Part shown: positions 1 to 64,000 of the stretch, piece after piece | How positions within the stretch are numbered: position 1 is the stretch's first letter | How the letters are laid out: each line of letters opens with the position of its first letter | The notes under the pieces: generated by a model | Database searches by the model: none | Told to the model about the DNA's origin: nothing | Seen by the model: the letters and a program-made list of their open reading frames with translations, nothing else | Assembly (NCBI GenBank): GCA_945882915.1 | Contig: CAMCWV010000004.1 | Coordinates: 15,643-79,642, forward strand | DNA length: 64,000 nucleotides | Direction of reading: 5' to 3' | From: Waddlia chondrophila WSU 86-1044 | GTDB taxonomy: Bacteria > Chlamydiota > Chlamydiia > Chlamydiales > CAMCWV01 | Program-made: the position numbers and the translations under genes

Positions 1-1
1 T

Positions 2-2665
2 GAGAGCTTAAAGAAGCTAGAAGACAAAGTTCTTGTTGCGGCTAGGCGTTTTTTATGGGGAAAGCCTAAACAGGAGGAGCCTAAACAGGAGGAGCCTAAA
101 CAAAATCAGATGGAGCGGCTTAAAGGGTTTCAGAATGCTCTCATTAAAGGAAGAGCTCTTTTCTTGGAAAAAGATGAGGTCAGAGGGCTTGATTTAGGTG
201 GGAAGACGAAGGAGGCTCTCTTTACTTCTCTTGAAGCAAAGCTAAAGGCAGGTGCTTCTGACGCCATCGCTCATGTTTTAGATGGAATGAAGGAGCTGTC
301 TATGTTGGAGCGGGGGGATTTTTTGACAGACTTGCAAGAAAAGTATAGCAACGCTTCTAGCAACGCTTCTTATGACAGGTTTAGAGAGCAGGTTGCTGGG
401 GCGCAACCACGGAATAACCTTGAGAGCTCAGATAAGGTGCTTTTAAGAATATTGAGGGAAAAGGTAAAGGCCCCAACAGGGGAGGGCTCTGTAACGGTTC
501 CTTCTAGCTCCGCTTCCCCTTCCGAATTACCAAGAAAGAGTAAGAAGGGGCGTGATGAAGTCCTGAAAGGTCTTGAAGGTGCATTGAGGACGCCCCCACA
601 AAATGGAAACGAGGCTTTAGATCGTTTAGGAGGTTTGGTGTCTCATTTTGAAGGAGTGCGCCTTACAAAGCCTCTGACAACTATGGGGGAGAACTTGGAA
701 GGTGTAAAAGCCTCTCTGAATGCTTTTGCAGTCATTGCTGTTAATCAGCTTAAAGACCCAGCAATGACCCCTTCGCAGAAGCTGCAGCTCAGAAACGATT
801 GGAACGAAAAGCTTGCTGCGGTGCAAGCGGCTATTGCTCCAGCTGGAAAATCTGAGGACACTAGGGAAGTTGAGAAAGTGTTCACCGATTTGTTTGAAGG
901 GGTAGATGCCCTAATGCAAGCGGGGTTTAAAGAGCATATTAAAGAGGTGGCTGTGGCTCAGCAGCAAGCTGTTGCTAGTCGTGTTGCCGTTATAGCAGGA
1001 ACAGTAGGTGAAATTTTAAAGCATGAATTAGCTCGAGAGGCCTCTAAGGCTGTTAAAGATCGGGCGGTTGCTGCCCGGTGCGAAGCGTACCACGAAAGAA
1101 CGTATGGACTCGCTAGGGATATATTCTGTCAGAAGGGTTTTAAAGGGGCCTTTACTCTTAATAAATTAGAGGCATCTGTACACACTTGGCAAATGGATGC
1201 CCAAGCGATTGGGAATGCAGTCAAGGCTCATGATCCAGCAGCTGCGCCTCAATCAGTATTAAGACTTCCGCCGCAGCTTGCAGCTCAAAAGATGGCGTGG
1301 ACGACGAGTCGTGAAGAAGGCGCCGGGATCGCAAGAGATGTTTTTTCTAAAATATTAGTGGGAGGCTCTCGCTCTGGAGAGGAAGCTCTTTTAAATGAGC
1401 TTATTCAGGTTGAGTCGGGGGCGGCACAAACGTGTTGGACGCGGGCTGTTCAGAGTATGAGCGCGCCACCTGTGGAGGTCGAAAAGGCTTTTAATGAGGC
1501 TATGCAGGCTCCCTCTTTAGCAAGTGCCCGCAAGATGCGAGTAGCCGTTGATGAGACGCTGGCTGCTAAACAGGCGGAGGCAGCAGCACTTAAAGCTGTG
1601 CGCGGCGGCGTTATTAGTGCTGTTATTGAGAGGAAAGGGACTTTCGGTATTGGGAGTAAGTATGACCTTAGCGAAGAAACTCGCAAACAGTTAGCCACTC
1701 TTCAGGAGCAGCTTAAGGAGAATCAGGGAATGCTTGCTAGCCATGAGCGCGACCTAAACTTAGAGCAGGAGGGCATAGTGGCGGAAATGAGCGGGATCCT
1801 CGTTAGCGACAGGGGGCTTCCCACAGCAGCTGCTAGCCTATTAATGCAGTTTGGTGAAAGGATAGCCACTGCAGAATTGCAGATTGCTCGTCTGCGTGAG
1901 ATGGGGGATGCCTTCCTGAAGGAAGAACCAAGCTGGAGAGGGGCGTCCCCTAGCACACAACTGCTTGATGTGGCTATTCCTAAAAGTAAGGCTGAAACGG
2001 ATGCTGAGGAGAAGTTGGCGACAGCTAGTAGAGAAATAGTGGCGGAGGCCAAAAAAGAAGCAGCAGCCGTTGAAGCGCTTACTTTAGAGCTGATTAACGT
2101 CATTGCTCATACGAAGTTGGCAGATGACGCCAAGGTCGATGTATTTGAAGGGATAGGTGATAAAGAGATGCAGGCACTGGCTGCGGAGTTTATGAAGAGG
2201 GAGTCAACGGCTAATGGGCCTTTTGCTGAGGAGCTTGCAGAAAAGGCTCTTGAGTTTCTTAAGGGGAAGGTCAAAGTTCAAATGGCAGCGAATTTCCTTA
2301 AAGAAGCTGAGTCGAAAAAGGCTTTAGCCGATGGAGAGGCCTATCAAGGGAAAGATCCATTTCCAGAGACTCTTAAGATGCCTTTAGGCGATGTGATTAT
2401 CGCGATGCGTCAAGAGCTTTTAAATGGGGTTGAAAGCGACTCTCTTAGAGAGTATTTAACAAAACAAAGCAAGCCTTTAAAGTACTCTTCTGAGCAGAGG
2501 CGAATAGATGCTGAATATACAGCTGGCGCCCTGAAATATGCGGGCGAGGTGCTAAACGCTTATGTCGATCAGAGTGAAAGACGGTGGGTAAGTGCGATGA
2601 GTAGGGCAGTAAAATCTACGTCGAGACCCCTCCCCCGGATCAGCGTGGATAATAGCGCGGTATAG
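2..2665 (+). CDS. C-terminal portion of a large Ala/Glu/Lys-rich, probably coiled-coil protein of unknown function (5' end outside window)
   Basis: The track ORF begins at M110. Hand translation of 2-109 in the same frame (ESLKKLEDKVLVAARRFLWGKPKQEEPKQEEPKQNQ) has no stop, so the frame is open to the window edge. No catalytic or membrane motif recognised. Confidence 0.55.
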   Translation, partial: ESLKKLEDKVLVAARRFLWGKPKQEEPKQEEPKQNQMERLKGFQNALIKGRALFLEKDEVRGLDLGGKTKEALFTSLEAKLKAGASDAIAHVLDGMKELSMLERGDFLTDLQEKYSNASSNASYDRFREQVAGAQPRNNLESSDKVLLRILREKVKAPTGEGSVTVPSSSASPSELPRKSKKGRDEVLKGLEGALRTPPQNGNEALDRLGGLVSHFEGVRLTKPLTTMGENLEGVKASLNAFAVIAVNQLKDPAMTPSQKLQLRNDWNEKLAAVQAAIAPAGKSEDTREVEKVFTDLFEGVDALMQAGFKEHIKEVAVAQQQAVASRVAVIAGTVGEILKHELAREASKAVKDRAVAARCEAYHERTYGLARDIFCQKGFKGAFTLNKLEASVHTWQMDAQAIGNAVKAHDPAAAPQSVLRLPPQLAAQKMAWTTSREEGAGIARDVFSKILVGGSRSGEEALLNELIQVESGAAQTCWTRAVQSMSAPPVEVEKAFNEAMQAPSLASARKMRVAVDETLAAKQAEAAALKAVRGGVISAVIERKGTFGIGSKYDLSEETRKQLATLQEQLKENQGMLASHERDLNLEQEGIVAEMSGILVSDRGLPTAAASLLMQFGERIATAELQIARLREMGDAFLKEEPSWRGASPSTQLLDVAIPKSKAETDAEEKLATASREIVAEAKKEAAAVEALTLELINVIAHTKLADDAKVDVFEGIGDKEMQALAAEFMKRESTANGPFAEELAEKALEFLKGKVKVQMAANFLKEAESKKALADGEAYQGKDPFPETLKMPLGDVIIAMRQELLNGVESDSLREYLTKQSKPLKYSSEQRRIDAEYTAGALKYAGEVLNAYVDQSERRWVSAMSRAVKSTSRPLPRISVDNSAV
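65..102 (+). repeat. In-frame 15-bp tandem repeat cctaaacaggaggag x2.5 (encodes PKQEE-PKQEE-PKQ)
   Basis: Read directly: units at 65-79 and 80-94, partial unit at 95-102. Confidence 0.8.
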
Positions 2666-2672
2666 AGCTCTG

Positions 2673-2880
2673 CTGTAGGAGCCGAGCGAAGCGAGGCTCT
2701 TTGGAGTGCTGGGACTTGTCCTAGCTTTGTTAGGCCTCGACATGTCGAGGCCGTACGACGTAGTAGATTACAAAACTTTGTTGTAATAAAGACACTTATA
2801 CGACCTCGACATGTCGAGGTCTAACAAAGCTAGGACGAGTCCCAGCACTCCAAAGAGCCTCGCTTCGCTCGCTCCTACAG
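2673..2880. repeat. Family A nested palindromic element, copy A1
   Basis: ~78-bp inverted arms (ctgtaggagccgagcgaagcgaggctctttggagtgctgggacttgtcctagctttgttagg... and its reverse complement). Each arm ends in a perfect 20-bp palindrome (ggcctcgacatgtcgaggcc; gacctcgacatgtcgaggtc). Homologous copies at 35388-35568 and 43832-44019. Confidence 0.9.
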
Positions 2881-2900
2881 CACCGGCCGCTAACGTTTAT

Positions 2901-4727
2901 TTATTCAACGGTGACTGATTTGGCGAGGTTGCGGGGTTGGTCAATTTCGGTGCCGCGCTCTTTTGCGATGTAGTAGGCAAGAAGCTGCGTGGCCACTGTC
3001 GCAGGGATGGGGGCGAGCTCGTCGATTGTTCGTGGAACATGGATAAGGTCGTTTGCAATGGAATCAAGCCCTTCAGCCCCTTCGGGAGCAATCGCAATAA
3101 CCATTCCGCTTCGCGCCTTTACTTCCATCAAATTGCTTAACGTTTTTTCGTAGGTCAGCATGTCCCCGCAAAGGGCAATGGTGGGGCATTTTTCATTGAT
3201 AAGGGCAATAGGTCCATGCTTCAACTCTCCGGCAGGATAGCCGTTGGCGTTGATGTAGGAGATCTCTTTTAGCTTTAAGGCTCCTTCAAGACTCGCTGGA
3301 TACATGTAGCGGCGTCCCAAGAAGAAGAAATTGTCGTACTTCGCGTACTTCTTTGCTATTTTTTCGATTGCAGGGGCCTGCTCAAGAACCTTTTGCACTT
3401 GTTCGGGTAGGTTTCTAAGGGCGGCAATGAACTGCTGTCCTTTGGATTTGCTCATGCTGCGCATTCTGGCCATGAGGACGGTGAAAAGAGAGAGGACGAT
3501 GAGCTGGCTAGTGAAGGCTTTGGTCGAGCATACGCCAATCTCAGGTCCTGCATGGAGGAAAAGGCAGCTGCTGGCTTCTCTAGCAAGTGTTGAGCCTTGT
3601 ACGTTGCAAATCCCAAGGACCTTTGCCCCTTTGGCTTTGAGCTCGCGCATTGCTGCGATAGTGTCGGCAGTTTCCCCCGACTGGCTAATGGCAATTGCCA
3701 AAGTCCCCTCAGGGACGATGGGGTTCTTGTAGCGCAGCTCTGAGGCGATTTCTACTTGCGTGGGGATCCGTGCAAGGTCTTCGAGCATGTAAGCGGCGAC
3801 ATTTCCTGCGTGCCATGAGGTGCCGCAAGCAACGATAAGGATCTTTTTTACACCAAGTAGCTCTTCTTCTTCGAACTTTAACCCTTCGAGAGAGATCGTT
3901 CCGTAATCTTCAACAAAGCGTGAAAGGAGTGCGTTGCGAATTGTTTGAGGCTGCTCAAAGATCTCTTTTAGCGTGTAGTGCTCGTAGCTTCCTTTGGAGA
4001 TGTCAGAGATAGAAGTGTCGATGGAAGAGGTCTTTCTCATGACCTGCGCGCACGTTTGGTCAAAGATTTGCAGGCTGTCTGCTTTGACGATAGCAACTTC
4101 GCCCGCTTCTAAGAACAAAACTTCTCTTGTGTGGACGAGGAAGGCATTGCTGTCAGAAGAGATGAAAGTCTCGCCGTTGCCAACGCCAATGGCTATGGGG
4201 CACTCTTTAGCAGTAACAATGATTTGGTCAGGGTGAGACTTGTGGATGATGGCAAGAGCGTAGGCCCCTTTAAGCATCGGCACTACTTGTTGAATCGCTT
4301 TGAGAAGGTCCCCTTGATAGAGGCTTTGGATAAGGTGGGCAACCACTTCGGTGTCGGTCTCTGAGCGGAAGTTGACCCCATTTTTTTGGAGCATCTTCCG
4401 AAGGCTGTCATGGTTTTCGATGATCCCGTTGTGGACGATCGCCAGCGAGTGATCCATGTTAAAGTGCGGGTGGGCGTTCACTTGATTGGGCTTGCCATGT
4501 GTCGCCCATCTGGTATGGGCGATGGCGATATCAAGTGAGAGGTTGGTTCCTTGAATGAGTTTTTCTAGCTTAGAAACCTTTCCTTCTTCTTTGCAATAAG
4601 CGATCTTCCCCTGAAAGACTCCAGCAATACCTGCGGAGTCATAGCCGCGGTATTCGAGCTTCTTTAGTCCGGCAAGAGCTACGTCAACTGAATTTTGAGC
4701 CCCAATGTATCCAAATATGCCACACAT
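2901..4727 (-). CDS. glmS: Glutamine--fructose-6-phosphate aminotransferase
   Basis: 608 aa. N-terminal MCGIFGY (Ntn amidotransferase Cys), SIS-domain body, C-terminal AKSVTVE typical of GlmS. Lies 13 nt downstream of glmM on the same strand. Confidence 0.97.
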   Translation of the reverse strand: MCGIFGYIGAQNSVDVALAGLKKLEYRGYDSAGIAGVFQGKIAYCKEEGKVSKLEKLIQGTNLSLDIAIAHTRWATHGKPNQVNAHPHFNMDHSLAIVHNGIIENHDSLRKMLQKNGVNFRSETDTEVVAHLIQSLYQGDLLKAIQQVVPMLKGAYALAIIHKSHPDQIIVTAKECPIAIGVGNGETFISSDSNAFLVHTREVLFLEAGEVAIVKADSLQIFDQTCAQVMRKTSSIDTSISDISKGSYEHYTLKEIFEQPQTIRNALLSRFVEDYGTISLEGLKFEEEELLGVKKILIVACGTSWHAGNVAAYMLEDLARIPTQVEIASELRYKNPIVPEGTLAIAISQSGETADTIAAMRELKAKGAKVLGICNVQGSTLAREASSCLFLHAGPEIGVCSTKAFTSQLIVLSLFTVLMARMRSMSKSKGQQFIAALRNLPEQVQKVLEQAPAIEKIAKKYAKYDNFFFLGRRYMYPASLEGALKLKEISYINANGYPAGELKHGPIALINEKCPTIALCGDMLTYEKTLSNLMEVKARSGMVIAIAPEGAEGLDSIANDLIHVPRTIDELAPIPATVATQLLAYYIAKERGTEIDQPRNLAKSVTVE

Positions 4728-4740
4728 GTTTCAAACTCCT

Positions 4741-6135
4741 TTACGAACCGATGTGCTGTGAGATGGCCTGCCCAAGTGTTTGAGCTAGCTGCATCACTTG
4801 CTTTTGTTTTTGCCCTTCAACCATGACTCGGCAGATCATTTCTGTTCCAGAATAGCGGACGAGTACTCTGCCGTTGTCAGCAAGTGCGTTCTCAACGCTT
4901 GCAATTGCATCTTTAATGCCAGGGATTTCGTCGATAGGTGGTTTAGACTTCACTTTGAGGTTAAGGAGCGTTTGTGGATAGCGCTTAACAACTGAGGCAA
5001 GATCCGAGAGTTTCGATTCGGTCTCGATCATGATGCGCATGACTTGCAACGCGCTGACAATTCCGTCGCCTGTTGTGTTGTGATTGAGGAAGATCAGGTG
5101 GCCGCTTTGCTCGCCGCCAATGTTCGCGTTGTGCTTAATCATGTCTTGAATGACGTATCTATCGCCAACTTGGGATTGAACGACTTGGATGTCTTGAGAT
5201 TTTAAGAACTTAATCAAGCCGAAGTTGCTCATGACGGTTGTGACAACGGTATTGTTGCTTAAGAGCCCTTGTCTCTTCATGTCGTGGGCGCAAATGGCAA
5301 GGATCGTGTCACCATCAACAATTTGAGCGTTCTCGTCGACCATGATGACCCTATCAGCATCGCCATCAAGAGCAATCCCGATATCTGCTCTGTGCTCAAT
5401 AACACTTTTTTGTACGAGCTCGGGGTGGAGGGATCCGCATTCTTTGTTGATATTGAGACCATCCGGAGAGCTTCCATACAGATGGACAGTGGCGTCTAGC
5501 TCTCGGAAGACGTGAGGTGCTACTCGGTAGCCTGAGCCATGCGCGCAGTCGAGAACGACGGTGAGGCTTCTGAGGGTGAGCCTCCGAGGAAAGGTCGCTT
5601 TGCAAAATTCGATATAGCGGCCATCGGCATCATCGATCTTGGTGTTCTTTCCAAGAGCGTGGTCAGGGGGGAGGCTGCCCTCGAAGTCGTTGTTTGCGAT
5701 GAGTGTTTCAATTTCCCTTTCCATAGAGTCAGAAAGTTTGAACCCTTCAGAAGAGAAGAACTTGATGCCGTTGTCGTGGTAGGCGTTGTGGGATGCAGAG
5801 ATGACAATACCGGCATCGGCTCTGTAGGCTCTGGTGATGAAGGCAACGCCTGGCGTTGGGAGCGGGCCAACCATTAGGGTGTCAACGCCCATAGAGCAAA
5901 GGCCGGCGATGAGGGCGTTTTCGAAGACGTAGCAGGAGAGGCGAGTATCTTTGCCGATAACAACGCGGCTTTTATGATTTTGGCGCTGGAAGACTTTTCC
6001 TGCAGCCCTGCCCAAAGCAAGGGCGATTTCTGGGGTCATGGGGTAGCGGTTAGCGTGGCCGCGCACACCATCAGTTCCAAAAAGTTTTTTTACGTGGTTG
6101 TTTGCAGGAGGAGCGCTTGTTGTATTTGGGGCCAT
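4741..6135 (-). CDS. glmM: Phosphoglucosamine mutase
   Basis: 464 aa. Has GTDGVRG near the N-terminus and the phosphoserine loop SASHNAYHDNGIKFF of the phosphohexomutase family. Confidence 0.96.
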   Translation of the reverse strand: MAPNTTSAPPANNHVKKLFGTDGVRGHANRYPMTPEIALALGRAAGKVFQRQNHKSRVVIGKDTRLSCYVFENALIAGLCSMGVDTLMVGPLPTPGVAFITRAYRADAGIVISASHNAYHDNGIKFFSSEGFKLSDSMEREIETLIANNDFEGSLPPDHALGKNTKIDDADGRYIEFCKATFPRRLTLRSLTVVLDCAHGSGYRVAPHVFRELDATVHLYGSSPDGLNINKECGSLHPELVQKSVIEHRADIGIALDGDADRVIMVDENAQIVDGDTILAICAHDMKRQGLLSNNTVVTTVMSNFGLIKFLKSQDIQVVQSQVGDRYVIQDMIKHNANIGGEQSGHLIFLNHNTTGDGIVSALQVMRIMIETESKLSDLASVVKRYPQTLLNLKVKSKPPIDEIPGIKDAIASVENALADNGRVLVRYSGTEMICRVMVEGQKQKQVMQLAQTLGQAISQHIGS

Positions 6136-6229
6136 TATTCTGTCCTAAGGTTCATTCGAATGGGCGGTAGTGTAGCAAAAACTCCCGTTTTATACGAGTA
6201 AAGCTTCTTTGCTTGCAAGAGGCACAGGG

Positions 6230-6280
6230 AAATACAAGAACAGGATAGGCAAGATCAGCCTTCGGCTGTCAGGATAAAAA
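6230..6280. repeat. Family E repeat core, copy E2
   Basis: aaatacaagaacaggataggcaagatcagccttcggctgtcaggataaaaa aligns with 48612-48663 (aaatacaagaacaggatgggcaggagccgcctcacggcgggcaggataaaaa). Both contain a central hairpin with a different stem sequence. Confidence 0.55.
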
Positions 6281-6386
6281 GTAAACTTTTAGTGGGAGCT
6301 GCTGCTAGCTATCTGCCTACCTTGACTTTTTAGAAAATTTGATGCATGCTATTTACTTTTTATCACCTAACCAGTAGTTATTTCGC

Positions 6387-7640
6387 TTGCAATTAAAAAT
6401 CTATAACGCCGACGAACATCGCATTCAACACACTCATATCGATCCTGATGCCTTATACGTCGTGATGAGGCTTCAAGAGGCAGGCTTTATCGCTTACCTC
6501 GTAGGAGGCAGCGTGCGGGACCTTTTGATGGACAAAACTCCAAAAGATTTCGATCTTTCGACCTCTGCGCGTCCCGAACAAATCAAGAAGCTGTTTCGCA
6601 ATTGCATCCTCATCGGAAGGCGCTTTCCGCTAGCTCATGTTCGCTTTGGAAAAAAGATCATAGAAGTGGCGACCTTTCGGGCAGGGGACAACAACGATAG
6701 CGGGTTGATTTTGCATGATGCTATATGGGGAACTCCCGAGCAAGACGTGCTCCGCCGAGACTTTACCGTTAATGGCCTTTTCTACGACCCTAGCTCGAAG
6801 ACAGTCATCGATTATGTAGGCGGGTGCGACGACATTATTAAACGACGGCTCCACACAATCGGCGATCCTAAAGTCCGCTTTAAACAAGATCCTGTTCGCA
6901 TGATCCGCCTCTCTAAATTTCATGCGCGCCTTGGCTTTGAGATCGAACGTGCAACAAATGAGGCTTTAATCGAGTGTCGCGAGGAGATCCTTAAAAGTTC
7001 TTCAGCAAGGATCTTAGAGCAGATATTCACAATGTTAGAGTCGGGTGCTGCCGAGCCTTTCTTCCGTCACATGCAAGAGTGCGGGCTTCTTGGTTTGCTG
7101 TTTCCCCGCCTTGCAGAGTGTTTAGCAGAAGATATTGGAGAGCAGATCTACGGGTGCTTGCGCGCGGCAGACTCTTTGATTCAACAAGGGCATCGGCCTG
7201 CGCTTTCTAGAGATGTGCTTGCTTCGTGTTTGCTGTATCCCATTCTCGATAAAAAGATACAAGAGCTCTTGAAAAAGGAAGGGACTAAGCCGGCTCATGT
7301 TGGGGACATTTTTACGATGGCCTATGATGTTGTCCAAGAAATCATGACAGAGGCTTTTTCTCATTTCCCTAGAAGAATGCGAAGTGCTATTGCCTACATC
7401 CTTGGGACCCAATATAGACTCATTCCTACCGGAGGGCGCGCGCCAAGACGCGCTCGCTTTGTTCGGCAAAGAGAGTTTTCTTTAGCGTTACAGTTCTTCG
7501 AGATTCGAACGGTATTAGACGAGCATCTTAGGCCGCTTTATCACACATGGAAGGATCTGGCAAGCGAGCAGAAAAAGCTGCGCCGCTCCAAAGATGACGA
7601 GGGTAATGGCGAGCCTGAGGAGAGCTCTTTTAGCGAATAA
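6387..7640 (+). CDS. pcnB: Poly(A) polymerase I family nucleotidyltransferase
   Basis: 417 aa from TTG. Head domain LVGGSVRDLLMDKTPKDFDLST. LIGRRFPLAHV fits the [LIV][LIV]G[RK][RK]Fx[LIV]h[HQL][LIV] signature reported to separate bacterial PAPs from CCA-adding enzymes. Start codon uncertain. Confidence 0.82.
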   Translation: MQLKIYNADEHRIQHTHIDPDALYVVMRLQEAGFIAYLVGGSVRDLLMDKTPKDFDLSTSARPEQIKKLFRNCILIGRRFPLAHVRFGKKIIEVATFRAGDNNDSGLILHDAIWGTPEQDVLRRDFTVNGLFYDPSSKTVIDYVGGCDDIIKRRLHTIGDPKVRFKQDPVRMIRLSKFHARLGFEIERATNEALIECREEILKSSSARILEQIFTMLESGAAEPFFRHMQECGLLGLLFPRLAECLAEDIGEQIYGCLRAADSLIQQGHRPALSRDVLASCLLYPILDKKIQELLKKEGTKPAHVGDIFTMAYDVVQEIMTEAFSHFPRRMRSAIAYILGTQYRLIPTGGRAPRRARFVRQREFSLALQFFEIRTVLDEHLRPLYHTWKDLASEQKKLRRSKDDEGNGEPEESSFSE

Positions 7641-7672
7641 TTAAGGGTCCTATAACTTTTTGAGGATGTGCT

Positions 7673-8482
7673 GTGAAGACACCTGTTGTAACAAGCTCTG
7701 AGCTGAAGACTCCTTGGGGATCTTCCATTCACTACGCAGGTCCAGGTCTTATGGCAGGTCTTATAGAACAGCCGCCTTTGCCAGCGTTTTTCTATTTTTC
7801 GCTCTCTGGACAGGCAAGCTTGACCCTAGACCCCTACAATCAGCCCGTAGCTTTTTTGCTAAAACAAAGCCAGCTATTAAATCGGCCAGTCCGTTGTTAT
7901 TCTCTGAATCTTCCCGGGCATGGAGAGCCAAAGTCATTTGAAGGGGCCATGAAGTTTTGGGCCTCTTCTTTTGCTAAAGAAGACATTATTCAGCTCTTTG
8001 TTAAAGAGGCTATAGAGTCCATTAGCTATCTGATTGATCAAGGGTATGTTGACCATAAACGTATTGCAGTAGGGGGGCTTTCTAGAGGGGGATTTGCCGC
8101 GTTGCATCTAGCAGCAGCAGATCCGCGCATTGGATCTGTGCTCGCTTTCGCGCCGCTACTTGATCTGGGGGTCGTCTCTGAATTTAAAGAGATTAAAGAC
8201 TCTCCGCTTGTTTGCGCGAGCTCTGCAGATCATTTGGTAGAGAAGCTCGTGAATCGGAATGTTCGACTCTATATTGGCAATCGAGATACGTGCGTTGGGA
8301 CAGAGCCTGCCTTTCGATTTATCCAGAAGCTTGCAGAGGCTGCTTATCACTCAAAGCCATCGGTCCGCTCTCCAAAGGCAGAGTTAATTATTGGCCCTTC
8401 TGTTGGGCATCAGGGGCATGGGACGCTTCCCCATGTATTCTTGGATGGAGCTGAGTGGATTATTAACATATACTCCTCGTAG
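7673..8482 (+). CDS. Alpha/beta-fold hydrolase (esterase/dienelactone-hydrolase-like), substrate unknown
   Basis: 269 aa from GTG. Nucleophile elbow GGLSRGG and C-terminal HQGHG. The last codons and stop (atatactcctcgtag) lie inside repeat D1. Confidence 0.6.
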   Translation: MKTPVVTSSELKTPWGSSIHYAGPGLMAGLIEQPPLPAFFYFSLSGQASLTLDPYNQPVAFLLKQSQLLNRPVRCYSLNLPGHGEPKSFEGAMKFWASSFAKEDIIQLFVKEAIESISYLIDQGYVDHKRIAVGGLSRGGFAALHLAAADPRIGSVLAFAPLLDLGVVSEFKEIKDSPLVCASSADHLVEKLVNRNVRLYIGNRDTCVGTEPAFRFIQKLAEAAYHSKPSVRSPKAELIIGPSVGHQGHGTLPHVFLDGAEWIINIYSS

Positions 8483-8540
8483 CTGAAAATGGGAATTTGG
8501 CGCCGTCCAAGTTCCCATTTTCAACTAAGAGAAGTATAAT
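8468..8540. repeat. Family D hairpin element, copy D1 (short variant)
   Basis: atatactcctcgtagctgaaaatgggaatttgg ... ccaagttcccattttcaactaagagaagtataat. Homologous to 35263-35360, 38482-38555 and the half copy at 27775-27804. Confidence 0.85.
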
Positions 8541-8567
8541 AAAATTATAACGCTGTGTTGTTTTGCT

Positions 8568-9305
8568 ATGGCACCTACTACTATTCTGACTAGCCCGCTG
8601 ACCTATTCTGTTATTATTCCCGTAAAGAATGAAGAGGAGAATATTGAGCCTCTTCTTCAAGAGATTGAGCCTGTCATGAAGGCTTTTGGGAAGGAGTGGG
8701 AGCTTATTTGTATTGATGATGGCTCAACAGATGGCAGCTTAAAGGTGCTTAAGGAGCTGGCAAAGACAAGGCCCTATCTTAGACTGATCGTCTTCAGTAA
8801 GAATTGTGGGCAGTCCAGCGCATTTGATGCAGGCTTTAAGGCGGCGCGTGGCGCTTATATCATCACGCTTGATGCGGATGGGCAAAACGACCCTGCAGAC
8901 ATCCCCAAGCTTGTAGAGGCAATAAAAGATTGTGACATGGTTGTGGGGTGGCGCCTTAATCGCAAAGACACGTTAAGCAAGAGGATCACTTCTCGCCTCG
9001 CAAATCTTGTGAGGAGCCGCTATTGCCACGATGGACTGCACGATACGGGCTGCTCCTTGAAGATCTACCGTGCCGAGTGTGTTAGGAAGATTAAATTGTA
9101 TCACGGCACCCACCGCTTCCTAGGCTCCCTTTTCTGTATCGAGGGGTTCCGTATCAAAGAAGTGGTAGTGAATCATCGTGAACGGACAAAGGGGCAAAGT
9201 AAATACCACTTTTTCAACCGATCCCTCTCTCCTTTCGTGGATATGCTAGCTGTCCATTGGATGTCGAAGCGGCGCCTGCGCTATGAAATAAAAGAGCAAT
9301 TATAA
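8568..9305 (+). CDS. Family 2 glycosyltransferase (polyprenyl-phosphate sugar transferase, ArnC/DPM1-like)
   Basis: 245 aa. GT-A motifs SVIIPVKNEEENI, DDGSTDGS and DADGQNDP (DXD). Confidence 0.85.
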   Translation: MAPTTILTSPLTYSVIIPVKNEEENIEPLLQEIEPVMKAFGKEWELICIDDGSTDGSLKVLKELAKTRPYLRLIVFSKNCGQSSAFDAGFKAARGAYIITLDADGQNDPADIPKLVEAIKDCDMVVGWRLNRKDTLSKRITSRLANLVRSRYCHDGLHDTGCSLKIYRAECVRKIKLYHGTHRFLGSLFCIEGFRIKEVVVNHRERTKGQSKYHFFNRSLSPFVDMLAVHWMSKRRLRYEIKEQL

Positions 9306-9306
9306 A

Positions 9307-11223
9307 ATGACCGACTGGCGCCCTTTTCTATATCCTTTAGGCTTTGTTGCCGCCTTTTTCTTTGTTTTTCGTTTTCTTGTCCAATGGGTAAAGAGCGAAA
9401 AGAAAGGGAAGAGCCATGTGGCGGCTTCTTTTTGGCACTTGTCTTTAGTAGGCAACGTCTTAATGACCATCCACACGTTTATTCAGGTACAGTATTTTCT
9501 TTGCCTAATTCAGGCGCTGAATATCGTTCTTGTTTGGCGCAGCTTGGCATTGCTTAAGCAAGAAGATAACTCAGAAAGAAAGAAGGCACCTCTTGCATTC
9601 GTTTGGATGGTATTTGTCGCGACAACAACGCTTGTGACAGGGGCTTTTATCCTTCAGAGTTATATTTGCTGGGGAGAGATGGATTGGGTCCGTACACCGA
9701 CAATTCCTTGGAAGGGGGCTCCAGGAGAGCCTTTGCCTCTTGCATGGCATTTGCTAGGTTTTTTTGGAACGGGACTCTTTGCTGCACGGTTTTGGATCCA
9801 GTGGTGGCAGGCAGAGCATTATCGCACATCTTCTGAGGCTAAAAAAAGTGAGCCAAGAAAGAGTCTTGTAAGCGCGTTTTGGTGGACGAGCTTGGTAGGC
9901 TCTATTTTGGCTTTGACCTACTTTATCCGCATGGGCGATTGGGTAAACATTCTCGGGTATAGTTTTGGGCTAATTGTTTATGTCCGTAACCTTGTTCTTA
10001 TCAACAAAGAGTCTAACACAAACTTGGATGCAAAAACTCAGCGCCCCGTTTTGGACCTGTTCATCTTTGCAGGAGAGCATAGTGGAGACCTTCATGGAAG
10101 CCACCTTATTCGTGCTTTGAGGCAGCGGTTGCCCCACCTTCGAATTGGAGGTGTTGGGGGACCCAAGATGCGTCAAGAGGGGATGGAGTGTCTCCTTAAT
10201 ATGGAGTGCTTTCAGGTCATGGGCTTTTCGGATGTAATCCGTGCCCTTCCCAAGCTCTGGAAGCACTTCACAATGCTTAAAAAAACGATTCTTGCCATTC
10301 AGCCTTCAGCTGTTCTCTTCATTGACTATCCCGAGTTTAACATGCAAATGGCAAAAGCTCTTCGGAAGAAAAGCTACGGGGGAAAGCTTATCCATTATGT
10401 TTGTCCAACTGTTTGGGCATGGCGTGGTGGTCGTGTAAAGGGGCTTGTGGCTACTTTAGATAGACTTCTTACCATCTTTCCGTTTGAGGAGAAGTGTTTT
10501 TCTCAGAGCTCACTTCCTGTGACTTATGTGGGGAACCCTTTGTGGGGGTCTATTCAGCGTTATGAATATAAGGACGAGTGGAAGGCTTTGTGCGGTTTAA
10601 AGGAAGGGCTCGTCATAGGCGTGTTTCCTGGAAGTCGCCTTTCTGAGCTGCGCACAAACCTTGCCGTCCAGCTTCAAGTGGCTAAAAGAATGGTTGAGGC
10701 TCATCCAGAAGCGCGCATTGCCGTTTCTGTTGTTGATCCTCAGCAGCGCCATTTAATTGAAGAGATCATTCAGCAGAGTGGCCTGCGCCTTCAAGATGAG
10801 GTCGTGCTTGTTCCTCGGCAATACAATTATGAATTAATGAGAGAGTGTCACGTGGCCCTTGCAACAAGTGGCACGGTTACTTTAGAGATCGCTCTTCATG
10901 GGGTACCTACAGTTGTAACCTATCAGCCCTCGCTTCTTAACTATTTAATTGCAAAGCACGTGTTTCGCATAAAGCTGACCCATTTTTGCATTGTCAATAT
11001 CGTCTGCGGCAAGGAAGTATTTGCTGAGGTGATTGCTAAGAAGCTTGACGTGGATCAGATATATGCTTGCCTAGAAAATATTTATGGGGAATCTGCAGGC
11101 CGTCAGGTGGCGCTTGAGGGTTGCGAGGAGCTTAAAGTGCTTCTTAATGGTATTGATAGCGGTCTTGATTCTGGCAATAAGGCGGCTATTGCCATTGAGA
11201 AAGAGTTGGGTGGAATATGCTAA
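9307..11223 (+). CDS. lpxB: Lipid-A-disaccharide synthase with N-terminal membrane extension
   Basis: 638 aa. The C-terminal ~390 aa are LpxB-like (FIFAGEHSGDLHG, GTVTLEIALHGVP). The N-terminal ~240 aa are hydrophobic, with two similar basic motifs (FRFLVQWVKSEKKGKS; ARFWIQWWQAEHYRTS) resembling the lipid A biosynthesis N-terminal domain. Confidence 0.88.
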   Translation: MTDWRPFLYPLGFVAAFFFVFRFLVQWVKSEKKGKSHVAASFWHLSLVGNVLMTIHTFIQVQYFLCLIQALNIVLVWRSLALLKQEDNSERKKAPLAFVWMVFVATTTLVTGAFILQSYICWGEMDWVRTPTIPWKGAPGEPLPLAWHLLGFFGTGLFAARFWIQWWQAEHYRTSSEAKKSEPRKSLVSAFWWTSLVGSILALTYFIRMGDWVNILGYSFGLIVYVRNLVLINKESNTNLDAKTQRPVLDLFIFAGEHSGDLHGSHLIRALRQRLPHLRIGGVGGPKMRQEGMECLLNMECFQVMGFSDVIRALPKLWKHFTMLKKTILAIQPSAVLFIDYPEFNMQMAKALRKKSYGGKLIHYVCPTVWAWRGGRVKGLVATLDRLLTIFPFEEKCFSQSSLPVTYVGNPLWGSIQRYEYKDEWKALCGLKEGLVIGVFPGSRLSELRTNLAVQLQVAKRMVEAHPEARIAVSVVDPQQRHLIEEIIQQSGLRLQDEVVLVPRQYNYELMRECHVALATSGTVTLEIALHGVPTVVTYQPSLLNYLIAKHVFRIKLTHFCIVNIVCGKEVFAEVIAKKLDVDQIYACLENIYGESAGRQVALEGCEELKVLLNGIDSGLDSGNKAAIAIEKELGGIC

Positions 11224-11894
11224 CTAAAGTCCGTAATTGGATGAAGCGGCAAGCAAAAAAGTTCTTCTATCTAGTGTTTCCTAGGCTTGCTGTTTTTTTT
11301 ATTCGGGTTGTTCTTTGGACTTGTAGAGTAGAAATTGTAGGGCTTGCTGCGTACAAGAAACTCGCCTCCACAGAAAAATGCATTCTTATTCTTTGGCATA
11401 ACAGACTCGCGCTTGCCCCTGAGTTCTTTGGAAATAAAGTCTCTGAGATTCAACATGCTCCGGCAGTGAGCAATAGCCGTGATGGAGAGCTTCTTACATC
11501 AGTGATTGGGGTATTTCAGAATGGGAAGGTTGTTCGCGTGCCACATCGAGGCAGGTCTCAAGCTTTAAGAGAGATGCTTCGAGTTCTTCAGCAAAAAATC
11601 GTTGTAATCATTACTCCAGATGGTCCTCGCGGTCCTCGCTATGAAGTGAAGCCTGGAGTTGCCTTCCTTGCAATTGAAACTGCAGCAAAGATTGTCCCTT
11701 TTTCGTGGACAGCAAGTAGATTCTGGCAGCTTGGGACTTGGGATCAGCTCCGGTTGCCAAGGCCCTTTTCAAAAGTGGTTGTGGGTGTCGGCGCGCCTAT
11801 TGCGATCGAAAGTGTAGGCGTTACAGAGGCCTGCGCTCTGTTGAAAGAGGGGCTCCTCTCCTTTGACAGAATGCTCCAGGAGCGCACTAATTAA
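11217..11894 (+). CDS. DUF374 / lysophospholipid-acyltransferase-like protein
   Basis: 225 aa. Start overlaps the lpxB stop by 7 nt (ATGCTAA). Motifs WHNRL, SNSRDGE and TPDGPRGPRY, as I recall them for DUF374 proteins linked to Kdo/lipid A genes. Confidence 0.72.
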   Translation: MLTKVRNWMKRQAKKFFYLVFPRLAVFFIRVVLWTCRVEIVGLAAYKKLASTEKCILILWHNRLALAPEFFGNKVSEIQHAPAVSNSRDGELLTSVIGVFQNGKVVRVPHRGRSQALREMLRVLQQKIVVIITPDGPRGPRYEVKPGVAFLAIETAAKIVPFSWTASRFWQLGTWDQLRLPRPFSKVVVGVGAPIAIESVGVTEACALLKEGLLSFDRMLQERTN

Positions 11895-11999
11895 GCCTTT
11901 GCCATCAAGAGCTTCGCTACCGCCCCGCTCCGGGCACGCTAACCAACAAGCGTTAAACAGGTTAAACGTTGACTCAAAGGCTCGCTGTGTAAAGGCCTG

Positions 12000-13040
12000 C
12001 TATAAGGGTTGGTGGGAGGCTAGGCGGAAGGCGCGTTTGATGCCATTGATGATGGCTTTGCTTCCGGCATTGCCGTGGCATTTAATCACAATACCCTCGA
12101 CACCGCAGAGGATGGCTCCGGGGTATTCTGTGTAGTCGAATCGTTTTTTCAGAGTGCTTAAAATCTCGCCAGTTTCTTTTTCAGTTTCTTTTTTGATTTC
12201 TTTTGAAGAGTCGGAGGTAAGCGCTCCTTTAAGCCCTTCGAAAACAAAGGCAGAAACCCCTTCAGAGGTTTTCAGGAAGACATTTCCTGTGAAGCCGTCT
12301 GTAACTAGAACATCGACTTTTCCTTGAAAAACCTCTCTTCCTTCGACGTTGCCAATGAAGTTTATTTTCCCTTCGAGCCTTTGCTGTTCTAATATTTGAT
12401 AGGCTTCTCGGAGCTCTACAGTTCCTTTGCCTGCTTCAACGCCGATGTTGAGTAGACCAGCAGAAGGGTTTGGAATGTTTTGCATGTGGCGTTGATAGGT
12501 GATTCCTAGCTGTGCAAACTCCACAAGCTGAGAGGCTTTGCATGAGACATTGGCTCCCACATCTAAAACTGCAACAGAGCCTGTGATGGTGGGGATAACA
12601 GCGAGAAGTGCGGGACGCTGAATGCCGGGTAACATAGGCAATAAGAGCCTGGCAAAGCCGATGAGAGCGCCTGTATTTCCTGCAGAAATAAAGGCGTTAA
12701 TAGAGCGTTTTTTTAATAGAGAGATGCCAACGGCCAAAGAAGAGCGTTTCTTGCTGCGAATAGCTGCTAAAGGGGATTCTTCCATAGTGACGATCTCTTC
12801 AGCGGGGGCAAACTCAATTTTTGCTGAAGATGAGGCGGCGAGGTTGGAGGAGCTGAAAGAAGAACTAAAAGAAGTCTGGAGAGAGGAGATGAGTTCGGGC
12901 GTAGCGATTGCAATGAGGGTAGCTGTTGCAGGCAGCTCGCAAGCTGCCTGCTGAATAGCCTCAAAAAGGAGTTGGGGAGAGCGGTCACTCCCCATGAGAT
13001 CTATGCCAATGGTGATTCCAAGAGGGGCGTCACTATGCAA
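12000..13040 (-). CDS. plsX: Phosphate acyltransferase PlsX
   Basis: 346 aa from TTG. Motifs GIDLMGSD and GFTGNVFLKTSEG. Lies in the canonical yceD-rpmF-plsX order. Confidence 0.94.
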   Translation of the reverse strand: MHSDAPLGITIGIDLMGSDRSPQLLFEAIQQAACELPATATLIAIATPELISSLQTSFSSSFSSSNLAASSSAKIEFAPAEEIVTMEESPLAAIRSKKRSSLAVGISLLKKRSINAFISAGNTGALIGFARLLLPMLPGIQRPALLAVIPTITGSVAVLDVGANVSCKASQLVEFAQLGITYQRHMQNIPNPSAGLLNIGVEAGKGTVELREAYQILEQQRLEGKINFIGNVEGREVFQGKVDVLVTDGFTGNVFLKTSEGVSAFVFEGLKGALTSDSSKEIKKETEKETGEILSTLKKRFDYTEYPGAILCGVEGIVIKCHGNAGSKAIINGIKRAFRLASHQPL

Positions 13041-13060
13041 GTAGACTTCCTTTGAGGTAG

Positions 13061-13252
13061 TTATTCTGCTTTTGCAATGACAACGAGTGTTTGATTTTTA
13101 CCATTTGTGTACTTGCCACACTTTCCGCAGAGGCAGTGAGGAAGACGGGGTGCGCCACACTCACAAACAAGAACGAATCGTGCTTCTTTTGCGTGGTGTG
13201 AACGACGCATGTTTTTTCTACGGTTTGAACTGCGATTACGAGGAACTGCCAT
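13061..13252 (-). CDS. rpmF: 50S ribosomal protein L32
   Basis: 63 aa. MAVPRNRSSNRRKNMRRSH plus a Cys cluster CECG...CGKCG. Confidence 0.95.
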   Translation of the reverse strand: MAVPRNRSSNRRKNMRRSHHAKEARFVLVCECGAPRLPHCLCGKCGKYTNGKNQTLVVIAKAE

Positions 13253-13276
13253 GACGACCTCTCTAGGTTAAATAAA

Positions 13277-13750
13277 TTAATTTAATAGGTTTGTAAAGGG
13301 GTTATATCCCGCTTCTTCGCCTTCTGATGTTGAATTTTCTTCAGATTTTAAAAAGGGGGTAAGAGTTTCTCTTTCTGGGCACTTCCCTTCGTGACATTCA
13401 GCAAATGGGGGCACTTCTAGAAGGAGTGATTCTCTTACGAACTCTTTCAAATCAAATAGCTTAGTTTTACATTCAGCAAGTGGCTGAGCAAGGTATAGGT
13501 TTTCTAGGACGATAGGAAGGTGCACATCGCCATTGCAGATTGAGCAAGGGAGAATTGCTTCTCCGTTGACATTGAGGTGGATGAGTAGCTCTTCATCGGC
13601 TATATAGGCTTCCCCTTCAATGTGGATGGGGTCGGCAAAGCGCAAGTCTTTGTCATTGATGTCCAAAAGCGCGGAAGGGATCTCTTCGTGAATTTCTTCA
13701 ACGTGCCCTTCTTTGAGACGGTCGGTGTAGATAGTTAGCGCTTCGATCAT
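13277..13750 (-). CDS. yceD: YceD/DUF177 family protein
   Basis: 157 aa, acidic, with CSICNG...ECHEGKCPE Cys motifs. Sits immediately upstream of rpmF, as in many bacteria. Confidence 0.82.
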   Translation of the reverse strand: MIEALTIYTDRLKEGHVEEIHEEIPSALLDINDKDLRFADPIHIEGEAYIADEELLIHLNVNGEAILPCSICNGDVHLPIVLENLYLAQPLAECKTKLFDLKEFVRESLLLEVPPFAECHEGKCPERETLTPFLKSEENSTSEGEEAGYNPFTNLLN

Positions 13751-14084
13751 GTTTTGACTAATAAATGACTTGTGAATTGGTCGAGATTACCTAAAAACCG
13801 CTTTTATCTCCAGTGCTTTTCCTAGAAGCTGCCAAGACGTACAGATACCATGCACAAAAATCGAAAAGGGGAGGTTGTCCTAAACAAGCGTTTGCCCTTG
13901 CCATGCCGGCAAAACCGGACTAGTCCACATGCACCGACGAAGGAGGGGTATATGAACTGTTACGCAAAACCTTAATTTATTTGAATTTTTTATTTTACGA
14001 TAAGTGGATGGTTTTTATTGTAAAATTAGTGTGAGTTGGTTTAGTTTTAATTAAACATGACGGATTAAAATCGCGGGTATACTT

Positions 14085-17000
14085 ATGAAAGATCGTTTTG
14101 CTGTTGGTTCTTTTCAAGACAACATGAAACAGCTCTATACCGCCCATATCATCCATAGGCAAGGGGATCCCAATGTCGAGGTTGCGGGGAAAGAGCGGCT
14201 AAAGCGCACCCAGGAAATTAGCACATTTGCTGTTCGCCATTTGATCAAAGCCAAGGCCTTGCAAAGCGGCGATAAGATCGAGGTTGACGAGTACTATAAA
14301 AAGATCCGCGTTTCCAATAAAGAAAAGTTTAAGTCGTTTTCCTTTAAAGAGTTGGGGATTCTCTTTGACAAAGGCTCACCAAAAAGTAAGCATACAGATG
14401 ATGCGTTGCCTCAGGTAACAGTCGAGGCCTTTGCCGAATCCCTTGTCCATAACATCCCTTTTGCCAAGTCTGCTCGCCTTCGCTACCTAAAAGACGCTGT
14501 TCTTGACCGGTATGCCATGTTCTATTTCACTGACTATCTGTGGGATACGTGGAAAATGCTCTCGATGAACGGGCTTCTTTGGAATATGCTCTCTTTGCCA
14601 GAGAGGATTTTTCACTACGGTCTTGCGGCCATCAACCTCTTGGGCTACGCCTATTTTAGCATTAGAGATCTCGCTAAAAACAAGTTCCCTCAGCTTAAGC
14701 GGGAATTCACCATGTGGATGTTCCAGCGAAATAAGGTCCCTCTTTCTTTGATAGATGCAATGGAAGGGGTTATTCAGTTTTTAGAGATGAAGCGGTCACA
14801 ATCAGCTGAGTACGATCAGGTCATCAATGAATACAAAGCCTGCCGGCGCATAGCCCTTGAGCTTGAGAAGATAAAGGGCTGGACAGTGCCTTTTCAGGTA
14901 AGCGGCGTTAAGAGGCTCGCTGAAAGGCAGGGGAAGGCTATTTCGCAGCTTAATGAGGGGCAGCGTCATCTTGTTCCGGGTGGGGTTTATAAAAATGGGC
15001 AGTTCATCCCTTTTCTCTATGAATTTGAACGGGGAATGGGGGAGGAAAAAGATAAGTGCCTTGTCCGTATCATTGATGTTCACGGGACGTTTTCTTCTTA
15101 TCAAGGGAGTGTCCAAAATGAAGAGACGGGAAAGCTAAAGGCGATCCCTTACATTTCGTTTACGATGGATCTTGCTAGAGCCTCTAATGCAGAAGATGTC
15201 TTGCAGCCACTCTTGGAGCTTCAGCTCCCGGCAGCTTATGCGGAGTTTAAAGCGCCAGAGACGATTGAAATGGCAAGAGCGTTCCTCCAAACGGGCCTTC
15301 TTAAGGCAGCCGATAGAGTTGAGTCGTTGCAAGATCATTGGGCAATACGCCGCGTGGGGAACTATGCCATTGTGCCTGCTCTAAAAGGACTTTCTGGAGT
15401 AACGCAGGTCATTTCGAACTGCTTTGGTTTTGCGGATCTTGGATCAGAGACTCTCGAGAGGATCCTGCCAGAGCTTCAGAAGCTTGACTATCCTAAGAAT
15501 CCGGAGCCGGATGATCCGAAGCTTATGAAGCTTGCAAAGCAAGGAAAGGGGGCCTACAAAACTGCCTGGGCGCTTTTGAAGCTCCGCTTCCCAGATCAAT
15601 GTGCCCGTCTGCAATTGGAGCTTAAATATACCGTTCTCTGTCAGCTTTTTGAAAATGAGAAGGCGCTGCTGTCTAAAGATGCAGGTGCTAGAGAGAGGGC
15701 GGTCATTCGGGAGTGTATTCAAGAGTGGGCTGATTTATTTGAAAAGAGCGCTCCAAAGTTATTTGCTAATGACGACATTCAGCTGCAAGAAGTCCACGGA
15801 ATGAATGAGCGGTTGGAGGGGATTCTTCAACAAATTCAAAAGATGGAAGAGGGGCTTGTTCGTCCTGTTAAAGAGCTTGTAATTCCAAAAAGATGTGTAA
15901 CAACCAATCATGGAAGCGTTGGTCTTTCTGCGCTTGCTCATGTCGATGGTTATGCGCCGATCCCTGCTAAATCGCTTGCGCCTATTATTTCAAGAAGTGT
16001 GATTGACTGGGCTCAAGGTCCTTCTGTCTCGGTGGCTGCTTTTGAGGGGTATCTTAAAGAGATGGACGCTCTTTGTAAGAAGGGTGATGATCACAAGTGG
16101 GAGGCCATTGACGTTGCTGCTGTGGATCTTTTGCGGCAGCTGCCAATTCCAACAGTGGGTGAAAGTATAGATCCTGTTTGGGATAGCAAGATGACGCCTG
16201 AGCAAATTTCGCATTGGCAAGAACTTGTGCACAGAGCGCGTGAATACGTCTGGAAGGCAAATCACATAAGGCAGACAGATGGGGTGACAGGGGTACATGC
16301 CGAGGCGCTTGCTAGAAGTGCAGCTGTGAGTCTAAAGCTGGCAATGCGTAATAAAGATGTAAACATGATAGGGCCTGTTGCGGGAATGGACCTGAGTCCC
16401 TTCGAGGCCATCACAGACAACAAGACCTTCTATTTTGCAAGTAAGGAGCAAGAAGATTCGGTGAGGGGTTGTCTTGACTTTATGCGAGAGGTAAATAAGC
16501 TATCTGAAAAAGAGTTCCCCCTGAGTGGGATTCACCTGTTAAACAAATCTTTAGGTGTTGGGGGAATACAAGATTGGAGGGAGGAGAGAGCGCTCTGGAT
16601 ATATGTAGAGGCTATTTACCAGAAGATCCATGGAGTTTTCGATTTTGATTGCGCTCTTAATCCAGCAGAGCGTTTTAAACATTTAAGAGAGGTGTCAACC
16701 TCTCTGGACTACCCTAGGCTTCCTGGAGTTAAGAAGCATCTTTCGACGCTGAAAGCTGTTTTACAGAAGCTTCCCCCAAAAGACTACACGGAGATTGCTA
16801 AGTTAAAGACGCTTCTTGAGCGTTTACCACAGGCATTTGAGTTTACTGGAGAGGATGCTGCTATTGAAGGTAAGTTAAAGGCGCTCAGTGACGAGCTGAA
16901 CTTGTTGCGTGAGCAGCTTAAGATCAAAAAAGACATCCCTCTCACATCCATTGGAAAGATGTACCCTAGAGAGATTTCGCAAGTTACTGGGGGGGAGGCA

Positions 17001-20000
17001 AAGAAGTTTTATGAGCTTCAACAGAAAGCAGAGATTTTAGCCGATTTAGGAGAGAAGGGGTACAACCATCCAGATATCACCCATTTGCGCCTTTGTGATT
17101 TGCAGTTAAAGACAATGCTTTCTAATCGCAACTGCTATTACGAGCGCGGCGTGATGGGGCTTTCTAAAGAAGCAGCCTTTCAAGCTTACGGCATTGCCCG
17201 TGGAGAGGTGCGCCTCGATAAATTTAGCAAAGATTTTGAGGCAACACGCCGCCGGTTCATCTCTTATGCGATGTCTAAAAAAGGGGAGCCTTACTTTTCG
17301 TTTAGAAGAGAGGGGAATACACAATCTTTTATCGACTACCTGGCGAGCTACAAGTGGGGTCTGGATTTCTTTTTGCTCAGTACAGGGCTTTCACTTGGCA
17401 ACACCTTTATGGCCGGTGGAATTAAGGCGCTTTTGATGGAAATTCTTCGGCTGATTTTTTCGTTGGAGTTTTGGGCGTTGGGGGGGATTTTTGGGTCTTC
17501 GTGGTTGATCTACCGCAATATGTATGGGCATGCACTTGTACGTGCTGATGTGATGTGTGAGCCTTATGGGCTCTGTTTGGGGTCTTGGGATCATCATAGG
17601 TATGACTTTGCTCGCAGCCGGGATGCAGAAGGGATTGGTAAGCCCTACGGAGGGTCTGGAGATGATGCTTTCAACCGTACTAGGGTCATAAGGGAAGATG
17701 TCGTTGGATTTCGCATTGGCGCCGATGATTATGATCCTTGGACTGCAGAAAAGACAGAGCAGAAAGTTATTGCAGATGCAGAGAGAATCGGAGAGCTTAC
17801 TCTTGAGCAGTCACGGGATTTGCAAAGAACGCGGCTTAACGCTGCTGAGATTGGGGAAGTCCTTGATTATTACTCAGATAACCCACTTCTTTTAGAAGAA
17901 GGTCCCCATCAACACCTTTTAGAGCGCGCATTGACTAGATATGGAAAAATGACCGAAGCGCTCGGTAGGCAGCCAGAGCTTGTCGCCCGCTTTAATCGCT
18001 TTTTCTCTAAGCAACTTAACTGGGCGCGCATGGGGCAAAAGGTGCAGGAGCAGCTTTTTCTGGCCCGCTTGTCAGAGCGTGTTAACACCTATATTTCAGA
18101 TAATGATGTGGCTAAAATCGTTTTTCACGCCCTGCCAAAAGAAGGTGGCGAGGCTGAGATTGGTACTGCTGTTTTGCGGGTGTTAGGCGAATTGGAACGC
18201 GACCAGACTCTTGGAAGGAGCCGGTCTTCGCTCAATACAGAGCTTCTTCGGAAGCTTCAGGAAAATGCGCGACTGCTTGCAGATCAAACAGGTCGATTAG
18301 CCAGGGAAGCTAAAGAGGCTCGATCAGCGCTTTCAGTTCGAATAGCTGAATTAGAAGGGGAAATTCGAAGAGTTCTTGCCGCTCAAGCCGCTCAAACCGC
18401 TGGAGGCTTTCAAATATATAGCAGGAACAAACCTGATCCACTAGAGGCTGAATTTGCAAGTCTTCGACTCAAGCAGGAAGATGCAAGCGCTCGATTAGCA
18501 CCTGGAGTTGCAAGTGCTCAATTAGAGTTTGTGAAGGGGCTTGATAGGTTTGGCGATGATATAGAAGGGCTTTCTAAAGAGATGCTTGAAGATCTCGAAA
18601 ATTCTAAGCTTCAAGAAGCGGTTATCGCGCTACAGGATCTTCTCAAGAAAGTAAGAGAAGGGATTCCAAACCGCCTTCTTTCAAAACAGATTCTCGACCA
18701 GTGCGTCAAGCAGTGCCGTGATGGGACCGCTGCTTATTTAAAGCATTTAGTCCCCATCCACGCCCATATCATCGCCGCGTACGCTTCTTATTCTGAAGCA
18801 GAGTTGCAATCTCTGGGTACAGAAGAGCTCCTTAGCGTTATCAAGAGCTTCTTTGTTGTGCGCGGCGCCGAAGAGGACGCAGCACATCGCGATCCTGTGT
18901 TTAATGATAGTGTCAATGAGGCTGTCTTAAAGCTGATGCCTATTTTTAAAGGACGTCTTAGTGATGATGCAACGAAAGAGCCACTCCTTAACGCTATTTT
19001 ACGAGCCGTTCACCCCGAAGCTACTGATCAAAAATGGGAAGGGACATCGACCTTTTTTACCTGTAAAGATTGGGAAATCGACATTGCCAACGGGCGTGTT
19101 TACCATCAAGGTTACTTAAAAACAGAGCTCCCCTATTCGGTTCTAAAGAATGAGGGTGTTCTTCGTCTTTTTGGCGGAGGGCCCATTCCTTGCAAGCTGC
19201 AGTGCAGCCAGAACTCTTATAATAAGAGTCAGGTGAGAAAGTTTACTTTTGAGAAAGGGGGCGATCACTACTCCATTATTCAGAGAGCTGACGAGTCGAT
19301 TGCCATCTACAAAGAGATCCTTAATATCCATACAGGCGTTCAGTCTTGGCATCAATGGATTCATCAGGAGATGCAAGGAGAAGAAAGTAAGGTGGCCTCA
19401 GCAGAGGACCGGGCGGGAAGAAGAACCTTGCCTAAGCCTGTGACAGATAACATTTGCTGGGTCGATTGTGATCAGCCCGCACACTTCCTTATTTGTGATG
19501 AGGGAGGAAAGGAGCTTTATAGGGGCACTTTGAGGGGGAAGAGTATTTATAGCTTGTACAACCTCAAGTACCCAGAAGGAGAAAACACCGTTCTTCGCGT
19601 TTGGGGTAATAAATCTTCACTTGAAGCGTTAACACGCATCGCTCCCCCTGAGCAGATTGAAGTGTTGGGGACGGCGGAAGGGGCTCCTAAGACCATTGTT
19701 TATCATAATTACAATCAGTCATTCTCTATTGATGAAGAGGGGATTGCTCATAGCGGAAATGATGCCCACTTTGTTCTTACCGACAAGCAAAAGTTGAATG
19801 TGAGGGGGCTTGGAAGCCACTTTCAGCACTTCCAAGTCGTTAAGCACGATGAAGATCAGATTGAAAGGGTGCTTATTCCTGCCAGTGAGATTGCCCAGAC
19901 AGTAAATTCTTTGAGCGCGCAGGCTGTGGGAATGGGCGTTGATGCGGTAACAGGGATTGCGACAGGAGGGAGGACCCCTCAGCAGGCCCTTGGTAACATG

Positions 20001-23000
20001 CAAAAGCAGCTTGCAAATGTTGCTAAGACAGAGCTTATTAAACAAGGGCTGTGGCTTATATTTAAGACCTATATGGGCAGTCGCCTCAGCGCGTTCTTTG
20101 GCCCAGACACCGATTCTAAGGCAGAGACTCCCGAAGTGACTTTCAAATACCAGAGTCAAAGTGACCTTCTTGCTTTTGAGATAGACCCTTATGACAGACG
20201 TTTTAAAACAAAGAACAAAGAGTCGTATCTCTATTTGTCTTACATGTTCTTGGCTTACGGAAAGCACAAGGAGGCGCTCTATTATTTAAAACAGGCAAAG
20301 ACCTCTCTTGCTTGGAGCGATAAAGCCAAAGACTATATTCGGTTAATGCAACAGTGGCCAGATGACTCTGCTGCTTCCAAGGCATTTAAGCTGCAGCTTG
20401 AGTTGATGTTCTGCGAAAATCAGATGAGCTTGCTCGGAGATGACCTTAAGAAAAAAGACACCTCCTTTAAGGGGATGCGCACCTACATTACGCTTATGGG
20501 ATTGCAGGTCCGTTATGAAGAGTATCAGGAGATTGAAAAGAAGCTGCCGGGAGATCTTCATTTAACTAGTGGTGATAAACGCGTTTACATGGAGCTTTTA
20601 TCGCAACTGGCTACCATTACGGGGCAAAAGCCAAAGCCTACAGTGCCAATCATCCCTCTTGCAGAAGAGACAGTTGATCCTTCGTCCATTACCCCTCCAC
20701 ATCTGGACTTTGGGGGAAACCCGTTGCTTGATATGCGTAAAAAGTTTAGTAGCACCCTTTATTATGCCCAGGAGAGCAAAAGATCGAGCAGAAGCACGCT
20801 CACTACTAAAATCAAGTTTGGCGATGAGGGATTCAAGGTTAGAGCGGGAAGGGAATTGATTCGGAACTTCGATGTTTACTTGAACATTGCAACAACGAAA
20901 AATCCTGGAGATAAAGAGTTTGATGATCTTTGCAAGCGGCTTGATCTTATGGGAGATAAGATCAAAGAGGTGCAAATGGCTAGATGGTATTTGCATGTTG
21001 CAACGGAGCTGCGAAGGAAAGGGGAGGGTCTTTCTTCTATAAAGCTCCCTGAATTTAAGTTTGAGTATGAAACTAAAAATCAGAGAGATCAGAGAGCAGG
21101 AGTTTTGCCTTCTGTAGCACAGCCTGGAGGATTTTGGGAAAAGTCACCGGCGGCTAGTCCTTCTGGGATGTTTTTGGGCAGAGTTAAGGATTCGTTTTCA
21201 TGGGCGTGGGATAGGATAAAGAAATACACGTTTTGGCAGGCTTATAGTCTGGTTTCTACAAGTGAACTTGACAGCAGATATCGCCAAGAGCTTGTAGATG
21301 ATATCGATAAGGTGTGCGGCGAGTTAGATAGCCTTGCCCGGCATAACGGCATTGGCAGTGTGAAAAAGCGCCCTCCACGTGGCGGGGCACGCCCTGTAGT
21401 TGAGGCTCAATCAGAAGTTCAGCTTCTTGCAGGGAAGGCAGAAGCACGCCGCAAGCTCCAAGAGCGGGCCGCGGGTAACAGCAATCTGGGGGGCGTTATC
21501 CAGGGACTTGGAGGGCTTGATAGCCTCGGAGGGTTCCTTCAACAGGTGATCTCTCAAGGAGCTCACGGAATTACCTCTATTCAGCAGATGATCCCTGTCC
21601 CTTTTAGACCGCTTCTTTCTGGAAAAACTGAAACGCTTCATCGCATCGAAGAGGCCCTTGACGGTATTTTAGAAAAAGCAGAAGAGGTTCTTGCTAAGAT
21701 CCCCGGAAGCACGCGAGATCAAAAACGAGATGCCCTCATGCAATGGCTAAAGATGCAAGTCAGCGGGCTTGGAGATAATCCGACAGCAAAGATGATTTGG
21801 GCGGTCACAGGGCCGGCGCTTGGGATTGACTTAGAGGTTGCAGGGCTCATTGTAGAGGCCTATTCCGAGTCGATTATTCAGGGGATTCTTCTTGTTCTTG
21901 ATACCCGGACCCCCTCGGCTGTTAAGCGGCACTGGCGAGCTGCAATGGACAAGGAAATTGACCTTCATTCAGAGCACCTTAAGCGGCTTGATGCAGTTGA
22001 AGAGGCCCTTAACAAATGCGTTAAACAGAAAATCCCGAGTTGGGAGGGGATCTTTACAACGCGGGGTGTAGAGATGTCTCGAGAGGATTACTTCCATCTA
22101 GATACGGGGATTCCTAAACTTGCTGCAGATGCTTTTAAGAAGGAGTGGAGATTTGGGCTTGACAAGGTCGCACGGGGCGAGGTCGCACGGGGTGAGTTGA
22201 ACCCTGAAAAAGTGGAGATTCAGGTGATACGTAATAGGGTAAGGACAGAGCTTGGCGATTACCTTTGTGGGAAGAGAACGCTTCCTCCTAAATGGCTCTT
22301 TAATCCAGAGGCGAAAGATCTTTTTGAGTCGGTCATTTTCCTTCATGAACAGTTGCAGGAGCGTTTGCCGGGCTTTTTATGTCCTGTTATTGTTGCTCAA
22401 GAAAAAGAACTCTTATTTGATGTTCTTAAAACGGCATCTTTAATACCTCAAGAGGTGCAATTAGAGTGCATCACAATTGAACAAGTCAATAAATACTTTG
22501 AAAATTTAAAAACCTCTTGGACAGGCCCAGGGGGGACCATCCCTCCACATCGCAAGCGTGTGCTCGATAGAGAGTGGACCGACGCACAGCATACGATTAC
22601 TGAAAAGAAGGCGAAGGCTCAGACAGAAGGTTTTAAACTTCCTATTCCTAAAACAGCAGTAGAGGCGCACAGTCAGCTTGGTGAAATTAAAATTCTTCGC
22701 GATCAGGCGATTGAAAAGGGGCAGGAGCTGCAGAAGAAAGCAGAAGACTCTCGGACGAAGGCACTTCGTCTTATTAATGACCCACCACTAACGCCTCTTA
22801 AACAGGCCTATCAAGATCTTCATGTTCTTGTAGATAAGCATGAAGAGGTGTTTTTCCCTGAGGTGAAGCGTTTGTGGCTGCAGGGAAGGCTTTTTGATCT
22901 GTGCAAAAAGAATCCTCAGCTAACACACGAAAATTTAGCTGAGTTAGAAGGGTTTGTTACAGAGCACCTTCAAGCAGGTAATGAAGCCGTTCAGGCCCAG

Positions 23001-26000
23001 CGCCTTTGCCGTGCTTTCCAGTCTCTTGAAGAAGGGGTGCAGAAGGTAGTTAATCCAAAAGGGCTCTCTAAAGAGAAGCGGGAGCAGCTCCCATTGAAGA
23101 TTAAAGAGGCTCACTCTTTGATTACGCAGCAGCTTTCGTTGGCCCGTACCTACAAAGTGGACTCTTCACAGCTTTATTCACGCGCTTGTCTGATGATCGA
23201 GAATGTCAAAGGGTATGTTCTTCGCCCTGAGCAGGTGGAGGTGTTCTACGAGCTTTCTAGAGACCCTACCAAGGTGAAGCAGCTCATTATGGGGTCGGGG
23301 AAAACAGAGGTGGGGAACGTTGTCATCATGTTGATGTTGGCAATGGGGAACAATCTCCCACGCTGGATTGGGCCAAAAGCGCTCTTTAATGTTAATAGTA
23401 GAGATCTTGACAGCATTTGTCCTGAACACTTTGGGCAAGAGCTTTATCGGTTTGAATTCGAAAGGAACATGCTCAAGGATGCCGCCTCGGTACAGAAGAT
23501 CTATCACAGAGAGATGGAGACGATGGCGGGCCGTGGGTTTGCCATGAACACGCGGGAGAGCATGCAGTGCGCCGAGCTCTACTGGCTAAAGAACATTGAG
23601 GATCTTGAGAAGGCTCCTGTGGAGGCAACCGAGGATCTGGAGTCGCAAGACAAATATTTGACAGAGCTTTTGAAGATGTGGCGTAAACGAGGGTACATCC
23701 TCAACGACGAAGTCGATAGCGTAAACGATCCTACCCACCAGTACATTTTTGCGTGTGGCGCTTCTGAAAAGCTCGGCAAGCAGCCGATTAAGATCAATGC
23801 AGCACTTAATATGATGCGTTTGATTTTGAAAAACCAAGAGTGGAAAGAGCGGCTAAAAATCAAAAACAACCTCCAGCAGAACCTCTCTGAAAAAGATCAT
23901 GAAGAGCTGCGGCTGTTTGTTGCTAATTGCTTTTTTGATGAGTGTGTCACGAAAGGAAGTCTTAAAGAGGAAAATCGTGAAGAGTTCATCCTTTTTGTAA
24001 CAGGGGACCAGCGTACTGTTAAGATCCCTGCGTGTGTGACGCTCTCTCCAGACAAAGAGTTTTTTAAGGAGGTGGCTGTTGTTAAGACGCTGCTTACGAC
24101 AATTGTTGAAGGAGCTTTGAGCAAGAAAGGGAACGTCAACTACGGCCCTGAGATGTTTGAGGAGATGCAGAATGGGAAGAAAGTCTTCAGGAGAGGTCGC
24201 TGGGTTGTTCCTTATATTGCCCATGGAAAGCAAAGGCCAGGAAGCATCCACGGTAATGAGCTTGAAAGGATCATCTTCCACATCTTGAGTTATCTCCAGC
24301 TGGGGGTTACTTTCGATCAAATTAAAGAGAGGCGTGACACTCTTCAGGCTGAGGCAATTACCTTGAAGCAGTCAGAGCAGTACGCGCCGGGCGCGACCTC
24401 TCCTGAGCAGCAGTGGAGATCTTACGGCTGGACAGGAGAGGTCGCGCTTCTTGATGTTACAGATGAAGATCTTAGAGGTGTTGTAGAAACCCTCAACAGC
24501 ACAGAGGGGGATCTTGAGGAGGAGTCAATCCTGAAATACTTGGAGCAGGTGCTTCTTCCTGAAATGGAAATTCACGGCCAGACACTGGAAAGTAATTCTC
24601 AGAATTTTGGTGATCAGAATAGGTTCTTTGCGGGCTTCTCTGGAACTGTCGGCAAAATCTATGCCTTGAATGATAAGATCACTGAAAAGAGCAAGACGGC
24701 AAGGCTTGGGACAAACGGGGAGACTCTTGAGGCGATCCTTCGAAAGAGCAATAACGGAATGGATGAGGTTGACACCTATGGGGGTGAGACCGCAGAAGAG
24801 CGTGTTAAGGAGCTTTTAGAAAAGTGCAAGGGAGCCAACTTCTTTGTCGATGGAGGGGCGGCGCTTGACTGTACCGATCCTCAGGAGTTTGCTGCTCGCT
24901 GCGCTGAGGAGCAGTCTAAAATTGAGATCAGAGATCAAGCGCACAAGATTGTAGGGGTTGTCTTCTTCAATAAGGAAGATAGCTGGGTTGTTCAGTTTGT
25001 TGGGCAAGATCATCCAACGCCTGTTGAGGATGTAGGGGGTGTGGCTCTCAAGAACTTATTCACCCTTTATGACCATGGACACCGTATTGGGGCGCATAGG
25101 CTTCAAGATGCTTCAGCAGAGTTTGTGGCAACTGGGGGCGCTAAGACCGATTTTGAAGATGCCGCTCAGAGTTGGGCCCGTGCAAGGGGGCTTTGGACGA
25201 AAAAACAGAAGCCTAGACACCTTGTTTCAGATGAGACCAGAAAGCTTATTAAGGGCAAAGAGAGCAAAGAGCCTTTACTTGTCGGGGAGTATGTGGGGCA
25301 CCTCTTTGCCAACCAGGCAGATGAAGAGGCAAAGGCAAATTACAAAGCCTCGCGTCACAAGATCATGAATATCATGCGCAGCGCTCTTATTAGTTCACTT
25401 CTTGACGCTCCTGATGCGTACGCTAGAAGAGATCTTCTTAAGTGCTACAAAGAGCATCTTTTTAAGACGAGCTCAGAAAATTATATAGCGATGCTTCAGG
25501 TCGAGAAGATGGATACGCCAGAGAATGCGTTAAAAGCACTTATCGAAGCTGAGCAGGATAAGATCACGGGGATTTTGGGCGCTCTTCCAGAGCGTCTTCT
25601 TGGGGGGCAAGAAGGTCTTTTTAAGGCTGCATATCAGCGGCTTGAGGCCTATAAAGAGCCAAGTGCTACGGGAGATACTCCAGGGATTCTCCCGCCAGAA
25701 TTTTATCCTGAAAAAGTGCCGATGCACGAGTCTTCTGCCCAAACAGAGGTTACTGTTGAGCAAGAGCAAGAGGCCGAGCAAGAGGCAGAGGAGGAGCTTG
25801 ACCTCGAAACCAAGAAGCAGGTCGCCCAGAACAACTTTAAGAGCAAGTGGAAACCTTGGCTTACAACTGGAAGGTCATCTCCACTACTGTATAGATTCAT
25901 GTCTGAGACAACTTCGCAGCTTGATAGCAAGCTAGGGGATGAGTTTAAAGGGGTATTTGATAAGCGTGTGCTTTTCTCTCCAAATATGATTCCGCAAGGT

Positions 26001-26528
26001 GAAAGAGCTTTGTGGGGATACCAAAAGCCGATACATGATCTTTTGGTGGTATATGGTCTTTCTGGAAAAGCGTGGACGGTTATTGCCTGTGATGCCCTAG
26101 ACAAAGACCGGGAGCTAGAAGATCTATTTAAAAAGCACAAAGACCCTGATATTAAAATAGGGCACTACTCGATGCGTGAAAAGAAGATGCAGAGATGGAG
26201 TAACGCTTTTAGTGATGAGGAGCTTGGATCAGAAGGTTTCTTGAGGTTAACGGTGCAGTGTCACTTCTTTAATGCTGAGACTCATTACCAAGGGATAGTT
26301 GAAAAGGATTCTCGCAAAAACACAGAGTACTCTGTTCTTCAGAAATGGTTAAGCGAGCACCCGCATGACAAGATGATTAAGCTCTATAAGAGCTCGGCTG
26401 CAGTCTTCCGCGACAAAGCGCAGAAGTACGAGAAGAGTGTTCTTAGTAAAGGGTTTGCCTCCATCAAGAGCGTTCAAGAGGCCGAAATTTCAAGGCGTCA
26501 AGCTGAGCGCCTCTTAAAAAGGCCGTAA
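14085..26528 (+). CDS. Giant (4147 aa) multidomain protein of unknown function with a C-terminal-third P-loop NTPase module; candidate secreted/inclusion-membrane protein
   Basis: A single uninterrupted 12.4-kb frame. Hydrophobic blocks at nt 14508-14670 and 17358-17520. Walker A GSGKT at 23292-23306 and DEVD at 23706-23717. Acidic run EQEQEAEQEAEEE near the C-terminus. The start has no obvious SD. Confidence 0.85.
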   Translation: MKDRFAVGSFQDNMKQLYTAHIIHRQGDPNVEVAGKERLKRTQEISTFAVRHLIKAKALQSGDKIEVDEYYKKIRVSNKEKFKSFSFKELGILFDKGSPKSKHTDDALPQVTVEAFAESLVHNIPFAKSARLRYLKDAVLDRYAMFYFTDYLWDTWKMLSMNGLLWNMLSLPERIFHYGLAAINLLGYAYFSIRDLAKNKFPQLKREFTMWMFQRNKVPLSLIDAMEGVIQFLEMKRSQSAEYDQVINEYKACRRIALELEKIKGWTVPFQVSGVKRLAERQGKAISQLNEGQRHLVPGGVYKNGQFIPFLYEFERGMGEEKDKCLVRIIDVHGTFSSYQGSVQNEETGKLKAIPYISFTMDLARASNAEDVLQPLLELQLPAAYAEFKAPETIEMARAFLQTGLLKAADRVESLQDHWAIRRVGNYAIVPALKGLSGVTQVISNCFGFADLGSETLERILPELQKLDYPKNPEPDDPKLMKLAKQGKGAYKTAWALLKLRFPDQCARLQLELKYTVLCQLFENEKALLSKDAGARERAVIRECIQEWADLFEKSAPKLFANDDIQLQEVHGMNERLEGILQQIQKMEEGLVRPVKELVIPKRCVTTNHGSVGLSALAHVDGYAPIPAKSLAPIISRSVIDWAQGPSVSVAAFEGYLKEMDALCKKGDDHKWEAIDVAAVDLLRQLPIPTVGESIDPVWDSKMTPEQISHWQELVHRAREYVWKANHIRQTDGVTGVHAEALARSAAVSLKLAMRNKDVNMIGPVAGMDLSPFEAITDNKTFYFASKEQEDSVRGCLDFMREVNKLSEKEFPLSGIHLLNKSLGVGGIQDWREERALWIYVEAIYQKIHGVFDFDCALNPAERFKHLREVSTSLDYPRLPGVKKHLSTLKAVLQKLPPKDYTEIAKLKTLLERLPQAFEFTGEDAAIEGKLKALSDELNLLREQLKIKKDIPLTSIGKMYPREISQVTGGEAKKFYELQQKAEILADLGEKGYNHPDITHLRLCDLQLKTMLSNRNCYYERGVMGLSKEAAFQAYGIARGEVRLDKFSKDFEATRRRFISYAMSKKGEPYFSFRREGNTQSFIDYLASYKWGLDFFLLSTGLSLGNTFMAGGIKALLMEILRLIFSLEFWALGGIFGSSWLIYRNMYGHALVRADVMCEPYGLCLGSWDHHRYDFARSRDAEGIGKPYGGSGDDAFNRTRVIREDVVGFRIGADDYDPWTAEKTEQKVIADAERIGELTLEQSRDLQRTRLNAAEIGEVLDYYSDNPLLLEEGPHQHLLERALTRYGKMTEALGRQPELVARFNRFFSKQLNWARMGQKVQEQLFLARLSERVNTYISDNDVAKIVFHALPKEGGEAEIGTAVLRVLGELERDQTLGRSRSSLNTELLRKLQENARLLADQTGRLAREAKEARSALSVRIAELEGEIRRVLAAQAAQTAGGFQIYSRNKPDPLEAEFASLRLKQEDASARLAPGVASAQLEFVKGLDRFGDDIEGLSKEMLEDLENSKLQEAVIALQDLLKKVREGIPNRLLSKQILDQCVKQCRDGTAAYLKHLVPIHAHIIAAYASYSEAELQSLGTEELLSVIKSFFVVRGAEEDAAHRDPVFNDSVNEAVLKLMPIFKGRLSDDATKEPLLNAILRAVHPEATDQKWEGTSTFFTCKDWEIDIANGRVYHQGYLKTELPYSVLKNEGVLRLFGGGPIPCKLQCSQNSYNKSQVRKFTFEKGGDHYSIIQRADESIAIYKEILNIHTGVQSWHQWIHQEMQGEESKVASAEDRAGRRTLPKPVTDNICWVDCDQPAHFLICDEGGKELYRGTLRGKSIYSLYNLKYPEGENTVLRVWGNKSSLEALTRIAPPEQIEVLGTAEGAPKTIVYHNYNQSFSIDEEGIAHSGNDAHFVLTDKQKLNVRGLGSHFQHFQVVKHDEDQIERVLIPASEIAQTVNSLSAQAVGMGVDAVTGIATGGRTPQQALGNMQKQLANVAKTELIKQGLWLIFKTYMGSRLSAFFGPDTDSKAETPEVTFKYQSQSDLLAFEIDPYDRRFKTKNKESYLYLSYMFLAYGKHKEALYYLKQAKTSLAWSDKAKDYIRLMQQWPDDSAASKAFKLQLELMFCENQMSLLGDDLKKKDTSFKGMRTYITLMGLQVRYEEYQEIEKKLPGDLHLTSGDKRVYMELLSQLATITGQKPKPTVPIIPLAEETVDPSSITPPHLDFGGNPLLDMRKKFSSTLYYAQESKRSSRSTLTTKIKFGDEGFKVRAGRELIRNFDVYLNIATTKNPGDKEFDDLCKRLDLMGDKIKEVQMARWYLHVATELRRKGEGLSSIKLPEFKFEYETKNQRDQRAGVLPSVAQPGGFWEKSPAASPSGMFLGRVKDSFSWAWDRIKKYTFWQAYSLVSTSELDSRYRQELVDDIDKVCGELDSLARHNGIGSVKKRPPRGGARPVVEAQSEVQLLAGKAEARRKLQERAAGNSNLGGVIQGLGGLDSLGGFLQQVISQGAHGITSIQQMIPVPFRPLLSGKTETLHRIEEALDGILEKAEEVLAKIPGSTRDQKRDALMQWLKMQVSGLGDNPTAKMIWAVTGPALGIDLEVAGLIVEAYSESIIQGILLVLDTRTPSAVKRHWRAAMDKEIDLHSEHLKRLDAVEEALNKCVKQKIPSWEGIFTTRGVEMSREDYFHLDTGIPKLAADAFKKEWRFGLDKVARGEVARGELNPEKVEIQVIRNRVRTELGDYLCGKRTLPPKWLFNPEAKDLFESVIFLHEQLQERLPGFLCPVIVAQEKELLFDVLKTASLIPQEVQLECITIEQVNKYFENLKTSWTGPGGTIPPHRKRVLDREWTDAQHTITEKKAKAQTEGFKLPIPKTAVEAHSQLGEIKILRDQAIEKGQELQKKAEDSRTKALRLINDPPLTPLKQAYQDLHVLVDKHEEVFFPEVKRLWLQGRLFDLCKKNPQLTHENLAELEGFVTEHLQAGNEAVQAQRLCRAFQSLEEGVQKVVNPKGLSKEKREQLPLKIKEAHSLITQQLSLARTYKVDSSQLYSRACLMIENVKGYVLRPEQVEVFYELSRDPTKVKQLIMGSGKTEVGNVVIMLMLAMGNNLPRWIGPKALFNVNSRDLDSICPEHFGQELYRFEFERNMLKDAASVQKIYHREMETMAGRGFAMNTRESMQCAELYWLKNIEDLEKAPVEATEDLESQDKYLTELLKMWRKRGYILNDEVDSVNDPTHQYIFACGASEKLGKQPIKINAALNMMRLILKNQEWKERLKIKNNLQQNLSEKDHEELRLFVANCFFDECVTKGSLKEENREEFILFVTGDQRTVKIPACVTLSPDKEFFKEVAVVKTLLTTIVEGALSKKGNVNYGPEMFEEMQNGKKVFRRGRWVVPYIAHGKQRPGSIHGNELERIIFHILSYLQLGVTFDQIKERRDTLQAEAITLKQSEQYAPGATSPEQQWRSYGWTGEVALLDVTDEDLRGVVETLNSTEGDLEEESILKYLEQVLLPEMEIHGQTLESNSQNFGDQNRFFAGFSGTVGKIYALNDKITEKSKTARLGTNGETLEAILRKSNNGMDEVDTYGGETAEERVKELLEKCKGANFFVDGGAALDCTDPQEFAARCAEEQSKIEIRDQAHKIVGVVFFNKEDSWVVQFVGQDHPTPVEDVGGVALKNLFTLYDHGHRIGAHRLQDASAEFVATGGAKTDFEDAAQSWARARGLWTKKQKPRHLVSDETRKLIKGKESKEPLLVGEYVGHLFANQADEEAKANYKASRHKIMNIMRSALISSLLDAPDAYARRDLLKCYKEHLFKTSSENYIAMLQVEKMDTPENALKALIEAEQDKITGILGALPERLLGGQEGLFKAAYQRLEAYKEPSATGDTPGILPPEFYPEKVPMHESSAQTEVTVEQEQEAEQEAEEELDLETKKQVAQNNFKSKWKPWLTTGRSSPLLYRFMSETTSQLDSKLGDEFKGVFDKRVLFSPNMIPQGERALWGYQKPIHDLLVVYGLSGKAWTVIACDALDKDRELEDLFKKHKDPDIKIGHYSMREKKMQRWSNAFSDEELGSEGFLRLTVQCHFFNAETHYQGIVEKDSRKNTEYSVLQKWLSEHPHDKMIKLYKSSAAVFRDKAQKYEKSVLSKGFASIKSVQEAEISRRQAERLLKRP

Positions 26529-26594
26529 GCCCCTCTAACCGCTCTAAATAAAAATCGCGGAAGCGAAGCTCTTTGAGTTGCCGCAAAAATCAAA

Positions 26595-26684
26595 CAGGGG
26601 CCTGAAAGGTCCTAATGTTACAGCGGGAAGCCTTCCGCTAACGCTTCGACCTCAGGCTGTAACATTAGGACCTTTCAGGCCCTT
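26595..26684. repeat. Family B palindromic element, copy B1 (short variant)
   Basis: caggggcctgaaaggtcctaatgttacagc ... gctgtaacattaggacctttcaggccctt. The arms match B2 at 51575-51789. Confidence 0.85.
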
Positions 26685-26706
26685 GTTCAATTAATGTGTT
26701 CAGCTC

Positions 26707-26982
26707 GGCATTGCCCGCGTAATTGCAATTGCAGCCTTACAGGCTGCATGGGATATATTCGCTTATACCCAGGGCGCTGCCCTGGGCTATGTGCATTTTC
26801 AGCCCTTCAGGCTGAAGCTGGGGAGCTGAGGCGCTTTTAGTTAAAGCCTTTTGCATAAAGTCTCAGCCTGTAAGGCTGAAAATGCACACAGCCCAGGGCA
26901 GGCGCCCTGGGTATAGGCAAATATATTTTACGCAGCCTGTAAGGCTGCTACTCTTAGGGGGCTGTAATTATGCAATAATGCC
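26707..26982. repeat. Family C nested palindromic element, copy C1 (full length)
   Basis: Termini ggcattgcccgcgtaattgcaatt / ctgtaattatgcaataatgcc. Local hairpins gcagccttacaggctgc, cccagggcgctgccctggg and agcccttcaggct, each mirrored in the right half. Homologs at 55650, 63076, 50189 and 61065. Confidence 0.9.
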
Positions 26983-27128
26983 ACTCAGCTCTCCTTCCCT
27001 TAAATTTTGTCAAAAAATAGATGGTTTTTCTCCCTCTAGCGCCCTGGGGGAGATTTTAAAGTTCCTGAGGCAAACGCCGATAAGAGTAAATAGAGATTTC
27101 TGTCTACTTTGAATTAAGGAATTAAGCC

Positions 27129-27773
27129 ATGAATCAACCTGATCGTTCAACACCTACTCTAAATCGAAAAGACTACCTGATGATTCTGGTTGCTTTTGGC
27201 ATTGCCTTTGCCTGCACGTACTCTCTTGGCGGGCCCTTTGCCAGCGGAAGCTACCTCTTTAATCAAATATTCATCTTCGCTGTTGGTCTTCCTGTTGGGA
27301 TCCTGCTCTTTAGTGCGGCTATGTTAATGGGTCCAGGGCTTGTGATCAACGATGCGGTTACTATGGAAGATTCCGAGTTCAAGAAAGTGCTTAAAGAAGC
27401 AAGGTCTCGTTTGGGTAAGGTTCGGCTTGTGGTCTCTTATGATGTAAAGCCCACTACAGGGACTGTGTGGCATTTAACTAACGCAGATAGAGCAGCTTGG
27501 ACAAACGCTGTGTTCTTAATTGAGCGGAGTATTAATGGTGAGAAAGTGACCGATAAGCACCTTTTGGGTGTGGTAGAGCCTGGGATGCGCCTTCTGATTG
27601 AGAGCTCACTTCAAGATAGCGAGCAGGCTCATTGGAGAGTCTTAGTCGCGTGCTCTGAGGGGCGTAGTTTGGAATTGCCGAAGAAAGCACTTAACCAAAA
27701 TGATTTTGATAAATTGATAACTGTTCATACAAAAAAAGAAAAACGAATAGAAAACCAGACGTCAGAGACGTAA
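27129..27773 (+). CDS. Small membrane protein with bilobed hydrophobic N-terminal region (Inc-like), unknown function
   Basis: 214 aa. SD-like aagga upstream. Hydrophobic stretch YLMILVAFGIAFACTYSLGG...IFIFAVGLPVGILLFSAAMLMGPGLVI, followed by a soluble domain. Confidence 0.6.
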   Translation: MNQPDRSTPTLNRKDYLMILVAFGIAFACTYSLGGPFASGSYLFNQIFIFAVGLPVGILLFSAAMLMGPGLVINDAVTMEDSEFKKVLKEARSRLGKVRLVVSYDVKPTTGTVWHLTNADRAAWTNAVFLIERSINGEKVTDKHLLGVVEPGMRLLIESSLQDSEQAHWRVLVACSEGRSLELPKKALNQNDFDKLITVHTKKEKRIENQTSET

Positions 27774-27774
27774 A

Positions 27775-27804
27775 CTATACTCCTCTTAGCTGAAAACTGG
27801 AATT
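27775..27804. repeat. Family D half copy (D2, left arm only)
   Basis: ctatactcctcttagctgaaaactgg matches the left arm of D1/D3. No matching right arm follows. Confidence 0.6.
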
Positions 27805-28350
27805 CTATAATTTTTTGAATGGTTGCGGAAAAGGTTGGGTTGATCCTATAGTTCTAGACTAGGGTGACTTCATAGGTCACAGCTGGGAATGTTAAGGACG
27901 CTCCATGATACATCATTTTAATGCGTTATCGCGTCCTCTCCCAGTAAAAAAATTATCAAAACGAACACTTCGAAAGGGTGTCGTTCGTGTAAAGAGTTGG
28001 ATAGTAGTCGGATTCGGTATTTTTAGCCTTTTAAGAGGCATTTCCCCTTTTAAGCTTAGAGCTGTGTAAGAGTTTCCGGGCAAGTGGTAATCAGTTCCTT
28101 CAGAGCGTAGTTAGGGTATTTCAATTTTTAACTCGCGGCCTGTTGAATAAAAAGATTTTTGGTACGGCGCGCAACGCATGATTATACATAAGGAAAACTT
28201 TCTTCATCATTCTAAGCGCTCCTCTGGATCTATCATGGGGATATCCATGGAAATGCCACTAGAAATATCATTAGGGTCTAGACTTTTGTGACTATCAGCA
28301 ACGCTCAGTACACCAACGCATAGCCTTTCGTCAAAACACAGGTTGACGAA

Positions 28351-29895
28351 ATGCAAGAAATTCTTCTAAACGTAGAATCCAAAGAAACTCGGTACGCCCA
28401 TTTAGTTAATGGGAAGCTATACGACCTCATTGTTGAAAGAAAAAAAGCCCGTCAGCTTACCGGTAATATCTACCGCGGACGGGTGACAAATATTCTCCAC
28501 AATATTCAATCTGCCTTCATTGATATCAACGAAGGGGAAAATGGGTTTATCCACATTTCAGACATCATCGAGAATACGAAGAAGTTCGAACAGATGTTTG
28601 ATATGGATTTTAACCTCGATTACGACATCCAAGCAGTAGATACCCACCCACAGCAACAGCTAGACATTGAGCAAGTCCTTAAGATTGATCAGCCGGTGTT
28701 TGTTCAGGTAATCAAGGAACCAATTGGCTCTAAGGGAGCGCGCCTTACCTCTAACGTAAGCATCGCCGGACGTTACCTCGTTCTTCTTCCTAACTCTCCC
28801 CACCGCGGCGTTTCACGTAAAATTGAAAACCGTGCGGTTCGCGATCGCCTCAAAAGGGTCATCCGTTCTTTCGAGATGCCCTTAAATATGGGGCTTATCT
28901 GCCGGACAGCTAGTAAGAATGCTACGGCAGAAATGCTTGCTGAAGAAGCCAAAGAGCTCAGCACAAACTGGCAAAGCGTTGTGGCTAATTTCGAAAAAGC
29001 AACAGGCCCTAAATGCCTTTTTGAAGAGTCTGATTTGATCCGCAAAGCTGTGATGACAGCTGTTGATAAAAAGTTTGACAGACTGCTTGTAGATGACCAG
29101 CGCACTTTCCAGATCTGCCAGCGCATTTATGCAAAATACGAGCATGAGCATCCTTTAATCTTAGAGTTGTATCGCGATAAAACACCGATGTTTGAAAGGT
29201 TTAATGTCGAAAGAGAAATCGACAAGACGCTTAGAAGAAAGATTTGGCTTTCTAGCGGTGGCTACCTTATTTTTGATAGCACAGAAGCAATGTGCACAAT
29301 TGACGTTAATTCTGGCAGAAGTGCTTCCGGTTCAACAACGAGTGTTGAAGAGGCTCTTGTTCGTGTAAACCTCGAAGCGGCTGACGAGATCGCTCGTCAG
29401 TTGAGACTGCGCAACATTGGCGGTCTTGTTGTCTGTGACTTCATCGATATGCGTTCACGAAAAAATCAAAAAAGGGTCCTTGAGCGCTTAAAGGAGTGCA
29501 TGAAGGATGATTCGGCTAAGTGCACCATTCTTGGAATGAGCGAGTTTGGTCTTGTTGAAATGACGAGACAGCGCAATAGAGAATCGCTCCTGCAGTCGAT
29601 GTTTACCGATTGTCCGTATTGCAGCGGATGTGGATTAATTAAAACGCACGAGAGTGTCTCTATCGAGATTGAGAGAGCGCTTAAAAAGAACATTCTAGTT
29701 CATCAGCAATTTGCGCTTCGCCTTGTCTGCCATCCAGAGCTTGATAAGTATATGGAAGGGGGAGACAAGCAGCACATTCGCAAGCTTGCAGAAAAGCTCA
29801 ATGCACATGTGAATTTTGATAGAGATGACCGTCTTCATCTCAATGACTTCCATATTTATTCATTAACGAATGATAAAAAATTGGAAAGTATATAA
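28351..29895 (+). CDS. rng: Ribonuclease G/E family endoribonuclease
   Basis: 514 aa. S1 domain GNIYRGRVTNILHNIQSAFIDINEGENGFIHISD. Catalytic core CTIDVNSG...GGLVVCDFIDM. Zn-link-like CPYCSGCG. Confidence 0.9.
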   Translation: MQEILLNVESKETRYAHLVNGKLYDLIVERKKARQLTGNIYRGRVTNILHNIQSAFIDINEGENGFIHISDIIENTKKFEQMFDMDFNLDYDIQAVDTHPQQQLDIEQVLKIDQPVFVQVIKEPIGSKGARLTSNVSIAGRYLVLLPNSPHRGVSRKIENRAVRDRLKRVIRSFEMPLNMGLICRTASKNATAEMLAEEAKELSTNWQSVVANFEKATGPKCLFEESDLIRKAVMTAVDKKFDRLLVDDQRTFQICQRIYAKYEHEHPLILELYRDKTPMFERFNVEREIDKTLRRKIWLSSGGYLIFDSTEAMCTIDVNSGRSASGSTTSVEEALVRVNLEAADEIARQLRLRNIGGLVVCDFIDMRSRKNQKRVLERLKECMKDDSAKCTILGMSEFGLVEMTRQRNRESLLQSMFTDCPYCSGCGLIKTHESVSIEIERALKKNILVHQQFALRLVCHPELDKYMEGGDKQHIRKLAEKLNAHVNFDRDDRLHLNDFHIYSLTNDKKLESI

Positions 29896-29912
29896 CAGAA
29901 GTAAGAGGGCTT

Positions 29913-30911
29913 ATGCCTTTAGATAGTAAACTTTATCAGGACGATCTGAAAGCGGTAATTCCTGGGAATTACCGAGAAATTCTTATCGACTTTTGTAAAA
30001 CGTATACCGAGTCACTTGTCCAGGCGGGCATTTCGGTAGAGTCTTATAAGCCTCTTTTTGACGACTTTTTCGATTTAGTGAAAAAGCAGCTGCAAGAGCC
30101 TTATGCTTTTGAGCCTATCCATCAGCGCGTTACAGCCCCTGTTGATTATACCCGCTTTGGCGTTGAGATCATCCGGCCATTAGTGGACATGAAGGCTTCT
30201 AGCGTTCAGGGGCTTTCTAACGTTGATAAAATGGTCCAACAGATGAGCAGAGGAGAGAACGTGATTCTCCTTGCTAACCATCAAATAGAAGTTGATCCCC
30301 AAATCATCCATCTCCTCCTCGAAAAAGAATACGAACGTTTTGCAGAAGAAATGGTCTTTGTTGCAGGTCACCGGGTGACTACCGATCCTTTAGCGGCTCC
30401 TTTCAGTCTCGGAAGAAATCTTGTTTGCATCTATTCCAGAAAGCACCTCGATAATCGATCAGAGATGAAGGCTGAAAAGCAAAGGCATAATGCGCGTGCG
30501 ATGACCCTGCTCGTCAAGCTCCTTGCAGAAGGGGGGAAGTGCGTCTACGTCGCTCCTAGTGGCGGGAGAGACCGGCCAAATGATAAAGGCAAAGTTGAGG
30601 TAGCTCCTTTTGATCCTCAGAGTATCGAGATGTTCCGTTTAATAGGGATCCAGTCAAAGCGCCCTACTCATTTTTACCCAATGGCTATTGATTCGTACGC
30701 TGTATTCCCCCCCCCAGATAAAGTGCAGAAGGATTTGGGTGAGCAGAGAAAGGTCAAAAGATCTGGGGCCCACATCGCTTTTTGCGATGAGGTGGATCTC
30801 AAGCAGCTTGCAGAACTGTTTCCAGATGCAGATAAATATCAAAGACGGCAGGCTGTTGCAGATAATATCTGGGACATCGTCAAACAAGAGTATGCAAGAA
30901 TTCTGAGTTAA
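29913..30911 (+). CDS. plsB: Glycerol-3-phosphate acyltransferase, soluble plant/chlamydial type
   Basis: 332 aa. HX4D box in LLANHQIEVDPQII, comparable to plastid GPAT NHQSEADP. Followed by SGGRDRP. Adjacent to an M16 protease, as I recall for Chlamydia trachomatis ptr/plsB. Confidence 0.82.
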   Translation: MPLDSKLYQDDLKAVIPGNYREILIDFCKTYTESLVQAGISVESYKPLFDDFFDLVKKQLQEPYAFEPIHQRVTAPVDYTRFGVEIIRPLVDMKASSVQGLSNVDKMVQQMSRGENVILLANHQIEVDPQIIHLLLEKEYERFAEEMVFVAGHRVTTDPLAAPFSLGRNLVCIYSRKHLDNRSEMKAEKQRHNARAMTLLVKLLAEGGKCVYVAPSGGRDRPNDKGKVEVAPFDPQSIEMFRLIGIQSKRPTHFYPMAIDSYAVFPPPDKVQKDLGEQRKVKRSGAHIAFCDEVDLKQLAELFPDADKYQRRQAVADNIWDIVKQEYARILS

Positions 30912-30912
30912 T

Positions 30913-33897
30913 ATGGAGAGAGGTAACATGGCTAATAGGCAAAGACGAGTATTAAATCTTCCGCTTCGCATTTTGAGCGGGCTGTTGCTCCTTGCAGCTT
31001 GGTGCTTGTTTATTATTCAACCTGTGTCTTTGGAGGCAGCTGCAATGGGGTATGTTCTTGTTGATGACTTGGCGAAAACGCCGATTCTCACCCCATCTCT
31101 AGCAGGAAGAGAGATAAAAAAAATTCGTCTTGATAATGAGCTGGAAGCTTATTTGATCTCGGATCCTACTGCAAAGCAGTCAGGCGCTGGTCTTTCTGTG
31201 ATGGCGGGAAGCTGGGATGACCCTGAGGATTCTGGCGGAATGGCCCACTTTTGTGAGCATATGCTCTTTCTTGGAACTAAAAAGTATCCTGGAGAGGAGG
31301 AATATCAAACCTATATTAACGGGCATTGCGGGCAGGTAAACGCCTACACGGCAAGCGATCACACCACGTTTATGTTTTCGGTTGCAAATGAAGCTTTTGC
31401 TGGCAGTGACGGCGCCTTAGACAGGTTCGCTCAGTTTTTTATTAGCCCTCTGTTTAACGAGTCTGCTGTAGAGCGCGAGATGAATGCCGTAGACTCTGAG
31501 TATGCAAAAGATTGTCAAATTGATGCTTACCGCACCTATTATGTTCAAAGGAGTCTTGGAAACAGCGCGCATCCTCAGGCGCGCTTTGATATTGGAAGGA
31601 TGAGTACACTCCAGAAGATCAAGCGGGAGAAGCTTCAGGAGTGGTACGCCGCGCATTACAGCGCCAACTTGATGCATCTTGTTGTTTATTCAAAGCTCCC
31701 TATGAGCGAGCTGCTCCCTCTTGTTGTCTCCGATTTCCAGGGAGTTAAAAATAATGGGGCAAAGCCTGCCGTGGTAGATGTTCCGATCCTTTCTTCTAAG
31801 CAGATGGGGCACATTCTCTACGTTAAACCCCTTAAACAGCTCCGTACAGTTACTTTGACATGGGAGGTTCCTGTTGGCCTTATCGACATCAAAACACAGC
31901 CAGATCGTATTGTAGGCTATATATTGGGTGACGAGAGGGAGGGCTCACTTTTAGATCAGCTAAAAGCAGAAGGGTTGGCAGAGAAATTGGGCGCTGGAAG
32001 CTCAAAGCTTGGCTCCCATTCTATGCTCTTTGATTTGCAGGTTGGGCTTACTGAAGAGGGAATTAAAAAGATCGACACCGTGATCTTGCGCTGCTTTGAG
32101 GCAATCGCCTTTTATCGCAGCAACGAGATCCCTCCTTATATGTTTAAAGAAATGCACGATATGGCAAAGTTGCACTACCAGTACCAGTCGCGAGATGAGG
32201 TCTTTAAAATGGTCTCTAGCTATGCGGAAGGGGTTGTGCGTGAAGATCTGACGACATTTCCTGAACGGCTAACGACTCCAGAGTCTTTTGATGCCATGCA
32301 GGTTAACAAGTTTTTGCAGGGGCTTGCTCCAGAAAAGTGCATGATCACTGTTGTGGTAGACCCTAAGGAAACGGGTGTGGAAACGTCGGAAACAGAACAA
32401 TGGCTTTGCGGAGAGTATGCTGTGCAGGCGGTTTTAGAAGGGACGCTTAAAGAATGGCAGGAGGCTAAGCCTTCCACCTTCGTTCGGAATCCTTCTCCTA
32501 ACAGCTTGATTCCTGAAAATTTGACGCTTCTCCAAAAGACTTTAGAGCCAAACCTCTATCCTCAGCCTATTTTAATTGCGGATGAAGAGCGGGCTAGAGT
32601 CTTCTTTGCACGCGACACAAACTATTTGGTTCCTGAGGTGGCATGGGTCTTTAACATTAAGACTCCTGCAATTCGTCCAGGAGATCCCCGTTCAATGGTT
32701 CTTACAGAGCTTTATTTGCGCGCGCTTTCAGAAAAGCTTTCTACTTTTTCTTACATGGCTCAGATGGCGGGGCTGGAGTATTCTCTTGGAATTTCCGAGG
32801 GAGGAGTTCGGCTGTCTATTCGTGGATACAGCGAGAAGGCCTCTGCTTTATTAGAGGAGGTTCTCAAGAGCTTTAAGAGTATTTCTCTGACCCGTGAAGA
32901 GTTTAAGATTTACCATCAGTCTCTTTTAATGTCTTATACGAGTGCAAAAAACGAAGAGCCTGTTCAGCAGGCAATCGAGAGGCTCCAGAGTGTTATTCAC
33001 AAGAGGTTTGTGACAGCCAAAGCAAAAGCACGGGTGATGGCTGACGTGACTCTTGATAGCCTAGAGAAATTTGCTCACAGGCTTTTTGTGACCTCTTATA
33101 TTGAGGGGATCCTCTATGGGAATATGGAAGAGGCTCAGGCGCGTGATGTTGTAGGGAAAGTGCTAACAGCACTTCCCGGGCATCCTTACCCGATAAGCAA
33201 GCAGTTTAAGGATAAAGTAATCGTCCTTCCAAAAGAGGGCGGGCCGTTTGAGTTTGTTGAAGAAATTAAGATCCCTCAGACAGCGGCTATTCTCGTTATT
33301 CAAAGCGAGCCTTATTCTTTAAAAAATAGAGCCTTGCAGCAGGTCCTTGGGCAGGGATTGCAATCTGACTTTTACGACACGCTCAGAACAAAGCAGCAGA
33401 CCGGATACATCGTTCAGAGCTGGGAGCAGGAGATGGAGCGGCAGCTGTTTTATTTCTTTGCCGTGCAGTCAAACAGTCAAGATGCGCGTAGCTTGTTGAT
33501 GCGTTATGAGTTCTTCTTCGAGAACTATCTTCAGGATATTGAGAAAAAAGCCTTTCCAAAAGAACGTTTTGAGCAAATCCAAAAAACATTGGTTGTTGAG
33601 CTTGGTCAGCTTCCTAATACATTGCAGGATATGGCTGATCGGTTGTTTAGCTTCGCTTTTAAGTATGATGGGGATTTCGATTGGATGAAGAAGCGTTTAG
33701 AGGCGATGAAAGAGATGACATACGAAGAGTTTATAGCGGGCGTAAAAGATGTTCTCGGCAGAGAAAACAAGCGCCGTTTTGCGGTATTGTTGCAAGGAGC
33801 GCTTCCTCAGGCATCGCTTAGCTATCACCCGCTTAAGAGCGTTGAGGAGCTTCGCAAAGTTAGCCACTACCTCGCTAAACCACCAGGAGTGCAATGA
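30913..33897 (+). CDS. ptr: M16 (insulinase/pitrilysin) family zinc metalloprotease with N-terminal signal/anchor
   Basis: 994 aa. Inverted zinc motif HFCEHMLFLGTKKYP (HxxEH). Hydrophobic N-terminus LRILSGLLLLAAWCLFII. The alternative start at MANRQRR is equally possible. Confidence 0.9.
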   Translation: MERGNMANRQRRVLNLPLRILSGLLLLAAWCLFIIQPVSLEAAAMGYVLVDDLAKTPILTPSLAGREIKKIRLDNELEAYLISDPTAKQSGAGLSVMAGSWDDPEDSGGMAHFCEHMLFLGTKKYPGEEEYQTYINGHCGQVNAYTASDHTTFMFSVANEAFAGSDGALDRFAQFFISPLFNESAVEREMNAVDSEYAKDCQIDAYRTYYVQRSLGNSAHPQARFDIGRMSTLQKIKREKLQEWYAAHYSANLMHLVVYSKLPMSELLPLVVSDFQGVKNNGAKPAVVDVPILSSKQMGHILYVKPLKQLRTVTLTWEVPVGLIDIKTQPDRIVGYILGDEREGSLLDQLKAEGLAEKLGAGSSKLGSHSMLFDLQVGLTEEGIKKIDTVILRCFEAIAFYRSNEIPPYMFKEMHDMAKLHYQYQSRDEVFKMVSSYAEGVVREDLTTFPERLTTPESFDAMQVNKFLQGLAPEKCMITVVVDPKETGVETSETEQWLCGEYAVQAVLEGTLKEWQEAKPSTFVRNPSPNSLIPENLTLLQKTLEPNLYPQPILIADEERARVFFARDTNYLVPEVAWVFNIKTPAIRPGDPRSMVLTELYLRALSEKLSTFSYMAQMAGLEYSLGISEGGVRLSIRGYSEKASALLEEVLKSFKSISLTREEFKIYHQSLLMSYTSAKNEEPVQQAIERLQSVIHKRFVTAKAKARVMADVTLDSLEKFAHRLFVTSYIEGILYGNMEEAQARDVVGKVLTALPGHPYPISKQFKDKVIVLPKEGGPFEFVEEIKIPQTAAILVIQSEPYSLKNRALQQVLGQGLQSDFYDTLRTKQQTGYIVQSWEQEMERQLFYFFAVQSNSQDARSLLMRYEFFFENYLQDIEKKAFPKERFEQIQKTLVVELGQLPNTLQDMADRLFSFAFKYDGDFDWMKKRLEAMKEMTYEEFIAGVKDVLGRENKRRFAVLLQGALPQASLSYHPLKSVEELRKVSHYLAKPPGVQ

Positions 33898-35243
33898 ATC
33901 TTTTAGTTATAGGGACAGGATATGTAGGCCTTGTCACAGGGACTTGTTTTGCAGAAATGGGGCATCATGTTGTTTGCTTAGACGTAGATAAGCCTAAAAT
34001 TAGGGGGCTTCAGCAAGGGCGTGTCCCTTTTTTTGAGCCAGGGCTAGAAGCTCTTGTAAAGCGCAACGTACAGGCCAAAAGACTTGCCTTTACGACAAGC
34101 TATGTAGAAGGGCTCTCTCAGTCGCTTGTGTGCTTTTTAGCTGTCCCTACACCCTCAGCAGAGGATGGCTCAGCAGATCTTTCTTATCTCGAAGCTGCAC
34201 TAGGTCAGATTGCCTCTCACATGAACGATTATAAGATTCTTGTCGTCAAGTCTACTGTTCCCATTGGGACTGGCGCGCATGTCAAACAGTTCATGCAAAA
34301 GCTTCTGTGTGTCAGGAGGACTACTGCGGAGTTTGATGTTGTTTCCAATCCCGAGTTCTTAAAAGAAGGGGATGCTGTTCAGGATTTTATGAAGCCTGAT
34401 CGGGTGATTTTAGGTGTTGATAATCCGCGTGTTGAGGCGTTGATGAGGGAGCTTTATTCTCCGTTTACGCTTAGCCATGAGCGGGTGATTGTGATGGATA
34501 TTCCCTCTGCAGAAATGACTAAATATGCCGCTAACGTTATGCTCGCAACGCGCGTTTCTTTAATGAACGAGCTGGCTGGGCTTTGTGAGCTGACAGGGGC
34601 AAATATTTGTAAGGTTCGTTCGGGAATTGGTGCAGATCAGCGCATCGGCTACAAGTTCCTCTATCCAGGAGTGGGATATGGGGGCTCTTGCTTCCCCAAG
34701 GACATCCGAGCATTGAAAGCCAAGGGAGAATCTCTTGGTTATAAGATGGCGATCATTACTGCTGCTGATGAGGTCAATAACAGGCAGAAGCATCTGATGG
34801 GAAAAAAGGTGGCCGCCTACTTTGCTGAAAAAGGGGGGCTTAATCAGAAGACGATTGCTCTTTGGGGGCTTGCCTTTAAGCCAGAGACCGATGACATGCG
34901 TGAGGCTCCATCGTTAACATTGATAGAGTATCTTTTGGGGCAAGAATGCAGTCTTCGGTTGTACGATCCGGTCTCTATGGAGAATACCAAAAAGATTTTG
35001 GGGGCTCACTCTAGTATCACTTGGTGTGTAGATGAGTTTGACGCTGCTTCTGGAGCTGACGCTGTCGTTTTGATGACCGAGTGGAAGCAGTTCCGGTTTG
35101 TTGACTTTGCTCCTGTTCTAGCTAAGATGAAAGGGCATGCCTTTTTTGATGGAAGAAACCAATATAAGCCTGCAGATATGGCTAAAAAGGGCTTCGACTA
35201 CATCAGCATCGGCAAGCCCTCAGCCGTCGCCGCCAAGAAGTAG
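33894..35243 (+). CDS. ugd: UDP-glucose 6-dehydrogenase
   Basis: 449 aa. Rossmann motif VIGTGYVGLVTGTCFAEMGH and catalytic GGSCFPKD. ATGA overlap with the ptr stop. Confidence 0.95.
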   Translation: MNLLVIGTGYVGLVTGTCFAEMGHHVVCLDVDKPKIRGLQQGRVPFFEPGLEALVKRNVQAKRLAFTTSYVEGLSQSLVCFLAVPTPSAEDGSADLSYLEAALGQIASHMNDYKILVVKSTVPIGTGAHVKQFMQKLLCVRRTTAEFDVVSNPEFLKEGDAVQDFMKPDRVILGVDNPRVEALMRELYSPFTLSHERVIVMDIPSAEMTKYAANVMLATRVSLMNELAGLCELTGANICKVRSGIGADQRIGYKFLYPGVGYGGSCFPKDIRALKAKGESLGYKMAIITAADEVNNRQKHLMGKKVAAYFAEKGGLNQKTIALWGLAFKPETDDMREAPSLTLIEYLLGQECSLRLYDPVSMENTKKILGAHSSITWCVDEFDAASGADAVVLMTEWKQFRFVDFAPVLAKMKGHAFFDGRNQYKPADMAKKGFDYISIGKPSAVAAKK

Positions 35244-35262
35244 CCCTCCGCAAAAATGCTTA

Positions 35263-35360
35263 ATATACTCCTCGTAGCTGAAAACGGGAACTTGAACGGC
35301 GCCAAAGCCCCGGGGCTTTGGCGCCGTTCAAGTTCCCGTTTTCAACTACGAGGAGTATAT
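35263..35360. repeat. Family D element, copy D3: 98-bp near-perfect palindrome
   Basis: 49-nt arms atatactcctcgtagctgaaaacgggaacttgaacggcgccaaagcccc / ggggctttggcgccgttcaagttcccgttttcaactacgaggagtatat. There is a single mismatch (C opposite A). Confidence 0.95.
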
Positions 35361-35387
35361 GTTTAATATCTGTTGGTTAATGTGTTC

Positions 35388-35568
35388 GGAGTGAGCGGGG
35401 CGAACTCTTTGGAGTGCAGGGACTTGTCCTAGCTTTCATTAAGCGGGACATGTCCCGCTTAAGACACATAGGTATGCTTGCTAAGGTTCAGAGGGCTCGA
35501 CATGTCGAGCCCTAATGAAAGCTAGGACAAGTCCCAGCACTCCAAAGAGCTACGCTACCGCTTGCTCC
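35388..35568. repeat. Family A nested palindromic element, copy A2
   Basis: Outer arms ggagtgagcggggcgaactctttggagtgcagggacttgtcctagctttcatt / aatgaaagctaggacaagtcccagcactccaaagagctacgctaccgcttgctcc. Inner palindromes ttaagcgggacatgtcccgcttaa and agggctcgacatgtcgagccct. Confidence 0.9.
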
Positions 35569-35632
35569 TTAAGCGGGGCCTGAGCTAAACGTTGTTAATC
35601 ACGCAGAGGCCCTTAAAACGCGGCCTTTCCCC

Positions 35633-44880: not shown

Positions 44881-45723
44881 ATGATGTGGGCTATTATAGG
44901 AAGTTCAGGCTTTGACCGGTTGCCTGGTGTTGATATCCTTGAGACATTGCCTTCAGATACTCCGTTTGGTATGGCTTCCTCAGGACTCAAAAGAATACGC
45001 ATTCATTCGCATGAGTGTCTTTTTCTTCCTTGCCATGGGGAAAGCCACGAGCTTCTTCCTTCCGAAGTCAATCACCGAGCTAATATTTTTGTGCTCAAAA
45101 AGTTTGGGGCGACGAAGTGCATCTCACTTGGCACCGTCGAGAGCCTCCATCCCGACTGTTTAGTTGGCGATGTTGTAATCCCTTCGCAGTACATCAATCT
45201 TACCCACTCTCGCCAGCCGGTCTCTTTTTGTGGCAATGGCGTTGTGGGGCATGTTTCTTTGGCTAATCCTATCTGGGAAGCTGGCGCGCAGTGTGTCCGC
45301 TCACATCACGAGCAGCTAGGCTTTGCCGTTCACTTTGACAGAACCTACCTCTGCGCAGAAGGGCCATGCTTGCCTACAATGGCCGAGTCTAAGCTCTATC
45401 ATCGGTTAGGTGCAGATATTGTAGGGATGACCGCCTTTCCTGAGTACGCTTTGGCAAGAGAAGCGGGACTTTGCTATCTTCCGTGCTGTTTCATCGCCCC
45501 TTCGGCCCAGTGGTCAAAGGAGGAGTGCGAGGGTGAAGAGGCCGAAGTTCCTTATGGCACTCTTATTCAAAAACGGGCTTTTCAGCTCACAAAAATTCTT
45601 TTTGACAGAAGTCCCGAAGAAGATGGGGAATGTCGAGAAGGGGGGTTGAAGGTCGGCCTTAAAACCGAATGGGAATCGATCGACCGTGCGCACCGCACCT
45701 GGCTCGAAATCATCCTTAACTAA
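44881..45723 (+). CDS. MTAP/PNP-family (nucleoside phosphorylase) homolog with substituted active-site positions
   Basis: 280 aa. Aligns by eye to MTA phosphorylase: IIGSSGFD, LPCHGESHELLPSEVNHRANIFVLKKFG, AEGPCLPTMAES, GADIVGMTAFPE. Several residues I recall as catalytic are changed (see findings). Confidence 0.72.
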   Translation: MMWAIIGSSGFDRLPGVDILETLPSDTPFGMASSGLKRIRIHSHECLFLPCHGESHELLPSEVNHRANIFVLKKFGATKCISLGTVESLHPDCLVGDVVIPSQYINLTHSRQPVSFCGNGVVGHVSLANPIWEAGAQCVRSHHEQLGFAVHFDRTYLCAEGPCLPTMAESKLYHRLGADIVGMTAFPEYALAREAGLCYLPCCFIAPSAQWSKEECEGEEAEVPYGTLIQKRAFQLTKILFDRSPEEDGECREGGLKVGLKTEWESIDRAHRTWLEIILN

Positions 45724-45839
45724 CACAATTGCAAAGTTTTGTGTTGAATTATTTGGCAGAGCCTTTTCGGGTTCTGAACGCTTTTCTTGTTTTTGAAAAA
45801 GTTCTCTGTTATCATTGTCGCCGCTACATTGGGGGAAAG

Positions 45840-48521
45840 ATGTCTTTGGGAACAAAACTATTTATTACGGCCGCTTGTTGCACAGCAATTTGGATGCCAA
45901 ATTCAATGCCGCTTTGGGCGGCTGATGCCGATGCCGATAATACTACTGTACAAGAGGATACTGTTGCACCAGTAGCAAGAGAGCTTAAAGCGCGCCAGCC
46001 AAACTGGCGTCCCGATATTGTACGCTCTTTCTCCGACGGCCTTCCAGAGACAATCCTCTTTTACCAACCAAGTTCAGAAGGTAAAGAGCTCCCTGCCAAG
46101 CAAGTTGACTTCCTTAATAATAGCCAAATCATTGGCGATACCGATCTTACTGCGCTATCAGAAGATGATCCTATTGCCAAAGAACTAGGCAAGACCGTTG
46201 TTCCTCATGGCGTTAGCGTTGCCTATTACCCATCAGGCGTGCTGAAGAAACTTGCCTACTACGACAGAGGCCGCCTTCATGGCCCAATCAAAACATTCTT
46301 CCCGAACGGACAAGAAGAGACTGTTGTTGTTGTCAATCAGGGCAAGCAGCAAGGGAAGATGATCACCTATTTTGAGTCGGGTGCCAAAGAAGAAGAGTCT
46401 TTTTATAAAAATGGACAGCTTCAGGGCGATCTCATCCGCTACTCTGCCAAAGGAACCCGCACATTCCTTATGCCTTATGAGCAAGGGGTTGTCGATGGCG
46501 CAGCTTACGAATGGTACGAAAGCGGCGCTCTTAAGTCAACAAAACGGTTTGCTAAAGGGGTGTTGCAAGGGGATCTACACAACCCTGCTATGATCGCTTA
46601 CTACGAAGATCACACTGTGCAGGAGCTTCAGGATTTCCGTTTTGGCCAGCCTGCAGGCATGCATTATAAATATCATCCAAGCGGCAAAGAAAGTTATCGC
46701 GTTCTTTATGAAAATGGAAAGCAGCAAGGGACAGAACAGTTTTTTGGAGAAGATGGAGCTGTTGTTGGGCAAGGGGAATATTGGGATGGAGTGCCTGTTG
46801 GTGAACACACAATGAAGTATGCTAATGGTGCTTTAGAGCGCGTGGCTAAGTATGATGCAAAAGGGGCTCTGAAAGAGCCTGTCGTTGAGTACTACGAGAA
46901 TGGAAATAAAAGAGCGGAATATTTTCGCATTGACGATCATTATGAGGGGGCTTATCGCGAGTGGTATTCAAATGGCGCCTCTAAGTGTGAGTATGAATAC
47001 AAAAACGGTGTCTTAAACGGTGAGCAGCGTGAATATTATGAGAGTGAGAGCAAAGGTGTAGAGTCACCTGCTCTTCAACTCCGTTGCCATTTTGTTCAAG
47101 GAATTCGCCATGGATTGCATGAAGAGTGGTTTTTAGATGGGAAGCCCGCAGCGCACATGAACATGGCAAATGGAAAGAAAGAGGGCGTTTCGACCCTTTG
47201 GTATTCAAGCGGCCAAAAGAAGCAAGAAGGGGCGTTTAGTCCACAGGGCTTTGAAGGGCCTCAGACAGAATGGTACGAAAATGGAAATATGCGCTCTTAC
47301 ATCGAATGTCTGAATGGCAAAAAAGAAGGATGGGAGAGAGAGTGGAATGAGGCGGGCGTCCTTGTCTCTGAAGTGCAGAACGTTAATGACCTTCCAGATG
47401 GCCTTGTGAAGACGTGGTATGACAATGGACAGCTTAAGCAGCAATGCGCCTACAACCAAGGAAAGCGGAACGGCCTAGAGTTTTCTCTCTATAGCGATGG
47501 ACAGAAGCAAAGCGAAGCGATCTACAAAAATGATAGTCTCGATGGGGACCTTACTGCGTGGCACGAAAACGGCCAGGTACGCATTGTACAGCACTTTGCA
47601 AATGGATCTCCTAGGGGTGAGCATTTTGAGTACTATCCAAGTGCGAGTCCTTCAGAGCTGCAGCAAATTTGTCGCCAGCTGACCTACAATGCCAATGGCA
47701 AGCTCGAGGGGCCTCAAAAGACCTTCTTTGAAAATGGGCGCATAGAAGTGCTCATTACTTACGAAAATGGGGTTCTGAATGGTGTGAAGTCGCTCTGGAA
47801 TGACATGGGCGTTCTTCTTGAAGAGGCACGCTATAGCAAGGGGGTTTTGGAAGGGCAGTTCTTCCAGCGCACTCCTCAGGGGCAAGAAGTTGTATATCAC
47901 TACCACAACAACCGCAGAGAAGGGCTCCATCAGGTGTTTTATCCTCATGAAGAGGAAGGCGAAAGGGTCAAGGCTCTAGAAGCAAATTATGTAGATGACC
48001 TGCCCGAAGGGGAGCTCTCGGAATTTAGCGAGGATGGCTCGAAAGTGGCGAGCACCTTTTATCAGCATGGGCTTAAGGAGGGGGTCTCTTCTCTCTACGC
48101 TCCAGATGGAAAGCTTGTCATGACGGTCCGGTTCAAGAAAGATATTCGCGACGGTATTGCTGTTCAGTACTATCCCAATAGCAAAATCGCCAGACAGGTG
48201 ATGTTTGTGAATGGATTGAAGGAAGGGGACGAGAAATCTTACCATGAAAATGGGGAGCCCGCTTCGGTTGTTTCTTATAAAAACGACAAGCAACACGGGC
48301 TTTCTTTGGAGTGGAATGAACGTGGAATACTCGTCTTTGAAGGGGAATTCCAGGAAGGGATCCGCCATGGGAAGTTTAATAAGTACGACGATAATGGAAA
48401 GCCTGTTCTTCTGCAGACGTTCTATGAAGATAGGCTCAATGGGGTAAAGAAGTCGTTCCGCAACGGCCAGATCACGGAACAGAACTACAAAATGGGCATC
48501 CTCTCACCACAAGTTGGATAG
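45840..48521 (+). CDS. Secreted MORN-variant (YwqK-type) repeat protein
   Basis: I prefer the ATG at 45840 (preceded by gggggaaag) over the track's TTG at 45729. Signal peptide MSLGTKLFITAACCTAIWMPNSMPLWA. The remainder is roughly 30 tandem ~23-aa repeats of the type YYENGxxxxExxYxNGxxxG. Confidence 0.85.
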   Translation: MSLGTKLFITAACCTAIWMPNSMPLWAADADADNTTVQEDTVAPVARELKARQPNWRPDIVRSFSDGLPETILFYQPSSEGKELPAKQVDFLNNSQIIGDTDLTALSEDDPIAKELGKTVVPHGVSVAYYPSGVLKKLAYYDRGRLHGPIKTFFPNGQEETVVVVNQGKQQGKMITYFESGAKEEESFYKNGQLQGDLIRYSAKGTRTFLMPYEQGVVDGAAYEWYESGALKSTKRFAKGVLQGDLHNPAMIAYYEDHTVQELQDFRFGQPAGMHYKYHPSGKESYRVLYENGKQQGTEQFFGEDGAVVGQGEYWDGVPVGEHTMKYANGALERVAKYDAKGALKEPVVEYYENGNKRAEYFRIDDHYEGAYREWYSNGASKCEYEYKNGVLNGEQREYYESESKGVESPALQLRCHFVQGIRHGLHEEWFLDGKPAAHMNMANGKKEGVSTLWYSSGQKKQEGAFSPQGFEGPQTEWYENGNMRSYIECLNGKKEGWEREWNEAGVLVSEVQNVNDLPDGLVKTWYDNGQLKQQCAYNQGKRNGLEFSLYSDGQKQSEAIYKNDSLDGDLTAWHENGQVRIVQHFANGSPRGEHFEYYPSASPSELQQICRQLTYNANGKLEGPQKTFFENGRIEVLITYENGVLNGVKSLWNDMGVLLEEARYSKGVLEGQFFQRTPQGQEVVYHYHNNRREGLHQVFYPHEEEGERVKALEANYVDDLPEGELSEFSEDGSKVASTFYQHGLKEGVSSLYAPDGKLVMTVRFKKDIRDGIAVQYYPNSKIARQVMFVNGLKEGDEKSYHENGEPASVVSYKNDKQHGLSLEWNERGILVFEGEFQEGIRHGKFNKYDDNGKPVLLQTFYEDRLNGVKKSFRNGQITEQNYKMGILSPQVG

Positions 48522-48555
48522 AGGCTGCCTAAAAAACACCAAAGCGTGAGAGAGG

Positions 48556-48721
48556 GAATTAAACGCAAAGACGTAAAGTAGCAAAGACGCAAAGAAATAC
48601 AAGAGAAAGAAGAAATACAAGAACAGGATGGGCAGGAGCCGCCTCACGGCGGGCAGGATAAAAAACAGGATAATGGATTTTTCTCTCTGCCCTGTATTCT
48701 CTGCGCCTTTGCGTTTAATTC
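48556..48721. repeat. Family E palindromic element, copy E1
   Basis: Imperfect inverted arms gaattaaacgcaaagacg...caaagaaatacaagagaaagaag / ttctctctgccctgtattctctgcgcctttgcgtttaattc. The core is shared with 6230-6280. Confidence 0.65.
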
Positions 48722-48746
48722 TTTCTTTTGCTTTGAGTTTGCTGAC

Positions 48747-50066
48747 TTAATCTTGCTTGCCGCTCCAGAGGACGCGCAAGAAGGCCTGCAACGCCTTCTT
48801 AATCCTAAACACAGGATTGAAAAGGATCCCTTGCGCCCTTTCTTGAATCCCCATAAGCCGCCGAATGTAATAGCTTACCTCTACAGGGGCTAGAAGATTA
48901 TGAAGCTCCAGAAATTGGAGTACTTTTTTTGGGCTTAATAAACGGAGCCCCTTTTCTTCTTTTAAAAGCGAAGTAAAGACCTTCTTTTCAGGGGGCAGTC
49001 TTAGATCTACTCGAAGTTTCTTTTCGAGCTGTTTAACCGATTCCAACACAATATCAATAGCAAATTCAAGGTCAGCTCTTTGACAAAGAGCGTCACTAAT
49101 GGCTCCTCGCCATTGCCTAAGCTGCTTTTTCCATTTTTGCGCGCCGAGTTTTTTTATAAGAGCTTCTTTGGCGTCGCTGTGGACGAGGTTTTCGACTTTT
49201 AGATCGAACGACCGGAAATACCAATGATCTGCATAGCTTAACCCCTTTCGCCTTCCCCAAGCGGGATAGGCCCTTGATTTGTTTGATTGGTCTCTGAAGA
49301 AGACTGTGACGGCAAGTACAGGAGGCCCTTCCCACTTGATTAACAGCTTATTTAGAAAAGAGTCTGGTTTCTTGTGGCTTTGAGGGGCGTAGGCCTCATA
49401 GGCGTCTCCATCGACAAAAAGGAGCGCTCCGCTGGGGGTCCCGGCATAGCTTTTATTGAGGTGACTTTCTTTGAGAGCGTCCAGCTCTTTGCATAATTTG
49501 AGGACGTGGTCAATAAAAGGGACTTCGATATGCGCTTTTTGAATGAGCTCTAGCTGCCGGTGCAATCCTTTTTCCGTTTCAGAAGAGAAGAGTTGCAGTG
49601 CGTACAACTCTTTTCCCGTGATGCAGCCGCCAAAGGCTTCTGTGTGCATGAGCTTATTAAAGCCGCTGATGAATATAGGCGAGAGAATGCATAGCTGCGC
49701 GTATTGACAGCTCCACTTGAGTGCCGTGCCATGCTTGAGGAGTTTTTTGTCAGCGGCAGTGACGTAGCTTGCTTCAAGAAGCGTCTCTTTGTTTTCGTAA
49801 AGGAAGTCGCTTTTGATCTGAAAGGGGATGTCAGTTTTTACGTAATTGATAAAGCCGCTGAGTTTTTCGAGGTAATAGAGGCTTTCTAGTTTTTCCCCTT
49901 CTTCTTTGGTGGGGGGAGTTTCTTCTAAAATGACATTGAGCAGCCCGAGCCACTGCCTCTCTTCATTTGTAAGAGGGGTATATTTTTGCGCTTTTGGGTC
50001 AACCTTTTGACGGAGTCCTAAGGAGGAGAGAAAGCGTTGTGTTGGGTTAGGAGCCATAATGGACAT
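48747..50066 (-). CDS. Hypothetical protein (439 aa), no recognisable motif
   Basis: A long ORF with coding-like composition and no competing ORF on either strand. No domain assignable by eye. Confidence 0.6.
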   Translation of the reverse strand: MSIMAPNPTQRFLSSLGLRQKVDPKAQKYTPLTNEERQWLGLLNVILEETPPTKEEGEKLESLYYLEKLSGFINYVKTDIPFQIKSDFLYENKETLLEASYVTAADKKLLKHGTALKWSCQYAQLCILSPIFISGFNKLMHTEAFGGCITGKELYALQLFSSETEKGLHRQLELIQKAHIEVPFIDHVLKLCKELDALKESHLNKSYAGTPSGALLFVDGDAYEAYAPQSHKKPDSFLNKLLIKWEGPPVLAVTVFFRDQSNKSRAYPAWGRRKGLSYADHWYFRSFDLKVENLVHSDAKEALIKKLGAQKWKKQLRQWRGAISDALCQRADLEFAIDIVLESVKQLEKKLRVDLRLPPEKKVFTSLLKEEKGLRLLSPKKVLQFLELHNLLAPVEVSYYIRRLMGIQERAQGILFNPVFRIKKALQAFLRVLWSGKQD

Positions 50067-50188
50067 TCACCTGTAGAACAAACCTCCTTATCCATAACCC
50101 AACGCCATTAAATGATAAATATTATATATGACAATGTCGCAGCCCAGCCAAGTAATTTGTCTTTAGTGGGTAACGTGGGCCGCTTAGT

Positions 50189-50262
50189 GGCGTTGCCCGC
50201 ATAATTGTAATTGCAGCCTTACAGGCTGCTACTCTTAAGGATCTATAATTATGCAACAACGC
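50189..50262. repeat. Family C minimal derivative, copy C4
   Basis: ggcgttgcccgcataattgtaattgcagccttacaggctgctactcttaaggatctataattatgcaacaacgc. This is the two C termini plus one hairpin, with the whole interior missing. Confidence 0.8.
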
Positions 50263-50333
50263 TCCGCTTAGTTACCGCTTCCGCGGTTTTTAAGCTGTTG
50301 AGCAGAAAAAATAGTTGAAATTAAAATAATTGA

Positions 50334-50565
50334 CGGCAAGATGAGTTGTGTAGGCATGGCGTGCCAATTATTGGCTATGATGATGTAAAGCAGCAATTTA
50401 CATTTAGCTCTTGGGGGCAGGTAATGCAAATGACCTGCGCCTTTTTTAGTGGGTACTGTGACGAAGCCTATGCCGTTCTCAGCCCTGATTGGGTTGAGTG
50501 CAGCTACGCCTAGTCCAAGCAATTTTGAACTGGCTACTTTAACTGCAGATCTAAACAATCTGTAA
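50334..50565 (+). pseudogene. 5'-truncated, frameshifted fragment of a paralog of the downstream papain-like protease
   Basis: Frame 1 reads HGVPIIGYDDVKQQFTFSSWGQVMQMTCAFFSGYCDEAYAVLSPDWVE, against HAVVIAAYDTTGLTCITWGATQRMTWSFFNTYCDEAYALLSQDWIK in the intact gene. After a +1 shift near 50503 it reads PSPSNFELATLTADLNNL*, against LSPLGNGFDMAGLTADLANL*. Confidence 0.7.
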
Positions 50566-50619
50566 ATTGAACTATTAAATCGAATAACTCCTCAAAATCG
50601 ACAATAGAAGGAATAGATC

Positions 50620-51558
50620 ATGTCCCACCATCATCACAAAAATTCTAGCAAGCGCAAACATGATGATAAGAAGCCTGACGATAAGAAGCAGGCCCTGCCT
50701 AAGCTGGCGCCTGCTAATAAGCCCAAGATAGATGTCCGTAAAATGGCAGGGGGTAAGCTGCCTCCCAAAATCGACAAGCGCACACTCCAGTTTGCTAAGT
50801 ATGTTAGAAGTCCGGGAGCTCCAGTTGATGTTGGTGCAGCCGCGCCATTACCCCAGCCGCCCGCATCTCAGGACTGGATATCTGCTTGCAATAACTACTT
50901 CGGGATGATGGGAAATGATACTTATAACAACTGCGCCTTTGCAGCAGCTGGCCACTGTATGCAGGTGTGGAGTGCTAATGCCAATACAGAACGTACTATT
51001 GCCGATGCCGATATCAGTAATGCTTACACAGCTTTTGCGGGGCCTGTAACAACCAATGTGCCATGGACAAACACTCCCAAAGGGCCTCCTTTAGTTGAAT
51101 TGAGTGTGTTGAGTCATTGGAAAAATATAGGAATTGATGGCGATCAAATTAATTCTTATCTGGCGATCACGCCCACAAATACGGCTTATATTAAGACGGC
51201 GATCTACTGGTTCGGCGGCGTATATGTTGGGATTGATTTGCCAATGACTGCTTATAATCAGTATTCCAACGGTCCTTGGACGGGGCCTGGCGATACCGGT
51301 TTTACAGCTCTTCAGGGAAGCTCCGCTGCTGGTTCATGGGGAGGGCATGCAGTGGTGATTGCTGCTTATGATACAACAGGGCTTACATGCATCACTTGGG
51401 GAGCGACTCAGCGGATGACCTGGAGTTTCTTTAATACCTACTGCGACGAGGCCTACGCCCTGCTCAGCCAGGATTGGATTAAGACAGTCTCGGGGCTATC
51501 GCCACTAGGAAACGGGTTTGACATGGCCGGACTAACTGCCGACTTAGCCAACCTCTAA
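50620..51558 (+). CDS. Papain-like (C1-like) cysteine protease with His4 / Lys-rich disordered N-terminus; candidate secreted effector
   Basis: 312 aa. N-terminus MSHHHHKNSSKRKHDDKKPDDKK. Putative catalytic Cys in YNNCAFAAAGH (tgc 50932-50934). Putative catalytic His in GGHAVVIAAYD (cat 51346-51348), comparable to papain DHAVxxVGY. Followed by ITWG. Confidence 0.68.
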   Translation: MSHHHHKNSSKRKHDDKKPDDKKQALPKLAPANKPKIDVRKMAGGKLPPKIDKRTLQFAKYVRSPGAPVDVGAAAPLPQPPASQDWISACNNYFGMMGNDTYNNCAFAAAGHCMQVWSANANTERTIADADISNAYTAFAGPVTTNVPWTNTPKGPPLVELSVLSHWKNIGIDGDQINSYLAITPTNTAYIKTAIYWFGGVYVGIDLPMTAYNQYSNGPWTGPGDTGFTALQGSSAAGSWGGHAVVIAAYDTTGLTCITWGATQRMTWSFFNTYCDEAYALLSQDWIKTVSGLSPLGNGFDMAGLTADLANL

Positions 51559-51574
51559 CCCGCAAAATTCAAAT

Positions 51575-51789
51575 AGGGGCCTGAAAGGCCTTAATATTAC
51601 AGCCCAGGTCGAAGCGTTAGCGTAAGGCCTGGGTAAGACGAAGTATTCAATCTGAGTCCTGTAAGGACGGTAGAAATTGAAGTTATTAACTATGCCGTCC
51701 TTACAGGACTCAGGGGTTTATTGCATTTTACCCAGGCCTTACGCTAGCGCTTCGGCCTGGGCTGTAATATTAAGGCCTTTCAGGCCCCT
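51575..51789. repeat. Family B nested palindromic element, copy B2 (full length)
   Basis: 62-nt arms aggggcctgaaaggccttaatattacagcccaggtcgaagcgttagcgtaaggcctgggtaa and its complement, with 2 mismatches. An inner palindrome gagtcctgtaaggacgg...ccgtccttacaggactc lies at 51653-51712. Confidence 0.92.
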
Positions 51790-51840
51790 GCTTAATTTTT
51801 GAGGAAGCTTCAAAGTCTTGCCTGAGCAGAGGCTCTAAAT

Positions 51841-51880
51841 ACAAACAAAAAGCCCCGGCAGGTTGCTGACGGGGCTTTTG
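51841..51880 (-). terminator. Rho-independent terminator downstream of the groEL paralog (possibly bidirectional)
   Basis: Stem aaaagccccg (51847-51857) / cggggctttt (51870-51879) with a 12-nt loop. On the minus strand the hairpin is followed by ttttgtttgt. Lies 30 nt after the groEL stop. Confidence 0.6.
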
Positions 51881-51908
51881 CATTTAATGAGCTGCTAGAG
51901 AAAAGTGC

Positions 51909-53516
51909 TTAAGCACTCTTCTCTTTTTCGTCTTCTTTGGCATCGCCGATGAGCGCTTCTGAAAGCAGAACAATTCCTGCTGCGGAAGCTGCGTGAGCTA
52001 GGCTCGTCTTAATCACCTTTGCAGGGTCAACAATGCCAGCAACAAACATATCTTCAACTTTGCCTGTGAGGGCATTGAAGCCAATCTTAGCTTTTTCAGT
52101 GCTTTCGATCTCTGCGAGGATGACCGCGCTGTCTAGCCCAGAGTTGGCAACGATCTGCCTTAGAGGTGACTCGCAGGCTAGTGCTACAATCTTTGCTCCA
52201 ACAGCTTCGTCTCCTTCAAGCTTAAGCTTCTGGATGCTCAAGCTAGCGCGCAGCAGAGCCACGCCGCCGCCGGCGACAATCCCTTCGGCAACAGCTGCTT
52301 TAGTGGAGTTGAGGCTGTCTTCGAACATTTGCTTTTTCTGCTTCATTTCAGGCTCAGTAGCTGCACCTACGCGAATAACTGCAATGCCGCCGCTGAGTTT
52401 TGCTTTGCGCTCTTGAAGTTTTTCTGCTTCATAAGAGTTTGATGCCAGCACGATCTCTGCTTCGATTTGCTTCACGCGTGAGGCAATTCTTGCAGGCTCA
52501 CCTTTTCCATTTACAACTGTTGTCGTGTCTTTATTGATGGTGATTTTCTCTGCGCCGCCAAGTACATCCTGAGTGGCGTCTTTTAGGTGCGTTCCTGTTT
52601 CGTCAGAGACGACAGTTGCATTTGTCAAGATAGCAAGGTCTTGGAGCATCGCTTTGCGACGGTCGCCAAAGCCAGGCGCGCGTACAGCAGCTACGCGGAG
52701 CGTCCCGCGGAGTTTATTTACAACAAGCGTTGCTAAGGCGTCACCATCCATGTCTTCGGCGATGATGAGGAGCGCTTTGCCAGTTGCTGCAACTGATTGC
52801 AAGATAGGGAGCAGCTCTTGAATAGCAGAAACCTTTTTGTCGATGATCAAGATGGCCGCATCTTCCATTTCTACGGTCATCTTCTCTGGGTTTGTGCAGA
52901 AGTAAGGGCTCAAGTAGCCTCGGTCGAATTGCATTCCTTCTACAGTTTCGATCGTTGTCTCGGTCCCTTTTGCCTCTTCAATTGTGATTACGCCTGTTTG
53001 GCCAACTTTCTCGATGGCTTGGCCAATCAAATCGCCAATATCCTTGTTGCCTGAGGCTGATACTGTCGCAATCTTTTGGATGTCTGCGTTGTTAAAAACA
53101 GGTGTTGCTGCGTTATCAATTGCTTTTAGAACAGCTTCTACGGCTTTGTCGATCCCGCGCTTGATGCCGATAGGACTTGCACCAGAAGTGATGTTCTTAA
53201 AGCCGTTTTCAACGAGAGCTGCAAGAAGCAACGTCCCTGTTGTCGTTCCGTCGCCACATTTTTCTTTGATCTTTGCAGCAACTTCTTTTGCCATTGCAGC
53301 GCCCATGTTCTCAAACTGGTCTTTGAGGTCGATCTCTTTAAGAATCGAGTTGCCATCGTTTGTAATTGTAGGTGAGCCCCATCCTTTTTCAAGGCTGACG
53401 TTTCTGCCTGAAGGTCCTAGCGTGTGGCGGACAGCTTTTGCAAGTTGCTTGATGCCGGACAAAAGTTTTTTGCGAGCTTCTTCTTCGAAGATGATTTCCT
53501 TAGGATTAGCAGACAT
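51909..53516 (-). CDS. groEL: Chaperonin GroEL paralog (no adjacent GroES)
   Basis: 535 aa. Motifs AKAVRHTLGPSGRNV and GDGTTTGTLL. The C-terminus is KEDEKEKSA rather than a GGM repeat. Confidence 0.94.
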   Translation of the reverse strand: MSANPKEIIFEEEARKKLLSGIKQLAKAVRHTLGPSGRNVSLEKGWGSPTITNDGNSILKEIDLKDQFENMGAAMAKEVAAKIKEKCGDGTTTGTLLLAALVENGFKNITSGASPIGIKRGIDKAVEAVLKAIDNAATPVFNNADIQKIATVSASGNKDIGDLIGQAIEKVGQTGVITIEEAKGTETTIETVEGMQFDRGYLSPYFCTNPEKMTVEMEDAAILIIDKKVSAIQELLPILQSVAATGKALLIIAEDMDGDALATLVVNKLRGTLRVAAVRAPGFGDRRKAMLQDLAILTNATVVSDETGTHLKDATQDVLGGAEKITINKDTTTVVNGKGEPARIASRVKQIEAEIVLASNSYEAEKLQERKAKLSGGIAVIRVGAATEPEMKQKKQMFEDSLNSTKAAVAEGIVAGGGVALLRASLSIQKLKLEGDEAVGAKIVALACESPLRQIVANSGLDSAVILAEIESTEKAKIGFNALTGKVEDMFVAGIVDPAKVIKTSLAHAASAAGIVLLSEALIGDAKEDEKEKSA

Positions 53517-54459
53517 GGTTTTTTTCCCCTTTTAGAGAATTGGTTAGAGAGTTGATTAGAGAATGGGTAGTGGTTGTATTGTATTTGGAGCTGCTTCCAG
53601 CAGGTGTTTTAGGAAGGTTGAGCTGCAAACTGATATCGAGTGCTTTAACTGAATGAGTAAGAGCTCCGATAGAGACTCCGTTAACGCCGGTCTCTGCATA
53701 AGCGCGCACGGTCTCTAGGGTGACCCCTCCTGAGGCTTCTACGTAGGCTCTGTTTTTGATCATCTTAACAGCTTGAGTCATCATCGGGACAGTCATGTTA
53801 TCGAGCATGATGATATCGGCTTTAGATTCAATGGCCTCTTCGACCATTTTGAGTGTTTCTACTTCCACTTCGACAAGTATTTGCGGTTTGTAGGCGCGTG
53901 CCCGTTTAACAGCCTCGAGGATTGGCTTATCGGTTTTGTGGGCGAGGAAGGCAAGGTGGTTGTTTTTAATGATATAGCGATCGTCTAACGCGTAGCGGTG
54001 ATTGACTCCGCCGCCCATTCGAACAGCGTATTTTTCGATGTAGCGAAGGCCGGGAAGGGTTTTGCGTGTATCTAGGATGTCGCAGTTTGTCCCTTTTACC
54101 TTTTCTACGTAGGTGGCAGTTACGGTAGCGATGCCTGACATGTGCTGGAGGAGGTTGAGGGCTACGCGCTCAGCAGAGAGGATTCCTTGAGCGGGGCCTT
54201 CGATGGTTGCAATGACTGTTCCGGCTGGGTGTTTGGATCCTTCTTCTATGAGACAGTGGACCTCAATTTTTGGAGAGATGCTCTTAAAGATTTTTGAGAG
54301 GAAGGGGAGGCCGGCGACTCTACCATTTTGTTTAAGGAGGAGCCTTCCTCCGGTGAGGGCTTCTTTGCAAATGCAAGCTTCTGACGTGATGTCGCCGCTT
54401 CGAATATCTTCAGCAAGGGCTGTAGCAATAAGGCAGTTAATGGCGTCTTCGTCTGTCAT
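53506..54459 (-). CDS. nadC: Nicotinate-nucleotide (quinolinate) pyrophosphorylase
   Basis: 317 aa. Motifs DTRKTLPGLRYIEKYAVRMGGGVNHR, IMLDNM and EASGGV. A ~35-aa Ser/Thr-rich tail overlaps the groEL start by 11 nt. Confidence 0.9.
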   Translation of the reverse strand: MTDEDAINCLIATALAEDIRSGDITSEACICKEALTGGRLLLKQNGRVAGLPFLSKIFKSISPKIEVHCLIEEGSKHPAGTVIATIEGPAQGILSAERVALNLLQHMSGIATVTATYVEKVKGTNCDILDTRKTLPGLRYIEKYAVRMGGGVNHRYALDDRYIIKNNHLAFLAHKTDKPILEAVKRARAYKPQILVEVEVETLKMVEEAIESKADIIMLDNMTVPMMTQAVKMIKNRAYVEASGGVTLETVRAYAETGVNGVSIGALTHSVKALDISLQLNLPKTPAGSSSKYNTTTTHSLINSLTNSLKGEKNHVC

Positions 54460-54549
54460 GAGTAATCCTTCGAATAAGAGGAGGAGTATAGGGACTTACG
54501 CTTATTTTTAGCAACCAAAACGCGCGAGTGCCAACACGGGGCGGGGCCC

Positions 54550-55362
54550 TTATAGCAGTCCGTTGTAGATGGCGCGCTTGGGGACGCCGCGGAGCTTTGC
54601 GACAGCTTTGATGGCATCGCGCCGCTCCATGCCATAGTCTTTTTCCATGAGAGCTACGTGCTCTTCAGGGGTGAGCGCGTTCCAGTCAGGCTCCACTTGT
54701 TTTTGACCCTCGATTAGAAGGACAGCTTCGCCTAGCAACCGTTTCTCTTCCCACTGGGAAATAAGCTCGCTTGCGGTGCCCATAAGGTGCTCTTCAAAGG
54801 CTTTGGTTAGCTCACGGGAAATGGCAACACGCCTTTGCGGGGCAAGCCTGTCTATGGCTTGCAAGGTTTCTTTAAGCCTGTTAGGTGTTTCGTAGCAGAT
54901 CGTTGTTCCAGGATAGTGAAGAATCTCTTGCAGAGCTGTGGAGAGCTCTTTTGATTTCCGCGGTAAAAAGCCATAGAACTGAAAGCGTGAAGTGCTAAAG
55001 CCTGAGCAGGAGATTGCGTGAATAGCCGCGCAAGGGCCAGGTGTTGATGTGACGGCAATCCCTTTTTCTCTGCAGCACTGCACGAGCCGCTCGCCGGGGT
55101 CTGAAATTCCAGGGGTGCCTGCATCTGAAATTAGAGCAATCGTTTTGCCATCGAAAAGGTCTCTTAAGACCTCTTCTTCGCGCGCTGCTTCATTAAACTG
55201 ATGGTAGCTTTTGAGTGGCTTTTGGATGTTGTAGTGGAAGAGTAACTTTAGGCTGTGACGGGTGTCTTCGCAGAGGATGTAGTCACATGTTTTGAGCGTT
55301 TCTAGGGCTCTGCTGGAGATGTCTGCGAGGTTGCCAATGGGCGTTGCGACCAGAATTAGCAT
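54550..55362 (-). CDS. rsmI: 16S rRNA (cytidine1402-2'-O)-methyltransferase
   Basis: 270 aa. LILVATPIGNLADISSRALETLKTCDYILCEDTRHSLKLL is typical of RsmI / tetrapyrrole-methylase-fold enzymes. Confidence 0.9.
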   Translation of the reverse strand: MLILVATPIGNLADISSRALETLKTCDYILCEDTRHSLKLLFHYNIQKPLKSYHQFNEAAREEEVLRDLFDGKTIALISDAGTPGISDPGERLVQCCREKGIAVTSTPGPCAAIHAISCSGFSTSRFQFYGFLPRKSKELSTALQEILHYPGTTICYETPNRLKETLQAIDRLAPQRRVAISRELTKAFEEHLMGTASELISQWEEKRLLGEAVLLIEGQKQVEPDWNALTPEEHVALMEKDYGMERRDAIKAVAKLRGVPKRAIYNGLL

Positions 55363-55414
55363 AAAAAGTCACAAAAGTGAGGATAAGAACGTGAATAAGA
55401 ACAGGGGAGGGGAA

Positions 55415-55485
55415 AGGTGGCACCCAGATTCGAACTGGGGATAGAGGCTTTGCAGGCCACTGCCTTACCACTTGGCTATGCCACC
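55415..55485 (-). tRNA. tRNA-Cys (GCA), CCA not encoded
   Basis: Minus-strand sequence GGTGGCATAGCCAAGTGGTAAGGCAGTGGCCTGCAAAGCCTCTATCCCCAGTTCGAATCTGGGTGCCACCT. Acceptor stem GGTGGCA/TGCCACC. Anticodon loop CTGCAAA. T arm CCCAG-TTCGAAT-CTGGG. Confidence 0.9.
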
Positions 55486-55501
55486 GTATACGAAAGCGAT
55501 T

Positions 55502-55530
55502 AGTTTAGGCAAAAGGCTCCATGAGGTCAA
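55502..55530 (-). promoter_or_regulatory. Candidate promoter for tRNA-Cys
   Basis: On the minus strand: TTGACC (55530-55525), a 17-nt spacer, then TAAACT (55507-55502), ending 16 nt upstream of the mature tRNA 5' end. This is a sequence match only. Confidence 0.4.
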
Positions 55531-55649
55531 CCAATTTATTTTGGGATCAGATTTTTTTGTGGCATGAATTATAAAAAAATATGTTATTCTATTTTTTAGA
55601 TGACACCCCCGCTTGCAGTGAGTAAAGCAGGCAAAATTCATTAAACAAG

Positions 55650-55861
55650 GGCATTGCCCGCATAATTGCAGCCCCTTAAGAGTAGCAGCCTTACAGGCTG
55701 CGTAGGATATATTCGCTTATACCCAGGGCGGTGCCCTGGGCTGTTCGCATTTTCAGCCCTTCAGGCTGAACCTGAGAAGCTGAGGTGGTTTTATAGTAGT
55801 TAAAGCCTTTTGCATAAAATCTCAGCCTGTAAGGCTGCAATTATAATTATGCAACAAGGCC
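55650..55861. repeat. Family C element, copy C2 (right half internally deleted)
   Basis: ggcattgcccgcataattgcagccccttaagagtagcagccttacaggctgcgtaggatatattcgcttatacccagggcggtgccctggg...tctcagcctgtaaggctgcaattataattatgcaacaaggcc. Lacks the mirrored cccaggg hairpin block. Confidence 0.88.
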
Positions 55862-56085
55862 TTATTGATAGCGTATCTTCTTGCTTCAAAGAAGCGTTTA
55901 GCGCCAGTGAGTGGTCGAGTGTTGGGAGTGATATGGTCACAGCGTTTTCTAAGGCCGCTTCTAGTGCCGCGTCTTCACCTGCTGGAGATACGGATATAGG
56001 AGACGTGGGATAATAAATTAAAAGCATGAACAAAAGGCAGCCTCAGTGATACAACAACGCGAAAGTTGTTCATCGGAGTTGCTTC

Positions 56086-57453
56086 ATGCCTCATATTCTT
56101 CTTCAAGCTACTCTTCGCTCTTTTGCAAAGTTGTTGGGGCGGGAACTGGCTTCAGATATCCAAGTAACAGGCGTGGCTGTTGATAGTCGCCTTGTTAAGC
56201 CGGGCTATGTGTTTTTTGCTTTGCCAGGGGCCCGTGCCGATGGGCATCAGTATCTCTCTCAAGTCGCAAAGAGCGGCGCCGTGGCGGCTGTGGTCTTAAA
56301 AGAGTATGCCGGCCCTGCATGTGGCATTCCACTTATTCCCGTTGATGATGTTTTAGCAGCTCTTCAGAAGGGGGCGCATGACGCCTTAGCCGCTCTACGT
56401 GGAAAAGAGACAAAAGTGATTGGAATCACCGGGTCTATGGGGAAGACGACGACTAAAGAGTTTCTGAAAACTCTGCTCGAAGCTCAGTTCTGTGTTGTGG
56501 CTAACGTCGGCTCTTACAACGGCCAGATTGGCCTTCCCTTGACGATTCTTAACGGCTGGCTAGAGAGCAAGAAAACGCCTGATATTTGGGTTCTTGAAAT
56601 GGGGATGAGTAGTCCCGGAGAGATCTCTCAGCTGCTAAAAATCGCCCCTCCCGATATTGCAATCATCACCGCAGTCACACTTGCGCATGCGATGAACTTT
56701 AACGATGTCTCTGACATCTCGCGTGCTAAGGGAGAGATCTTCTCTCACCCCCGCACACAGCTTGGTTTTGTGAACCAAGCAATCCCTGCCTATGACGAGG
56801 TTTGCCGGATTGGCACCTGTGCCAAGAACTCGTTTTCTACAACTTCAATGAAGGTGGATTACTACGGGAGCTCTTCTGGAGCGCTTCTTACCGTTCGAGA
56901 CCCTTCTGGAAAAAGAGTTTCATTTAACATCCCAGTGCCCGGCATCCACAATCATCAAAACGCTCTGGCGGCTATTATCCTTGCGCGCGCTGTTGGAATG
57001 AGCTGGGAGGAGATTGCGGCTGCGGTTCCTAATTTACAACTGCCCGAAAGGCGCTTTCAGTTTGTAGAAAGGCGCGGCGTAACATTTGTTAACGATGCTT
57101 ACAATGCTAACGTTGACTCTATGAAAGCGGCCCTTCAAAGCTTGCCAGCTCCTAAGCGCGGGGGGAGGCGCCTTGCAGTGCTCGGAGAGATGGTTGAGCT
57201 TGGAAAATTCTCGAGGCAGTGTCATGAGCAGGTTGCTGAGTGCGCGTTAAAGAATTTGGACGAGCTTTTTTGTGTGGGGGCGGGCGCCCGTGTTTATGAA
57301 GAGCTGTGGCTTGCTGAAAAGCGCCCTGTTCACTGGTTTGCTTCGCGCGCGGAAGCTTCGGCTTCTTTAAGCAAGGCGCTTACTCCCGGAGATGTCGTTC
57401 TTTTAAAAGGGGGGCGTACTCTTGCCCTTGAAAAGGTCCTTGAAGAGCTCTGA
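56086..57453 (+). CDS. murF: UDP-N-acetylmuramoyl-tripeptide--D-alanyl-D-alanine ligase
   Basis: 455 aa. Mur ligase P-loop ITGSMGKTTTKE, plus DAYNAN, and a position upstream of mraY. Confidence 0.93.
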   Translation: MPHILLQATLRSFAKLLGRELASDIQVTGVAVDSRLVKPGYVFFALPGARADGHQYLSQVAKSGAVAAVVLKEYAGPACGIPLIPVDDVLAALQKGAHDALAALRGKETKVIGITGSMGKTTTKEFLKTLLEAQFCVVANVGSYNGQIGLPLTILNGWLESKKTPDIWVLEMGMSSPGEISQLLKIAPPDIAIITAVTLAHAMNFNDVSDISRAKGEIFSHPRTQLGFVNQAIPAYDEVCRIGTCAKNSFSTTSMKVDYYGSSSGALLTVRDPSGKRVSFNIPVPGIHNHQNALAAIILARAVGMSWEEIAAAVPNLQLPERRFQFVERRGVTFVNDAYNANVDSMKAALQSLPAPKRGGRRLAVLGEMVELGKFSRQCHEQVAECALKNLDELFCVGAGARVYEELWLAEKRPVHWFASRAEASASLSKALTPGDVVLLKGGRTLALEKVLEEL

Positions 57454-57491
57454 TTAGTTCGATGAAATGTTTTAACTGGAATTGCTAGATC

Positions 57492-58727
57492 ATGGTTTTT
57501 TTTATTATCGAATTTCTGCGCAGCGTGTTTGATGTCAAAATCCCTCAAGTTTTTGAGTACTACTCCACGCGGATGATGCTGGCAGCCCTGACAACGCTTT
57601 GTCTGTGCATTTTCTTGGGGCCGCGGTTCATTAAGAAATTGTATGAGCTAAAAATTGGGCAGCCCATCCGGATGGAAGAGTGCCCAACGCTTGGGCATTT
57701 ACACAGCAATAAAAAAGACACTCCTACAATGGGGGGGATTCTTATTCTCATCTCCATGGTGATCTCGCTGCTGCTGTGGATGGATCTTACAAGCTCCTTT
57801 ACCCTTATTTTACTTGTTACAACCATTTGGCTTGGGGGCATTGGCGCCCGTGACGACTATCTTAAGCTTCGTTACAAGAATAGCAAAGGGCTGGCCGGTA
57901 GAAAGAAAATGGCTCTTCAGGTGCTTTTTGGGGCAGTGCTTGCTATTTATTTGCTCTGTCCTACAGTTGCAGAGTCAATTCACGTAGGGAAATGGTTTGC
58001 TCCGCCTATTGCCAAGGAGCAGGTGATGGCTGTAAGCGATACGATCCCAGATCGTCCAGAGCATGCTAAAGGAACTGTTTTGCAGGCGCCTTCTTACGTG
58101 GCACGCCTCTATGTCCCTTTTTTTAAGGAGCCCGTTTATGTTTTTGCAGGGCCTCTTTTAGCCGTTTTATTTTTGTTTATTATAGCAGTGGTTACAGGCT
58201 CTTCGAATGCTGTGAACCTGACTGATGGACTTGACGGGCTTGCTGCGGGGTGTTTGGTCATCGTTGCTGGGGTCTTTGCTTTTTACGCTTTTATTTCAAA
58301 CAACATCGATTGGGCTAATTACCTGCATATTCTCTACATTGAACAGAGCGGGGAGATTGCCATTTACCTCAGCGCTATGGCTGGGGCTTGTTTGGGGTTC
58401 TTGTGGTTTAACGGGGCCCCCGCTCAGGTATTTATGGGAGATACGGGCTCTTTGGCGCTTGGCGGGATTATTGGAGTGTCGGCAGTGCTCATTAAAAAAG
58501 AATTGCTTTTGGTTATTGTCGGGGGGATCTTTGTCATCGAGACGTTATCTGTGATTCTTCAGGTGGCCAGCTACCGCCTTCGCAATAAGAAGCGGATTTT
58601 CTTGTGCACGCCTATCCACCATCATTTTGAGTTTAAAGGGTGGGCAGAGACAAAGGTGGTGATTCGCTTTTGGATTGTGGGTCTTTTATTTGCAATTGTC
58701 GGCATCCTAGCGATCAAATTCCAATAA
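57492..58727 (+). CDS. mraY: Phospho-N-acetylmuramoyl-pentapeptide transferase
   Basis: 411 aa. Motifs DTPTMGGI, NAVNLTDGLDGLA, VFMGDTGSLALGG and PIHHHFE. Somewhat longer than the typical ~360 aa. Confidence 0.95.
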   Translation: MVFFIIEFLRSVFDVKIPQVFEYYSTRMMLAALTTLCLCIFLGPRFIKKLYELKIGQPIRMEECPTLGHLHSNKKDTPTMGGILILISMVISLLLWMDLTSSFTLILLVTTIWLGGIGARDDYLKLRYKNSKGLAGRKKMALQVLFGAVLAIYLLCPTVAESIHVGKWFAPPIAKEQVMAVSDTIPDRPEHAKGTVLQAPSYVARLYVPFFKEPVYVFAGPLLAVLFLFIIAVVTGSSNAVNLTDGLDGLAAGCLVIVAGVFAFYAFISNNIDWANYLHILYIEQSGEIAIYLSAMAGACLGFLWFNGAPAQVFMGDTGSLALGGIIGVSAVLIKKELLLVIVGGIFVIETLSVILQVASYRLRNKKRIFLCTPIHHHFEFKGWAETKVVIRFWIVGLLFAIVGILAIKFQ

Positions 58728-58950
58728 AAAATTAAACTCAAAGAAGCAAAGAAGCCTTCCATCAGCCATCTCTGACCGCTTTAAATTTAATCTTTTTGTC
58801 GCACTTCACTGTTGAATGGGCCGGTCAAATACGCTTAAAGTGACTTGCGAAATGCTGTCCAGTTTTTGGGCTCCAACATACTAAAATGTTTAATCGGTCA
58901 AGTATGGAAAAATAGGGGGGGGGTAGAGAGGGGCAGCTTTAGTCATAAAA

Positions 58951-60846
58951 ATGTTAAAAAAAAAGAATGGTTTGACTACAGTGTGCCGTTTTAGAGGACG
59001 TCACCCAGGTTGTTTTTTAATGGAAGATCCCCACGCGGCGTATAAAACTCTCTACGATGTTGTCATCCCAGATATAGACTACTATCTCAAGCAAATCGAC
59101 TGCCGTGATGGGTGTCCTGTCAATACGGATGGGCGCGGGTATATGCTCGCTATCCATGCCGGCAACTTGCTCGAAGGGTACAAGATCGCTCGGGGGCCTA
59201 ACCCTTTTGCTTCGATTTGCGGGTGGATCTGCGGCGCTCCTTGCGAGATGGCCTGTCGGCGCGACCGGGTAGACAAGACCTTGACTATTCGGGCCCAAAA
59301 ACGCTACCTCGACGAGTGGTTTGGCGTTGATGGCGAAGCTCATATTAAGTCACTTGAGATGAGCTTTGCCAGAGGGTCTACCCATCCAGAGCCAAACGGC
59401 CTTAAGGTCGCCTGTGTGGGATCTGGGGTAGCCTCTCTAACCACCGCTCACGACCTCCTCCGTTTGGGCTATGAAGTGCATGTTTATGAGCAGATGCCAC
59501 ACCCTGGGGGCATGCTTGTCTATGGGGTCCCGAACTACCGCTTAAAAAACGAGATCGCTCTTGCTGAGTGCGCCGCTATTGAGCATTTAGGCGCCAAGAT
59601 GATCTACAACACCAAAATAGGAAGAGATGTCACTCTCGCAGAGCTCCAGGCTAAATATAATGCCGTTTTTATAGGCAATGGCTTGTGGCGCTCTCGAGAC
59701 CTCCCTATCCCGGGAGCTGACGGCCCCGACATCATTAAGGGCGTTGAGTATCTTAAAGTTCTTTGCTCTGATCGGAGGTGGGCAATTGGGAAGAACATCG
59801 TTGTTATCGGCGGAGGAAACGTCTCTTTTGACGTGGCTAGATCTTCTGTTCGAAACGGTGCAGAGAAGGTCACAATGGCCTGCTTAGAATCGCGCGATGA
59901 ACAAACAGCTGATGAGTTTGAAATCGAAGATGGAATCGAAGAAGGAATCGCACTTATTAATCGCGTAGGTCCCATACGAGTCGTCCGTGATGCCTCTGGG
60001 AAGGTATCAGGTGTAGAGTTCCAAAGAATTACCTCTCTTTTTGATCACGACAAGCGGTTTGCGCCTAAATTTATTCCAGGCACTAACTTTGTGATTCCTT
60101 GTGACACGGTAGCCCTTGCTATTGGACAGGCAATGGACACCACTCTTTTTGATGGGTGGGATAAGAAAAGTGAAGTCTTCGATAGAGGGCTCCTTAAAGT
60201 AGAAAGGGGAACAGGGCGGACTCCGGTTCAAGGGATCTATGCTGGCGGCGACGCTGCTTTTGGCCCTGCACTTTTCATTACAGCTATTCGGCATGGCCAA
60301 GAGGCAGCTATAGCTATTGACGAAGACCTGCTTAAAACCAAGCCTTACAAAGAGTATGTAGCGGAGTTTACAACGATTCCTGCGATGAGGGACAAAACCT
60401 ACCTTCGGACTAAATGGTCCCTTCCTTCTTATTTGTCTCCGGAAGAGCGGGTGAAGACAACCGATATCGTCGAAAATACCTACACAACAGAAGAAGTGAT
60501 TAACCAGTCTAACCGTTGTCTCCAGTGTCACGTCTCGCCAGTATTTGATGGTACTCTTTGTATTAAGTGTAACGGATGTGTCGATGTGTGCCCAACTAAC
60601 TGTCTCAAACAGATCCCTCTTAACATGCTCAATATGGATTTGGGAGATGGGCAGATGCGTAAGGCTGTTGACAATTTTTACGGTATTGATTCAGCTTCTA
60701 CCGATAGTGAAGAATTGGGTGTTATTGGCACTGCTATGTTGAAGGATGAAGACCTATGCATCCGGTGCGGATTATGTGCAGAAAAGTGCCCCACACAGGC
60801 CGTGACGATGGATATGATGAATTACACGTTTCATTGGGTGGGGTGA
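58951..60846 (+). CDS. GltD-family NAD(P)H-dependent flavin oxidoreductase with N-terminal Fe-S cluster region and C-terminal 2x[4Fe-4S] ferredoxin domain
   Basis: 631 aa. Cys cluster CRDGCPVN...CGWICGAPCEMACRR. Rossmann motifs KVACVGSGVASLTTAHDLLRLGYEVHVYE and VVIGGGNVSFDVARS. Ferredoxin motifs CIKCNGCVDVCP and CIRCGLCAEKCP. The true start may be M24 (59020). Confidence 0.8.
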   Translation: MLKKKNGLTTVCRFRGRHPGCFLMEDPHAAYKTLYDVVIPDIDYYLKQIDCRDGCPVNTDGRGYMLAIHAGNLLEGYKIARGPNPFASICGWICGAPCEMACRRDRVDKTLTIRAQKRYLDEWFGVDGEAHIKSLEMSFARGSTHPEPNGLKVACVGSGVASLTTAHDLLRLGYEVHVYEQMPHPGGMLVYGVPNYRLKNEIALAECAAIEHLGAKMIYNTKIGRDVTLAELQAKYNAVFIGNGLWRSRDLPIPGADGPDIIKGVEYLKVLCSDRRWAIGKNIVVIGGGNVSFDVARSSVRNGAEKVTMACLESRDEQTADEFEIEDGIEEGIALINRVGPIRVVRDASGKVSGVEFQRITSLFDHDKRFAPKFIPGTNFVIPCDTVALAIGQAMDTTLFDGWDKKSEVFDRGLLKVERGTGRTPVQGIYAGGDAAFGPALFITAIRHGQEAAIAIDEDLLKTKPYKEYVAEFTTIPAMRDKTYLRTKWSLPSYLSPEERVKTTDIVENTYTTEEVINQSNRCLQCHVSPVFDGTLCIKCNGCVDVCPTNCLKQIPLNMLNMDLGDGQMRKAVDNFYGIDSASTDSEELGVIGTAMLKDEDLCIRCGLCAEKCPTQAVTMDMMNYTFHWVG

Positions 60847-60852
60847 TTTGGG

Positions 60853-60984
60853 ATGTACTGGCTTATCATTAGTTCTGTTGTGGCAGGGCTTTCAGGGCTT
60901 GTTGCTTACATTTATTTCATGAAGAAGGGGCAATTTGACGATGCAGAAGATGTCAAATACCAGATGTTTCGTGATGAGGATTAG
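60853..60984 (+). CDS. ccoS: CcoS/FixS-like small membrane protein (43 aa), absent from the ORF track
   Basis: Hand translation gives MYWLIISSVVAGLSGLVAYIYFMKKGQFDDAEDVKYQMFRDED*. It has one TM helix, then GQFDD and an acidic tail, the pattern I recall for cbb3-oxidase maturation protein CcoS. Starts 7 nt after the preceding stop. Confidence 0.6.
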   Translation: MYWLIISSVVAGLSGLVAYIYFMKKGQFDDAEDVKYQMFRDED

Positions 60985-61064
60985 TGTGGGCTTTGTGGGC
61001 GCTAAATCAACGTTTATTGCAGGCTTGATTGAGGATGATTTTCAGGGTTTATGAGTTGTGCAAA

Positions 61065-61125
61065 GCACTGCCCGCATAATCCACTAAAGAAAAACAGTAA
61101 AGCCTTTTTTTGCATTTTCTCTGAG
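61065..61125. repeat. Family C degenerate fragment, copy C5
   Basis: gcactgcccgcataat (a C terminus) followed by gtaaagcctttttttgcattttctctgag (resembles the C core ttaaagccttttgcataaaatctcag). The interior is missing. Confidence 0.4.
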
Positions 61126-61187
61126 CTCTTTCACGCCTCTGAGGATTTTGTGCTGAGGAAAGGATAAGGGTAGAAGAGTAAGGAATT

Positions 61188-61700
61188 ATGCCTAAGTATC
61201 GCAATAGTTTGAATGTTGACAATCTTGAAAAGGGTGACCCGCGCATCACCCGAAGGAAGTTTCTTGTCCTTTTGGGAGTAGGGGCTCTTGCTGGGGTTGT
61301 GAACATGATAGGGACCAGCATATTCGGCTTCTTGTATCCAAATGCAATGAAAATGCCGCCAGCAGTTTTTGCATTAGGACGTCCGGCCCACGTTTTAAAG
61401 GCTGATGGAAAGAGATTTAATTCTCAGCAGAAGGTTTATATCGAGGTTGATAACGGGAAAGTGCGCTGTCAAACAGCTGTGTGCACCCATCTTGGTTGCA
61501 CGGTTAATCCTGTAGAAACAGGATATTCCTGCCCGTGCCATGGCTCTACGTATGATCTTGAAGGAAAAAATACAGGGGGGCCTGCTCCAAAGCCTCTTGT
61601 TTATTTCGAGGTTTCAAAAGGGGCTTCTGGAGAGCTTCTGGTGGATAAGTCTCGCCCCATTGATGACCCCAATAAGGCTTGGTATCCTTCTAATGCTTAA
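61188..61700 (+). CDS. petA: Rieske [2Fe-2S] subunit of a cytochrome bc-type complex, Tat signal
   Basis: 170 aa. Twin-arginine ITRRKFLVLLGVGALAG. Cluster boxes CTHLGCTV and CPCHGSTYD. Confidence 0.92.
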   Translation: MPKYRNSLNVDNLEKGDPRITRRKFLVLLGVGALAGVVNMIGTSIFGFLYPNAMKMPPAVFALGRPAHVLKADGKRFNSQQKVYIEVDNGKVRCQTAVCTHLGCTVNPVETGYSCPCHGSTYDLEGKNTGGPAPKPLVYFEVSKGASGELLVDKSRPIDDPNKAWYPSNA

Positions 61701-61735
61701 TTTAATTAGATAACGGTAAAGAGGAAGTTTCGCCC

Positions 61736-63064
61736 ATGGCGGTATTTCGCGGAAAACGGAAAGAAAGTTGGCTAGAGTACATGGAGAAGCTCCCTTCTAC
61801 CATTATCCGCTCTATCTTCCGTCACAACTACCCTAATAATGACGTTGACAGATCAGAAGTTGTCTTTAAAAACTTCTTTCTTCACATCCACCCTGTGAAG
61901 TGTCATAAACATGTCCTAGAGCCTTTTTACACGCTCGGACTTGGAGTCATTACAGCGAGCCTTTTCTTTTTGCTCGTTCTTTCTGGCGTGATTTTGATGT
62001 TTTGGTATGTGCCAACTGTTGATAGGGCCTACGACATCATGAAAGAGTTTCACGACACGACCCCTTTCGGAATGATGTACCGAAACATCCACAGATGGGG
62101 GGCGCAAATGATGGTGCTCTTCGTCTTCCTCCACATGTCGCGTGTTTTTTATACCGGCTCATACAAAGGGACCAGGCGCTTTAATTGGGTAATCGGGGTC
62201 ATTCTTATGGTCCTCACTCTTTTTTTGTCCTTTACTGGCTACCTTCTTCCGTGGGATCAGCTCGCTTTTTGGGCAATTACCGTGGGCTCATCCATTGCGG
62301 GGTATGCCCCTGGGATTCCAGGCATGCAGTACAACATTAACAAAATTATGCTGCTTGCCAATACAACCGTTGGGCAGGATGCGTTAATTCGTTTTTATGT
62401 GCTTCACATCATGGTGCTCCCTATTTTTGCAGGGATGCTTATCGGCGTACACTTCTGGCGTATTCGCAAAGATGGTGGGCTATCGCGCCCTCCTGATGAC
62501 TATCGCCCTGATCCATTACGTGTTATCCAAAGATCTGACACTAAAGAGGTGTTTGCTCCCGGTGTTAGGAGGACGTATGGTCTCATGGAGCTTGTGAGGG
62601 GGACGTGTCCAACAGTAGATAGAGGACCGTTTAATTATGTATTTACCTGGCCACATCTACTGCGCGCGGAGATACTTGTCTTTATGGGGACGACAGTTGT
62701 CATTCTGCTCCTTTCTTATTTTATTAACGCTCCTCTAGAAGAGATGGCAGATCCGACTAAGCCTACAAATCCTTCAAAAGCCCCTTGGTACTTTTTGGGC
62801 TTGCAAGAGATGGTTGCTTATTCTGCTTTCTGGGGAGGGGTTGGCGTGCCTACGCTTATTGTGGCAGGATTGATAGCACTTCCCTATTTGGATCGCAACC
62901 CCCATGGAGAAGGGTATTGGTTCCATAGATCTCGTTATTTGGCGATTTTCCTCTACACAGCCTTTATGAGTTCGCAGGGGTTGTTAGTTGTGGTTGGTGT
63001 TTATTTTCGCGGGGCGAACTGGGGATGGATATGGCCGTGGACCGAAAACTTTGCCCGTCACTGA
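61736..63064 (+). CDS. petB: Cytochrome b (fused b6 + subunit IV-like)
   Basis: 442 aa. Motifs [46 protein letters not shown] and [25 protein letters not shown] (heme His pairs). Also a PEWY-like [10 protein letters not shown]. Confidence 0.93.
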
Positions 63065-63075
63065 TTAGAAGAATG

Positions 63076-63356
63076 GGCGTTGTTGCCTAATTACAGCCCT
63101 TTAACAGTAGCAACCTTACAGGCTGTGTAGGACATATTCACTTATACCCAGGGGGCTGCCCTGGGTTGTTTGCAGGTTCAATCCTTCAGGCTGAACCTGA
63201 GAAGCTGAGGTGGTTTTATAGTAGTTAAAGCGTTTTGCATAAAATCTCAGCCTGAAAGGTTGTAATTGCAAACAGCGTAAGGGCAGCGCCCTGGGTATAG
63301 GCGAGCATATCCCATGCAGCCTGTAAGGCTGCAATTACAATTATGCGGGCAATGCC
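63076..63356. repeat. Family C element, copy C3 (full length)
   Basis: ggcgttgttgcctaattacagccctttaacagtagcaaccttacaggctg ... gcagcctgtaaggctgcaattacaattatgcgggcaatgcc. The core is the same as in C1/C2. Confidence 0.9.
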
Positions 63357-63578
63357 GAGAGGAAGAGGGAAGTAGATAAAGAGGTATAGCGCGGTCTCAT
63401 TATTTTTAAGAGCATAGTCAAATGCACAAAGTGTTTAGAGAGATATGTTTAGTTGTTGGGTGCCTCCGCCATAGGGCCTCTTATAGTCTTTGTACCTTTC
63501 CATCTTTGAGTTTTTGCGGTAAAAAAATTAATACATTCCCACTTCCCCCGATTGAAAAGGCAATAGAGGGGTCTTCTA

Positions 63579-64000
63579 ATGCGCGCTGAACGCTATCAAA
63601 TAGCTTTGGTTATTTGCATGATCCTCGTGGCAGGTACTACTGGGCTGTTTCTCTATGATGAACTTTTTCCTGAATACAAGGTCTACCAAAACGGCTACGA
63701 AAAAGTAGAAGAGTTTCGCTCTACATATACAGGCGAGGCACCGCCACATTTCAGTTCAGGCATTAAGCAAGTTGTTATTACAAGAGAGGATAAGGGACCA
63801 GAAACTGTTGATCGATGCATTTCTTGTCACGTAACCTTGCAGTTTGCCCATTTTTCTCCAACAAAACCTGCCATCGATGATAAGGGAAATACTATCTTTG
63901 ATGCAGATGGGAAGGTTCTTCTTGTCCCCAATGAAGAGTATGTATGGAGTAAGTTGAATGAGCAAATTGCCTCGACAGAGGATCCTCAAAAGAAAGAAGA
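63579..64000 (+). CDS. Membrane-anchored c-type cytochrome, 5' part (runs off window), absent from the ORF track
   Basis: Hand translation from ATG 63579 gives MRAERYQIALVICMILVAGTTGLFLYDELF...VDRCISCHVTLQFAHF...TEDPQKKE, with no stop before the edge. It has one TM helix and a CxxCH heme motif, downstream of Rieske/cyt b. Confidence 0.6.
   Translation, partial: MRAERYQIALVICMILVAGTTGLFLYDELFPEYKVYQNGYEKVEEFRSTYTGEAPPHFSSGIKQVVITREDKGPETVDRCISCHVTLQFAHFSPTKPAIDDKGNTIFDADGKVLLVPNEEYVWSKLNEQIASTEDPQKKE

Follow-up and report, generated by a model that had tools for sequence, protein, structure and literature searches.

A nested palindromic repeat in a chlamydial genome is probably a fast-changing member of the REP/REPIN class

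Gene context and organization of Family A

The stretch of DNA analysed here (the window, 64 kb) encodes, according to its Pfam annotation, ordinary housekeeping genes, with about 12 kb taken up by a single gene for a 4147-aa protein carrying a DUF3638 domain (~14085-26529, +). Towards its left end an open reading frame (110-2665, +) converges with glmS (2901-4727, -; Pfam GATase_6/7 and SIS domains), and the gap between the two stops is filled by a 208-nt nested palindrome (2673-2880), the first copy of a repeat called Family A. A sequence-only reading of this DNA had placed the element there, described it as free of ORFs and reported two more copies of the same plan, all of which was borne out: copy 2 lies at 35388-35568 and copy 3 at 43832-44019, each of them likewise flanked by the 3' ends of two convergent genes. 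The glmS product shares 65-70% identity with its closest counterparts, of which the named ones are assigned to Chlamydiae, Chlamydiales, Waddliaceae, Protochlamydia and Waddlia; since identity to any relative is at most 70%, the window comes from a novel environmental chlamydia. Exact matches to its proteins also occur in several ENA metagenome assemblies, in the NCBI MAG GCA_947446165.1 and in Logan assemblies.

The layout announced by the same reading (outer arms, two perfect inner palindromes and an AT-rich spacer) is seen in all three copies, the inner palindromes measuring 20-24 nt and being centred on GACATGTC. Each arm consists of an outer extension of ~20 nt (GGAGCGAGCGGTAGCGAAG) and a REP unit, the latter formed by a foot (CTCTTTGGAGTGC), an 18-nt hairpin of the type GC-NNN-GAC-NN-GTC-NNN-GC and a GCTTT tail; this small hairpin inside each outer arm had been missed. 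Copy 1, to which as a whole no strand is assigned, opens with the left extension GGAGCCGAGCGAAGCGAGG (2678-2696, +), a lineage-specific module found in none of the other phyla, followed by the left REP unit (2697-2729, +), whose foot CTCTTTGGAGTGC, hairpin TGGGAC-TT-GTCCTA and tail GCTTTG receive a terminator-like score (hairpin plus TTTGTT). Next come the inner perfect palindrome ggcctcgacatgtcgaggcc (2733-2752), a 49-nt AT-rich spacer (2753-2801, 31% G+C) with a small hairpin of its own (ATTACAA...TTGTAAT) and the second perfect palindrome gacctcgacatgtcgaggtc (2802-2821), these three again without assigned strand. The inverted right REP unit (2825-2857, -) and the right extension CCTCGCTTCGCTCGCTCC (2858-2875, +), which is the arm retained in the solo form of other strains, close the element. 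In copy 2 the REP units occupy 35405-35437 (+) and 35517-35549 (-) and the inner palindromes 35439-35462 and 35492-35513; the corresponding positions in copy 3 are 43853-43886 (+) and 43965-43998 (-), and 43891-43910 and 43942-43961. Two lesser pieces are also present, namely a solo outer arm GGAGCGGGGCGGTAGCGAAGCTC (11909-11931, -) between a DUF374 gene and plsX, where other strains carry a 79-nt mini element, and a degenerate left-end remnant GCGGAAGCGAAGCTCTTTGAGTTGC (26557-26581, +) that adjoins other palindromic repeat families.

The arm core CTCTTTGGAGTGCNGGGAC occurs six times in the window against an expectation of 0.1, a count reached in none of 100 shuffles. All six inner palindromes are perfect and share the constant core GACATGTC while their distal stems differ; they are palindromes of the CTCGACATGTCGAG type, and among the 16 GACNNGTC sites of the window the extended stem is found at these six only. 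Their perfection suggests templated copying from arm to arm rather than selection alone.

The family appears to be multi-copy and actively rearranging. Over ~77 kb the tally amounts to three full copies, one mini copy, one degenerate copy, one solo arm and one remnant; every copy is intergenic and located at gene 3' ends, four of the six lying between convergent genes. Further copies were found outside the window, and the element is not part of a known IS or tRNA. One of them, degenerate, belongs to the same organism and lies ~2 kb outside the left end of the window (contig L041, 16688-16850), where a canonical terminator with a T run immediately precedes it. A hybrid hairpin, CCCTCGAC-AT-GTCCCAGC, makes up its right half, with half an inner palindrome and half a REP hairpin joined at a GAC-AT-GTC tip. 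The other, also from the same organism and ~4 kb past the right end (L079, 6159-6194), is a diverged mini REP hairpin, ATTTGGATTGCGGTGTCAAGTCGCCGCAATCCAAAT, whose foot has gone from GGAGTGC to GGATTGC, with a compensating change on the opposite arm (GCACTCC to GCAATCC). Together with these two forms, the remnant at 26557-26581 and the contig ends at copy 3 point to several copies and to active rearrangement. Contigs from five assemblies stop at copy 3, either at its outer edge (L052) or inside it (L053-L055, L057), as expected of a multi-copy repeat. The same element is recovered in independent assemblies (L041, L042, L050 and L051, the last two containing copy 2), which excludes an assembly artefact. 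In practical terms, these elements break metagenome assemblies of this organism, and annotation pipelines should mask or flag them.

Structure of the REP unit and of the long hairpin

The foot TTGGAGTGC is invariant or nearly so and unpaired, as in REPs and REPINs, and it reads GGAGTGC instead of the canonical GTAG (GT[AG]G), which places the unit outside the GTAG class of REPs as defined by Di Nocera et al. (2013). The GAC-NN-GTC tip is common to the REP hairpin and the inner palindromes. Positions at which the arms of a given copy disagree are concentrated at the NN tip, which is expected if the local hairpin, and not just the long stem, matters. When 37 distinct units were compared, 88% of the cells of the 8-bp local hairpin were paired (79% in shuffles, 36-56% in slid controls), the covariation score was 0.215 (0.075 in shuffles) and 23 cells showed double changes (9.8 in shuffles), values that none of 500 shuffles attained. 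The REP hairpin is thus maintained through compensatory changes.

As in REPINs, two inverted units build a long hairpin, with arms of 37-73 nt that are 94-97% complementary. The longest are those of copy 1 (2683-2755 versus 2799-2871; 73 nt, 96%), followed by those of copy 3 (54 nt, 94%) and copy 2 (37 nt, 97%), in which the outer arms are degenerate. Folded as single-stranded DNA, copy 3 reaches -86 kcal/mol, against -28 +/- 3.3 kcal/mol for shuffles (z = -17.5). The long stem with two side hairpins proposed by the sequence-only reading holds in RNA folds of copies 2 and 3, whereas copy 1 forms one hairpin of ~95 bp through mutual pairing of its two inner palindromes. A strand bias was sought in G:T versus A:C mismatches; the + strand was better by 1-4 kcal/mol in all three copies, but with one to three mismatches per copy this comparison is uninformative.

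Extremely stable predicted RNA folds, situated at gene 3' ends and in four of six cases between convergent genes, also bring to mind an RNA or transcription element selected by the host, that is, a bidirectional terminator or a 3'-end mRNA stabiliser whose repetitive nature would be secondary. Classical REPs do stabilise upstream mRNA. Moreover, on each strand TTTGTT or TTTCAT comes after the first REP hairpin that incoming transcription meets, and a loose consensus scan classes this hairpin as terminator-like. The T tail, however, is just 3 nt long, canonical terminators with long T runs exist nearby (L041, 16630-16670), and the element is missing from the corresponding locus in strains that are 99.95% identical. 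In addition, the inner palindromes show no G:U bias and are perfect whichever strand is read, a symmetry that fits the DNA level better than selection on RNA, transposase genes of other phyla are bordered by the same foot, and no Rfam family is matched. We therefore regard this explanation as unlikely, although the copies may have a secondary role as bidirectional terminator or mRNA stabiliser.

Searches for other identities gave the following. Rfam 15 yielded no match at gathering score, and a permissive Rfam search returned a plant miRNA hairpin only, spurious at 39.7 against a threshold of 190 bits. No paper was found in the literature with the motif string. An integron attC site was considered for the GTTAGGC...GTCTAAC pair of copy 1, but the order is wrong and the pair is not conserved in copies 2 and 3; for a DNA uptake sequence there was no supporting observation.

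Gain or loss between near-identical strains

Two loci, glmS and plsX/DUF374, vary among strains with 97-99.95% identity to the window, so the element is not fixed at orthologous positions. At glmS, the full 208-nt element exists only in the window strain (L041 and L042 being identical to it), while L043, L044 and L058 (the most divergent strain) carry a 32-nt solo-arm hairpin, CTGTAGGAGCGAGCGAAGCGAGGCTCCTACAG, with the core and the other arm absent and the junction located within a GGCTC direct repeat. The pattern is reversed at plsX/DUF374: there L061, L062 and L065 have the 79-nt mini element, made of outer arms and a single REP hairpin, as apparently does L063, whose contig stops 4 nt into the element, and the window, L059 and L064 have the arm GGAGCGGGGCGGTAGCGAAGCTC only, with a junction between GCTCTT and GCTCCT. 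L043/L061 differ from the window by just 5 substitutions in 10.8 kb, yet they are different at both loci. The element has thus been gained or lost between near-identical strains, and Family A is turning over now. One outer arm is retained in every alternative allele.

The solo-arm strains have a common flanking haplotype, so that a single event per locus, in either direction, is enough to account for the distribution. Deletion is favoured by the exact identity of the copy 1 arms to the resident solo arm. In addition, the breakpoints fall in short direct repeats made by the arm's own ends (GGAGC...GCTC), which together with the arm match favours loss by slippage across the hairpin. Judging from these junctions, we favour replication slippage as the origin of the polymorphisms, the direction being deduced from the alleles; RAYT-mediated cutting and rejoining at the same sites may also have produced them.

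A small, ORF-less element with long inverted-repeat ends that is polymorphic between strains could also be taken for a conventional MITE, meaning a DDE-type insertion sequence reduced by deletion and moved via its terminal inverted repeats. Against this, no target-site duplication surrounds any copy, and the polymorphic junctions lie inside the element, leaving one arm behind and no clean empty site. With BLASTN, copy 3 matched no plasmid or phage, and across 27 loci no DDE transposase recurs beside the motif, the sole recurrent neighbour being a Y1/RAYT protein. A MITE origin is accordingly held to be very improbable.

Since slippage between the GGCTC/GGCTC and GCTCTT/GCTCCT repeats accounts for both polymorphisms, Family A might also be a decaying REPIN relic whose RAYT was lost or never present (for example, after an ancient transfer), and which would now change only through replication slippage and arm-to-arm correction of its long palindromes. 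The degenerate or hybrid copies (L041 16688-16850, window 26557-26581) are consistent with decay, as is the fact that no RAYT of this organism was found in the window or among the homologues looked up. However, 96% self-complementarity over the 73 nt of the copy 1 arms and six perfect inner palindromes argue for recent origin or active maintenance, and two indels in 11 kb at 0.05% divergence amount to very fast turnover, leaving the relic as a quite unlikely account.

Relatives in other phyla and the link to RAYT genes

A 19-mer of the arm was scanned against one genome per species, a set from which the source genome was absent. About 25 true elements were found in MAGs of Pyrinomonadaceae (Acidobacteriota), Planctomycetota/Pirellulaceae and Verrucomicrobiota, carrying the extended unit CTCTTTGGAGTGCGGGGACTTGTCACCGCTTTGG as inverted pairs and having foot, hairpin and tail in common with Family A. 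Thirteen other matches (eight deltaproteobacterial and five more) corresponded to coding sequence or chance. The relatives include single mini hairpins (L019), simple inverted doublets (L031, L040) and doublets with two hairpin subtypes within one foot-stem (L011, L022, L003), the last following the same three-way plan as the window elements. The REP of the window differs at 2 of 33 positions from a REP flanking a RAYT gene in Pirellulaceae (L015), and at 1 of 31 from a metagenomic copy (L077).

Among metagenome contigs, the pattern of the outer-extension arm, GCGNNGCTCTTTGGAGTGCNGGGAC, had no match, and a second pattern, CTTTGGAGTGCTGGGACNNGTCC, had seven, of which four were true REPs. The ACATGT palindromes and the outer arm were missing from every one of them, and none was chlamydial-looking. 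In the sequences searched, the outer arm extension and the ACATGT palindromes were found only in the chlamydial lineage. A Pyrinomonadaceae MAG (L038, 84-200) contains a degenerate copy whose tip encloses a second REP doublet (GGACTCTTTGAGGTGCCGGGA / element / TCTCGCACTCCAAGGTCC), and this nested copy suggests that hairpin tips serve as insertion targets. A further Pyrinomonadaceae contig (L031, 3445-3520, -) has a match to a group II intron domain of 39.2 bits, the Rfam threshold being 40; it lies 3 kb from the REP doublet and is probably unrelated to it.

An all-versus-all BLASTP of the ORFs in the relatives' loci disclosed one recurrent protein abutting the motif, in L009 and L015. In the scan with NCBIfam NF047646 (REP-associated tyrosine transposase; curated cut-off 80), which covered these two of five RAYT loci, the proteins scored 83.7 and 81.4 bits, respectively. 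Both carry HUH (NHYH) and Y motifs; with Pfam Y1_Tnp the L009 protein reached 26.2 bits, above the curated cut-off of 23, and the L015 protein stayed below it, while the match to PDB 4ER8 (TnpA-REP) was weak (E = 0.1). In L009, 8 nt separate a REP doublet from the start codon that follows it and the stop is overlapped by a single REP, and in L015 the gene lies between two direct repeats of ~215 nt with a REP at the end of each. REPs with the foot TTGGAGTGC and the GCTTT tail directly flank the RAYT gene in all five loci inspected (L009, L015, L066, L082 and L083/84). Judged by sequence similarity, the arms of Family A are homologous to these RAYT-flanking REPs.

At E <= 1e-10, 5035 homologues of the L015 protein were found, the named ones being mostly from Planctomycetes and some labelled REP-associated tyrosine transposase. 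Nine of the best 120 of them contain near their N-terminus the peptide LECGD, a translation of the REP in one of its reading frames. LECGD(S/L)SPL in the N-terminal regions of P0060, P0089, P0092, P0098, P0101, P0103, P0107 and P0121 is the in-frame translation of the REP TTGGAGTGCGGCGACTCGTCGCCGCTT, meaning that the REP is embedded in the transposase coding sequence. A composite of the peptides encoded by Family A, covering ORFs across copies or a RAYT reading into the REP, had no match in the protein database.

The search for a RAYT and the presence/absence comparison recommended by the sequence-only reading both pointed towards the REP/BIME likeness: arm-homologous REPs flank RAYT genes in five other genomes, and near-identical strains are polymorphic at two loci. 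Pfam annotation of the whole 64-kb window detected no gene for a RAYT or other transposase. Three RAYT homologues picked by source pattern and amino-acid composition (P0086, P0117, P0063) came from samples other than that of the window organism, and looking them up gave further examples of the RAYT-REP association.

Family A as a probable REPIN-type element

The match between RAYT-flanking repeats and the arms places Family A in the REP/REPIN class. It is an elaborate, fast-changing form within that class and not a new type of element; the sequence-only reading, which had not recognised a described repeat family in it, is to be corrected in this respect, and the likeness to REP/BIME noted at the same time is upheld by the arm homology and the strain polymorphism. 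On sequence grounds, we consider it probable that Family A is a REPIN/BIME-type element in which two inverted non-GTAG REP units form a long hairpin, served by a putative RAYT encoded in the genome. Several observations weigh against this: the 64-kb window encodes no RAYT or other transposase, the foot differs from the canonical GTAG tag of classical REPs, the inner palindromes and outer extension are without counterpart in RAYT-flanking REPs, the strain polymorphisms can also be read as slippage deletions alone, and the copies seen amount to only 3 full, 1 mini and 2 degenerate ones plus 2 remnants.

In the model that we propose, a RAYT (a single-domain HUH/Y1 nuclease) encoded elsewhere in the genome would act at the replication fork, where it would bind the single-stranded REP hairpin, read the foot, cut and rejoin, and the doublet would in this way be copied into other intergenic sites at gene ends. 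The binding, reading and cutting steps are modelled on established knowledge of IS200/IS605-type HUH enzymes and TnpA-REP. REPs of the CTCTTTGGAGTGCTGGGAC type would surround the predicted RAYT gene(s) of the source genome. In the chlamydial lineage, the doublet would have gained the outer arm extension of ~20 nt (GGAGCGAGCGGTAGCGAAG) and two extra perfect palindromes with the GAC-NN-GTC tip, and our best guess is that both additions represent accessory hairpins that resemble REPs and arose by nesting at hairpin tips. The copies would then be eroded by replication slippage at 5-6-nt direct repeats (GCTC) from the arm ends, giving rise to mini hairpins and solo arms. Any effect on termination or mRNA stability would be a side effect or secondary use.

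REP, BIME and REPIN sequences mobilised by RAYT (TnpA-REP) are well described, as in the BIMEs of E. coli and the REPINs of Pseudomonas fluorescens (PMC3116915, PMC5581495). Family A shares with them the short hairpin with a conserved unpaired foot (PMC3116915, PMC5581495), the inverted doublets forming a long hairpin, the extragenic location at gene 3' ends, the compensatory changes that keep the hairpin and the homologous units flanking RAYT genes; in addition, the two-subtype doublets of L011 and L022 resemble the Y and Z REP types of BIMEs. In contrast, its foot CTCTTTGGAGTGC has 11-13 nt and differs from GTAG, it reaches ~200 nt with four palindrome layers, including the two extra perfect palindromes of 20-24 nt and the outer extension, and its host is a chlamydia-related bacterium. 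Moreover, REPINs are described as lineage-specific and vertically inherited, whereas a near-identical REP is here found in several phyla.

Non-GTAG repeats flanking RAYT-like genes have precedents in two reports (PMC3733652, PMC6006769). Di Nocera et al. (2013) describe TIRtrons, RAYT-like "TIRYT" genes in Acidobacteria and, for Rhodopirellula baltica, numerous tyrosine transposases flanked by repeats (PMC3733652). They also present RAYT-like genes of Acidobacteria and Planctomycetes flanked by non-GTAG inverted repeats, as in the relatives reported above, some of these repeats being self-complementary and forming moderately abundant dimeric families (PMC3733652). The G-rich motif GGGGWSAS given there resembles GGGGACAC/GGGGACAG of some units, but most units of the present set read GGGGACTT and fall outside GGGGWSAS, a comparison made with the published consensus only; a chlamydial member is not mentioned there (PMC3733652). 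The NHYH and Y[IV]H.N[PA] motifs of the transposases appear comparable to the subclass 2.1/2.8 signatures of Quentin et al. (2018), who also noted that some of these genes have received a REP insertion within the coding sequence, as suggested here by the LECGD peptide (PMC6006769). Subclass 2.1 is, however, listed there as lacking an associated REP structure, while the transposases of the present loci clearly have one (PMC6006769). The likeness to Correia and Rickettsia RPE elements that the sequence-only reading had raised is superficial. Correia/NEMIS (Neisseria) and RPE are indeed small, ORF-less, palindromic and interspersed, but neither has sequence similarity to Family A; Correia elements have TA duplications and an IHF site, neither seen in Family A, and RPEs insert in frame into protein-coding genes, unlike the Family A copies, all intergenic. 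No report of REPIN-type elements in chlamydiae was found in the searchable literature.

REPINs and their RAYT constitute the best-studied case of small mobile DNA persisting in bacterial lineages, and are thought to be vertical and lineage-specific. The REP foot described here is common to at least four phyla including a chlamydia-related lineage, with foot and hairpin 1-2 bases away from non-chlamydial copies, in a nested architecture that is much more elaborate and with gain or loss visible between strains 0.05% apart. An active REPIN-RAYT system in an obligately host-associated chlamydial lineage, with a REP 1-2 bases from those of Planctomycetota, is a tentative proposition that we rate as rather doubtful. 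If true, a REPIN/RAYT pair would have moved between phyla, contrary to the view of these elements as strictly vertical, lineage-specific "intragenomic symbionts". The family would then grow by nesting hairpins into GAC-NN-GTC tips, explaining the multi-layer palindromes, the nested L038 copy and the L041 hybrid hairpin. The co-occurring strains in public metagenomes offer a natural system for questions on REPIN turnover and cross-phylum REPIN-RAYT transfer.

Other repeat families of the window

Three more palindromic families accompany Family A. The second family (window 35263-35360, 8458-8548, 38463-38554 and, partially, 27775-27806; L041 from ~16840 onward) is a 98-nt near-perfect palindrome with a 33-bp perfect core, an arm starting ...CTCGTAGCTGAAAACGGGAAC and a GTAG tag, and may by its sequence be a canonical GTAG-class REPIN. 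It adjoins Family A at two loci, and contigs of five assemblies (L045-L049) stop inside it. The third family (26576-26692 and 51560-51809) has the form CCGCAAAA.TCAAA.AGGGGCCTGAAAGG.C.TAAT.TTACAGC in inverted pairs, with 86-nt arms that are 87% complementary, and the copy at 51560-51809 contains an additional central hairpin, GAGTCCTGTAAGGACGG. The fourth, complex family (26699-26982, 50189-50262, 55660-55860 and 63076-63364) combines GCAGCCTTACAGGCTGC hairpins and CCCTGGG motifs; it is nested, occurs in both orientations and has one copy beside a tRNA gene (55415-55485, -).

Follow-up and report, generated by a model that had tools for sequence, protein, structure and literature searches.

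The window (the whole stretch of DNA analysed, 64,000 bases) contains one exceptionally long open reading frame, and the question raised by this locus is whether it represents a single gene and, if so, what its product might do. The initial annotation had described the protein as mostly unassignable, with two hydrophobic blocks reminiscent of chlamydial inclusion-membrane (Inc) proteins and an NTPase module. The gene and its flanks are as follows:

14085..26528, + strand: gene of the giant protein, DUF3638 family, 4147 aa (ORF list, translation, six public contigs, ortholog)
13950..14084, + strand: AT-rich 5' leader upstream of the start codon (GC 0.267 vs 0.472 for the ORF and the window)
26588-26692 and 26724-26948: nested inverted repeats downstream of the ORF

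Integrity and genomic context of the gene

Region 14085-26528 forms one authentic gene of a chlamydia-like genome. Its translation starts with ATG and contains one stop codon, at the end only, and its 12,444 of the 64,000 bases correspond to 19.4% of the window, in agreement with the uninterrupted 12.4-kb frame of about 19% originally described. We infer that a chance origin of 4147 open codons at about 47% GC is impossible. The possibility of an assembly error or a frameshift, also raised in the initial annotation, was addressed by comparison with public data: the identical 4147-aa protein is present on six contigs from three sources (NCBI, Logan and ENA), and an ortholog of 4185 aa (P0002/P0011) is collinear with it from end to end, N- and C-termini alike, at 36–41% identity. 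The residues M1, F5, V7, G8 and S9 at the start of the protein are also kept in this ortholog. Wrongly fused genes or a decaying pseudogene would be suggested by the unusual length and by nothing else, but the relatives are likewise ORFs of 2000 to more than 5000 aa, and the probability of such an artefact is practically negligible.

The GC content of the ORF (0.472) equals that of the window (0.472), so the gene was not inserted recently. Chlamydia-type LpxB, PlsX and pyrophosphatase are encoded within the window. The AT-rich leader and the downstream repeat block, both noted previously as boundaries of the gene, were recovered at the positions given above, and no convincing sigma-70-like site above chance level was detected in the leader. 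The genes adjacent to the ORF include no secretion-system gene, chaperone or sec gene, and no nuclease, methylase or other partner gene was observed nearby. Furthermore, the gene neighbourhood is not conserved in the ortholog, and the other large ORFs in the window show no similarity to the giant protein.

Assignment to the DUF3638 family and its distribution

In whole-protein searches, the only family match was Pfam DUF3638 (PF12340) at aa 3034-3249 (E 6.9e-17, 61.9 bits vs a curated cutoff of 31), which rose to 65 bits when the ATPase module alone was used as query. The first ~2950 aa gave no match in Pfam, NCBIfam, PADLOC or PDB sequence searches, consistent with the earlier remark that no domain could be named in the first ~3000 aa. 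Likewise, the protein remained mostly unassignable when checked against known giant-protein families, with no Pfam or NCBIfam match to RHS/YD, RTX, adhesin or autotransporter families; no toxin domains were found in it, and self-BLAST revealed no internal repeats. Among the aligned relatives, DUF3638 was detected in all 40 and DUF3645 in 16, with weak matches to the nucleic-acid enzyme families ResIII (12 of 40) and DEAD (6 of 40). DUF3645 (PF12359), the companion segment in lobe 2, has no match in the giant protein at E<=1.

A scan of species-representative genomes placed relatives at 77 loci, comprising 41 in Chlamydiota, 32 in Gammaproteobacteria (Legionellales, Berkiella, Coxiellaceae, Francisellaceae or other Gammaproteobacteria) and 4 others; every taxon with a name falls in Chlamydiota or in Legionellales-type Gammaproteobacteria. 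Genomes carry up to 7 family copies, nearly all of them giant ORFs, and the contig of one relative (P0003) also encodes the chlamydial histone-like protein Hc1. The family has dozens of members in these two bacterial groups, often as several copies per genome. Nine significant structural matches were obtained in giant viruses of protists, where DUF3638 proteins reach E 2.8e-18; the family sequence patterns had no match in viral contigs, which is not evidence of absence. One homolog was identified in a eukaryotic transcriptome, carrying SPRY and EF-hand domains. The phyletic distribution, whose determination had been proposed in the initial annotation, therefore covers Chlamydiota, Legionellales-type Gammaproteobacteria, giant viruses of protists and at least one eukaryote, and it adds another gene family common to amoeba-associated bacteria, giant viruses and their hosts. 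In the literature, the term DUF3638 occurs in passing only, and no experimental work on any such protein was found.

The giant protein shares its gene size, ATPase motifs, acidic linker and C-terminal domain with about 80 bacterial relatives, and DUF3638/DUF3645 giant proteins are found in eukaryotes, giant viruses of protists and intracellular bacteria. It differs in that it lacks a DUF3645 match, has a degenerate motif V and is extended N-terminally by ~1200 residues. This extension, with the two hydrophobic blocks, occurs here and in one ortholog only (except for the island at aa 250-720, described below).

The N-terminal part and the mid-region

According to an exhaustive search, aa 1-1200 form an orphan region confined to a tiny clade. 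Three conserved regions were distinguished in the N-terminal part of the protein:

14832..16244, + strand: N-terminal conserved island, aa 250-720, motif L.PGG.Y....P.LYEF, common to P0028 and L009
17751..18095, + strand: conserved helical island, aa 1223-1337, in P0008, P0004 and L038 (local profile, BLAST matches)
18837..20504, + strand: conserved mid-region, aa 1585-2140, also in P0028, L006, L038, L009, L033 and P0003

P0028 and L009, which share the first island, are distant chlamydial family members, and this island has no relative in Pfam or PDB. Profile searches with the conserved N-terminal islands returned nothing. In the mid-region, a beta-rich part carrying the motif DNICW precedes a TPR-like helical part; it contains no conserved Cys/His pair and has no PDB relative. 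The TPR-like stretches mentioned previously were reproduced as one match near aa 2047-2071, but at a sub-threshold E of 0.06–0.13. An AlphaFold model of aa 1000-2199 built from two sequences had a pLDDT of 35.9 and was unusable; as to the coiled-coil stretches of the initial annotation, long helices were seen in that unreliable model alone.

The C-terminal ATPase module

The conserved C-terminal ~1200 aa consist, in order, of a two-lobed SF2-type ATPase, a long-helix scaffold, a disordered acidic linker and a small domain. The AlphaFold model of aa 2948-4147 is of moderate confidence (pLDDT 66). The following elements were delimited:

22929..23264, + strand: helical lead-in to the ATPase, aa 2949-3060, with invariant Q3050 (model, alignments)
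23265..23783, + strand: ATPase lobe 1, aa 3061-3233, core of the DUF3638 match (Pfam, alignment, model)
23283-23306, + strand: Walker A LIMGSGKT, aa 3067-3074, in lobe 1
23706-23717, + strand: Walker B DEVD, aa 3208-3211, in lobe 1
23784..24563, + strand: ~260-aa insert between Walker B and motif III, aa 3234-3493, mostly helical with a beta-hairpin (model)
24564..25265, + strand: ATPase lobe 2, aa 3494-3727 (alignments)
24633-24647, + strand: motif III AGFSGT, in lobe 2
25062-25097, + strand: degenerate motif V TLYDHGHRIGAH, in lobe 2
25167-25187, + strand: motif VI QSWARAR, in lobe 2
25281..25649, + strand: helical scaffold, aa 3733-3855, opening with a 41-residue helix directly after lobe 2 (model)
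25725..25931, + strand: disordered acidic/Gln-rich linker, aa 3881-3949 (pLDDT below 50)
25758-25796, + strand: acidic run EQEQEAEQEAEEE, aa 3892-3904, within the linker
25941..26525, + strand: conserved C-terminal alpha/beta domain, aa 3953-4147, motifs KP.H, F.NG(D/E).D and WL (family HMM, alignment)

The catalytic motifs of a P-loop ATPase (GSGKT, DEVD, SGT and Q..R.R) are all intact, and the NTPase module mentioned in the initial annotation can now be specified as a two-lobed SF2 ATPase near the C-terminus. Across 40 sequences with a mean identity of 22%, the G/G/K of Walker A, the E of Walker B, the T of motif III and the Q..R.R of motif VI are invariant, a pattern that suggests an ATPase under selection. 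In motif V, the aspartate conserved in at least 90% of the family is replaced by H3671. The acidic run was located as previously reported (EQEQEAEQEAEEE), and the relatives have a comparable E/Q-rich linker in their sequences. The C-terminal domain was detected by the family HMM in about 35 proteins of Chlamydiota and Gammaproteobacteria; it has no PDB sequence relative and no conserved Cys or His.

Similarity to SecA

SecA drives polypeptides through the Sec channel at the expense of ATP. The layout and predicted fold of the C-terminal ~1200 aa are closest to this protein. In a Foldseek search with the model of aa 2948-4147, the PDB matches with E<=1e-3 were four SecA structures only (1tf5, 5eul_A, 5k9t and 4uaq; E 1.2e-6 to 1.9e-4, probability 1.00, 836–1033 aligned columns), with low TM-scores of 0.20–0.36, while the helicases Brr2, MDA5, XPD and DinG gave E>0.4. 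The predicted model follows the SecA layout of two RecA-like lobes, an insert after Walker B and a long scaffold helix, in the shared order lobe 1, insert, motif III, lobe 2, long helix and helical domain. When compared with E. coli SecA, the string DEVDS was identical and the SecA sequence AGMTGT corresponded to AGFSGT, so that DEVDS and AG(M/F)(T/S)GT motifs are present in both. The ~260-aa insert occupies the place of the preprotein-binding domain, and Walker B and motif III are 309 aa apart, vs 180 aa in E. coli SecA.

Unlike the layout, the sequence profile revealed no detectable similarity to SecA. The SecA signatures (Pfam SecA_DEAD, SecA_PP_bind and SecA_SW; NCBIfam SecA) had no match at E<=1, PDB profile searches with the family profile of the ATPase module returned nothing, SecA included, and hhalign of this profile against E. 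coli SecA gave a probability of 0.4%, as insignificant as against RhlE, UvrB and RapA. The giant protein also differs from SecA in its longer, mostly helical insert, its size (about five times larger), its extra C-terminal domain and the lack of a link to SecYEG.

Related descriptions were found for other host-associated bacteria. "SecA-like helicase-related domains" were reported among the effectors of the amoeba symbiont Amoebophilus (PMC3482391), and giant secreted toxins of actinobacteria carry a SecA-like ATPase plus MFS domains (PMC8195603). Similar to the giant protein, these are very large proteins of host-associated bacteria with a SecA-like ATPase and possibly membrane segments (PMC3482391, PMC8195603); they are known from brief comparative-genomics remarks only, and the giant protein differs in that no toxin domain was found in it.

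Hydrophobic blocks and comparison with Inc proteins

Membrane character was scored by the 19-aa Kyte-Doolittle (KD) mean, with a mark at 1.4, and by a simple Hessa insertion sum. Both hydrophobic blocks were found exactly where they had been placed before:

14508..14672, + strand: hydrophobic block 1, aa 142-196 (19-aa KD mean below 1.4; insertion sum +4.7 kcal/mol)
17358..17522, + strand: hydrophobic block 2, aa 1092-1146, bilobed (KD maximum 1.54; insertion sums +3.7/+4.0 kcal/mol)

The block 1 residues conserved in the ortholog are largely polar (D141, D150, D154, R174, H177 and N184), as is typical of a soluble fold; this block is not membrane-like and probably forms the core of a folded N-terminal domain. 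Block 2 has a counterpart at the aligned position of the ortholog, which is conserved in hydrophobic character only and scores +2.0/+2.0 kcal/mol. Such a pattern would fit a membrane hairpin, and block 2 is possibly a membrane-associating hairpin found only in the giant protein and its ortholog. Soluble GlmS (+3.6 kcal/mol) and UDP-glucose dehydrogenase (+3.5 kcal/mol), both encoded in the window, score like block 2, and the true membrane proteins in the window have insertion sums below +1.5 kcal/mol. Moreover, the Walker-A strand-helix of soluble family members reaches +1.97, about the value of block 2 in the ortholog. More than 1000 residues separate block 2 from the N-terminus; the segment that contains it is missing from the other relatives, and P0028, L009 and L006 contain no segment as hydrophobic. 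Across the family, truly membrane-like segments were present in at least 8 of 83 ORFs, mostly near the C-terminus, so that membrane anchoring of a giant ATPase is a real family theme.

The idea of a membrane-inserted giant protein with an NTPase thus holds for part of the family, but the blocks found here are marginal or not membrane-like. The analogy with Inc proteins fared similarly, as the bilobed block 2 has a counterpart in the ortholog, but block 1 fails and the hydrophobicity of block 2 resembles that of soluble enzymes. Inc proteins are typically a few hundred aa long. The giant protein shares with them a ~50-aa bilobed hydrophobic stretch and a chlamydia-like organism; it differs in its marginal hydrophobicity, in the distance of the stretch from the N-terminus, which it is not near, and in its 4147 aa. 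The Inc label is weakly supported for the giant protein and should not be applied to it without experiments, whereas the gene itself is real. A far better Inc-like candidate, judged by its sequence, is the neighbouring ORF of 214 aa at 27129-27773 (KD 2.13, -0.25 kcal/mol).

Proposed function and alternative explanations

With modest confidence, we favour the explanation that this DUF3638 giant protein has a SecA-like C-terminal motor and is exported, host-directed and possibly membrane-associated. Export and action in the host cytosol appear most likely because the protein has no Sec signal peptide and its relatives occur almost only in protist-dwelling bacteria, giant viruses and eukaryotes. 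In chlamydiae, export would most likely proceed by type III secretion. Once in the host cytosol, the protein would bind and hydrolyse ATP between its two lobes, and the resulting motion of the insert and the scaffold would serve to grip, remodel or thread a polymer of the host. The SecA analogy favours a polypeptide, with nucleic acid as the less likely alternative. The lineage-specific ~2950-aa N-terminal part would serve in targeting and scaffolding, and membrane attachment may be provided by the bilobed segment at aa 1092-1146. A bolder and quite unlikely version is that DUF3638 proteins are SecA-derived polypeptide-threading motors of intracellular bacteria and giant viruses in protists, anchored in the host or vacuole membrane and driving protein transport across or out of it with ATP. 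The anchor would be the aa 1092-1146 hairpin in this protein and C-terminal anchors in its paralogs.

An Inc-type protein, which could coexist with the secreted-motor explanation, would insert its aa 1092-1146 hairpin, and perhaps aa 142-196, into the inclusion membrane after type III secretion, with the ATPase facing the host cytosol. We regard this as fairly unlikely. The bilobed block 2, conserved in position and in hydrophobic character only and more hydrophobic in the ortholog, argues in its favour together with the clear membrane anchors of other family members, but block 2 scores at the level of soluble enzymes, the ortholog value is also reached by a Walker-A segment of soluble lobes, and block 1 is weak and polar in its conservation. 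Its position beyond residue 1000, the lack of a comparable segment in P0028, L009 and L006 and the unusable AlphaFold model of the region (pLDDT 36) also count against this insertion. An SF2 nucleic-acid helicase or translocase that is never exported, acting within the bacterium in anti-phage or anti-plasmid defence or in DNA/RNA processing, appears unlikely. Giant ATPases are common in defence systems, SF2 motifs are present and the weak ResIII and DEAD matches among relatives point in this direction; however, no PADLOC family matched the giant protein, the vicinity lacks a nuclease, methylase or partner gene, and the ortholog neighbourhood is not conserved. Furthermore, the best structural matches are to SecA and not to helicases, and the family is found mainly in bacteria that live inside protists, obligately or facultatively, with further members in giant viruses and eukaryotes.

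A deubiquitinase would be suggested by the label "ubiquitinyl hydrolase 1", assigned automatically to 2 of the 9 structural matches in giant viruses, and effectors of this kind are abundant in chlamydia-like bacteria (PMC10643670, PMC9741609). Even so, this activity is highly improbable, as no peptidase family was found across the 4147 aa (Pfam, NCBIfam) and the C-terminal domain is devoid of conserved Cys or His. A thiol-protease reading of DNICW (aa 1788-1792) was rejected, since its Cys, the one conserved in the protein, is missing in L038 and has no conserved His to accompany it. DUF domains, giant proteins and P-loop ATPases all go unmentioned in the paper on viral-tegument-like deubiquitinases. 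Lymphostatin (LifA/Efa1), the chlamydial cytotoxin and the large clostridial toxins are also single chains of more than 3000 aa in pathogens, chlamydiae included, some with internal hydrophobic regions; the giant protein differs in that no glycosyltransferase, protease or other toxin family was detected in it (Pfam, NCBIfam), and it shows no sequence similarity to them.

If the secreted-motor explanation is true, an uncharacterised family of giant genes gains a testable hypothesis, that of SecA-like ATP motors in the host cell, some of them membrane-anchored. If the membrane-anchored threading motor is true, it would represent an effector-borne translocase or unfoldase without a described counterpart. 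The analysis defines fragments for expression and offers the catalytic residues K3073, E3209, R3699 and R3701 for mutation.

Integrity and genomic context of the giant gene

The giant gene is real. Its frame was confirmed as a single uninterrupted one, with an ATG start, 4147 codons and one terminal stop, and occupies 19.4% of the window. An assembly artefact was rejected, as the identical 4147-aa protein was found on six contigs (NCBI, Logan, ENA), together with a collinear ortholog. The ortholog (P0002/P0011, 4185 aa) is collinear from its N-terminal residues through to the C-terminal domain (36–41% identity), with poor conservation in two stretches only (aa ~1300-1500 and ~2300-2500), and its genomic neighbourhood differs from that of the giant gene. 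The surroundings are as follows:

5' of the start, 135 bases: AT-rich leader, GC 0.267 (0.472 for the ORF and 0.472 for the window)
14085-26528 (+): giant gene
26588-26692 and 26724-26948: nested inverted repeats 3' of the stop, intergenic
Neighbours: glmS, glmM, a poly(A) polymerase-family enzyme, a fused 638-aa LpxB, plsX, rpmF, yceD
Further neighbours: RNase G, pitrilysin, UDP-glucose dehydrogenase, groEL, murF, mraY

Both the leader and the repeat block were thus as initially annotated. The flanking genes are housekeeping genes, and none of those adjoining the giant gene was found to encode a secretion-system component, a chaperone, a nuclease or a methylase. The top NCBIfam models for LpxB, PlsX and the pyrophosphatase in the window were PRK01021, PRK13846 and PRK00642, which we take to be chlamydial types. 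Additionally, the chlamydial histone-like Hc1 is encoded on a contig bearing P0003, another relative of the giant protein. These features identify the source as a chlamydia-like bacterium that is uncultured. Within the intergenic region 26529-27128, inverted-repeat arms of 37 nt (26588-26624 / 26656-26692), 47 nt (26731-26777 / 26902-26948) and 39 nt (26777-26815 / 26863-26901) were observed, along with four copies of a 15-nt palindromic core, CAGCCTGTAAGGCTG, spaced 64-69 nt apart; an Rfam search matched no family.

A conserved SF2 ATPase module

The sole Pfam match in the giant protein is DUF3638 (aa 3034-3249; 61.9 bits, cutoff 31), while NCBIfam, PADLOC and PDB sequence searches returned no match. 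Alignment with other giant proteins bore out the NTPase module suspected near the C-terminus and identified it as a two-lobed SF2 ATPase with intact Walker A, Walker B, motif III and motif VI:

Motifs of the ATPase module (from alignment with other giant proteins; the family consensus at motif V is FTFYDQxHTxGxDI)
Q3050: invariant Q, helical lead-in
aa 3067-3074: Walker A, LIMGSGKT
aa 3208-3211: Walker B, DEVD
aa 3515-3520: motif III, AGFSGT
aa 3660-3671: motif V, TLYDHGHRIGAH
aa 3695-3701: motif VI, QSWARAR

In an alignment of 40 relatives (mean identity 22%), several positions never vary: G/G/K of Walker A, E of Walker B, T of motif III and Q..R.R of motif VI. This indicates an ATPase under strong selection. 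At motif V, the giant protein has H3671 in place of the aspartate found in at least 90% of the family. DUF3645, the companion Pfam segment in lobe 2, was detected in 16 of the 40 relatives and not in the giant protein; weak matches to ResIII (12/40) and DEAD (6/40) were also observed among the relatives. The giant protein is very probably a genuine DUF3638-family ATPase.

Downstream of the motor, ~35 relatives from Chlamydiota and Gammaproteobacteria also have an E/Q-rich linker and, after it, a conserved C-terminal domain of ~190 aa. The domain carries the motifs KP.H, F.NG(D/E).D and WL, and the family alignment revealed no conserved Cys or His in it. A PDB sequence search found no relative of this domain, and the Foldseek PDB list for aa 2948-4147 held no short structural match to it. 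The acidic run noted initially, EQEQEAEQEAEEE, was located at aa 3892-3904.

Predicted fold and likeness to SecA

For aa 2948-4147, an AlphaFold2 model based on 8 sequences (mean pLDDT 66, pTM 0.49) displayed a helical lead-in, lobe 1, an insert and lobe 2, followed by a 41-residue helix with a helical bundle, a disordered acidic linker and an alpha/beta C-terminal domain. The modelled insert, between Walker B and motif III, comprises ~260 aa and is mostly helical with one beta-hairpin. Against the PDB, all four Foldseek matches at E<=1e-3 were SecA:

Foldseek matches of the model in the PDB
1tf5: B. subtilis SecA, 1.2e-6
5eul_A: SecA-SecY complex, 8.3e-6
5k9t: E. coli SecA-N68, 1.9e-4
4uaq: M. 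tuberculosis SecA2, 1.9e-4

Each had a probability of 1.00 over 836-1033 aligned columns, with low TM-scores (0.20-0.36); dynein, Brr2, MDA5, XPD and DinG followed at E>0.05. Compared with E. coli SecA, the giant protein has an identical DEVDS and a similar motif III (AGMTGT in SecA, AGFSGT here). In both, Walker B and motif III are separated by a large insert, of 180 aa in SecA, where it holds the preprotein-binding domain, and of 309 aa in the giant protein. The layout of the module is thus SecA-like, as predicted by the model. Whether the module is itself a SecA was weighed against sequence comparisons. SecA models (Pfam, NCBIfam) did not match the giant protein, PDB searches with family profiles found no SecA, and the family profile, aligned by hhalign with single sequences of E. 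coli SecA, RhlE, UvrB and RapA, reached significance with none of the four and did not tell them apart. Considering these results with the low TM-scores and the weak ResIII and DEAD matches, the predicted resemblance is confined to fold and layout, and the module is SecA-like, not a SecA. The motor of the giant protein can now be described in these terms.

In the literature searched, DUF3638 comes up in five papers, always in passing. Comparative genomics has described SecA-like ATPase domains in effectors of Amoebophilus, an amoeba symbiont (PMC3482391), and in giant secreted actinobacterial toxins, for which a role in promoting secretion was suggested (PMC8195603). No such domain is listed in an atlas of Legionella pneumophila effector domains.

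Distribution of the family

The phyletic distribution, a check proposed in the initial annotation, was examined in one genome per bacterial or archaeal species. The search patterns came from chlamydial sequences, and coverage is therefore incomplete. The scan identified 77 loci, nearly all with an ORF >2000 aa: 41 in Chlamydiota (Parachlamydiales, Rhabdochlamydia, Simkania, Waddliaceae, Algichlamydia), 32 in Gammaproteobacteria (Legionellales, Berkiella, Coxiellaceae, Francisellaceae, unclassified lineages) and 4 in others. Some genomes carry multiple copies, with up to seven on one 3.8-Mb gammaproteobacterial contig, CAWARU010000001.1 (loci L029, L036, L043, L050, L057 and L060, plus L004). 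At L004, an ankyrin-repeat protein is encoded two genes further downstream. Tandem giant paralogs were observed at locus L056 (ORFs 1-9231, 3077 aa, and 13272-21128, 2619 aa).

Among predicted viral structures, Foldseek found nine significant matches (best E 2.8e-18). All belong to protist giant viruses: Fadolivirus, Hyperionvirus, Hokovirus (four), Harvfovirus, Yasminevirus and a Megaviridae sample. Their names are either "DUF3638 domain-containing protein" or the automatically assigned "ubiquitinyl hydrolase 1". A deubiquitinase reading of the giant protein found no support in domain searches, the C-terminal alignment or Cys/His conservation. A eukaryotic transcriptome protein with SPRY and EF-hand domains is a further relative. 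Within these non-exhaustive searches, the family is restricted to protist-associated bacteria and viruses, plus eukaryotes.

N-terminal region

No family matches the first 2950 residues, in agreement with the earlier failure to name a domain in the first ~3000. Three conserved islands, all in common with more distant chlamydial relatives, were identified:

aa 250-720: common to P0028 and L009
aa 1223-1337: common to P0008, P0004 and L038
aa 1585-2140: common to P0028, L006, L038, L009, L033 and P0003

Profiles of these islands found nothing in Pfam or PDB beyond one sub-threshold TPR match; of the proposed TPR-like stretch, a sub-threshold match near aa 2047-2071 remains, with nothing above threshold. 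An exhaustive phmmer search of 1.84 billion representative proteins with aa 1-1200 recovered only the giant protein, the ortholog P0002 and P0028 (E 3e-4), a family member scored 6.7e-147 by the family HMM. The N-terminal ~1200 aa, in which both hydrophobic blocks lie, are therefore an orphan region of a very small clade. For aa 1000-2199, a two-sequence model was unusable (pLDDT 36). Within a known family that is entirely uncharacterised, the giant protein is a lineage-specific variant.

Hydrophobic blocks and membrane association

The two hydrophobic stretches likened to Inc proteins were confirmed at the positions initially given, aa 142-196 (block 1) and aa 1092-1146 (block 2). They were assessed by 19-aa Kyte-Doolittle (KD) means and a simple Hessa biological-scale sum, calibrated on the window's own proteins: the soluble GlmS and UDP-glucose dehydrogenase gave +3.6 and +3.5 kcal/mol, and membrane proteins fell below +1.5 (MraY -1.8, cytochrome b-like protein -2.9). 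Block 1 was rejected as a membrane segment, with KD below 1.4 throughout, a best window of +4.7 kcal/mol and conserved residues that are often polar. Block 2 reaches KD 1.54 and +3.7/+4.0 kcal/mol. Its counterpart in the ortholog is a clearer two-lobed block (+2.0/+2.0), which is no proof of a membrane segment because the Walker-A segment of the soluble lobe 1 reaches +1.97 in some relatives. The nearest other relatives (P0028, L009, L006) have no segment below +6.5. The Inc-like interpretation is therefore only partly supported: block 1 is not membrane-like, and block 2, bilobed and clearer in the ortholog, scores in the giant protein like the soluble GlmS and UDP-glucose dehydrogenase. From its sequence, block 2 is possibly a membrane-associating hairpin.

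A much better Inc-like candidate is the next gene downstream, the 214-aa ORF 27129-27773 (+), which displays a short polar N-terminus, a bilobed hydrophobic domain (lobes aa 16-35 and 41-70, KD 2.13, insertion sum -0.25 kcal/mol) and a soluble C-terminal part. It has no Pfam or NCBIfam match, and its 90%-identity cluster has four members, itself included.

Genuinely membrane-like segments were observed in at least 8 of 83 family ORFs, nearly always close to the C-terminus: L062 (-1.4), L061 of Simkania (-1.28), L049 (-0.83), L056 (0.7, ~50 aa before the stop) and L034 (1.2); in Berkiella, L015 and L018 have a bilobed block. Including L008, these segments of paralogs in other Chlamydiota and Gammaproteobacteria are tail-anchor-like or bilobed, with sums from -1.4 to +1.7. 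Rhabdochlamydia copies have in common a weaker conserved C-terminal segment, GWILWNLRILAYICGIYLL. Predicted membrane anchoring recurs across the family at other positions than in the giant protein.

Proposed mode of action

Inspection of the N-terminal sequence revealed no Sec signal peptide. Since an ATPase has to operate where there is ATP, and the same module occurs in eukaryotes and cytoplasmic giant viruses, export is the most likely fate of bacterial DUF3638 proteins, through type III secretion in chlamydiae and Dot/Icm in Legionellales. They would then act in the host cytosol, with some members membrane-tethered. On balance, we lean slightly towards a host-directed effector for the giant protein. 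The two lobes may power movements of the insert and scaffold that clamp a polymer and shift it along; by analogy with SecA, polypeptide would be favoured over nucleic acid, although a polypeptide substrate is a tentative and rather doubtful assignment.

Other ORFs in the window

Two further long ORFs, 38779-43764 (+, 1661 aa) and 110-2665 (+, 851 aa), have no meaningful family match and no similarity to the giant protein. ORF 45729-48521 (+; 930 aa, TTG start) matches the LIC20035 adhesin family NF033566 over its C-terminal ~110 aa (E 8.9e-37, below the curated cutoff). Redox genes at 58951-63064 (+), an unexpected module in a chlamydia-like genome, encode a 631-aa NAD(P)-binding oxidoreductase similar to the small subunit of glutamate synthase and, downstream, a 442-aa b-type cytochrome, ExtP/ExtQ-like (or cytochrome b6), with a 170-aa ORF (61188-61700) between them.

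Follow-up and report, generated by a model that had tools for sequence, protein, structure and literature searches.

Environmental chlamydiae are usually described as repeat-poor apart from IS elements. In other bacteria, several kinds of short palindromic repeats are known with which the repeats analyzed here can be compared. IS-derived MITEs, among them those of the IS5 family, IS903 group, are short, non-coding, multi-copy, intergenic sequences with terminal inverted repeats (TIRs), a target duplication of fixed length, and internal deletions. The Correia elements of Neisseria, ERIC/IRU of enterobacteria, and RUP of the pneumococcus are intergenic palindromes of 100 to 300 bp with long hairpins; they are often co-transcribed with their neighbors, occur in full-length as well as internally deleted or expanded forms, and have promoter, IHF-site, and RNase III features, and Correia and RUP duplicate TA. 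The REP/BIME/REPIN systems of proteobacteria consist of nearby extragenic palindromes, placed head-to-head or tail-to-tail, with defined linker motifs and RAYT partners. REPs are imperfect palindromes of 20-40 bp with a GTAG or CGTC tag at one end (PMC3733652). The BOX elements of Streptococcus pneumoniae combine conserved ends with variable internal modules, including tandem boxB copies, and the Rickettsia palindromic elements (RPEs) are palindromic families spread in an obligate intracellular bacterium, often inserted in frame into genes.

Here, we describe four main families of palindromic repeats, A, B, C, and D, in chromosomal DNA of an uncultured Parachlamydiales member. The window, the whole 64-kb stretch of DNA that was analyzed, has a typical gene content, including RNase G, an Aas-like fusion protein, an insulinase, a GroEL paralogue, and a Mur ligase. 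Downstream of a giant gene, ~70% of a 600-bp spacer (26529-27128) is repeat DNA, made up of an A-family stump, a shortened B copy, and a full C copy. We consider it likely that mobile, non-coding palindromic elements piled up separately in this spacer, a tolerant intergenic site, and partly decayed, and that the spacer is not one modular unit.

Among the described systems, the IS-derived MITEs come closest. Family C is likewise short, non-coding, multi-copy, and intergenic, has TIRs and a 9-bp duplication, includes internally deleted copies, and has ends that begin with GGC and resemble the IS903 inverted repeat. However, its interior is a long imperfect palindrome with three small hairpins per arm and no obvious deleted IS, no partner IS or transposase was seen in ~76 kb, the duplication is recognizable in only two of the four copies, and the left end diverges more. 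Correia, ERIC, and RUP elements are similar in size, location, and hairpin formation, but C duplicates 9 bp instead of TA, sequence similarity is lacking, and for their promoter, IHF-site, and RNase III features there is no counterpart evidence in this uncultured host. With REP/BIME/REPIN systems the window shares extragenic palindromes close to one another, head-to-head or tail-to-tail, families that share a spacer, and GTAG on some stems, whereas its elements are long and TIR-bounded, its linker is at chance level, and one family has 9-bp duplications. As in BOX, conserved ends enclose a variable interior (a single hairpin in C2, one and a half arms in C3, the complete set in C1 and C4), but this variation consists of deletions within a palindrome and not of tandem copies, and BOX has no comparable signature of TIRs and target-site duplication. 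The RPEs share the host life style and the spread of palindromic families; all copies described here are intergenic, though, and there is no sequence relation.

Palindromic repeat families and their setting

The four families were identified by self-comparison of the window (Table 1), with E-values of 1e-9 to 1e-100 for the family matches. All copies are intergenic, and of the intergenic DNA, which totals 7.3 kb, they occupy ~2.1 kb (~29%). At gathering score, the curated RNA families of Rfam 15 matched only a tRNA in the window, and the matches in the spacer were sub-threshold ones to generic miRNA-type hairpins. Scanning with C 20-mers yielded one chance match and one related match (L005) among genome contigs, and two chance matches and one related match (L011) among metagenome contigs, both of them collections without the window's own genome. 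Viral contigs scanned for B and A gave no match, a distant blastn search of a plasmid collection returned one chance match only, and no description of MITE families in environmental chlamydiae or Chlamydiae was found in the literature searched. Since neither Rfam nor the plasmid collection nor a paper provided a counterpart, the families appear to be previously undescribed members of an already known element type.

Table 1. Positions of features in and around the spacer and of the repeat families in the window
Feature	Positions	Strand	Description
A-family palindrome, outer-arm remnant (solo arm)	26557..26579	+	Starts 28 nt past the stop codon of the 4147-aa ORF
B1	26581..26698		118-nt internally deleted copy of the B palindrome, from a four-arm alignment
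"Linker" TTAATGTGTTC	26691..26701	+	Last 8 nt of B1 right arm plus first 3-4 nt of C1 target duplication
C1 target-site duplication, left copy GTTCAGCTC	26698..26706	+	7/9 identical to 26983-26991
C1 left terminal inverted repeat GGCATTGCCCGCGTAATTGCAATT	26707..26730	+	Shared by all four C copies at their ends
C1 body	26731..26948		Three-hairpin unit, 46-nt centre, unit again in reverse
C1 hairpins	h1 26731-26747, h2 26768-26786, h3 26798-26816; reverse unit 26863-26879, 26892-26911, 26932-26948		Perfect stems of 7-8 bp
C1 right end	26949..26982	+	Last 18 nt, read inwards, are GGCATTATTGCATAATTA; 13/18 identical to the IS903 inverted repeat
C1 target-site duplication, right copy ACTCAGCTC	26983..26991	+	ACCCAGCTC in three other assemblies
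76-aa ORF, probably spurious	26882..27112	+	Starts in C1 right arm and extends into unique DNA
Unique DNA 5' of the 214-aa orphan gene	26992..27128	+	No repeat matches; aaggaattaagcc before the ATG at 27129
Comparison locus	35263..35579		D3 35263-35360 (98-nt palindrome, 98% complementary), 27-nt spacer with the 11-mer, A2 35388-35579
C2	50180..50272		75-nt mini copy 50189-50263 plus perfect 9-bp duplication CCGCTTAGT
B2	51559..51809		Full-length 250-nt B palindrome, directly after a stop codon
C3	55650..55861		212 nt; one arm shortened by deletion between h1 and h3; flanks 4/9
C4	63076..63356	-	Full 281-nt copy, orientation opposite to C1; flanks 4/9
Family A	2667-2885, 35388-35579, 43823-44026; solo arms at 11.9 and 26.5 kb		~200-nt palindromes with CTCGACATGTCGAG mini hairpins
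Family B	51559-51809 (full); 26581-26698 (B1)		B1 lacks the inner 132 nt of B2
Family C	26707-26982 and 63076-63356 (full); 55650-55861; 50189-50263
Family D	8458-8548, 35263-35360, 38463-38561; half copy 27775-27806		~100-nt hairpins

On one side of the spacer is a 4147-aa ORF that contains a DUF3638 domain, and on the other a 214-aa orphan membrane-like ORF, for whose product no homologues were found outside its own species. The best non-self matches of the RNase G are ~75% identical and are named Parachlamydiales or Protochlamydia. These closest relatives have none of families A, B, C, and D, and the giant ORF and the orphan gene are also absent from them, so they hold no orthologous spacer. 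In one relative, rng sits almost directly after yceD, which marks the whole block from the giant ORF through the gap to the orphan gene as lineage-specific. The MAG GCA_947446165.1 and several assemblies from ENA and Logan represent the same species, and between strains the gap is kept: two independent assemblies are identical over its whole length, and in a third, which includes the right half, 2 SNPs were seen. A SNP between assemblies at 26985 falls in the right copy of the C1 target duplication.

C1, given as 276 bp in the preliminary description, is exactly that long, and the window contains three further members of its family. The layout of C is left end, h1, h2, h3, centre, h3', h2', h1', right end; in C1 the hairpins appear as small-hairpin folds and as the inverted repeats I14 and I20. 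The copies are small (75, 212, 276, and 281 nt), dispersed, and intergenic, and they differ by deletions between hairpins, the shortest, C2, having retained a single hairpin between its left and right ends. No transposase gene was found in C, and the sole ORF touching C1 is without a family match. The same arm is 92% identical across copies, whereas complementarity between the arms of a single copy is 81-87%, and this difference fits an amplification of the C copies from an asymmetric master copy.

That ORF, of 76 aa (26882-27112), had been thought to lie wholly in repeat DNA. Only its first 101 of 231 nt (44%) are inside C1; for the other 130 nt no further copy was found in the window, where they are unique, and a Pfam match to the ORF is absent.

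B1 proved to be real. The interval 26595-26684 originally assigned to it is the palindrome core, and homology to the family spans 26581-26698. Its two parts, 26581-26624 and 26630-26692, are 89% and 82.5% identical to 51560-51603 and 51736-51797 of B2, respectively. As DNA, B1 folds with -39.3 kcal/mol (z = -10.3). At neither of the two B copies, nor at any A copy, were matching flanks indicative of a target duplication found under any boundary tried.

The outer-arm fragment of family A that had been noticed at 26563-26578 is also present: gcgaagctctttgagt is located there, inside a 23-nt match (26557-26579) in which GCGGAAGCGAAGCTCTTT-GAGT aligns with the A consensus GCGGTAGCGAAGCTCTTTGGAGT. 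An nhmmer profile of the A arm did not report solo arms at E ≤ 1, and therefore Smith-Waterman alignment with shuffles was used for them. The local score of 26557-26579 is 18, compared with 10.9±1.6 in shuffled gaps, and 2/1000 shuffles reach 18. Other gaps that contain no A copy score at most 12 against the A consensus, the exception being the spacer 11895-11999 (score 20, 0/1000 shuffles), where a second solo arm lies at 11900-11928; the same site in another assembly (L017) carries an 82-nt mini-A palindrome.

Comparison of strains shows how such arms can originate. At the site of A1, two other assemblies (L017 and L018) have only GCTGTAGGAGCGAGCGAAGCGA and GGCTCCTACAGC, a 36-nt hairpin in which the element's outer ends are joined, the 176 nt between two GGCTC repeats having been deleted. 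Most of an A element has thus been lost at strain level while the flanking genes were kept. A palindromes collapse within the species to mini hairpins and single arms, and because such collapses are seen between strains, the 23-nt arm at 26557-26579 is best read as a remnant left by deletion of the rest of an A palindrome. Two other origins of the arm were considered. That B1 split an older A element gained no support from in silico removal of B1 and C1, after which the score was 19 instead of 18 and the alignment no longer than before. An assignment of the fragment to the B terminus was not adopted, as the right flank of B2 aligns at ~50-60% and the other two B arms are without it.

Terminal repeats and target duplications of family C

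All four C copies are bounded by TIRs, GGCRTTGCCCGCATAATT on one side and GGCNTTGTTGCATAATTA on the other (GGCRTTG...CATAATT). C2 is flanked by CCGCTTAGT on both sides (9/9), and the flanks of C1 agree at 7/9 in the same register; the chance probability of such matches is ~4e-6 for C2 and ~1e-3 for C1. In three other assemblies, the right duplication copy of C1 has one more mismatch. The flanks of C3 (TTAAACAAG and TTATTGATA) and of C4 (AGAAGAATG and GAGAGGAAG) agree at 4/9 and are apparently decayed or rearranged. With TIRs of its own and a 9-bp target duplication, C1 must have arrived by a separate transposition event. Judged by its sequence, C1 is a 276-bp MITE whose insertion duplicated a 9-bp target at the edge of B1.

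The ends of C provide a lead to the enzyme. Compared with the IS903 inverted repeat GGCTTTGTTGAATAAATC, read from an IS903 copy on an E. coli plasmid (L014), the four C right ends match in register at 13-14/18, with P ~3e-5 per right end before correction for the choice of IS, and the left ends match at 9/18 without gaps. A control scan for the IS903 inverted repeat found 21 sites of at least 13/18 in the window versus ~8 in shuffles. The similarity is weak by itself and would be meaningful only through its in-register position at the element tips, in combination with the 9-bp duplication. IS903B reportedly makes 9-bp duplications (PMC9769513, PMC13618097). The TIRs and duplications together make it well supported that C is a MITE mobilized by a DDE transposase whose staggered cut spans 9 bp; on whether its source belongs to the IS5 family, IS903 group, we are about evenly divided, and we treat this as a lead.

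No transposase was present among the ORFs scanned in the window and its flanks (~76 kb). Likewise, no empty site was found for B1 or C1, as all strains carry both or their contigs break there, and contigs around C2, B2, C3, and C4 either contain the element or end in it.

From these observations we propose the following course of events. Separate palindromic elements would have accumulated in a tolerant spacer and then partly decayed, with C1 inserting at the B1 edge and duplicating 9 bp of target there. C may have been moved in trans by an IS5-family, IS903-group DDE transposase encoded elsewhere in the genome, which is suggested by the similar ends and the same 9-bp staggered cut. The short derivatives of C and B could have arisen via slippage or recombination between internal hairpins. 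In a transcript shared with the giant gene, if there is one, the spacer would form the two long hairpins predicted for the 600-nt gap as RNA and could affect RNA 3'-end stability, presumably as a by-product and not as the reason for the spacer.

Shared linker, element adjacency, and alternative readings

The preliminary description had regarded the spacer as a mosaic of modules joined by a recurrent 11-nt linker, and hence as a modular BIME-like structure rather than the result of independent insertions. The 11-mer TTAATGTGTTC is indeed present at both places where it had been seen, 26691-26701 and 35377-35387, and has exactly two occurrences in the window. Its recurrence is nevertheless at chance level, and it is not a module. 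Allowing at most 1 mismatch, there are 2 matches versus 0.83 expected, and 18/100 shuffles give at least 2. Exact 11-mers are common to 19 position pairs in different spacers outside the repeats, 7 of which extend to 12-mers, and concatenated unique intergenic DNA contains 15 shared 11-mer pairs, compared with 10.9±4.6 in shuffles. The 11-mer is absent at further D-A junctions in the neighboring 7 kb (L015), and it was found once in an unrelated chlamydial contig (L012). In addition, the four-arm alignment of B extends the B1 right arm to ~26698, where the left copy of the C1 duplication begins, so that 26691-26701 comprises the end of B1 and duplicated C1 target and leaves no free linker. At 35.3 kb, the 11-mer is part of the 27 nt that separate D3 from A2, which starts with GGAG.

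What stands of the mosaic is that dispersed families meet at different loci. For the comparison of their order, 2 B and 4 C copies were available in ~76 kb of genome (window and flanks). Each family also occurs alone, and the B+C adjacency was seen once among these copies. A simulation that distributed the 15 elements and fragments randomly over the 21 spacers, with non-repeat length as weight, gave two or more spacers with at least two families in 96% of runs and a spacer with at least three families in 54%. Co-occurrence is thus reproduced by random placement, and together with the TIRs and 9-bp duplication of C1 and the chance-level linker it speaks for independent insertions against a modular BIME. 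REP/BIME membership of the gap fails on unit size and linker motifs, and the few adjacencies seen in ~76 kb give at most a hint of recurrent order.

Some features nevertheless hint at non-random clustering or shared sub-modules. The A arm, B1, and the C1 duplication follow one another at distances of 0-1 nt. Contacts between D and A exist at 3 of ~8 sites each, with junctions of 0 to 27 nt, where independence predicts ~2 in the ~76 kb seen. The 7 kb that adjoin the window on its left (L015) contain an A copy continuing into a D half-copy (16686-16881), and in a complex block at 17850-18040 D ends are joined directly to A ends (…GGAGTATAT|TTAAGGAGCGAGC…), the abutments being at 17920/17921 and 17953/17954. 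Furthermore, the hairpin core CCT-KWM-AGG is common to B and C, and of the 19 times it occurs in the window, 15 fall within elements of these two families. These signals would fit an insertion preference beside existing hairpins or sub-modules of common descent. A BIME built on linkers is not revived by them.

The same features might be taken to indicate a chlamydial REP/BIME-like system, in which hairpin modules in varying orders, with linkers, depend on one protein, either a RAYT-type HUH transposase or a host factor. Apart from the core common to B and C and the direct D-A abutments, this reading can draw on the three-hairpin unit of C, which recurs in two other contigs, both of lower G+C and one of them a Chlamydiota MAG, where clear C-type ends are missing, and which in L011 is arranged head-to-head, not tail-to-tail. 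GTAG stands at the stem foot in D and in the right-hand C hairpin, but it is found on only 1/6 C hairpins and is often TTAG in D; such tags are too sparse to serve as evidence of REP membership. The elements, moreover, are 75-290 bp long and have TIRs of their own, and C has 9-bp target duplications, which are not known from HUH/RAYT transposition. With a linker at chance level that is missing from other junctions, a B+C adjacency seen once only, and no RAYT gene among the ORFs scanned in ~76 kb, we consider this reading unlikely. A broader version of it would make the ~85-nt three-hairpin module (GCAGCCTTACAGGCTGC, CCCAGGGCnnnGCCCTGGG, and a third stem) and the CCT-KWM-AGG core a Chlamydiota-wide REP/REPIN-like system with one recognizing protein. 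The third stem of the module is kept through compensatory change, and the module is present in other Chlamydiota-like contigs of different G+C. We give this version little credence as well; if true, TIR-bounded C would be only one vehicle of such a system, and spacers like 26529-27128 would be its BIME-like arrays.

A role in gene expression would offer another reason for the hairpins to be kept, be it as a terminator, attenuator, or RNA-stabilizing 3' structure of the giant gene or as a leader of the orphan gene. The predicted fold of the 600 nt is much stronger (-308.9 kcal/mol) than that of shuffles (-185.8±7.1; z = -17.3), although palindromic repeats by themselves produce a strong fold. 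A stop codon lies shortly before every A copy and arm in the window, and the three full copies sit between convergent genes; B2 and several D copies begin directly after stop codons. C copies, however, also lie between divergent genes (50.2 kb and 55.7 kb), and the conservation of the gap between strains is set against the strain-level loss of most of an A element with retention of the flanking genes. Neither a hairpin-plus-T-run terminator nor a consensus promoter was found in 26400-27250, and no Rfam family scored at gathering level. As such a function would in any case be secondary and would leave the TIRs and target duplication unexplained, it is a doubtful explanation of the spacer, but a secondary role of the A copies at 3' ends is possible, considering their positions. 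An artefactual mosaic, produced by the assembly, or a resemblance due to chance is far less probable still. Metagenome contigs often break at these repeats (L003, L007, L008, and L019-L023), but the agreement between independent assemblies described above and the E-values of the family matches argue against it.

Palindromic repeats in a chlamydial genome

Separate insertions followed by partial decay are thus the reading that we prefer for the spacer, and its conceptual weight is small: the spacer looks like an ordinary MITE nest, and neither the BIME analogy nor the shared linker stood up to testing. In practice, repeats of this kind break metagenome assemblies and create spurious ORFs such as 26882-27112, and they could serve as strain markers. 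For the biology of environmental chlamydiae, the finding is that ~29% of the intergenic DNA of 64 kb consists of palindromic repeats, one family of which has a clear transposition signature, and that strains of one species differ by palindrome collapse.

A hairpin core and a three-hairpin unit

A small hairpin core, CCT-KWM-AGG (CCTTACAGG, CCTGTAAGG or CCTGAAAGG), is common to repeat family B and to family C, a MITE with terminal inverted repeats and an interior of three small hairpins per arm, with the second arm reversed. In the 64-kb window, 15 of the 19 occurrences of this core lie inside B or C elements. The three-hairpin unit of C was also found in two further contigs, L005 and L011, both of lower G+C (see table). 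L011 carries two such units placed head-to-head with a 61-nt spacer between them, which is the opposite of the arrangement in C, and the pair shows no clear ends of the C type. Compensatory changes set the third hairpin apart (TAGCCC...GGGCTA versus TCAGCC...GGCTGA). Within the window, the spacer preceding the Rieske gene shows a weak, isolated likeness to the left end of C (…gcactgcccgcataatcc…) at 61048-61080, which could represent a solo C end or a chance match.

Positions of core hairpins, three-hairpin units and family D hairpins
Feature	Sequence	Position	G+C
CCT-KWM-AGG core, examples in B and C elements	window	26601, 26671, 26735, 26867, 26936, 51658, 51699	
Three-hairpin unit	L005 (Chlamydiota MAG JBEPVL01)	100-198	41.6%
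Three-hairpin units	L011 (Ga0206882_1332)	1930-2157	45%
Family D hairpin D3	window	35263-35360	
Other family D hairpins	window	8458-8548, 27775-27806, 38463-38561	

Assembly breaks, further repeats and a putative island

Contig ends of short-read metagenome assemblies of the same species (L003, L007, L008 and L019-L023) are located inside C or B copies. Assemblies are fragmented by B/C repeats, and this fragmentation may account for the absence of the species' repeats from the genome collection.

Beyond the repeats assigned to families A to D, the window has a small intergenic pair at 6229-6280 and 48612-48664 (88% over 33-52 nt) and an intergenic inverted repeat with 47-nt arms, forming the palindrome 48551-48726. 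Inside a 1,661-aa ORF (38779-43764), the 68-nt stretches 40342-40409 and 40720-40787 each match another place in the window and are probably mutual repeat partners.

The genes yceD and rng flank a block made up of the 4,147-aa ORF with its DUF3638 domain, the gap filled with repeats and the 214-aa orphan gene (window 13751-28350); in a relative (L013, 8904-10001), the yceD-rng distance is only about 1.1 kb. This block looks like a lineage-specific island.

Families D and A: mosaics, strain differences and gene context

Family D hairpins are similar to REPINs in hairpin shape; D3 is a 98-nt palindrome with 98% arm complementarity. Their stem foot is GTAG/CTAC, often TTAG, and they tend to begin directly 3' of stop codons. 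Complex D/A mosaics were observed in L015 at 16686-16881 and 17850-18040, some 5-6 kb to the left of where the window begins. There, one A copy continues into a D half-copy, and a separate block has the order D, A outer arm, D end, 25-nt mini-A and D, with D ends joined to A ends without a spacer.

The site of A1, the A copy at 2667-2885, is polymorphic between strains. Two other assemblies of the species (L017, 10803-10861; L018, 2805-2863) have only a 36-nt hairpin, in which both outer ends of the element are joined, and lack 176 nt of A1, a stretch flanked by GGCTC direct repeats. In another strain (L017, 1714-1798), the counterpart of the solo A arm at 11900-11928 is a full 82-nt mini-A palindrome, indicating a 56-nt deletion in the window strain.

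Each of the window's three full A copies (2667-2885, 35388-35579 and 43823-44026) lies between convergent genes, with both flanking stop codons 0-60 nt away. Such placement would suit a bidirectional 3'-end structure.

Follow-up and report, generated by a model that had tools for sequence, protein, structure and literature searches.

How can short palindromes differ from one another in sequence while each remains complementary to itself? This question is raised by the locus at positions 35388-35568 of the stretch of DNA analysed here (the window, 64,000 nucleotides). A preliminary description had claimed six perfect palindromes centred on ACATGT in three copies (A1, A2 and A3) of one repeat, family A, and all six were recovered when the sequence was re-read letter for letter. 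The inner palindromes of A1 are GGCCTCG-ACATGT-CGAGGCC on the left (2733-2752) and GACCTCG-ACATGT-CGAGGTC on the right (2802-2821), the right one differing from the left by a mirrored G:C to A:T change. In A2 the left (5') palindrome, TTAAGCGGG-ACATGT-CCCGCTTAA (35439-35462), has a 9-bp stem and the right (3') palindrome, AGGGCTCG-ACATGT-CGAGCCCT (35492-35513), an 8-bp stem, and A3 carries CCCCTCG-ACATGT-CGAGGGG on its left (5') side (43891-43910) and GGACTCG-ACATGT-CGAGTCC on its right (3') side (43942-43961). Thus, the stems extend for 7-9 bp on either side of ACATGT, and the description of mirrored stem differences within palindromes of 20-24 bp holds for six of the six hairpins in the window. 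The left stem of A2, which had been singled out as the most extreme, has only the loop and the closing G:C pair in common with the other hairpins. At the positions that differ between the window hairpins there are about 24 stem pairs, all of them complementary, for which a naive chance estimate is 4^-24. In addition, CGACATGTCG occurs five times in the window against 0.01 expected, and GACATGTC six times against 0.46 expected, always within family A elements.

A dyad of this kind could be a site on double-stranded DNA, present twice per element, with CTCGACATGTCGAG serving as the operator of a dimeric protein or ACATGT being recognised by a restriction-modification system. Five of the six window hairpins have the 14-bp core, which is a perfect dyad, and ACATGT is a palindromic hexamer of the type II kind, recognised by PciI. 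However, a dimer bound to a duplex gives no reason for mirrored variation at flanking pairs that it does not contact, and the 5' hairpin of A2 is symmetric without the 14-bp core. The sites also lie at the 3' ends of genes and not at promoters. When ACATGT was checked as a restriction-modification motif, as the preliminary description had proposed, it proved neither avoided nor enriched elsewhere (nine sites outside the elements, with 7.8 expected for the whole window), and no methylase, nuclease or other cognate enzyme gene was found among the annotated ORFs. We regard a duplex site of either kind as very improbable.

Anatomy and setting of family A

The inner palindromes are parts of a nested palindrome of about 180-200 bp, in which inverted outer arms of about 55 nt, each with its own short imperfect hairpin, enclose two ACATGT hairpins and a spacer of 29-49 nt. 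The consensus of the outer arm is TTAAGGAGCGAGCGGTAGCGAAG-CTCTTTGGAGT-GCTGGGAC-TT-GTCCTAGC-TTTGTTA. In a motif scan of the window the conserved arm core CTCTTTGGAGT, with the arm hairpin GCTGGGAC-TT-GTCCTAGC and the TTTGTTA that follows it, was located on the + strand at 2697-2725, and its inverted or repeated counterparts lie at 2829-2857, at 35405-35433 and 35521-35549, and at 43853-43871 and 43980-43998 (six matches in the window, 0.02 expected). The spacer is non-palindromic, and GCTTGCTA..GGTTnAGnG is common to the spacers of A2-A5, which implies that the element has polarity; the spacer motif CTTGCTA of A2 reads on the + strand. Three other readings of the arm were set aside. As a sigma-54 promoter the arm core has a GG/GC spacing that is off by one, and as a CIRCE-like site its half-sites stand in the wrong order and at the wrong distance (both judged by eye), whereas a likeness to an ISL3-type terminal repeat (GGCTCTT...) has no target duplication to back it.

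A1 (2678-2880) is a complete nested palindrome whose arms are paired at 53 of 54 positions plus one indel, and it lies between the convergent ORFs 110..2665 (+) and 2901..4727 (-, GlmS). A2 (35388-35568, +) is located between the genes for UDP-glucose dehydrogenase (33894..35243, +) and a 922-aa acyltransferase / AMP-binding ORF (35633..38401, -), and A3 (43832-44020, +) between a 1661-aa ORF (38779..43764, +) and the inorganic pyrophosphatase gene (44022..44717, -). All three are therefore placed between convergent genes, with 13-145 nt between one stop codon and the start of the element and 1-65 nt between its end and the second stop codon. A direct copy of the A2 5' stem, TTAAGCGGG, is found at the junction of the right end of A2 and its flank (35569-35577, +), and no such match occurs at the other family A copies. 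The right flank of A2 also has AGCGGGGC in common with the left arm of A2. A solitary fragment of a family A outer arm, GAAGCGAAGCTCTTTGAGTTGC, was read from the sequence at 26559-26580 (+), where it adjoins another palindromic repeat family.

Two more copies, together with two short alleles that are treated below, were found by walking outward from the window through exact-protein matches to metagenome contigs of the same species, which added about 25 kb. A4 (L027:12686-12846), about 5 kb to the left of the window, is a decayed copy adjoining half a family B element. One of its hairpins, GGACCCG-ACATAT-CGAGTCC, contains an uncompensated T:G pair and a changed loop (ATATGT on the opposite reading), and a deletion between GTC repeats truncates the second within its loop. 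A5 (L032:5078-5268) is intact, lies upstream of a gene in the opposite orientation, and has the hairpins GCCCTCG-ACATGT-CGAGGGC and GGACTCG-ACAAGT-CGAGTCC, the latter with a perfect stem and a changed loop. The claim that every hairpin is perfect thus stands for the window and fails beyond it, in the T:G pair and mutated loop of A4 and in the ACAAGT loop of A5. Altogether, about 90 kb of this species (window and flanks) contain five family A copies, and all five are intergenic. A3, A4 and A5 constitute one subfamily: the 3' hairpin stem GGACTCG is common to all three, and at the outermost pair of the 5' hairpin (CCCCTCG in A3, GCCCTCG in A4 and A5) these close relatives differ by a mirrored change from C:G to G:C.

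Folded as single-stranded DNA, the elements are far more stable than their shuffles (z from -13.5 to -24). Owing to the near identity of its two inner palindromes, A1 is predicted to fold into a single long hairpin (-100.5 kcal/mol, z = -24). A2 and A3 (z = -13.5 and -18) are predicted to adopt a clover, or four-way junction, with each inner hairpin formed separately; in A3 the minimum-energy fold is a four-way junction that contains both inner hairpins.

No flanking direct repeats that would represent a target-site duplication were found at the ends of any copy, and the flanks are inverted instead. The symmetry could in principle stem from the target, if a small palindromic module had been inserted into the middle of pre-existing palindromes and the variable stem bases were the old target. 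Nesting at the outer level is real, since A5 lies within 26-bp inverted flanks (23 of 26 positions complementary) similar to the outer arms found in a different family of repeats, and family A copies adjoin elements of family B and of the 51560 type. However, GGACTCG (A3, A4 and A5) and GCCCTCG (A4 and A5) accompany the element to different loci, and GACATGTC never occurs outside family A. We give a target-derived symmetry hardly any credence, and for the inner hairpins it is largely ruled out, since the same variable stems move with the element from locus to locus.

Neither the window nor about 25 kb of same-species flanks contained a transposase, including those of the RAYT and IS200/IS605 types, according to gene tables and Pfam annotations. 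The Rfam search, at gathering and at permissive thresholds, gave no match over family A, its sole hits in the interval being sub-threshold, miRNA-like and located on a family B hairpin. Likewise, no match to A1 was obtained by blastn against plasmid and phage collections, no paralogue was found within the window, and a six-frame chimera of the conserved arm, with which copies translated by gene callers were sought, had no hits in the protein collection. The genes of the window are housekeeping genes, and for two of them the nearest named relatives (Candidatus Rubidus, Parachlamydiales, Waddliaceae, Chlamydiales) are 55-65% identical. The order peptidase M16 / acyltransferase / RNase E-G, with an LpxB that carries a LAB_N domain, is one that we take to be chlamydia-like. 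These relatives and this gene order mark the host as an uncultured Parachlamydiales-like bacterium that branches deeply. An orthologous comparison of the loci was impossible, as the species has no close sequenced sister species and the nearest pyrophosphatase outside it is about 65% identical.

The position of A1, A2 and A3 between convergent genes, near both stop codons, would suit a role at the level of host RNA, with the element as a symmetric 3'-end cassette (a bidirectional terminator or mRNA stabiliser) and the ACATGT hairpins as selected RNA stem-loops, whose covariation would be that of any RNA structure. This is the most serious rival of the REPIN-like reading set out below, and we consider it unlikely. 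On both strands the arm hairpin and the TTTGTTA behind it point inward, and this combination is flagged as terminator-like twice in A1 (on both strands) and once in A2 (- strand), where 0.3-0.4 are expected. However, the ACATGT hairpins have no T tails, A3 has no terminator-like site, A5 stands upstream of a gene in reversed orientation, and the lack of an Rfam family also counts against such a cassette. Moreover, convergent intergenic regions simply tolerate insertions as well.

Covariation in the stems

The covariation analysis covered nine complete hairpins, the six of the window and three from A4 and A5 in the same-species metagenome contigs. Standard pairs occupy all 63 stem cells (62 Watson-Crick pairs and one T:G pair). 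Five of the seven stem positions are changed on both sides, amounting to 13 doubly changed cells. None of 500 shuffles reached any of the main covariation measures, and when the partner was slid by one column, pairing fell to 50-60%. As some of the stem diversity was inherited within the subfamily (GGACTCG in A3, A4 and A5, GCCCTCG in A4 and A5), the independent double changes number about 8-9 and not 13. These results support the earlier statement that neutral decay cannot yield stems that differ and are yet self-complementary. Frequent uncompensated changes in additional copies had been named as the observation that would refute this inference; among the 21 new stem pairs a single pair is non-Watson-Crick (G:T), and it belongs to the truncated, decaying A4.

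Conservation is unevenly distributed along the hairpin. The loop is ACATGT in seven of the nine hairpins, the four loop-proximal pairs (CTCG/CGAG) are invariant or nearly so, and the bottom three pairs are free to vary. We also compared the inner stems with the long arms, which in all copies together show 202 matches and 16 mismatches (about 93% complementary). Across all copies the inner hairpins did not significantly surpass the arms in perfection (1 of 63 against 16 of 218 non-matching positions, P = 0.13), and the claim that they do had to be restricted to A2, A3 and A5 (0 of 45 against 15 of 164 mismatches, one-sided Fisher test, P = 0.023). The perfection of the stems alone is thus a weaker signal than it first appears. 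In A2, A3 and A5 the two arms differ at 7-9 positions, about as much as arms from different copies do, and the inner hairpins of these copies are mutually different and each self-complementary. The pairing that is kept is therefore local and not long-range.

The preliminary description had left two causes side by side, selection for the hairpin or the copying of one half from the other. Symmetry could arise by mutation without selection if intrastrand template switching (quasipalindrome correction) or arm-to-arm conversion kept the palindromes perfect whatever their sequence. The Watson-Crick pairing of all window stems is what such a process would leave behind, as are transversion-type double changes (G:C to C:G), which have no wobble intermediate. 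Mirrored differences specific to single copies are found in the long arms too, as the arms of A1 differ at only 2 positions and the A3-specific CCAACGC is present in both arms, and the family B arms CCTCGTAG and CCGCTTAG differ from each other and are each mirrored. However, the arm hairpin GCTGGGAC-TT-GTCCTAGC, which stands 20 nt away from the perfect hairpins and whose loop is shorter still, retains the same G:T mismatch (A:C on the other arm) in A1, A2 and A5, with a second mismatch in A2. Hairpins of the neighbouring repeat families are imperfect as well (e.g., GGGGCC-TGAAA-GGTCCT), and the T:G pair of A4, whose hairpin is the sole mismatched one with an ACATGT-type loop, was left uncorrected. 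A general tendency of mutation to perfect palindromes would have erased these mismatches, and it gives no account of the contrast between a conserved loop and upper stem and three variable pairs at the bottom. Symmetrisation by mutation therefore appears to us an improbable cause of the pattern, and the evidence, which rests on five copies, leans towards selection for the ACATGT stem-loops in functional copies.

The kinds of non-Watson-Crick pairs also bear on the RNA cassette. Five wobble-compatible pairs (T:G or G:T, in the arms and in A4) are all on the analysed strand, and none is A:C or C:A, as a transcribed structure would have it. At the same time, RNA stems usually contain G:U pairs and here there is one such pair in 63, and the wobble excess is consistent with the strong GC skew of the leading strand.

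Short alleles and distant relatives

The walk into same-species contigs uncovered strain-level differences at two of the five sites. At the A1 site, 176 bp are missing in L028 and L029 (two samples, two assemblers), together with three linked SNPs in the neighbouring gene, and at the A5 site 160 bp are missing in L030 and present in L032 and L033. In both short alleles the missing segment is bounded by an RGCTC on the inner side of one outer arm and an RGCTC on the outer side of the second, so that the core and one arm are gone and one outer arm is left as a solo remnant. These borders are offset from the ends of the inverted arms. Since both outer arms are common to all copies, we understand the short alleles as deletions of a full element rather than target sites without an insertion. 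Slippage during replication, between the 5-bp repeats that bound a strong hairpin at its base, and asymmetric excision by an enzyme could each have caused them, and the two fit equally well. Sister strains have lost the element and carry nothing in its place, which a host function as a 3'-end cassette would not explain.

Exact 19-mer scans of genome, metagenome and viral collections with CTCTTTGGAGTGCTGGGAC yielded no further family A copies. Of the 14 hits, about half were chance-like and lay in coding-like DNA, and the rest were short relatives in Pirellulaceae MAGs and in one metagenome contig. These relatives of the arm core show extended similarity and the same design, with conserved GGAGTGCT...AGCTTT around a small hairpin whose stem varies (GGGAC/GTCCC or CCGAG/CTCGG) and is still self-complementary. 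No transposase was found near the Pirellulaceae and metagenome relatives, only housekeeping genes. In the Pirellulaceae locus L007 the arm hairpin is free of mismatches and has TTTTG behind it, which would suit the RNA cassette considered above.

Comparison with REPINs and other hairpin elements

REPINs consist of two inverted REP palindromes about a spacer, and compensatory changes in their hairpins are common (PMC3116915). A clover fold has been proposed as the form recognised by the RAYT transposase, and REPIN excisions are asymmetric, part of one end staying behind, solo REPs being seen as remnants (PMC3116915). Family A resembles the REPINs of Pseudomonas fluorescens SBW25 and E. coli (PMC3116915, PMC8266576) in its two inverted short palindromic units and less conserved spacer, in its fold as a long hairpin or clover, and in being multi-copy, extragenic and often clustered with other repeats. 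Common compensatory changes and the absence of a target-site duplication are further likenesses, and an asymmetric loss that leaves part of one end would be another if the short alleles arose by excision. The ACATGT hairpins are modules of a REPIN-like nested element, a point that the preliminary description had missed, and the matched variation it had reported is already known for such elements (PMC3116915).

The biochemistry of group 3 REP/TnpAREP pairs, whose REPs are perfect palindromes, allows a closer comparison. In that system the loop bases are crucial for cleavage, cleavage withstands, or is even improved by, the complementing of the three positions at the bottom of the stem, and a single stem mismatch nearly abolishes it (PMC8266576). 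The conservation pattern of family A, with its fixed loop and upper stem and its free but matched bottom pairs, agrees with these results.

Family A also differs from REPINs. At about 190 bp it is about twice as long as a REPIN (about 70-110 bp), and it has three palindrome levels (outer arm, arm hairpin and ACATGT hairpin), that is, one extra hairpin level. The hairpins of family A are not preceded by GTAG on their 5' side, where GTTA, ATTA, ATCG or ATTG stands instead; GTAG occurs in family A only at the outer ends of A1. No RAYT was found in about 90 kb, the host is chlamydia-like, and the copy number seen is small. To our knowledge, Parachlamydiales-like bacteria, the group of the uncultured host, have not been associated with REPIN-type repeats. 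Because no RAYT was found in the window and about 25 kb of flanks, and because GTAG is absent 5' of the hairpins, membership among the REPINs is unproven, and we say only that the element resembles a REPIN in the way it would work.

Other known systems share fewer features with family A. The palindrome-associated elements derived from IS200/IS605, with their TnpA ('peel and paste'), likewise have subterminal perfect or near-perfect DNA hairpins that are read as structure, need no terminal inverted repeats, produce no target duplications and have strand polarity. However, they are not globally palindromic and insert 3' of a fixed tetra- or pentanucleotide, for which the sole candidate counterpart in family A is the RGCTC 5-mer at the deletion borders. 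Classical bacterial MITEs (Correia elements, for example, and those covered by the review PMC10969869) are similarly short, non-coding and intergenic, with inverted arms, and sometimes act as terminators, but family A differs from them in having no direct target-site duplication and in strain indel borders that lie off the arm ends. No parent IS with matching ends was found in the DNA covered, and the relatives detected by the 19-mer scans of the genome, metagenome and viral collections were all short and non-coding. The attC sites of integrons also combine a variable sequence with a conserved folded single-strand structure, a hairpin read by a protein. They differ in being a single imperfect hairpin with extrahelical bases and R'/R'' boxes, accompanied by cassettes and an integrase, none of which is present at family A.

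The reading that we favour, at somewhat less than an even chance, treats family A as a non-coding extragenic element of about 190 bp that is present in several copies, resembles a REPIN and has hairpins recognised by their structure, probably in single-stranded DNA. Its two inverted half-elements stand about a polar spacer, each comprising the outer arm, the imperfect hairpin of that arm and one of the perfect ACATGT hairpins, and the whole could fold in two ways, as one long hairpin or as a clover with each small hairpin formed alone. A protein specific for hairpins would recognise the ACATGT stem-loops in folded single strands of nucleic acid, and most plausibly this would be an HUH/Y1 single-strand transposase of the RAYT or IS200-IS605 type with its gene in another part of the genome. 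It would depend on the loop, the loop-proximal CTCG/CGAG pairs and uninterrupted pairing, and would leave the identity of the three bottom pairs free. In active copies the bottom pairs might then drift by matched double changes, and dead copies such as A4 would decay. We infer the protein reader, a substrate of single-stranded DNA rather than RNA, and present mobility; the anatomy, the covariation, the intergenic multi-copy distribution, the lack of a target-site duplication and the recurrent strain-level loss of the core and one arm were directly observed.

Several observations touch on the REPIN-like reading from either side. The single mismatched hairpin belongs to a truncated copy, which speaks for it. 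Against it, stems that are perfect in the Watson-Crick sense without a set of G:T intermediates also suit a copying mechanism, slippage without an enzyme explains the short alleles equally well, and only five copies were examined.

A bolder idea is that family A and its Pirellulaceae relatives together represent hairpin-structured mobile DNA throughout the PVC group, moved by an unknown single-strand enzyme, with the variable stem base as a programmable specificity element. We hold this to be highly speculative and improbable. The recurrence of TTAAGCGGG at the junction of A2 and its flank and the breakage of both short alleles at RGCTC may be seen as hints in this direction. If true, it would imply a guide-like, sequence-addressed hairpin transposon in chlamydiae. 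Present evidence does not open a new class of mechanism.

In practical terms, short-read assemblies of this host break at family A repeats, and contigs end inside them. For the biology of these bacteria, family A offers a small and clean case of structure-only constraint, in which the loop and upper stem are fixed and the bottom three pairs are free but matched. Together with the two asymmetric strain deletions, it provides a natural system in which to ask about REPIN-like elements and a hairpin-reading transposase in the PVC superphylum.

Strand context and neighbouring reading frames

The GC skew was positive across the whole window (positions 1-64000, values of 0.07-0.17), and therefore a single replichore contains the entire window, the plus strand being the G-rich one. 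The ORF adjoining A1, the family A copy at 2678-2880, occupies positions 110-2665 and encodes 851 aa in the window versus 985 aa in a metagenome contig of the same species (L027:8063-11020), and no recorded protein is identical to the window product. The discrepancy suggests a difference in start site or a frameshift, or else that the edge of the window truncates the ORF. Further downstream, the ORF at 14085-26528 encodes 4147 aa and carries a DUF3638 domain; giant proteins of this sort are typical of environmental chlamydiae.

Other palindromic repeats and relatives of the family A arm

Another group of large, nested palindromic repeats was located at 26580-26948, 51560-51804 and 63110-63332. 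These are made of small hairpins with the centres CCTGTAAGG, CCTTACAGG or CCTGAAAGG and with varying stems (GCAGCC/GGCTGC, TCAGCC/GGCTGA, GAGTCC/GGAC..), and the pairing is imperfect in several of the hairpins. Such palindromic elements crowd the intergenic DNA of the same genome.

Palindromic elements of about 60-250 bp were also detected on MAG contigs from Pirellulaceae and on a single metagenome contig (L004:975-1250 and 1-236; L007:3168-3230; L018:2584-2746). They have the arm core CTCTTTGGAGTGCTGGGAC..AGCTTT in common with the chlamydial family A; their interiors are unrelated. At the same internal position, two L004 copies carry different hairpins, TGGCA..TGCCA in one versus GACATCAC-GTGATGTC in the other.

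A probable remnant, additional copies and nesting of family A

A lone piece of the family A outer arm (GAAGCGAAGCTCTTTGAGTTGC), probably the remnant of a lost copy, was present at 26559-26580, where it directly abuts the 26580 repeat. The MAG contig CANFFS010000048.1 (L023:6866-6897) matches A3, the copy at 43832-44020, as far as CTCCAAAGAG, past which the outer arm and the flank are no longer those of A3 (GTTCGCTTACGCTTCCGCTCCGGGCATGCTAA). This switch is an assembly chimera, and it shows that the genome holds at least one additional family A copy at another site. A5, an intact copy on another same-species metagenome contig (L032:5078-5268), is flanked by 26-bp inverted sequences (L032:5051-5081 and 5261-5297; 23/26 complementary) that are similar to the 51560-type repeat at its outer end (51559-51571). 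A5 is thus a family A element nested at the centre of another palindromic family.

Matched variation in family B

Directly upstream of A2, the family A copy at 35388-35568, lies a near-perfect 98-bp hairpin of family B (35263-35360), a neighbouring palindromic repeat family with shorter relatives at 8469-8538 and 38481-38556. Short-read contigs of the same species break off within family B. Copy-specific differences are mirrored by both arms in this family as well (CTCC-TCGTAG versus CTCC-GCTTAG), and matched variation is therefore not unique to family A.

Follow-up and report, generated by a model that had tools for sequence, protein, structure and literature searches.

Deletions and proposed nested flips among the copies of a probable MITE/REPIN-like palindrome family in an uncultured member of the Chlamydiota

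The Correia elements (NEMIS) of Neisseria are MITEs of about 100-155 bp that carry two end variants in all combinations and exist in full and internally deleted forms. They duplicate TA and are co-transcribed with neighbouring genes as hairpins. Transposition of the IS200/IS605 type (Y1) produces no target duplication. The MITEs of the IS5 family (IS903 group) are small, non-coding, intergenic, multi-copy elements with internally deleted derivatives, whose terminal inverted repeats start with GGC and whose target duplication measures 9 bp. IS903B itself ends in GGCTTTGTTGAATAAATC and is associated with a 9-bp direct repeat (PMC10569121). REP sequences and their REPIN and BIME assemblies are built on a single hairpin of 20-40 nt that occurs alone and in inverted dimers and has a mosaic modular make-up. 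Head-to-head and tail-to-tail dimers and dimers inside longer palindromes have been described (PMC3733652). Such units flank genes of Y1 transposases (RAYT, TIRYT or IS200-like), with tandem arrays beside them. The Acido-Lenti-1 motif (RF01687), proposed as an sRNA, consists of two hairpins, with a CCnAGnGC...GCnCUnGG stem, a CUA, a linker of about 12 nt and a hairpin with a UUC loop (Weinberg et al. 2010). Inversions of a loop or spacer are known to result from template switching between inverted repeats (PMC8794818; PMC8604942). These reports concern inverted repeats of rRNA, coding or promoter regions and not the nested layers of a mobile element.

The family C palindromes lie in a window, i.e. 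the whole stretch of 64,000 nucleotides analysed, from an uncultured, deep-branching member of the Chlamydiota. Their best explanation, to which we give a probability of about 0.58, is that they are non-coding, MITE/REPIN-like mobile palindromes whose copies were remodelled through nested inversion and hairpin-mediated deletion. Without exception the copies lie between genes, are non-coding and fold as long hairpins; the predicted fold of C1 is a single long hairpin of -97.4 kcal/mol (z = -13.9). In a full copy the termini lie outside, followed by an inverted pair of a three-hairpin module of about 95 nt, with a non-palindromic core of about 50 nt at the centre, at the tip of the long hairpin (Table 1). 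The initial annotation had counted five copies. Four of them (C1-C4) are clear and the fifth, C5, is a weak remnant (a-type tip at 15 of 16 bases; local alignment score 22, p of about 0.005 against shuffles). Direct reading of the sequence agreed with the lengths given for C1, C2 and C3 and corrected that of C4, given as 74 bp, by one base pair. No further copy was found in the 7 kb to the left and 5 kb to the right of the window.

Two types of terminus are present, a (GGCRTTGCCCGC..., in full GGCRTTGCCCGCRTAATTG) and b (GGCNTTRTTGCA..., in full GGCNTTRTTGCMTAATTAYA). These tips of about 20 nt are imperfectly complementary and form terminal inverted repeats, one of each type per copy; the initial annotation had missed that the two can be told apart. 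Each type occurs four times where at most 0.01 occurrences are expected, and the hairpin GCAGCCTKWMAGGCTGC occurs nine times against 0.09 expected. The copies insert as whole units, because the similarity between them stops exactly at the tips (at GGC) and because 9-bp direct repeats flank C4 and C1. Such target-site duplications, which the initial annotation had proposed to look for, were recovered at these two copies: the perfect one of C4 is present in three other assemblies as well, and the putative, imperfect one of C1 has a chance probability of about 1e-3. C2 and C3 have no recognisable duplication (3/9 and 4/9). C1, C2 and C3 are alike in tips, arms and core over their full length and therefore descend from one full-length ancestor. 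The gene contexts of the family have nothing in common: one site follows a giant ORF, another is next to tRNA-Cys and murF, and a third is within a cytochrome bc operon, where C3 starts 12 nt past the cytochrome b stop codon.

Table 1. Position of the family C copies, their parts and related features (window coordinates unless contig L046 is named)
Feature	Position	Strand	Remarks
C1	26707-26982		full copy, 276 bp; a-tip, module, core(+), inverted module, extra segment, b-tip
C2	55650-55861		half-deleted, 212 bp; a-tip, extra segment, module, core(+), fused hairpin joined straight to b-tip
C3	63076-63356		full copy, 281 bp; b-tip, extra segment, module, core(+), inverted degraded module, a-tip
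C4	50189-50263		minimal copy, 75 bp; a-tip, one hairpin, extra segment, b-tip
C5	~61063-61132		probable remnant, weak evidence; a-type tip and part of core(+)
Extra segment, C1	26948-26961		right
Extra segment, C2	55672-55685		left
Extra segment, C3	63097-63110		left
Extra segment, C4	50230-50243		right
Core, C1	26816-26862	+	
Core, C2	55770-55821	+	
Core, C3	63196-63249	+	
Module, C1 left arm	26720-26826	+	R1, 84 bits
Module, C1 right arm	26852-26959	-	R1, 77.5 bits
Module, C2	55674-55780	+	R1, 85 bits
Module, C3 left	63099-63205	+	R1, 66 bits
Module, C3 right	63236-63343	-	R1, 56 bits; left out of model building
Family B (sister)	51560-51804		same module, opposite arrangement, hairpin 1 inward; adjoins groEL
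Module, family B	51565-51681	-	R1, 66.5 bits
Module, family B	51684-51799	+	R1, 67.7 bits
Deleted family B derivative	26576-26692		abuts C1; R1, 24 bits
C4 target-site duplication	50180-50188 and 50264-50272		CCGCTTAGT on both sides, 9 bp, 9/9
C1 putative duplication	26698-26706 and 26983-26991		left GTTCAGCTC, right ACTCAGCTC, 9 bp, 7/9
Module beside Y1 gene, L046	5271-5393	-	R1, 39.5 bits
Module beside Y1 gene, L046	5852-5974	+	R1, 47.1 bits

The core has the same orientation in C1, C2 and C3, with identities of 71-91% forward and 42-49% for the reverse complement, and the extra segment lies on the side assigned to it by the initial annotation in each of the three. From these two observations it had been concluded that either the core or the termini are flipped between copies. 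This holds for C1 against C3, with more force than had been claimed, and fails for C2, whose termini are not flipped: by the terminus marker, the termini of C2 are oriented as in C1 (a left, b right) and only C3 is reversed. Between C1 and C3 the outer 50-60 nt or so of each arm lie on opposite sides and the core orientation is unchanged. The left outer arm of C1 is 96% identical to the right one of C3 vs 64% to the left one, and the right outer arm of C1 is 82% identical to the left one of C3 vs 67% to the right one. Four linked markers have changed side, namely the tip type, a G/A difference at about arm position 19, the extra segment and ATGGG vs GTAGG after hairpin 1. The segment identities therefore indicate a swap of whole arm ends and not the independent indel that the initial annotation had weighed as the alternative. 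The inner arms separate left from right weakly (83% vs 75%), so that the C1/C3 breakpoint is placed between arm position ~50-60 and the core.

In C2 compared with C1, only the middle layer is swapped, i.e. the extra segment, hairpin 1 and about 9 nt beyond. The extra segment of C2 sits on the a-type terminus, with termini and core oriented as in C1, and is uncoupled from the tip type; it is therefore unreliable as the marker of terminus orientation that it had been taken for. The two swaps together require at least two nested exchanges with different breakpoints, and the exchange in C2 requires crossing-over within about 8 identical bases. Three layers are nested in the element (tips, H1 plus flanks, inner arm plus core), and the copies differ by the side on which each layer lies. 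Every clear copy has a single a tip and a single b tip and carries the extra segment in one of its two arms only, which fits reciprocal exchange, i.e. inversion, and not one-sided conversion. Private variants are common to the two arms of an element, as at arm spacer 2, which is GTG on either side of C1 and TTT on either side of C3; this fits exchange between arms. C1, C2 and C3 each show a different configuration, too small a set for isomer statistics. Recombination of the long arms is a plausible source of the flips.

For the isomers we infer that the element forms a hairpin or cruciform whose paired inverted-repeat segments enclose the DNA to be inverted; the inversion could proceed by template switching in replication or by recombination between the arms. 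C3 would then be C1 with its inner part flipped, and C2 would be a C3-type arrangement in which everything inside the tips was flipped before the deletion took place. Template-switch inversions (PMC8794818; PMC8604942) resemble family C in that enclosed segments are inverted between paired arms and that the arms are homogenised. The short forms arose by deletion between repeated 15-nt hairpins, C2 having lost the part from H3' to H1' and C4 everything between H1 and H1'. Both deletion junctions sit inside a repeated hairpin. That of C2, TCAGCCTGTAAGGCTGC (55822-55838), is a hybrid of hairpins H3' and H1', which indicates deletion between two direct copies of CAGCCTGTAAGGCTG. An inner element nested in a C4-like outer element was considered and rejected, since it cannot account for three different breakpoints or for the C4 loop flip.

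This flip was observed between strains. The loop of the C4 hairpin (50220-50222) reads TAC in the window and in the contigs L043 and L035, and GTA, its reverse complement, in L044. It is the only difference between L044 and the window across 116 aligned bases. About 80 differences from the window are common to L043 and L044, which hence belong to one sub-lineage. Short flips do occur, then, at one locus, the C4 loop, between near-identical strains, and this is the sole flip seen at a single locus. The two C4 alleles could also be attributed to independent deletions, an explanation that was discarded: the full copy would have to outlast the L043/L044 split and then undergo three separate deletions, where one flip suffices. 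In the C4 flip the stems are intact and the loop is exactly reverse-complemented, a change of the kind known from template switching, and the 7-bp stems point to template switching at hairpins and not to classical homologous recombination. It would represent the smallest-scale case of the same inversion process. No alternative isomer was found at C1, C2 or C3, through which contigs from other samples are colinear; C1 is identical in strain contig L032 and the isomer of C3 is unchanged in L025, L026 and L027.

The module that makes up the arms consists of hairpin H1 with a TAC loop, about 19 variable nt, hairpin H2 (CCCAGGG-N5-CCCTGGG), about 10 nt and hairpin H3 with a YTTC loop. The covariance model R1 finds seven strong modules in the window, one of them unused in building the model. 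The module is a real conserved structure. Among 31 diverse copies, 93% of cells are paired, and 44 two-sided compensatory cells were counted against 15 +/- 2.9 in shuffles (0/500 reach 44) and at most 14 when the pairing is slid by 1-3 columns. Inverted pairs with hairpin 1 outward make up family C. Pairs with hairpin 1 inward are found in family B, in L023, in L048 and in 12 viral-contig pairs, at a constant spacing of 125 nt. The module is also found singly, and it occurs more than 100 times in viral contigs, including gut phage contigs. There it can be present or absent between related contigs without clear duplication, and its orientation with respect to neighbouring ORFs is mixed. GTAG directly precedes H1 only in the arm with the extra segment; neither the opposite arm nor the phage modules have it.

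In L046, a related chlamydial contig, two modules (E of about 1e-9 to 1e-11) surround a Y1 transposase gene (5393-5845) at the place next to groEL that family B occupies in the window, and repeat units also form tandem arrays beside this gene. Its protein scores 93 bits with PF01797 and 68.5 bits with NF033573 (cut-off 55), i.e. it is of the IS200/IS605 type; against the RAYT model it reaches 27.7 bits (cut-off 80). The nearest GroEL relatives, at 71% identity or less, are found in L045, without the module, and in L046. A paralogue search with the MORN-repeat protein gave only orthologues in other chlamydiae, at 43% identity or less. A scan for the arm pattern hit two places, a real relative in a Chlamydiota MAG (L002) and a chance match inside a gene (L001); the core pattern had no match in one genome per species, and a similarity to the core in reversed orientation in L002 was not significant (p~0.02-0.04). 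Among the 22 places hit in the metagenome scan, L023 alone is related. Nothing matched in plasmid records or in the viral scan with the b tip; matches of the bare 17-nt hairpin in the viral scan are due to chance only, and no Y1 relatives were found in viral contigs.

The initial annotation had also called for an autonomous parent element encoding a transposase. No transposase of the DDE or the Y1 kind was found in the window and about 12 kb at its sides (~76 kb of genome: window, L025, L028), and among the other sequences compared L046 alone has a Y1 gene. Two candidate enzymes could act in trans. The first, a DDE transposase from the IS903 group of the IS5 family, is favoured by the 9-bp duplication and by the match of the b tip to the IS903B end (13-14/18, vs ~11/18 for the a tip), a short match to one family picked among many. 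A Y1 transposase of the IS200/IS605 type is the other candidate because the same module flanks the Y1 gene of L046, and the gain or loss of viral modules without clear duplication does not fit a DDE enzyme. We lean towards the DDE enzyme for the mobilisation of entire family C units and towards Y1 as the source of the module. Family C agrees with the IS903-group MITEs in its small size (75-281 bp), in being non-coding, intergenic and multi-copy, in terminal inverted repeats that start with GGC and in having internally deleted derivatives; the 9-bp duplication is matched by C4 (9/9) and less well by C1 (7/9). Unlike them, it has termini that differ from each other, 2/4 copies without duplication and no cognate IS found, and its interior is an inverted pair of a module that elsewhere accompanies Y1, not the remnant of a transposase gene. 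The ends of IS6/IS26 look similar, yet their duplications are of 8 bp, which makes them less apt than IS903. A cyanobacterial Nezha-type MITE was dropped as protein matches point to the Chlamydiota. As for the Correia elements, their subtypes are not known to be due to inversion of an asymmetric core and they have no sequence relationship to family C.

The resemblance of the module to REP units also feeds a rival explanation without inversion, which we regard as unlikely, in which the module would be a REP-like mobile unit of a Y1 transposase (RAYT/IS200-type) and the C copies REPIN- or BIME-like inverted dimers, assembled or partly replaced repeatedly, so that their combinations of tip, H1 and core would result from independent assembly or from conversion between copies. 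The module does occur alone and as inverted pairs in both arrangements, flanks the Y1 gene of L046 as REP units flank theirs, with tandem arrays beside it, and is gained or lost in viral contigs. One arm of every copy has GTAG before hairpin 1, as do the GTAG-tagged REPs described together with REP dimers in longer palindromes, head-to-head and tail-to-tail in one genome (PMC3733652). The module differs from the single REP hairpin by its three hairpins in about 95 nt, and the L046 protein from RAYT by its IS200-type scores. Against the rival explanation, GTAG is missing from the other arm and the phage modules, and family C has tips with 9-bp duplications outside them in C4 and C1, which Y1 transposition would not make. 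The common full-length ancestor of C1, C2 and C3 and the occurrence of exactly one of each alternative state per copy are unexpected under independent assembly, and the C4 loop flip is unexplained. A further rival, that the copies were never rearranged, is improbable; what separates them in tips and extra segment would then be independent indels and substitutions on one side or the other, or one-sided correction from arm to arm. The uncoupling in C2, the short GCAGCC repeats that bracket the extra segment and could favour its gain or loss, and the visibly homogenised arms would suit this explanation. Nevertheless, for an a tip to become a b tip, 4-5 substitutions and an indel are required, with the reverse change simultaneously on the other side, four linked markers move together between C1 and C3, and one-sided correction would equalise arms that remain of two kinds in all four copies.

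The structure of the module likewise invites an explanation by RNA, in which the elements would be genes for, or cis-acting parts of, an RNA of the Acido-Lenti-1 kind, i.e. paralogous RNA loci and not mobile DNA. In sequence, the module appears to grade into this motif, to which its H2-H3 part corresponds. Three scores of H2-H3 in L108/L127 (48.4, 46.1 and 45.7 bits) exceed the RF01687 gathering threshold of 37, phage modules (L047, L048, L078) score 28.6-31.9 bits and the left arm of C1 21.5 bits; at this threshold nothing is found in the window. The motif was rated a probable RNA by Weinberg et al. (PMC2864571), and H1 and H3 show compensatory changes. Such compensation is expected equally for a single-stranded DNA hairpin recognised by a transposase, and the published description of RF01687 includes neither H1 nor inverted dimers nor a connection with mobile DNA. 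The inverted pairs would place the motif on both strands, its orientation to neighbouring ORFs in viral contigs is mixed, C2 and C3 contain no promoter-like sites, and presence/absence polymorphism, target duplications and tips all speak against RNA loci, which makes the explanation very improbable. A programmed switch, in which a site-specific recombinase flips the core and alters the expression of neighbouring genes, is hardly credible. As such a switch would have it, segments between inverted repeats occur either way round and near-identical strains are polymorphic for one flip, but the neighbouring ORFs include no recombinase gene, C2 and C3 have no promoter-like site inside, the breakpoints vary between copies, the gene contexts are unrelated and the segment flipped in C4 is only 3 nt long.

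A wider reading, tentative and rather doubtful, would join these elements. Acido-Lenti-1, the supposed 'sRNA', would be no RNA gene but two-thirds of a DNA hairpin module at the ends of widespread Y1 (HUH) transposon-like elements and of gene-less dimers in Chlamydiota, other bacteria and ~100-kb gut phage genomes. Family C would be a circle-junction permutation (right end joined to left, hairpin 3 inward) with acquired IS903-like tips, and the processing of single-strand hairpins would have given rise to its nested flips as a side effect. Through the three-hairpin arm, three previously unconnected things are linked: a chlamydial IS200-type transposase locus, an Rfam motif without an explained function since 2010, and the more than 100 occurrences in viral contigs. 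If the link holds, Acido-Lenti-1 would have to be regarded as mobile DNA, and the range of its hosts could serve to trace exchange between bacteria and phages.

Repeats of this small, palindromic kind disrupt assemblies and mostly receive little attention. In family C the evolution of hairpin DNA is naturally recorded in compact form, with deletion between repeated hairpins, probable nested inversions and one flip between near-identical strains. Overall, an uncultured chlamydial lineage gains at least two related families of mobile palindromes.

Family C comprises four clear copies, C1 to C4, which a reading of the sequence found where the initial annotation had placed them, and the likely remnant C5. 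These palindromic repeats are not due to chance: 9 occurrences of a 17-nt hairpin motif compare with 0.09 expected, and each terminus pattern is found 4 times (expected <=0.01). All copies are intergenic. C1 is flanked by a 4147-aa ORF and a 214-aa ORF, C2 separates tRNA-Cys from a Mur ligase gene, the start of C3 is 12 nt past the stop codon of cytochrome b in a Rieske/cytochrome b/cytochrome c cluster, and divergent ORFs stand on either side of C4. Folded as single strands, C1 and C3 each form one long hairpin (-97 kcal/mol, z = -13.9 and -68 kcal/mol, z = -7.8, respectively).

All family C arms were aligned from the tip towards the core. From the outside in, an arm consists of the tip, in some arms an extra segment of 11-14 nt (CCCYTAAGAGTA), the hairpin H1 (GCAGCCT-TAC-AGGCTGC), ~19 nt, H2 (CCCAGGG-N5-CCCTGGG), ~10 nt and H3 (CAGCC-CTTC-AGGCTG). 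Both arms enclose a non-palindromic core of ~50 nt. Every copy has one tip of type a (GGCRTTGCCCGCRTAATTG) and one of type b (GGCNTTRTTGCMTAATTAYA), and the similarity between copies stops exactly at the tips. A 9-bp direct repeat, CCGCTTAGT, borders C4 without mismatch, and the borders of C1, GTTCAGCTC and ACTCAGCTC, match at 7/9 positions; no flanking direct repeat was seen at C2 and C3 on reading the sequence. The core has + orientation in all three long copies and in C5, which with n=4 is not significant. GC skew is positive in all 4-kb windows of 1-64000 (0.07-0.17).

Palindromic repeats and neighbouring features of the window
Feature	Position	Length	Remark
C1	26707-26982	276 bp	read from sequence
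C2	55650-55861	212 bp	read from sequence
C3	63076-63356	281 bp	read from sequence
C4	50189-50263	75 bp	read from sequence
C5	~61063-61132		likely remnant
Family B, long copy	51560-51804		two modules, H1 inward; beside groEL
Family B, short copy	26576-26692		abuts C1
Third palindromic family (CTCTTTGGAGTGCTGGGAC...CTCGACATGTCGAG)	2667-2876; 35388-35603; 43828-44019; 11907-11930		
Other short inverted-repeat families from the repeat finder (ATATACTCCTCGTAGCTGAAAACGGGAA... among them)	8458-8548; 27775-27806; 35263-35360; 38463-38517		
Another inverted-repeat pairing	48551-48726 with 6229-6261		repeat finder
ORF beside C4	50620-51558	312 aa	
ORF beside C1	14085-26528	4147 aa	DUF3638 match (precomputed annotation, same gene in contig L028)

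The route to the short forms is readable in their deletion junctions. The C2 hairpin at 55822-55838 starts like H3' and ends like H1' (primes denote the counterparts in the opposite arm), and because H3' and H1' have in common the 15-nt direct repeat CAGCCTGTAAGGCTG, C2 is a deletion between them. In C4 a single hairpin remains between the two tip regions, so that here the deletion runs from H1 to H1'. The terms 'half-deleted' and 'minimal', initially applied to C2 and C4, are therefore correct.

The core runs in the same + orientation in C1, C2 and C3, as had been annotated (forward identity 71-91% vs 42-49% for the reverse complement). Around it, the outer arm parts have changed sides between C1 and C3: the left outer arm of C1 is 96% identical to C3-right and 64% to C3-left, and for the right outer arm of C1 the values are 82% (C3-left) and 67% (C3-right). 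Four linked markers move together between these copies (tip type, a G/A difference, the extra segment, and ATGGG vs GTAGG after H1), so the difference is not an isolated indel. Since the inner arms discriminate left from right weakly (83% vs 75%), the breakpoint can only be placed between arm position ~50-60 and the core. The tips (a left) and core of C2 are oriented as in C1, and its extra segment and GTAGG marker lie on the a side. This uncoupling from the tips makes three layers distinguishable, and the three long copies represent three layer combinations.

Each copy contains exactly one of each alternative state, as reciprocal exchange, i.e. inversion, predicts. Neither one-sided correction nor independent indels predict it. 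For inversion, an analysis based on only three long copies, the simplest history would make C3 a C1 with its inner part flipped; C2 would be a C3-type arrangement in which everything inside the tips was flipped by a crossover in the shared GCATAATT, followed by the deletion. The initial proposal that either core or termini are flipped between copies holds for C1 vs C3, is incomplete for C2, and receives indirect support from a loop polymorphism at C4. At C1, C2 and C3 no isomer pair was found, contigs of other samples being colinear with the window through all three.

The C4 hairpin reads GCAGCCT-GTA-AGGCTGC in L044, a contig of an NCBI MAG, and GCAGCCT-TAC-AGGCTGC in the window and in contigs L043 and L035. 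The L044 loop is the exact reverse complement, and this is the sole difference across 116 aligned bases. L043 and L044 have ~80 common differences from the window and almost nothing else separates them; because they are near-identical, either the flip is recent or the population contains both forms. The two alleles could also stem from two independent deletions of a full copy, a route of three events, against one for a flip. Template switching during replication is known to invert loops flanked by short inverted repeats (PMC8794818; PMC8604942). The C4 stems are only 7 bp, which argues for template switching over classical homologous recombination and lends credence to the 8-bp crossover required for C2. 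Private variants common to both arms within one element, seen in the arm alignment, and the strain polymorphism of the third palindromic family fit hairpin-driven instability. Full and minimal forms of that family differ between strains: L030 and L031 are without 172 bp at window 2684-2854, a small hairpin being left behind, and L030 has 50 additional bp at 11907-11912 that make a longer, complete small palindrome.

Beyond the window, C1 found weak matches in phage records, and these have the H1-H2-H3 layout with other stem sequences. In IMG/VR contigs, a pattern of H2 and its flanks had 118 matches at 111 places; many of these contigs are ~90-106 kb and some have several copies. A DNA methyltransferase and a head maturation protease are encoded at one viral locus. 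Across 31 diverse modules in an alignment, H1 and H3 pairing is kept through compensatory changes (93% of cells paired), with 44 two-sided compensatory cells vs 15 +/- 2.9 in shuffles (0/500 shuffles reach 44); H2 is invariant, partly since the search pattern demanded it. The covariance model derived from this alignment identified seven strong modules in the window, namely five family C arms, including C3-right (56 bits, left out of model building), and two of family B, a sister family with the module in the opposite arrangement. H1-inward pairs occur in family B, in L023 and L048, and as 12 pairs in viral contigs, with a constant H2-to-H2 spacing of 125 nt. Modules on viral contigs are mostly single, and their orientation relative to neighbouring ORFs is mixed. 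Among related ~100-kb viral contigs a single module is present in some and absent in others (comparisons L062/L071 vs L100/L080 and L049/L083 vs L057/L053/L142). The cleanest site is a ~110-nt insertion between CATAT and ACYGTTAAC without flanking duplication; at the other, which has unclear boundaries, a seven-T run is replaced.

The relative behind contig L046 has a GroEL 70% identical to that of the window, and the contig shows the same local gene order (quinolinate phosphoribosyltransferase, groEL, tetrapyrrole methylase, murF, mraY). Downstream of groEL, a 150-aa gene scores 93 bits for Y1_Tnp, 68.5 bits on the IS200/IS605 transposase model (cut-off 55) and only 27.7 bits on the RAYT model. 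Full modules abut both its ends, H1 nearest the gene (39.5 and 47.1 bits, E ~1e-9 to 1e-11, by a covariance model built without this contig). Tandem partial modules of 56-nt period lie on both sides (4880-5180 and 5975-6200); their unit is the module 3' half, i.e. half of H2, GTAGGATTTC and the hairpin GGCCTTGCAGGCC, and the arrays resemble REP arrays beside RAYT genes. Family B has an enlarged H2 loop; its long copy occupies the corresponding place beside groEL in the window and looks like the gene-less remnant. The opposite arrangement in family C matches the product of a right end joined to a left end, which is an observation and not a demonstrated origin.

At the Rfam curated threshold the window yielded tRNA only. 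Under permissive settings H2-H3 aligned with RF01687 (Acido-Lenti-1, gathering threshold 37 bits), at 21.5 bits for C1-left and 28.6-31.9 bits for L048, L078 and L047. Above the threshold, at 45.7-48.4 bits, are both arms of an inverted pair in viral contig L108 (3313-3510) and a module of viral contig L127 (378-422), which belong to the 31-module alignment and have an extra upstream hairpin, H1, outside the Rfam model. These scores make the family C arms distant relatives of Acido-Lenti-1 and not members. Acido-Lenti-1 has been put forward as a probable sRNA whose function is unknown (PMC2864571; bioRxiv 10.64898/2026.02.09.704811). That modules pair into inverted dimers, are polymorphic for presence or absence and occur with a Y1 gene argues for the motif acting as DNA.

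Family C tips start with GGC, and 13-14/18 bases of the b tip agree with the IS903B end GGCTTTGTTGAATAAATC, a resemblance resting on 18 bases. IS903B generates a 9-bp repeat (PMC10569121). The tip match and the 9-bp repeat favour mobilization in trans by a putative IS903-group DDE transposase (IS5 family); none of this group was found in the ~76 kb read. Separately, a variant strain leaves the window sequence at 55592/55593, 57 bp left of C2 (L043 14974-15113; L044 11773-11920). The variant sequence includes 61 nt also present, reverse-complemented, at window 58763-58822, followed by a new ORF beginning MPKGYHHLTRDQR, where both contigs stop. This beginning may resemble the start of IS30-family transposases.

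The best named relatives of the GroEL are in Chlamydiales, Parachlamydiaceae and Protochlamydia (67-69% identity), and no match exceeds 71%. For a MORN-repeat protein the top matches, at 43%, belong to Rhabdochlamydiaceae and other chlamydiae. Several assemblies from ENA and Logan contain the window sequence, of ~47% G+C, and so does the NCBI MAG GCA_947446165.1. The source of the sequence is an uncultured, deep-branching member of Chlamydiota. The 312-aa ORF has 88% identity between strains, with flanks >99.9% and differences dense at 51017-51333; dense patches also occur in the 4147-aa ORF (21461-25890). All of these resemble recombination tracts or rapidly evolving surface proteins. Intergenic palindromes are unusually abundant in the window. 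Overall, family C is best described as MITE/REPIN-like mobile palindromes with a conserved three-hairpin module, reshaped by hairpin-mediated deletion and nested inversion.
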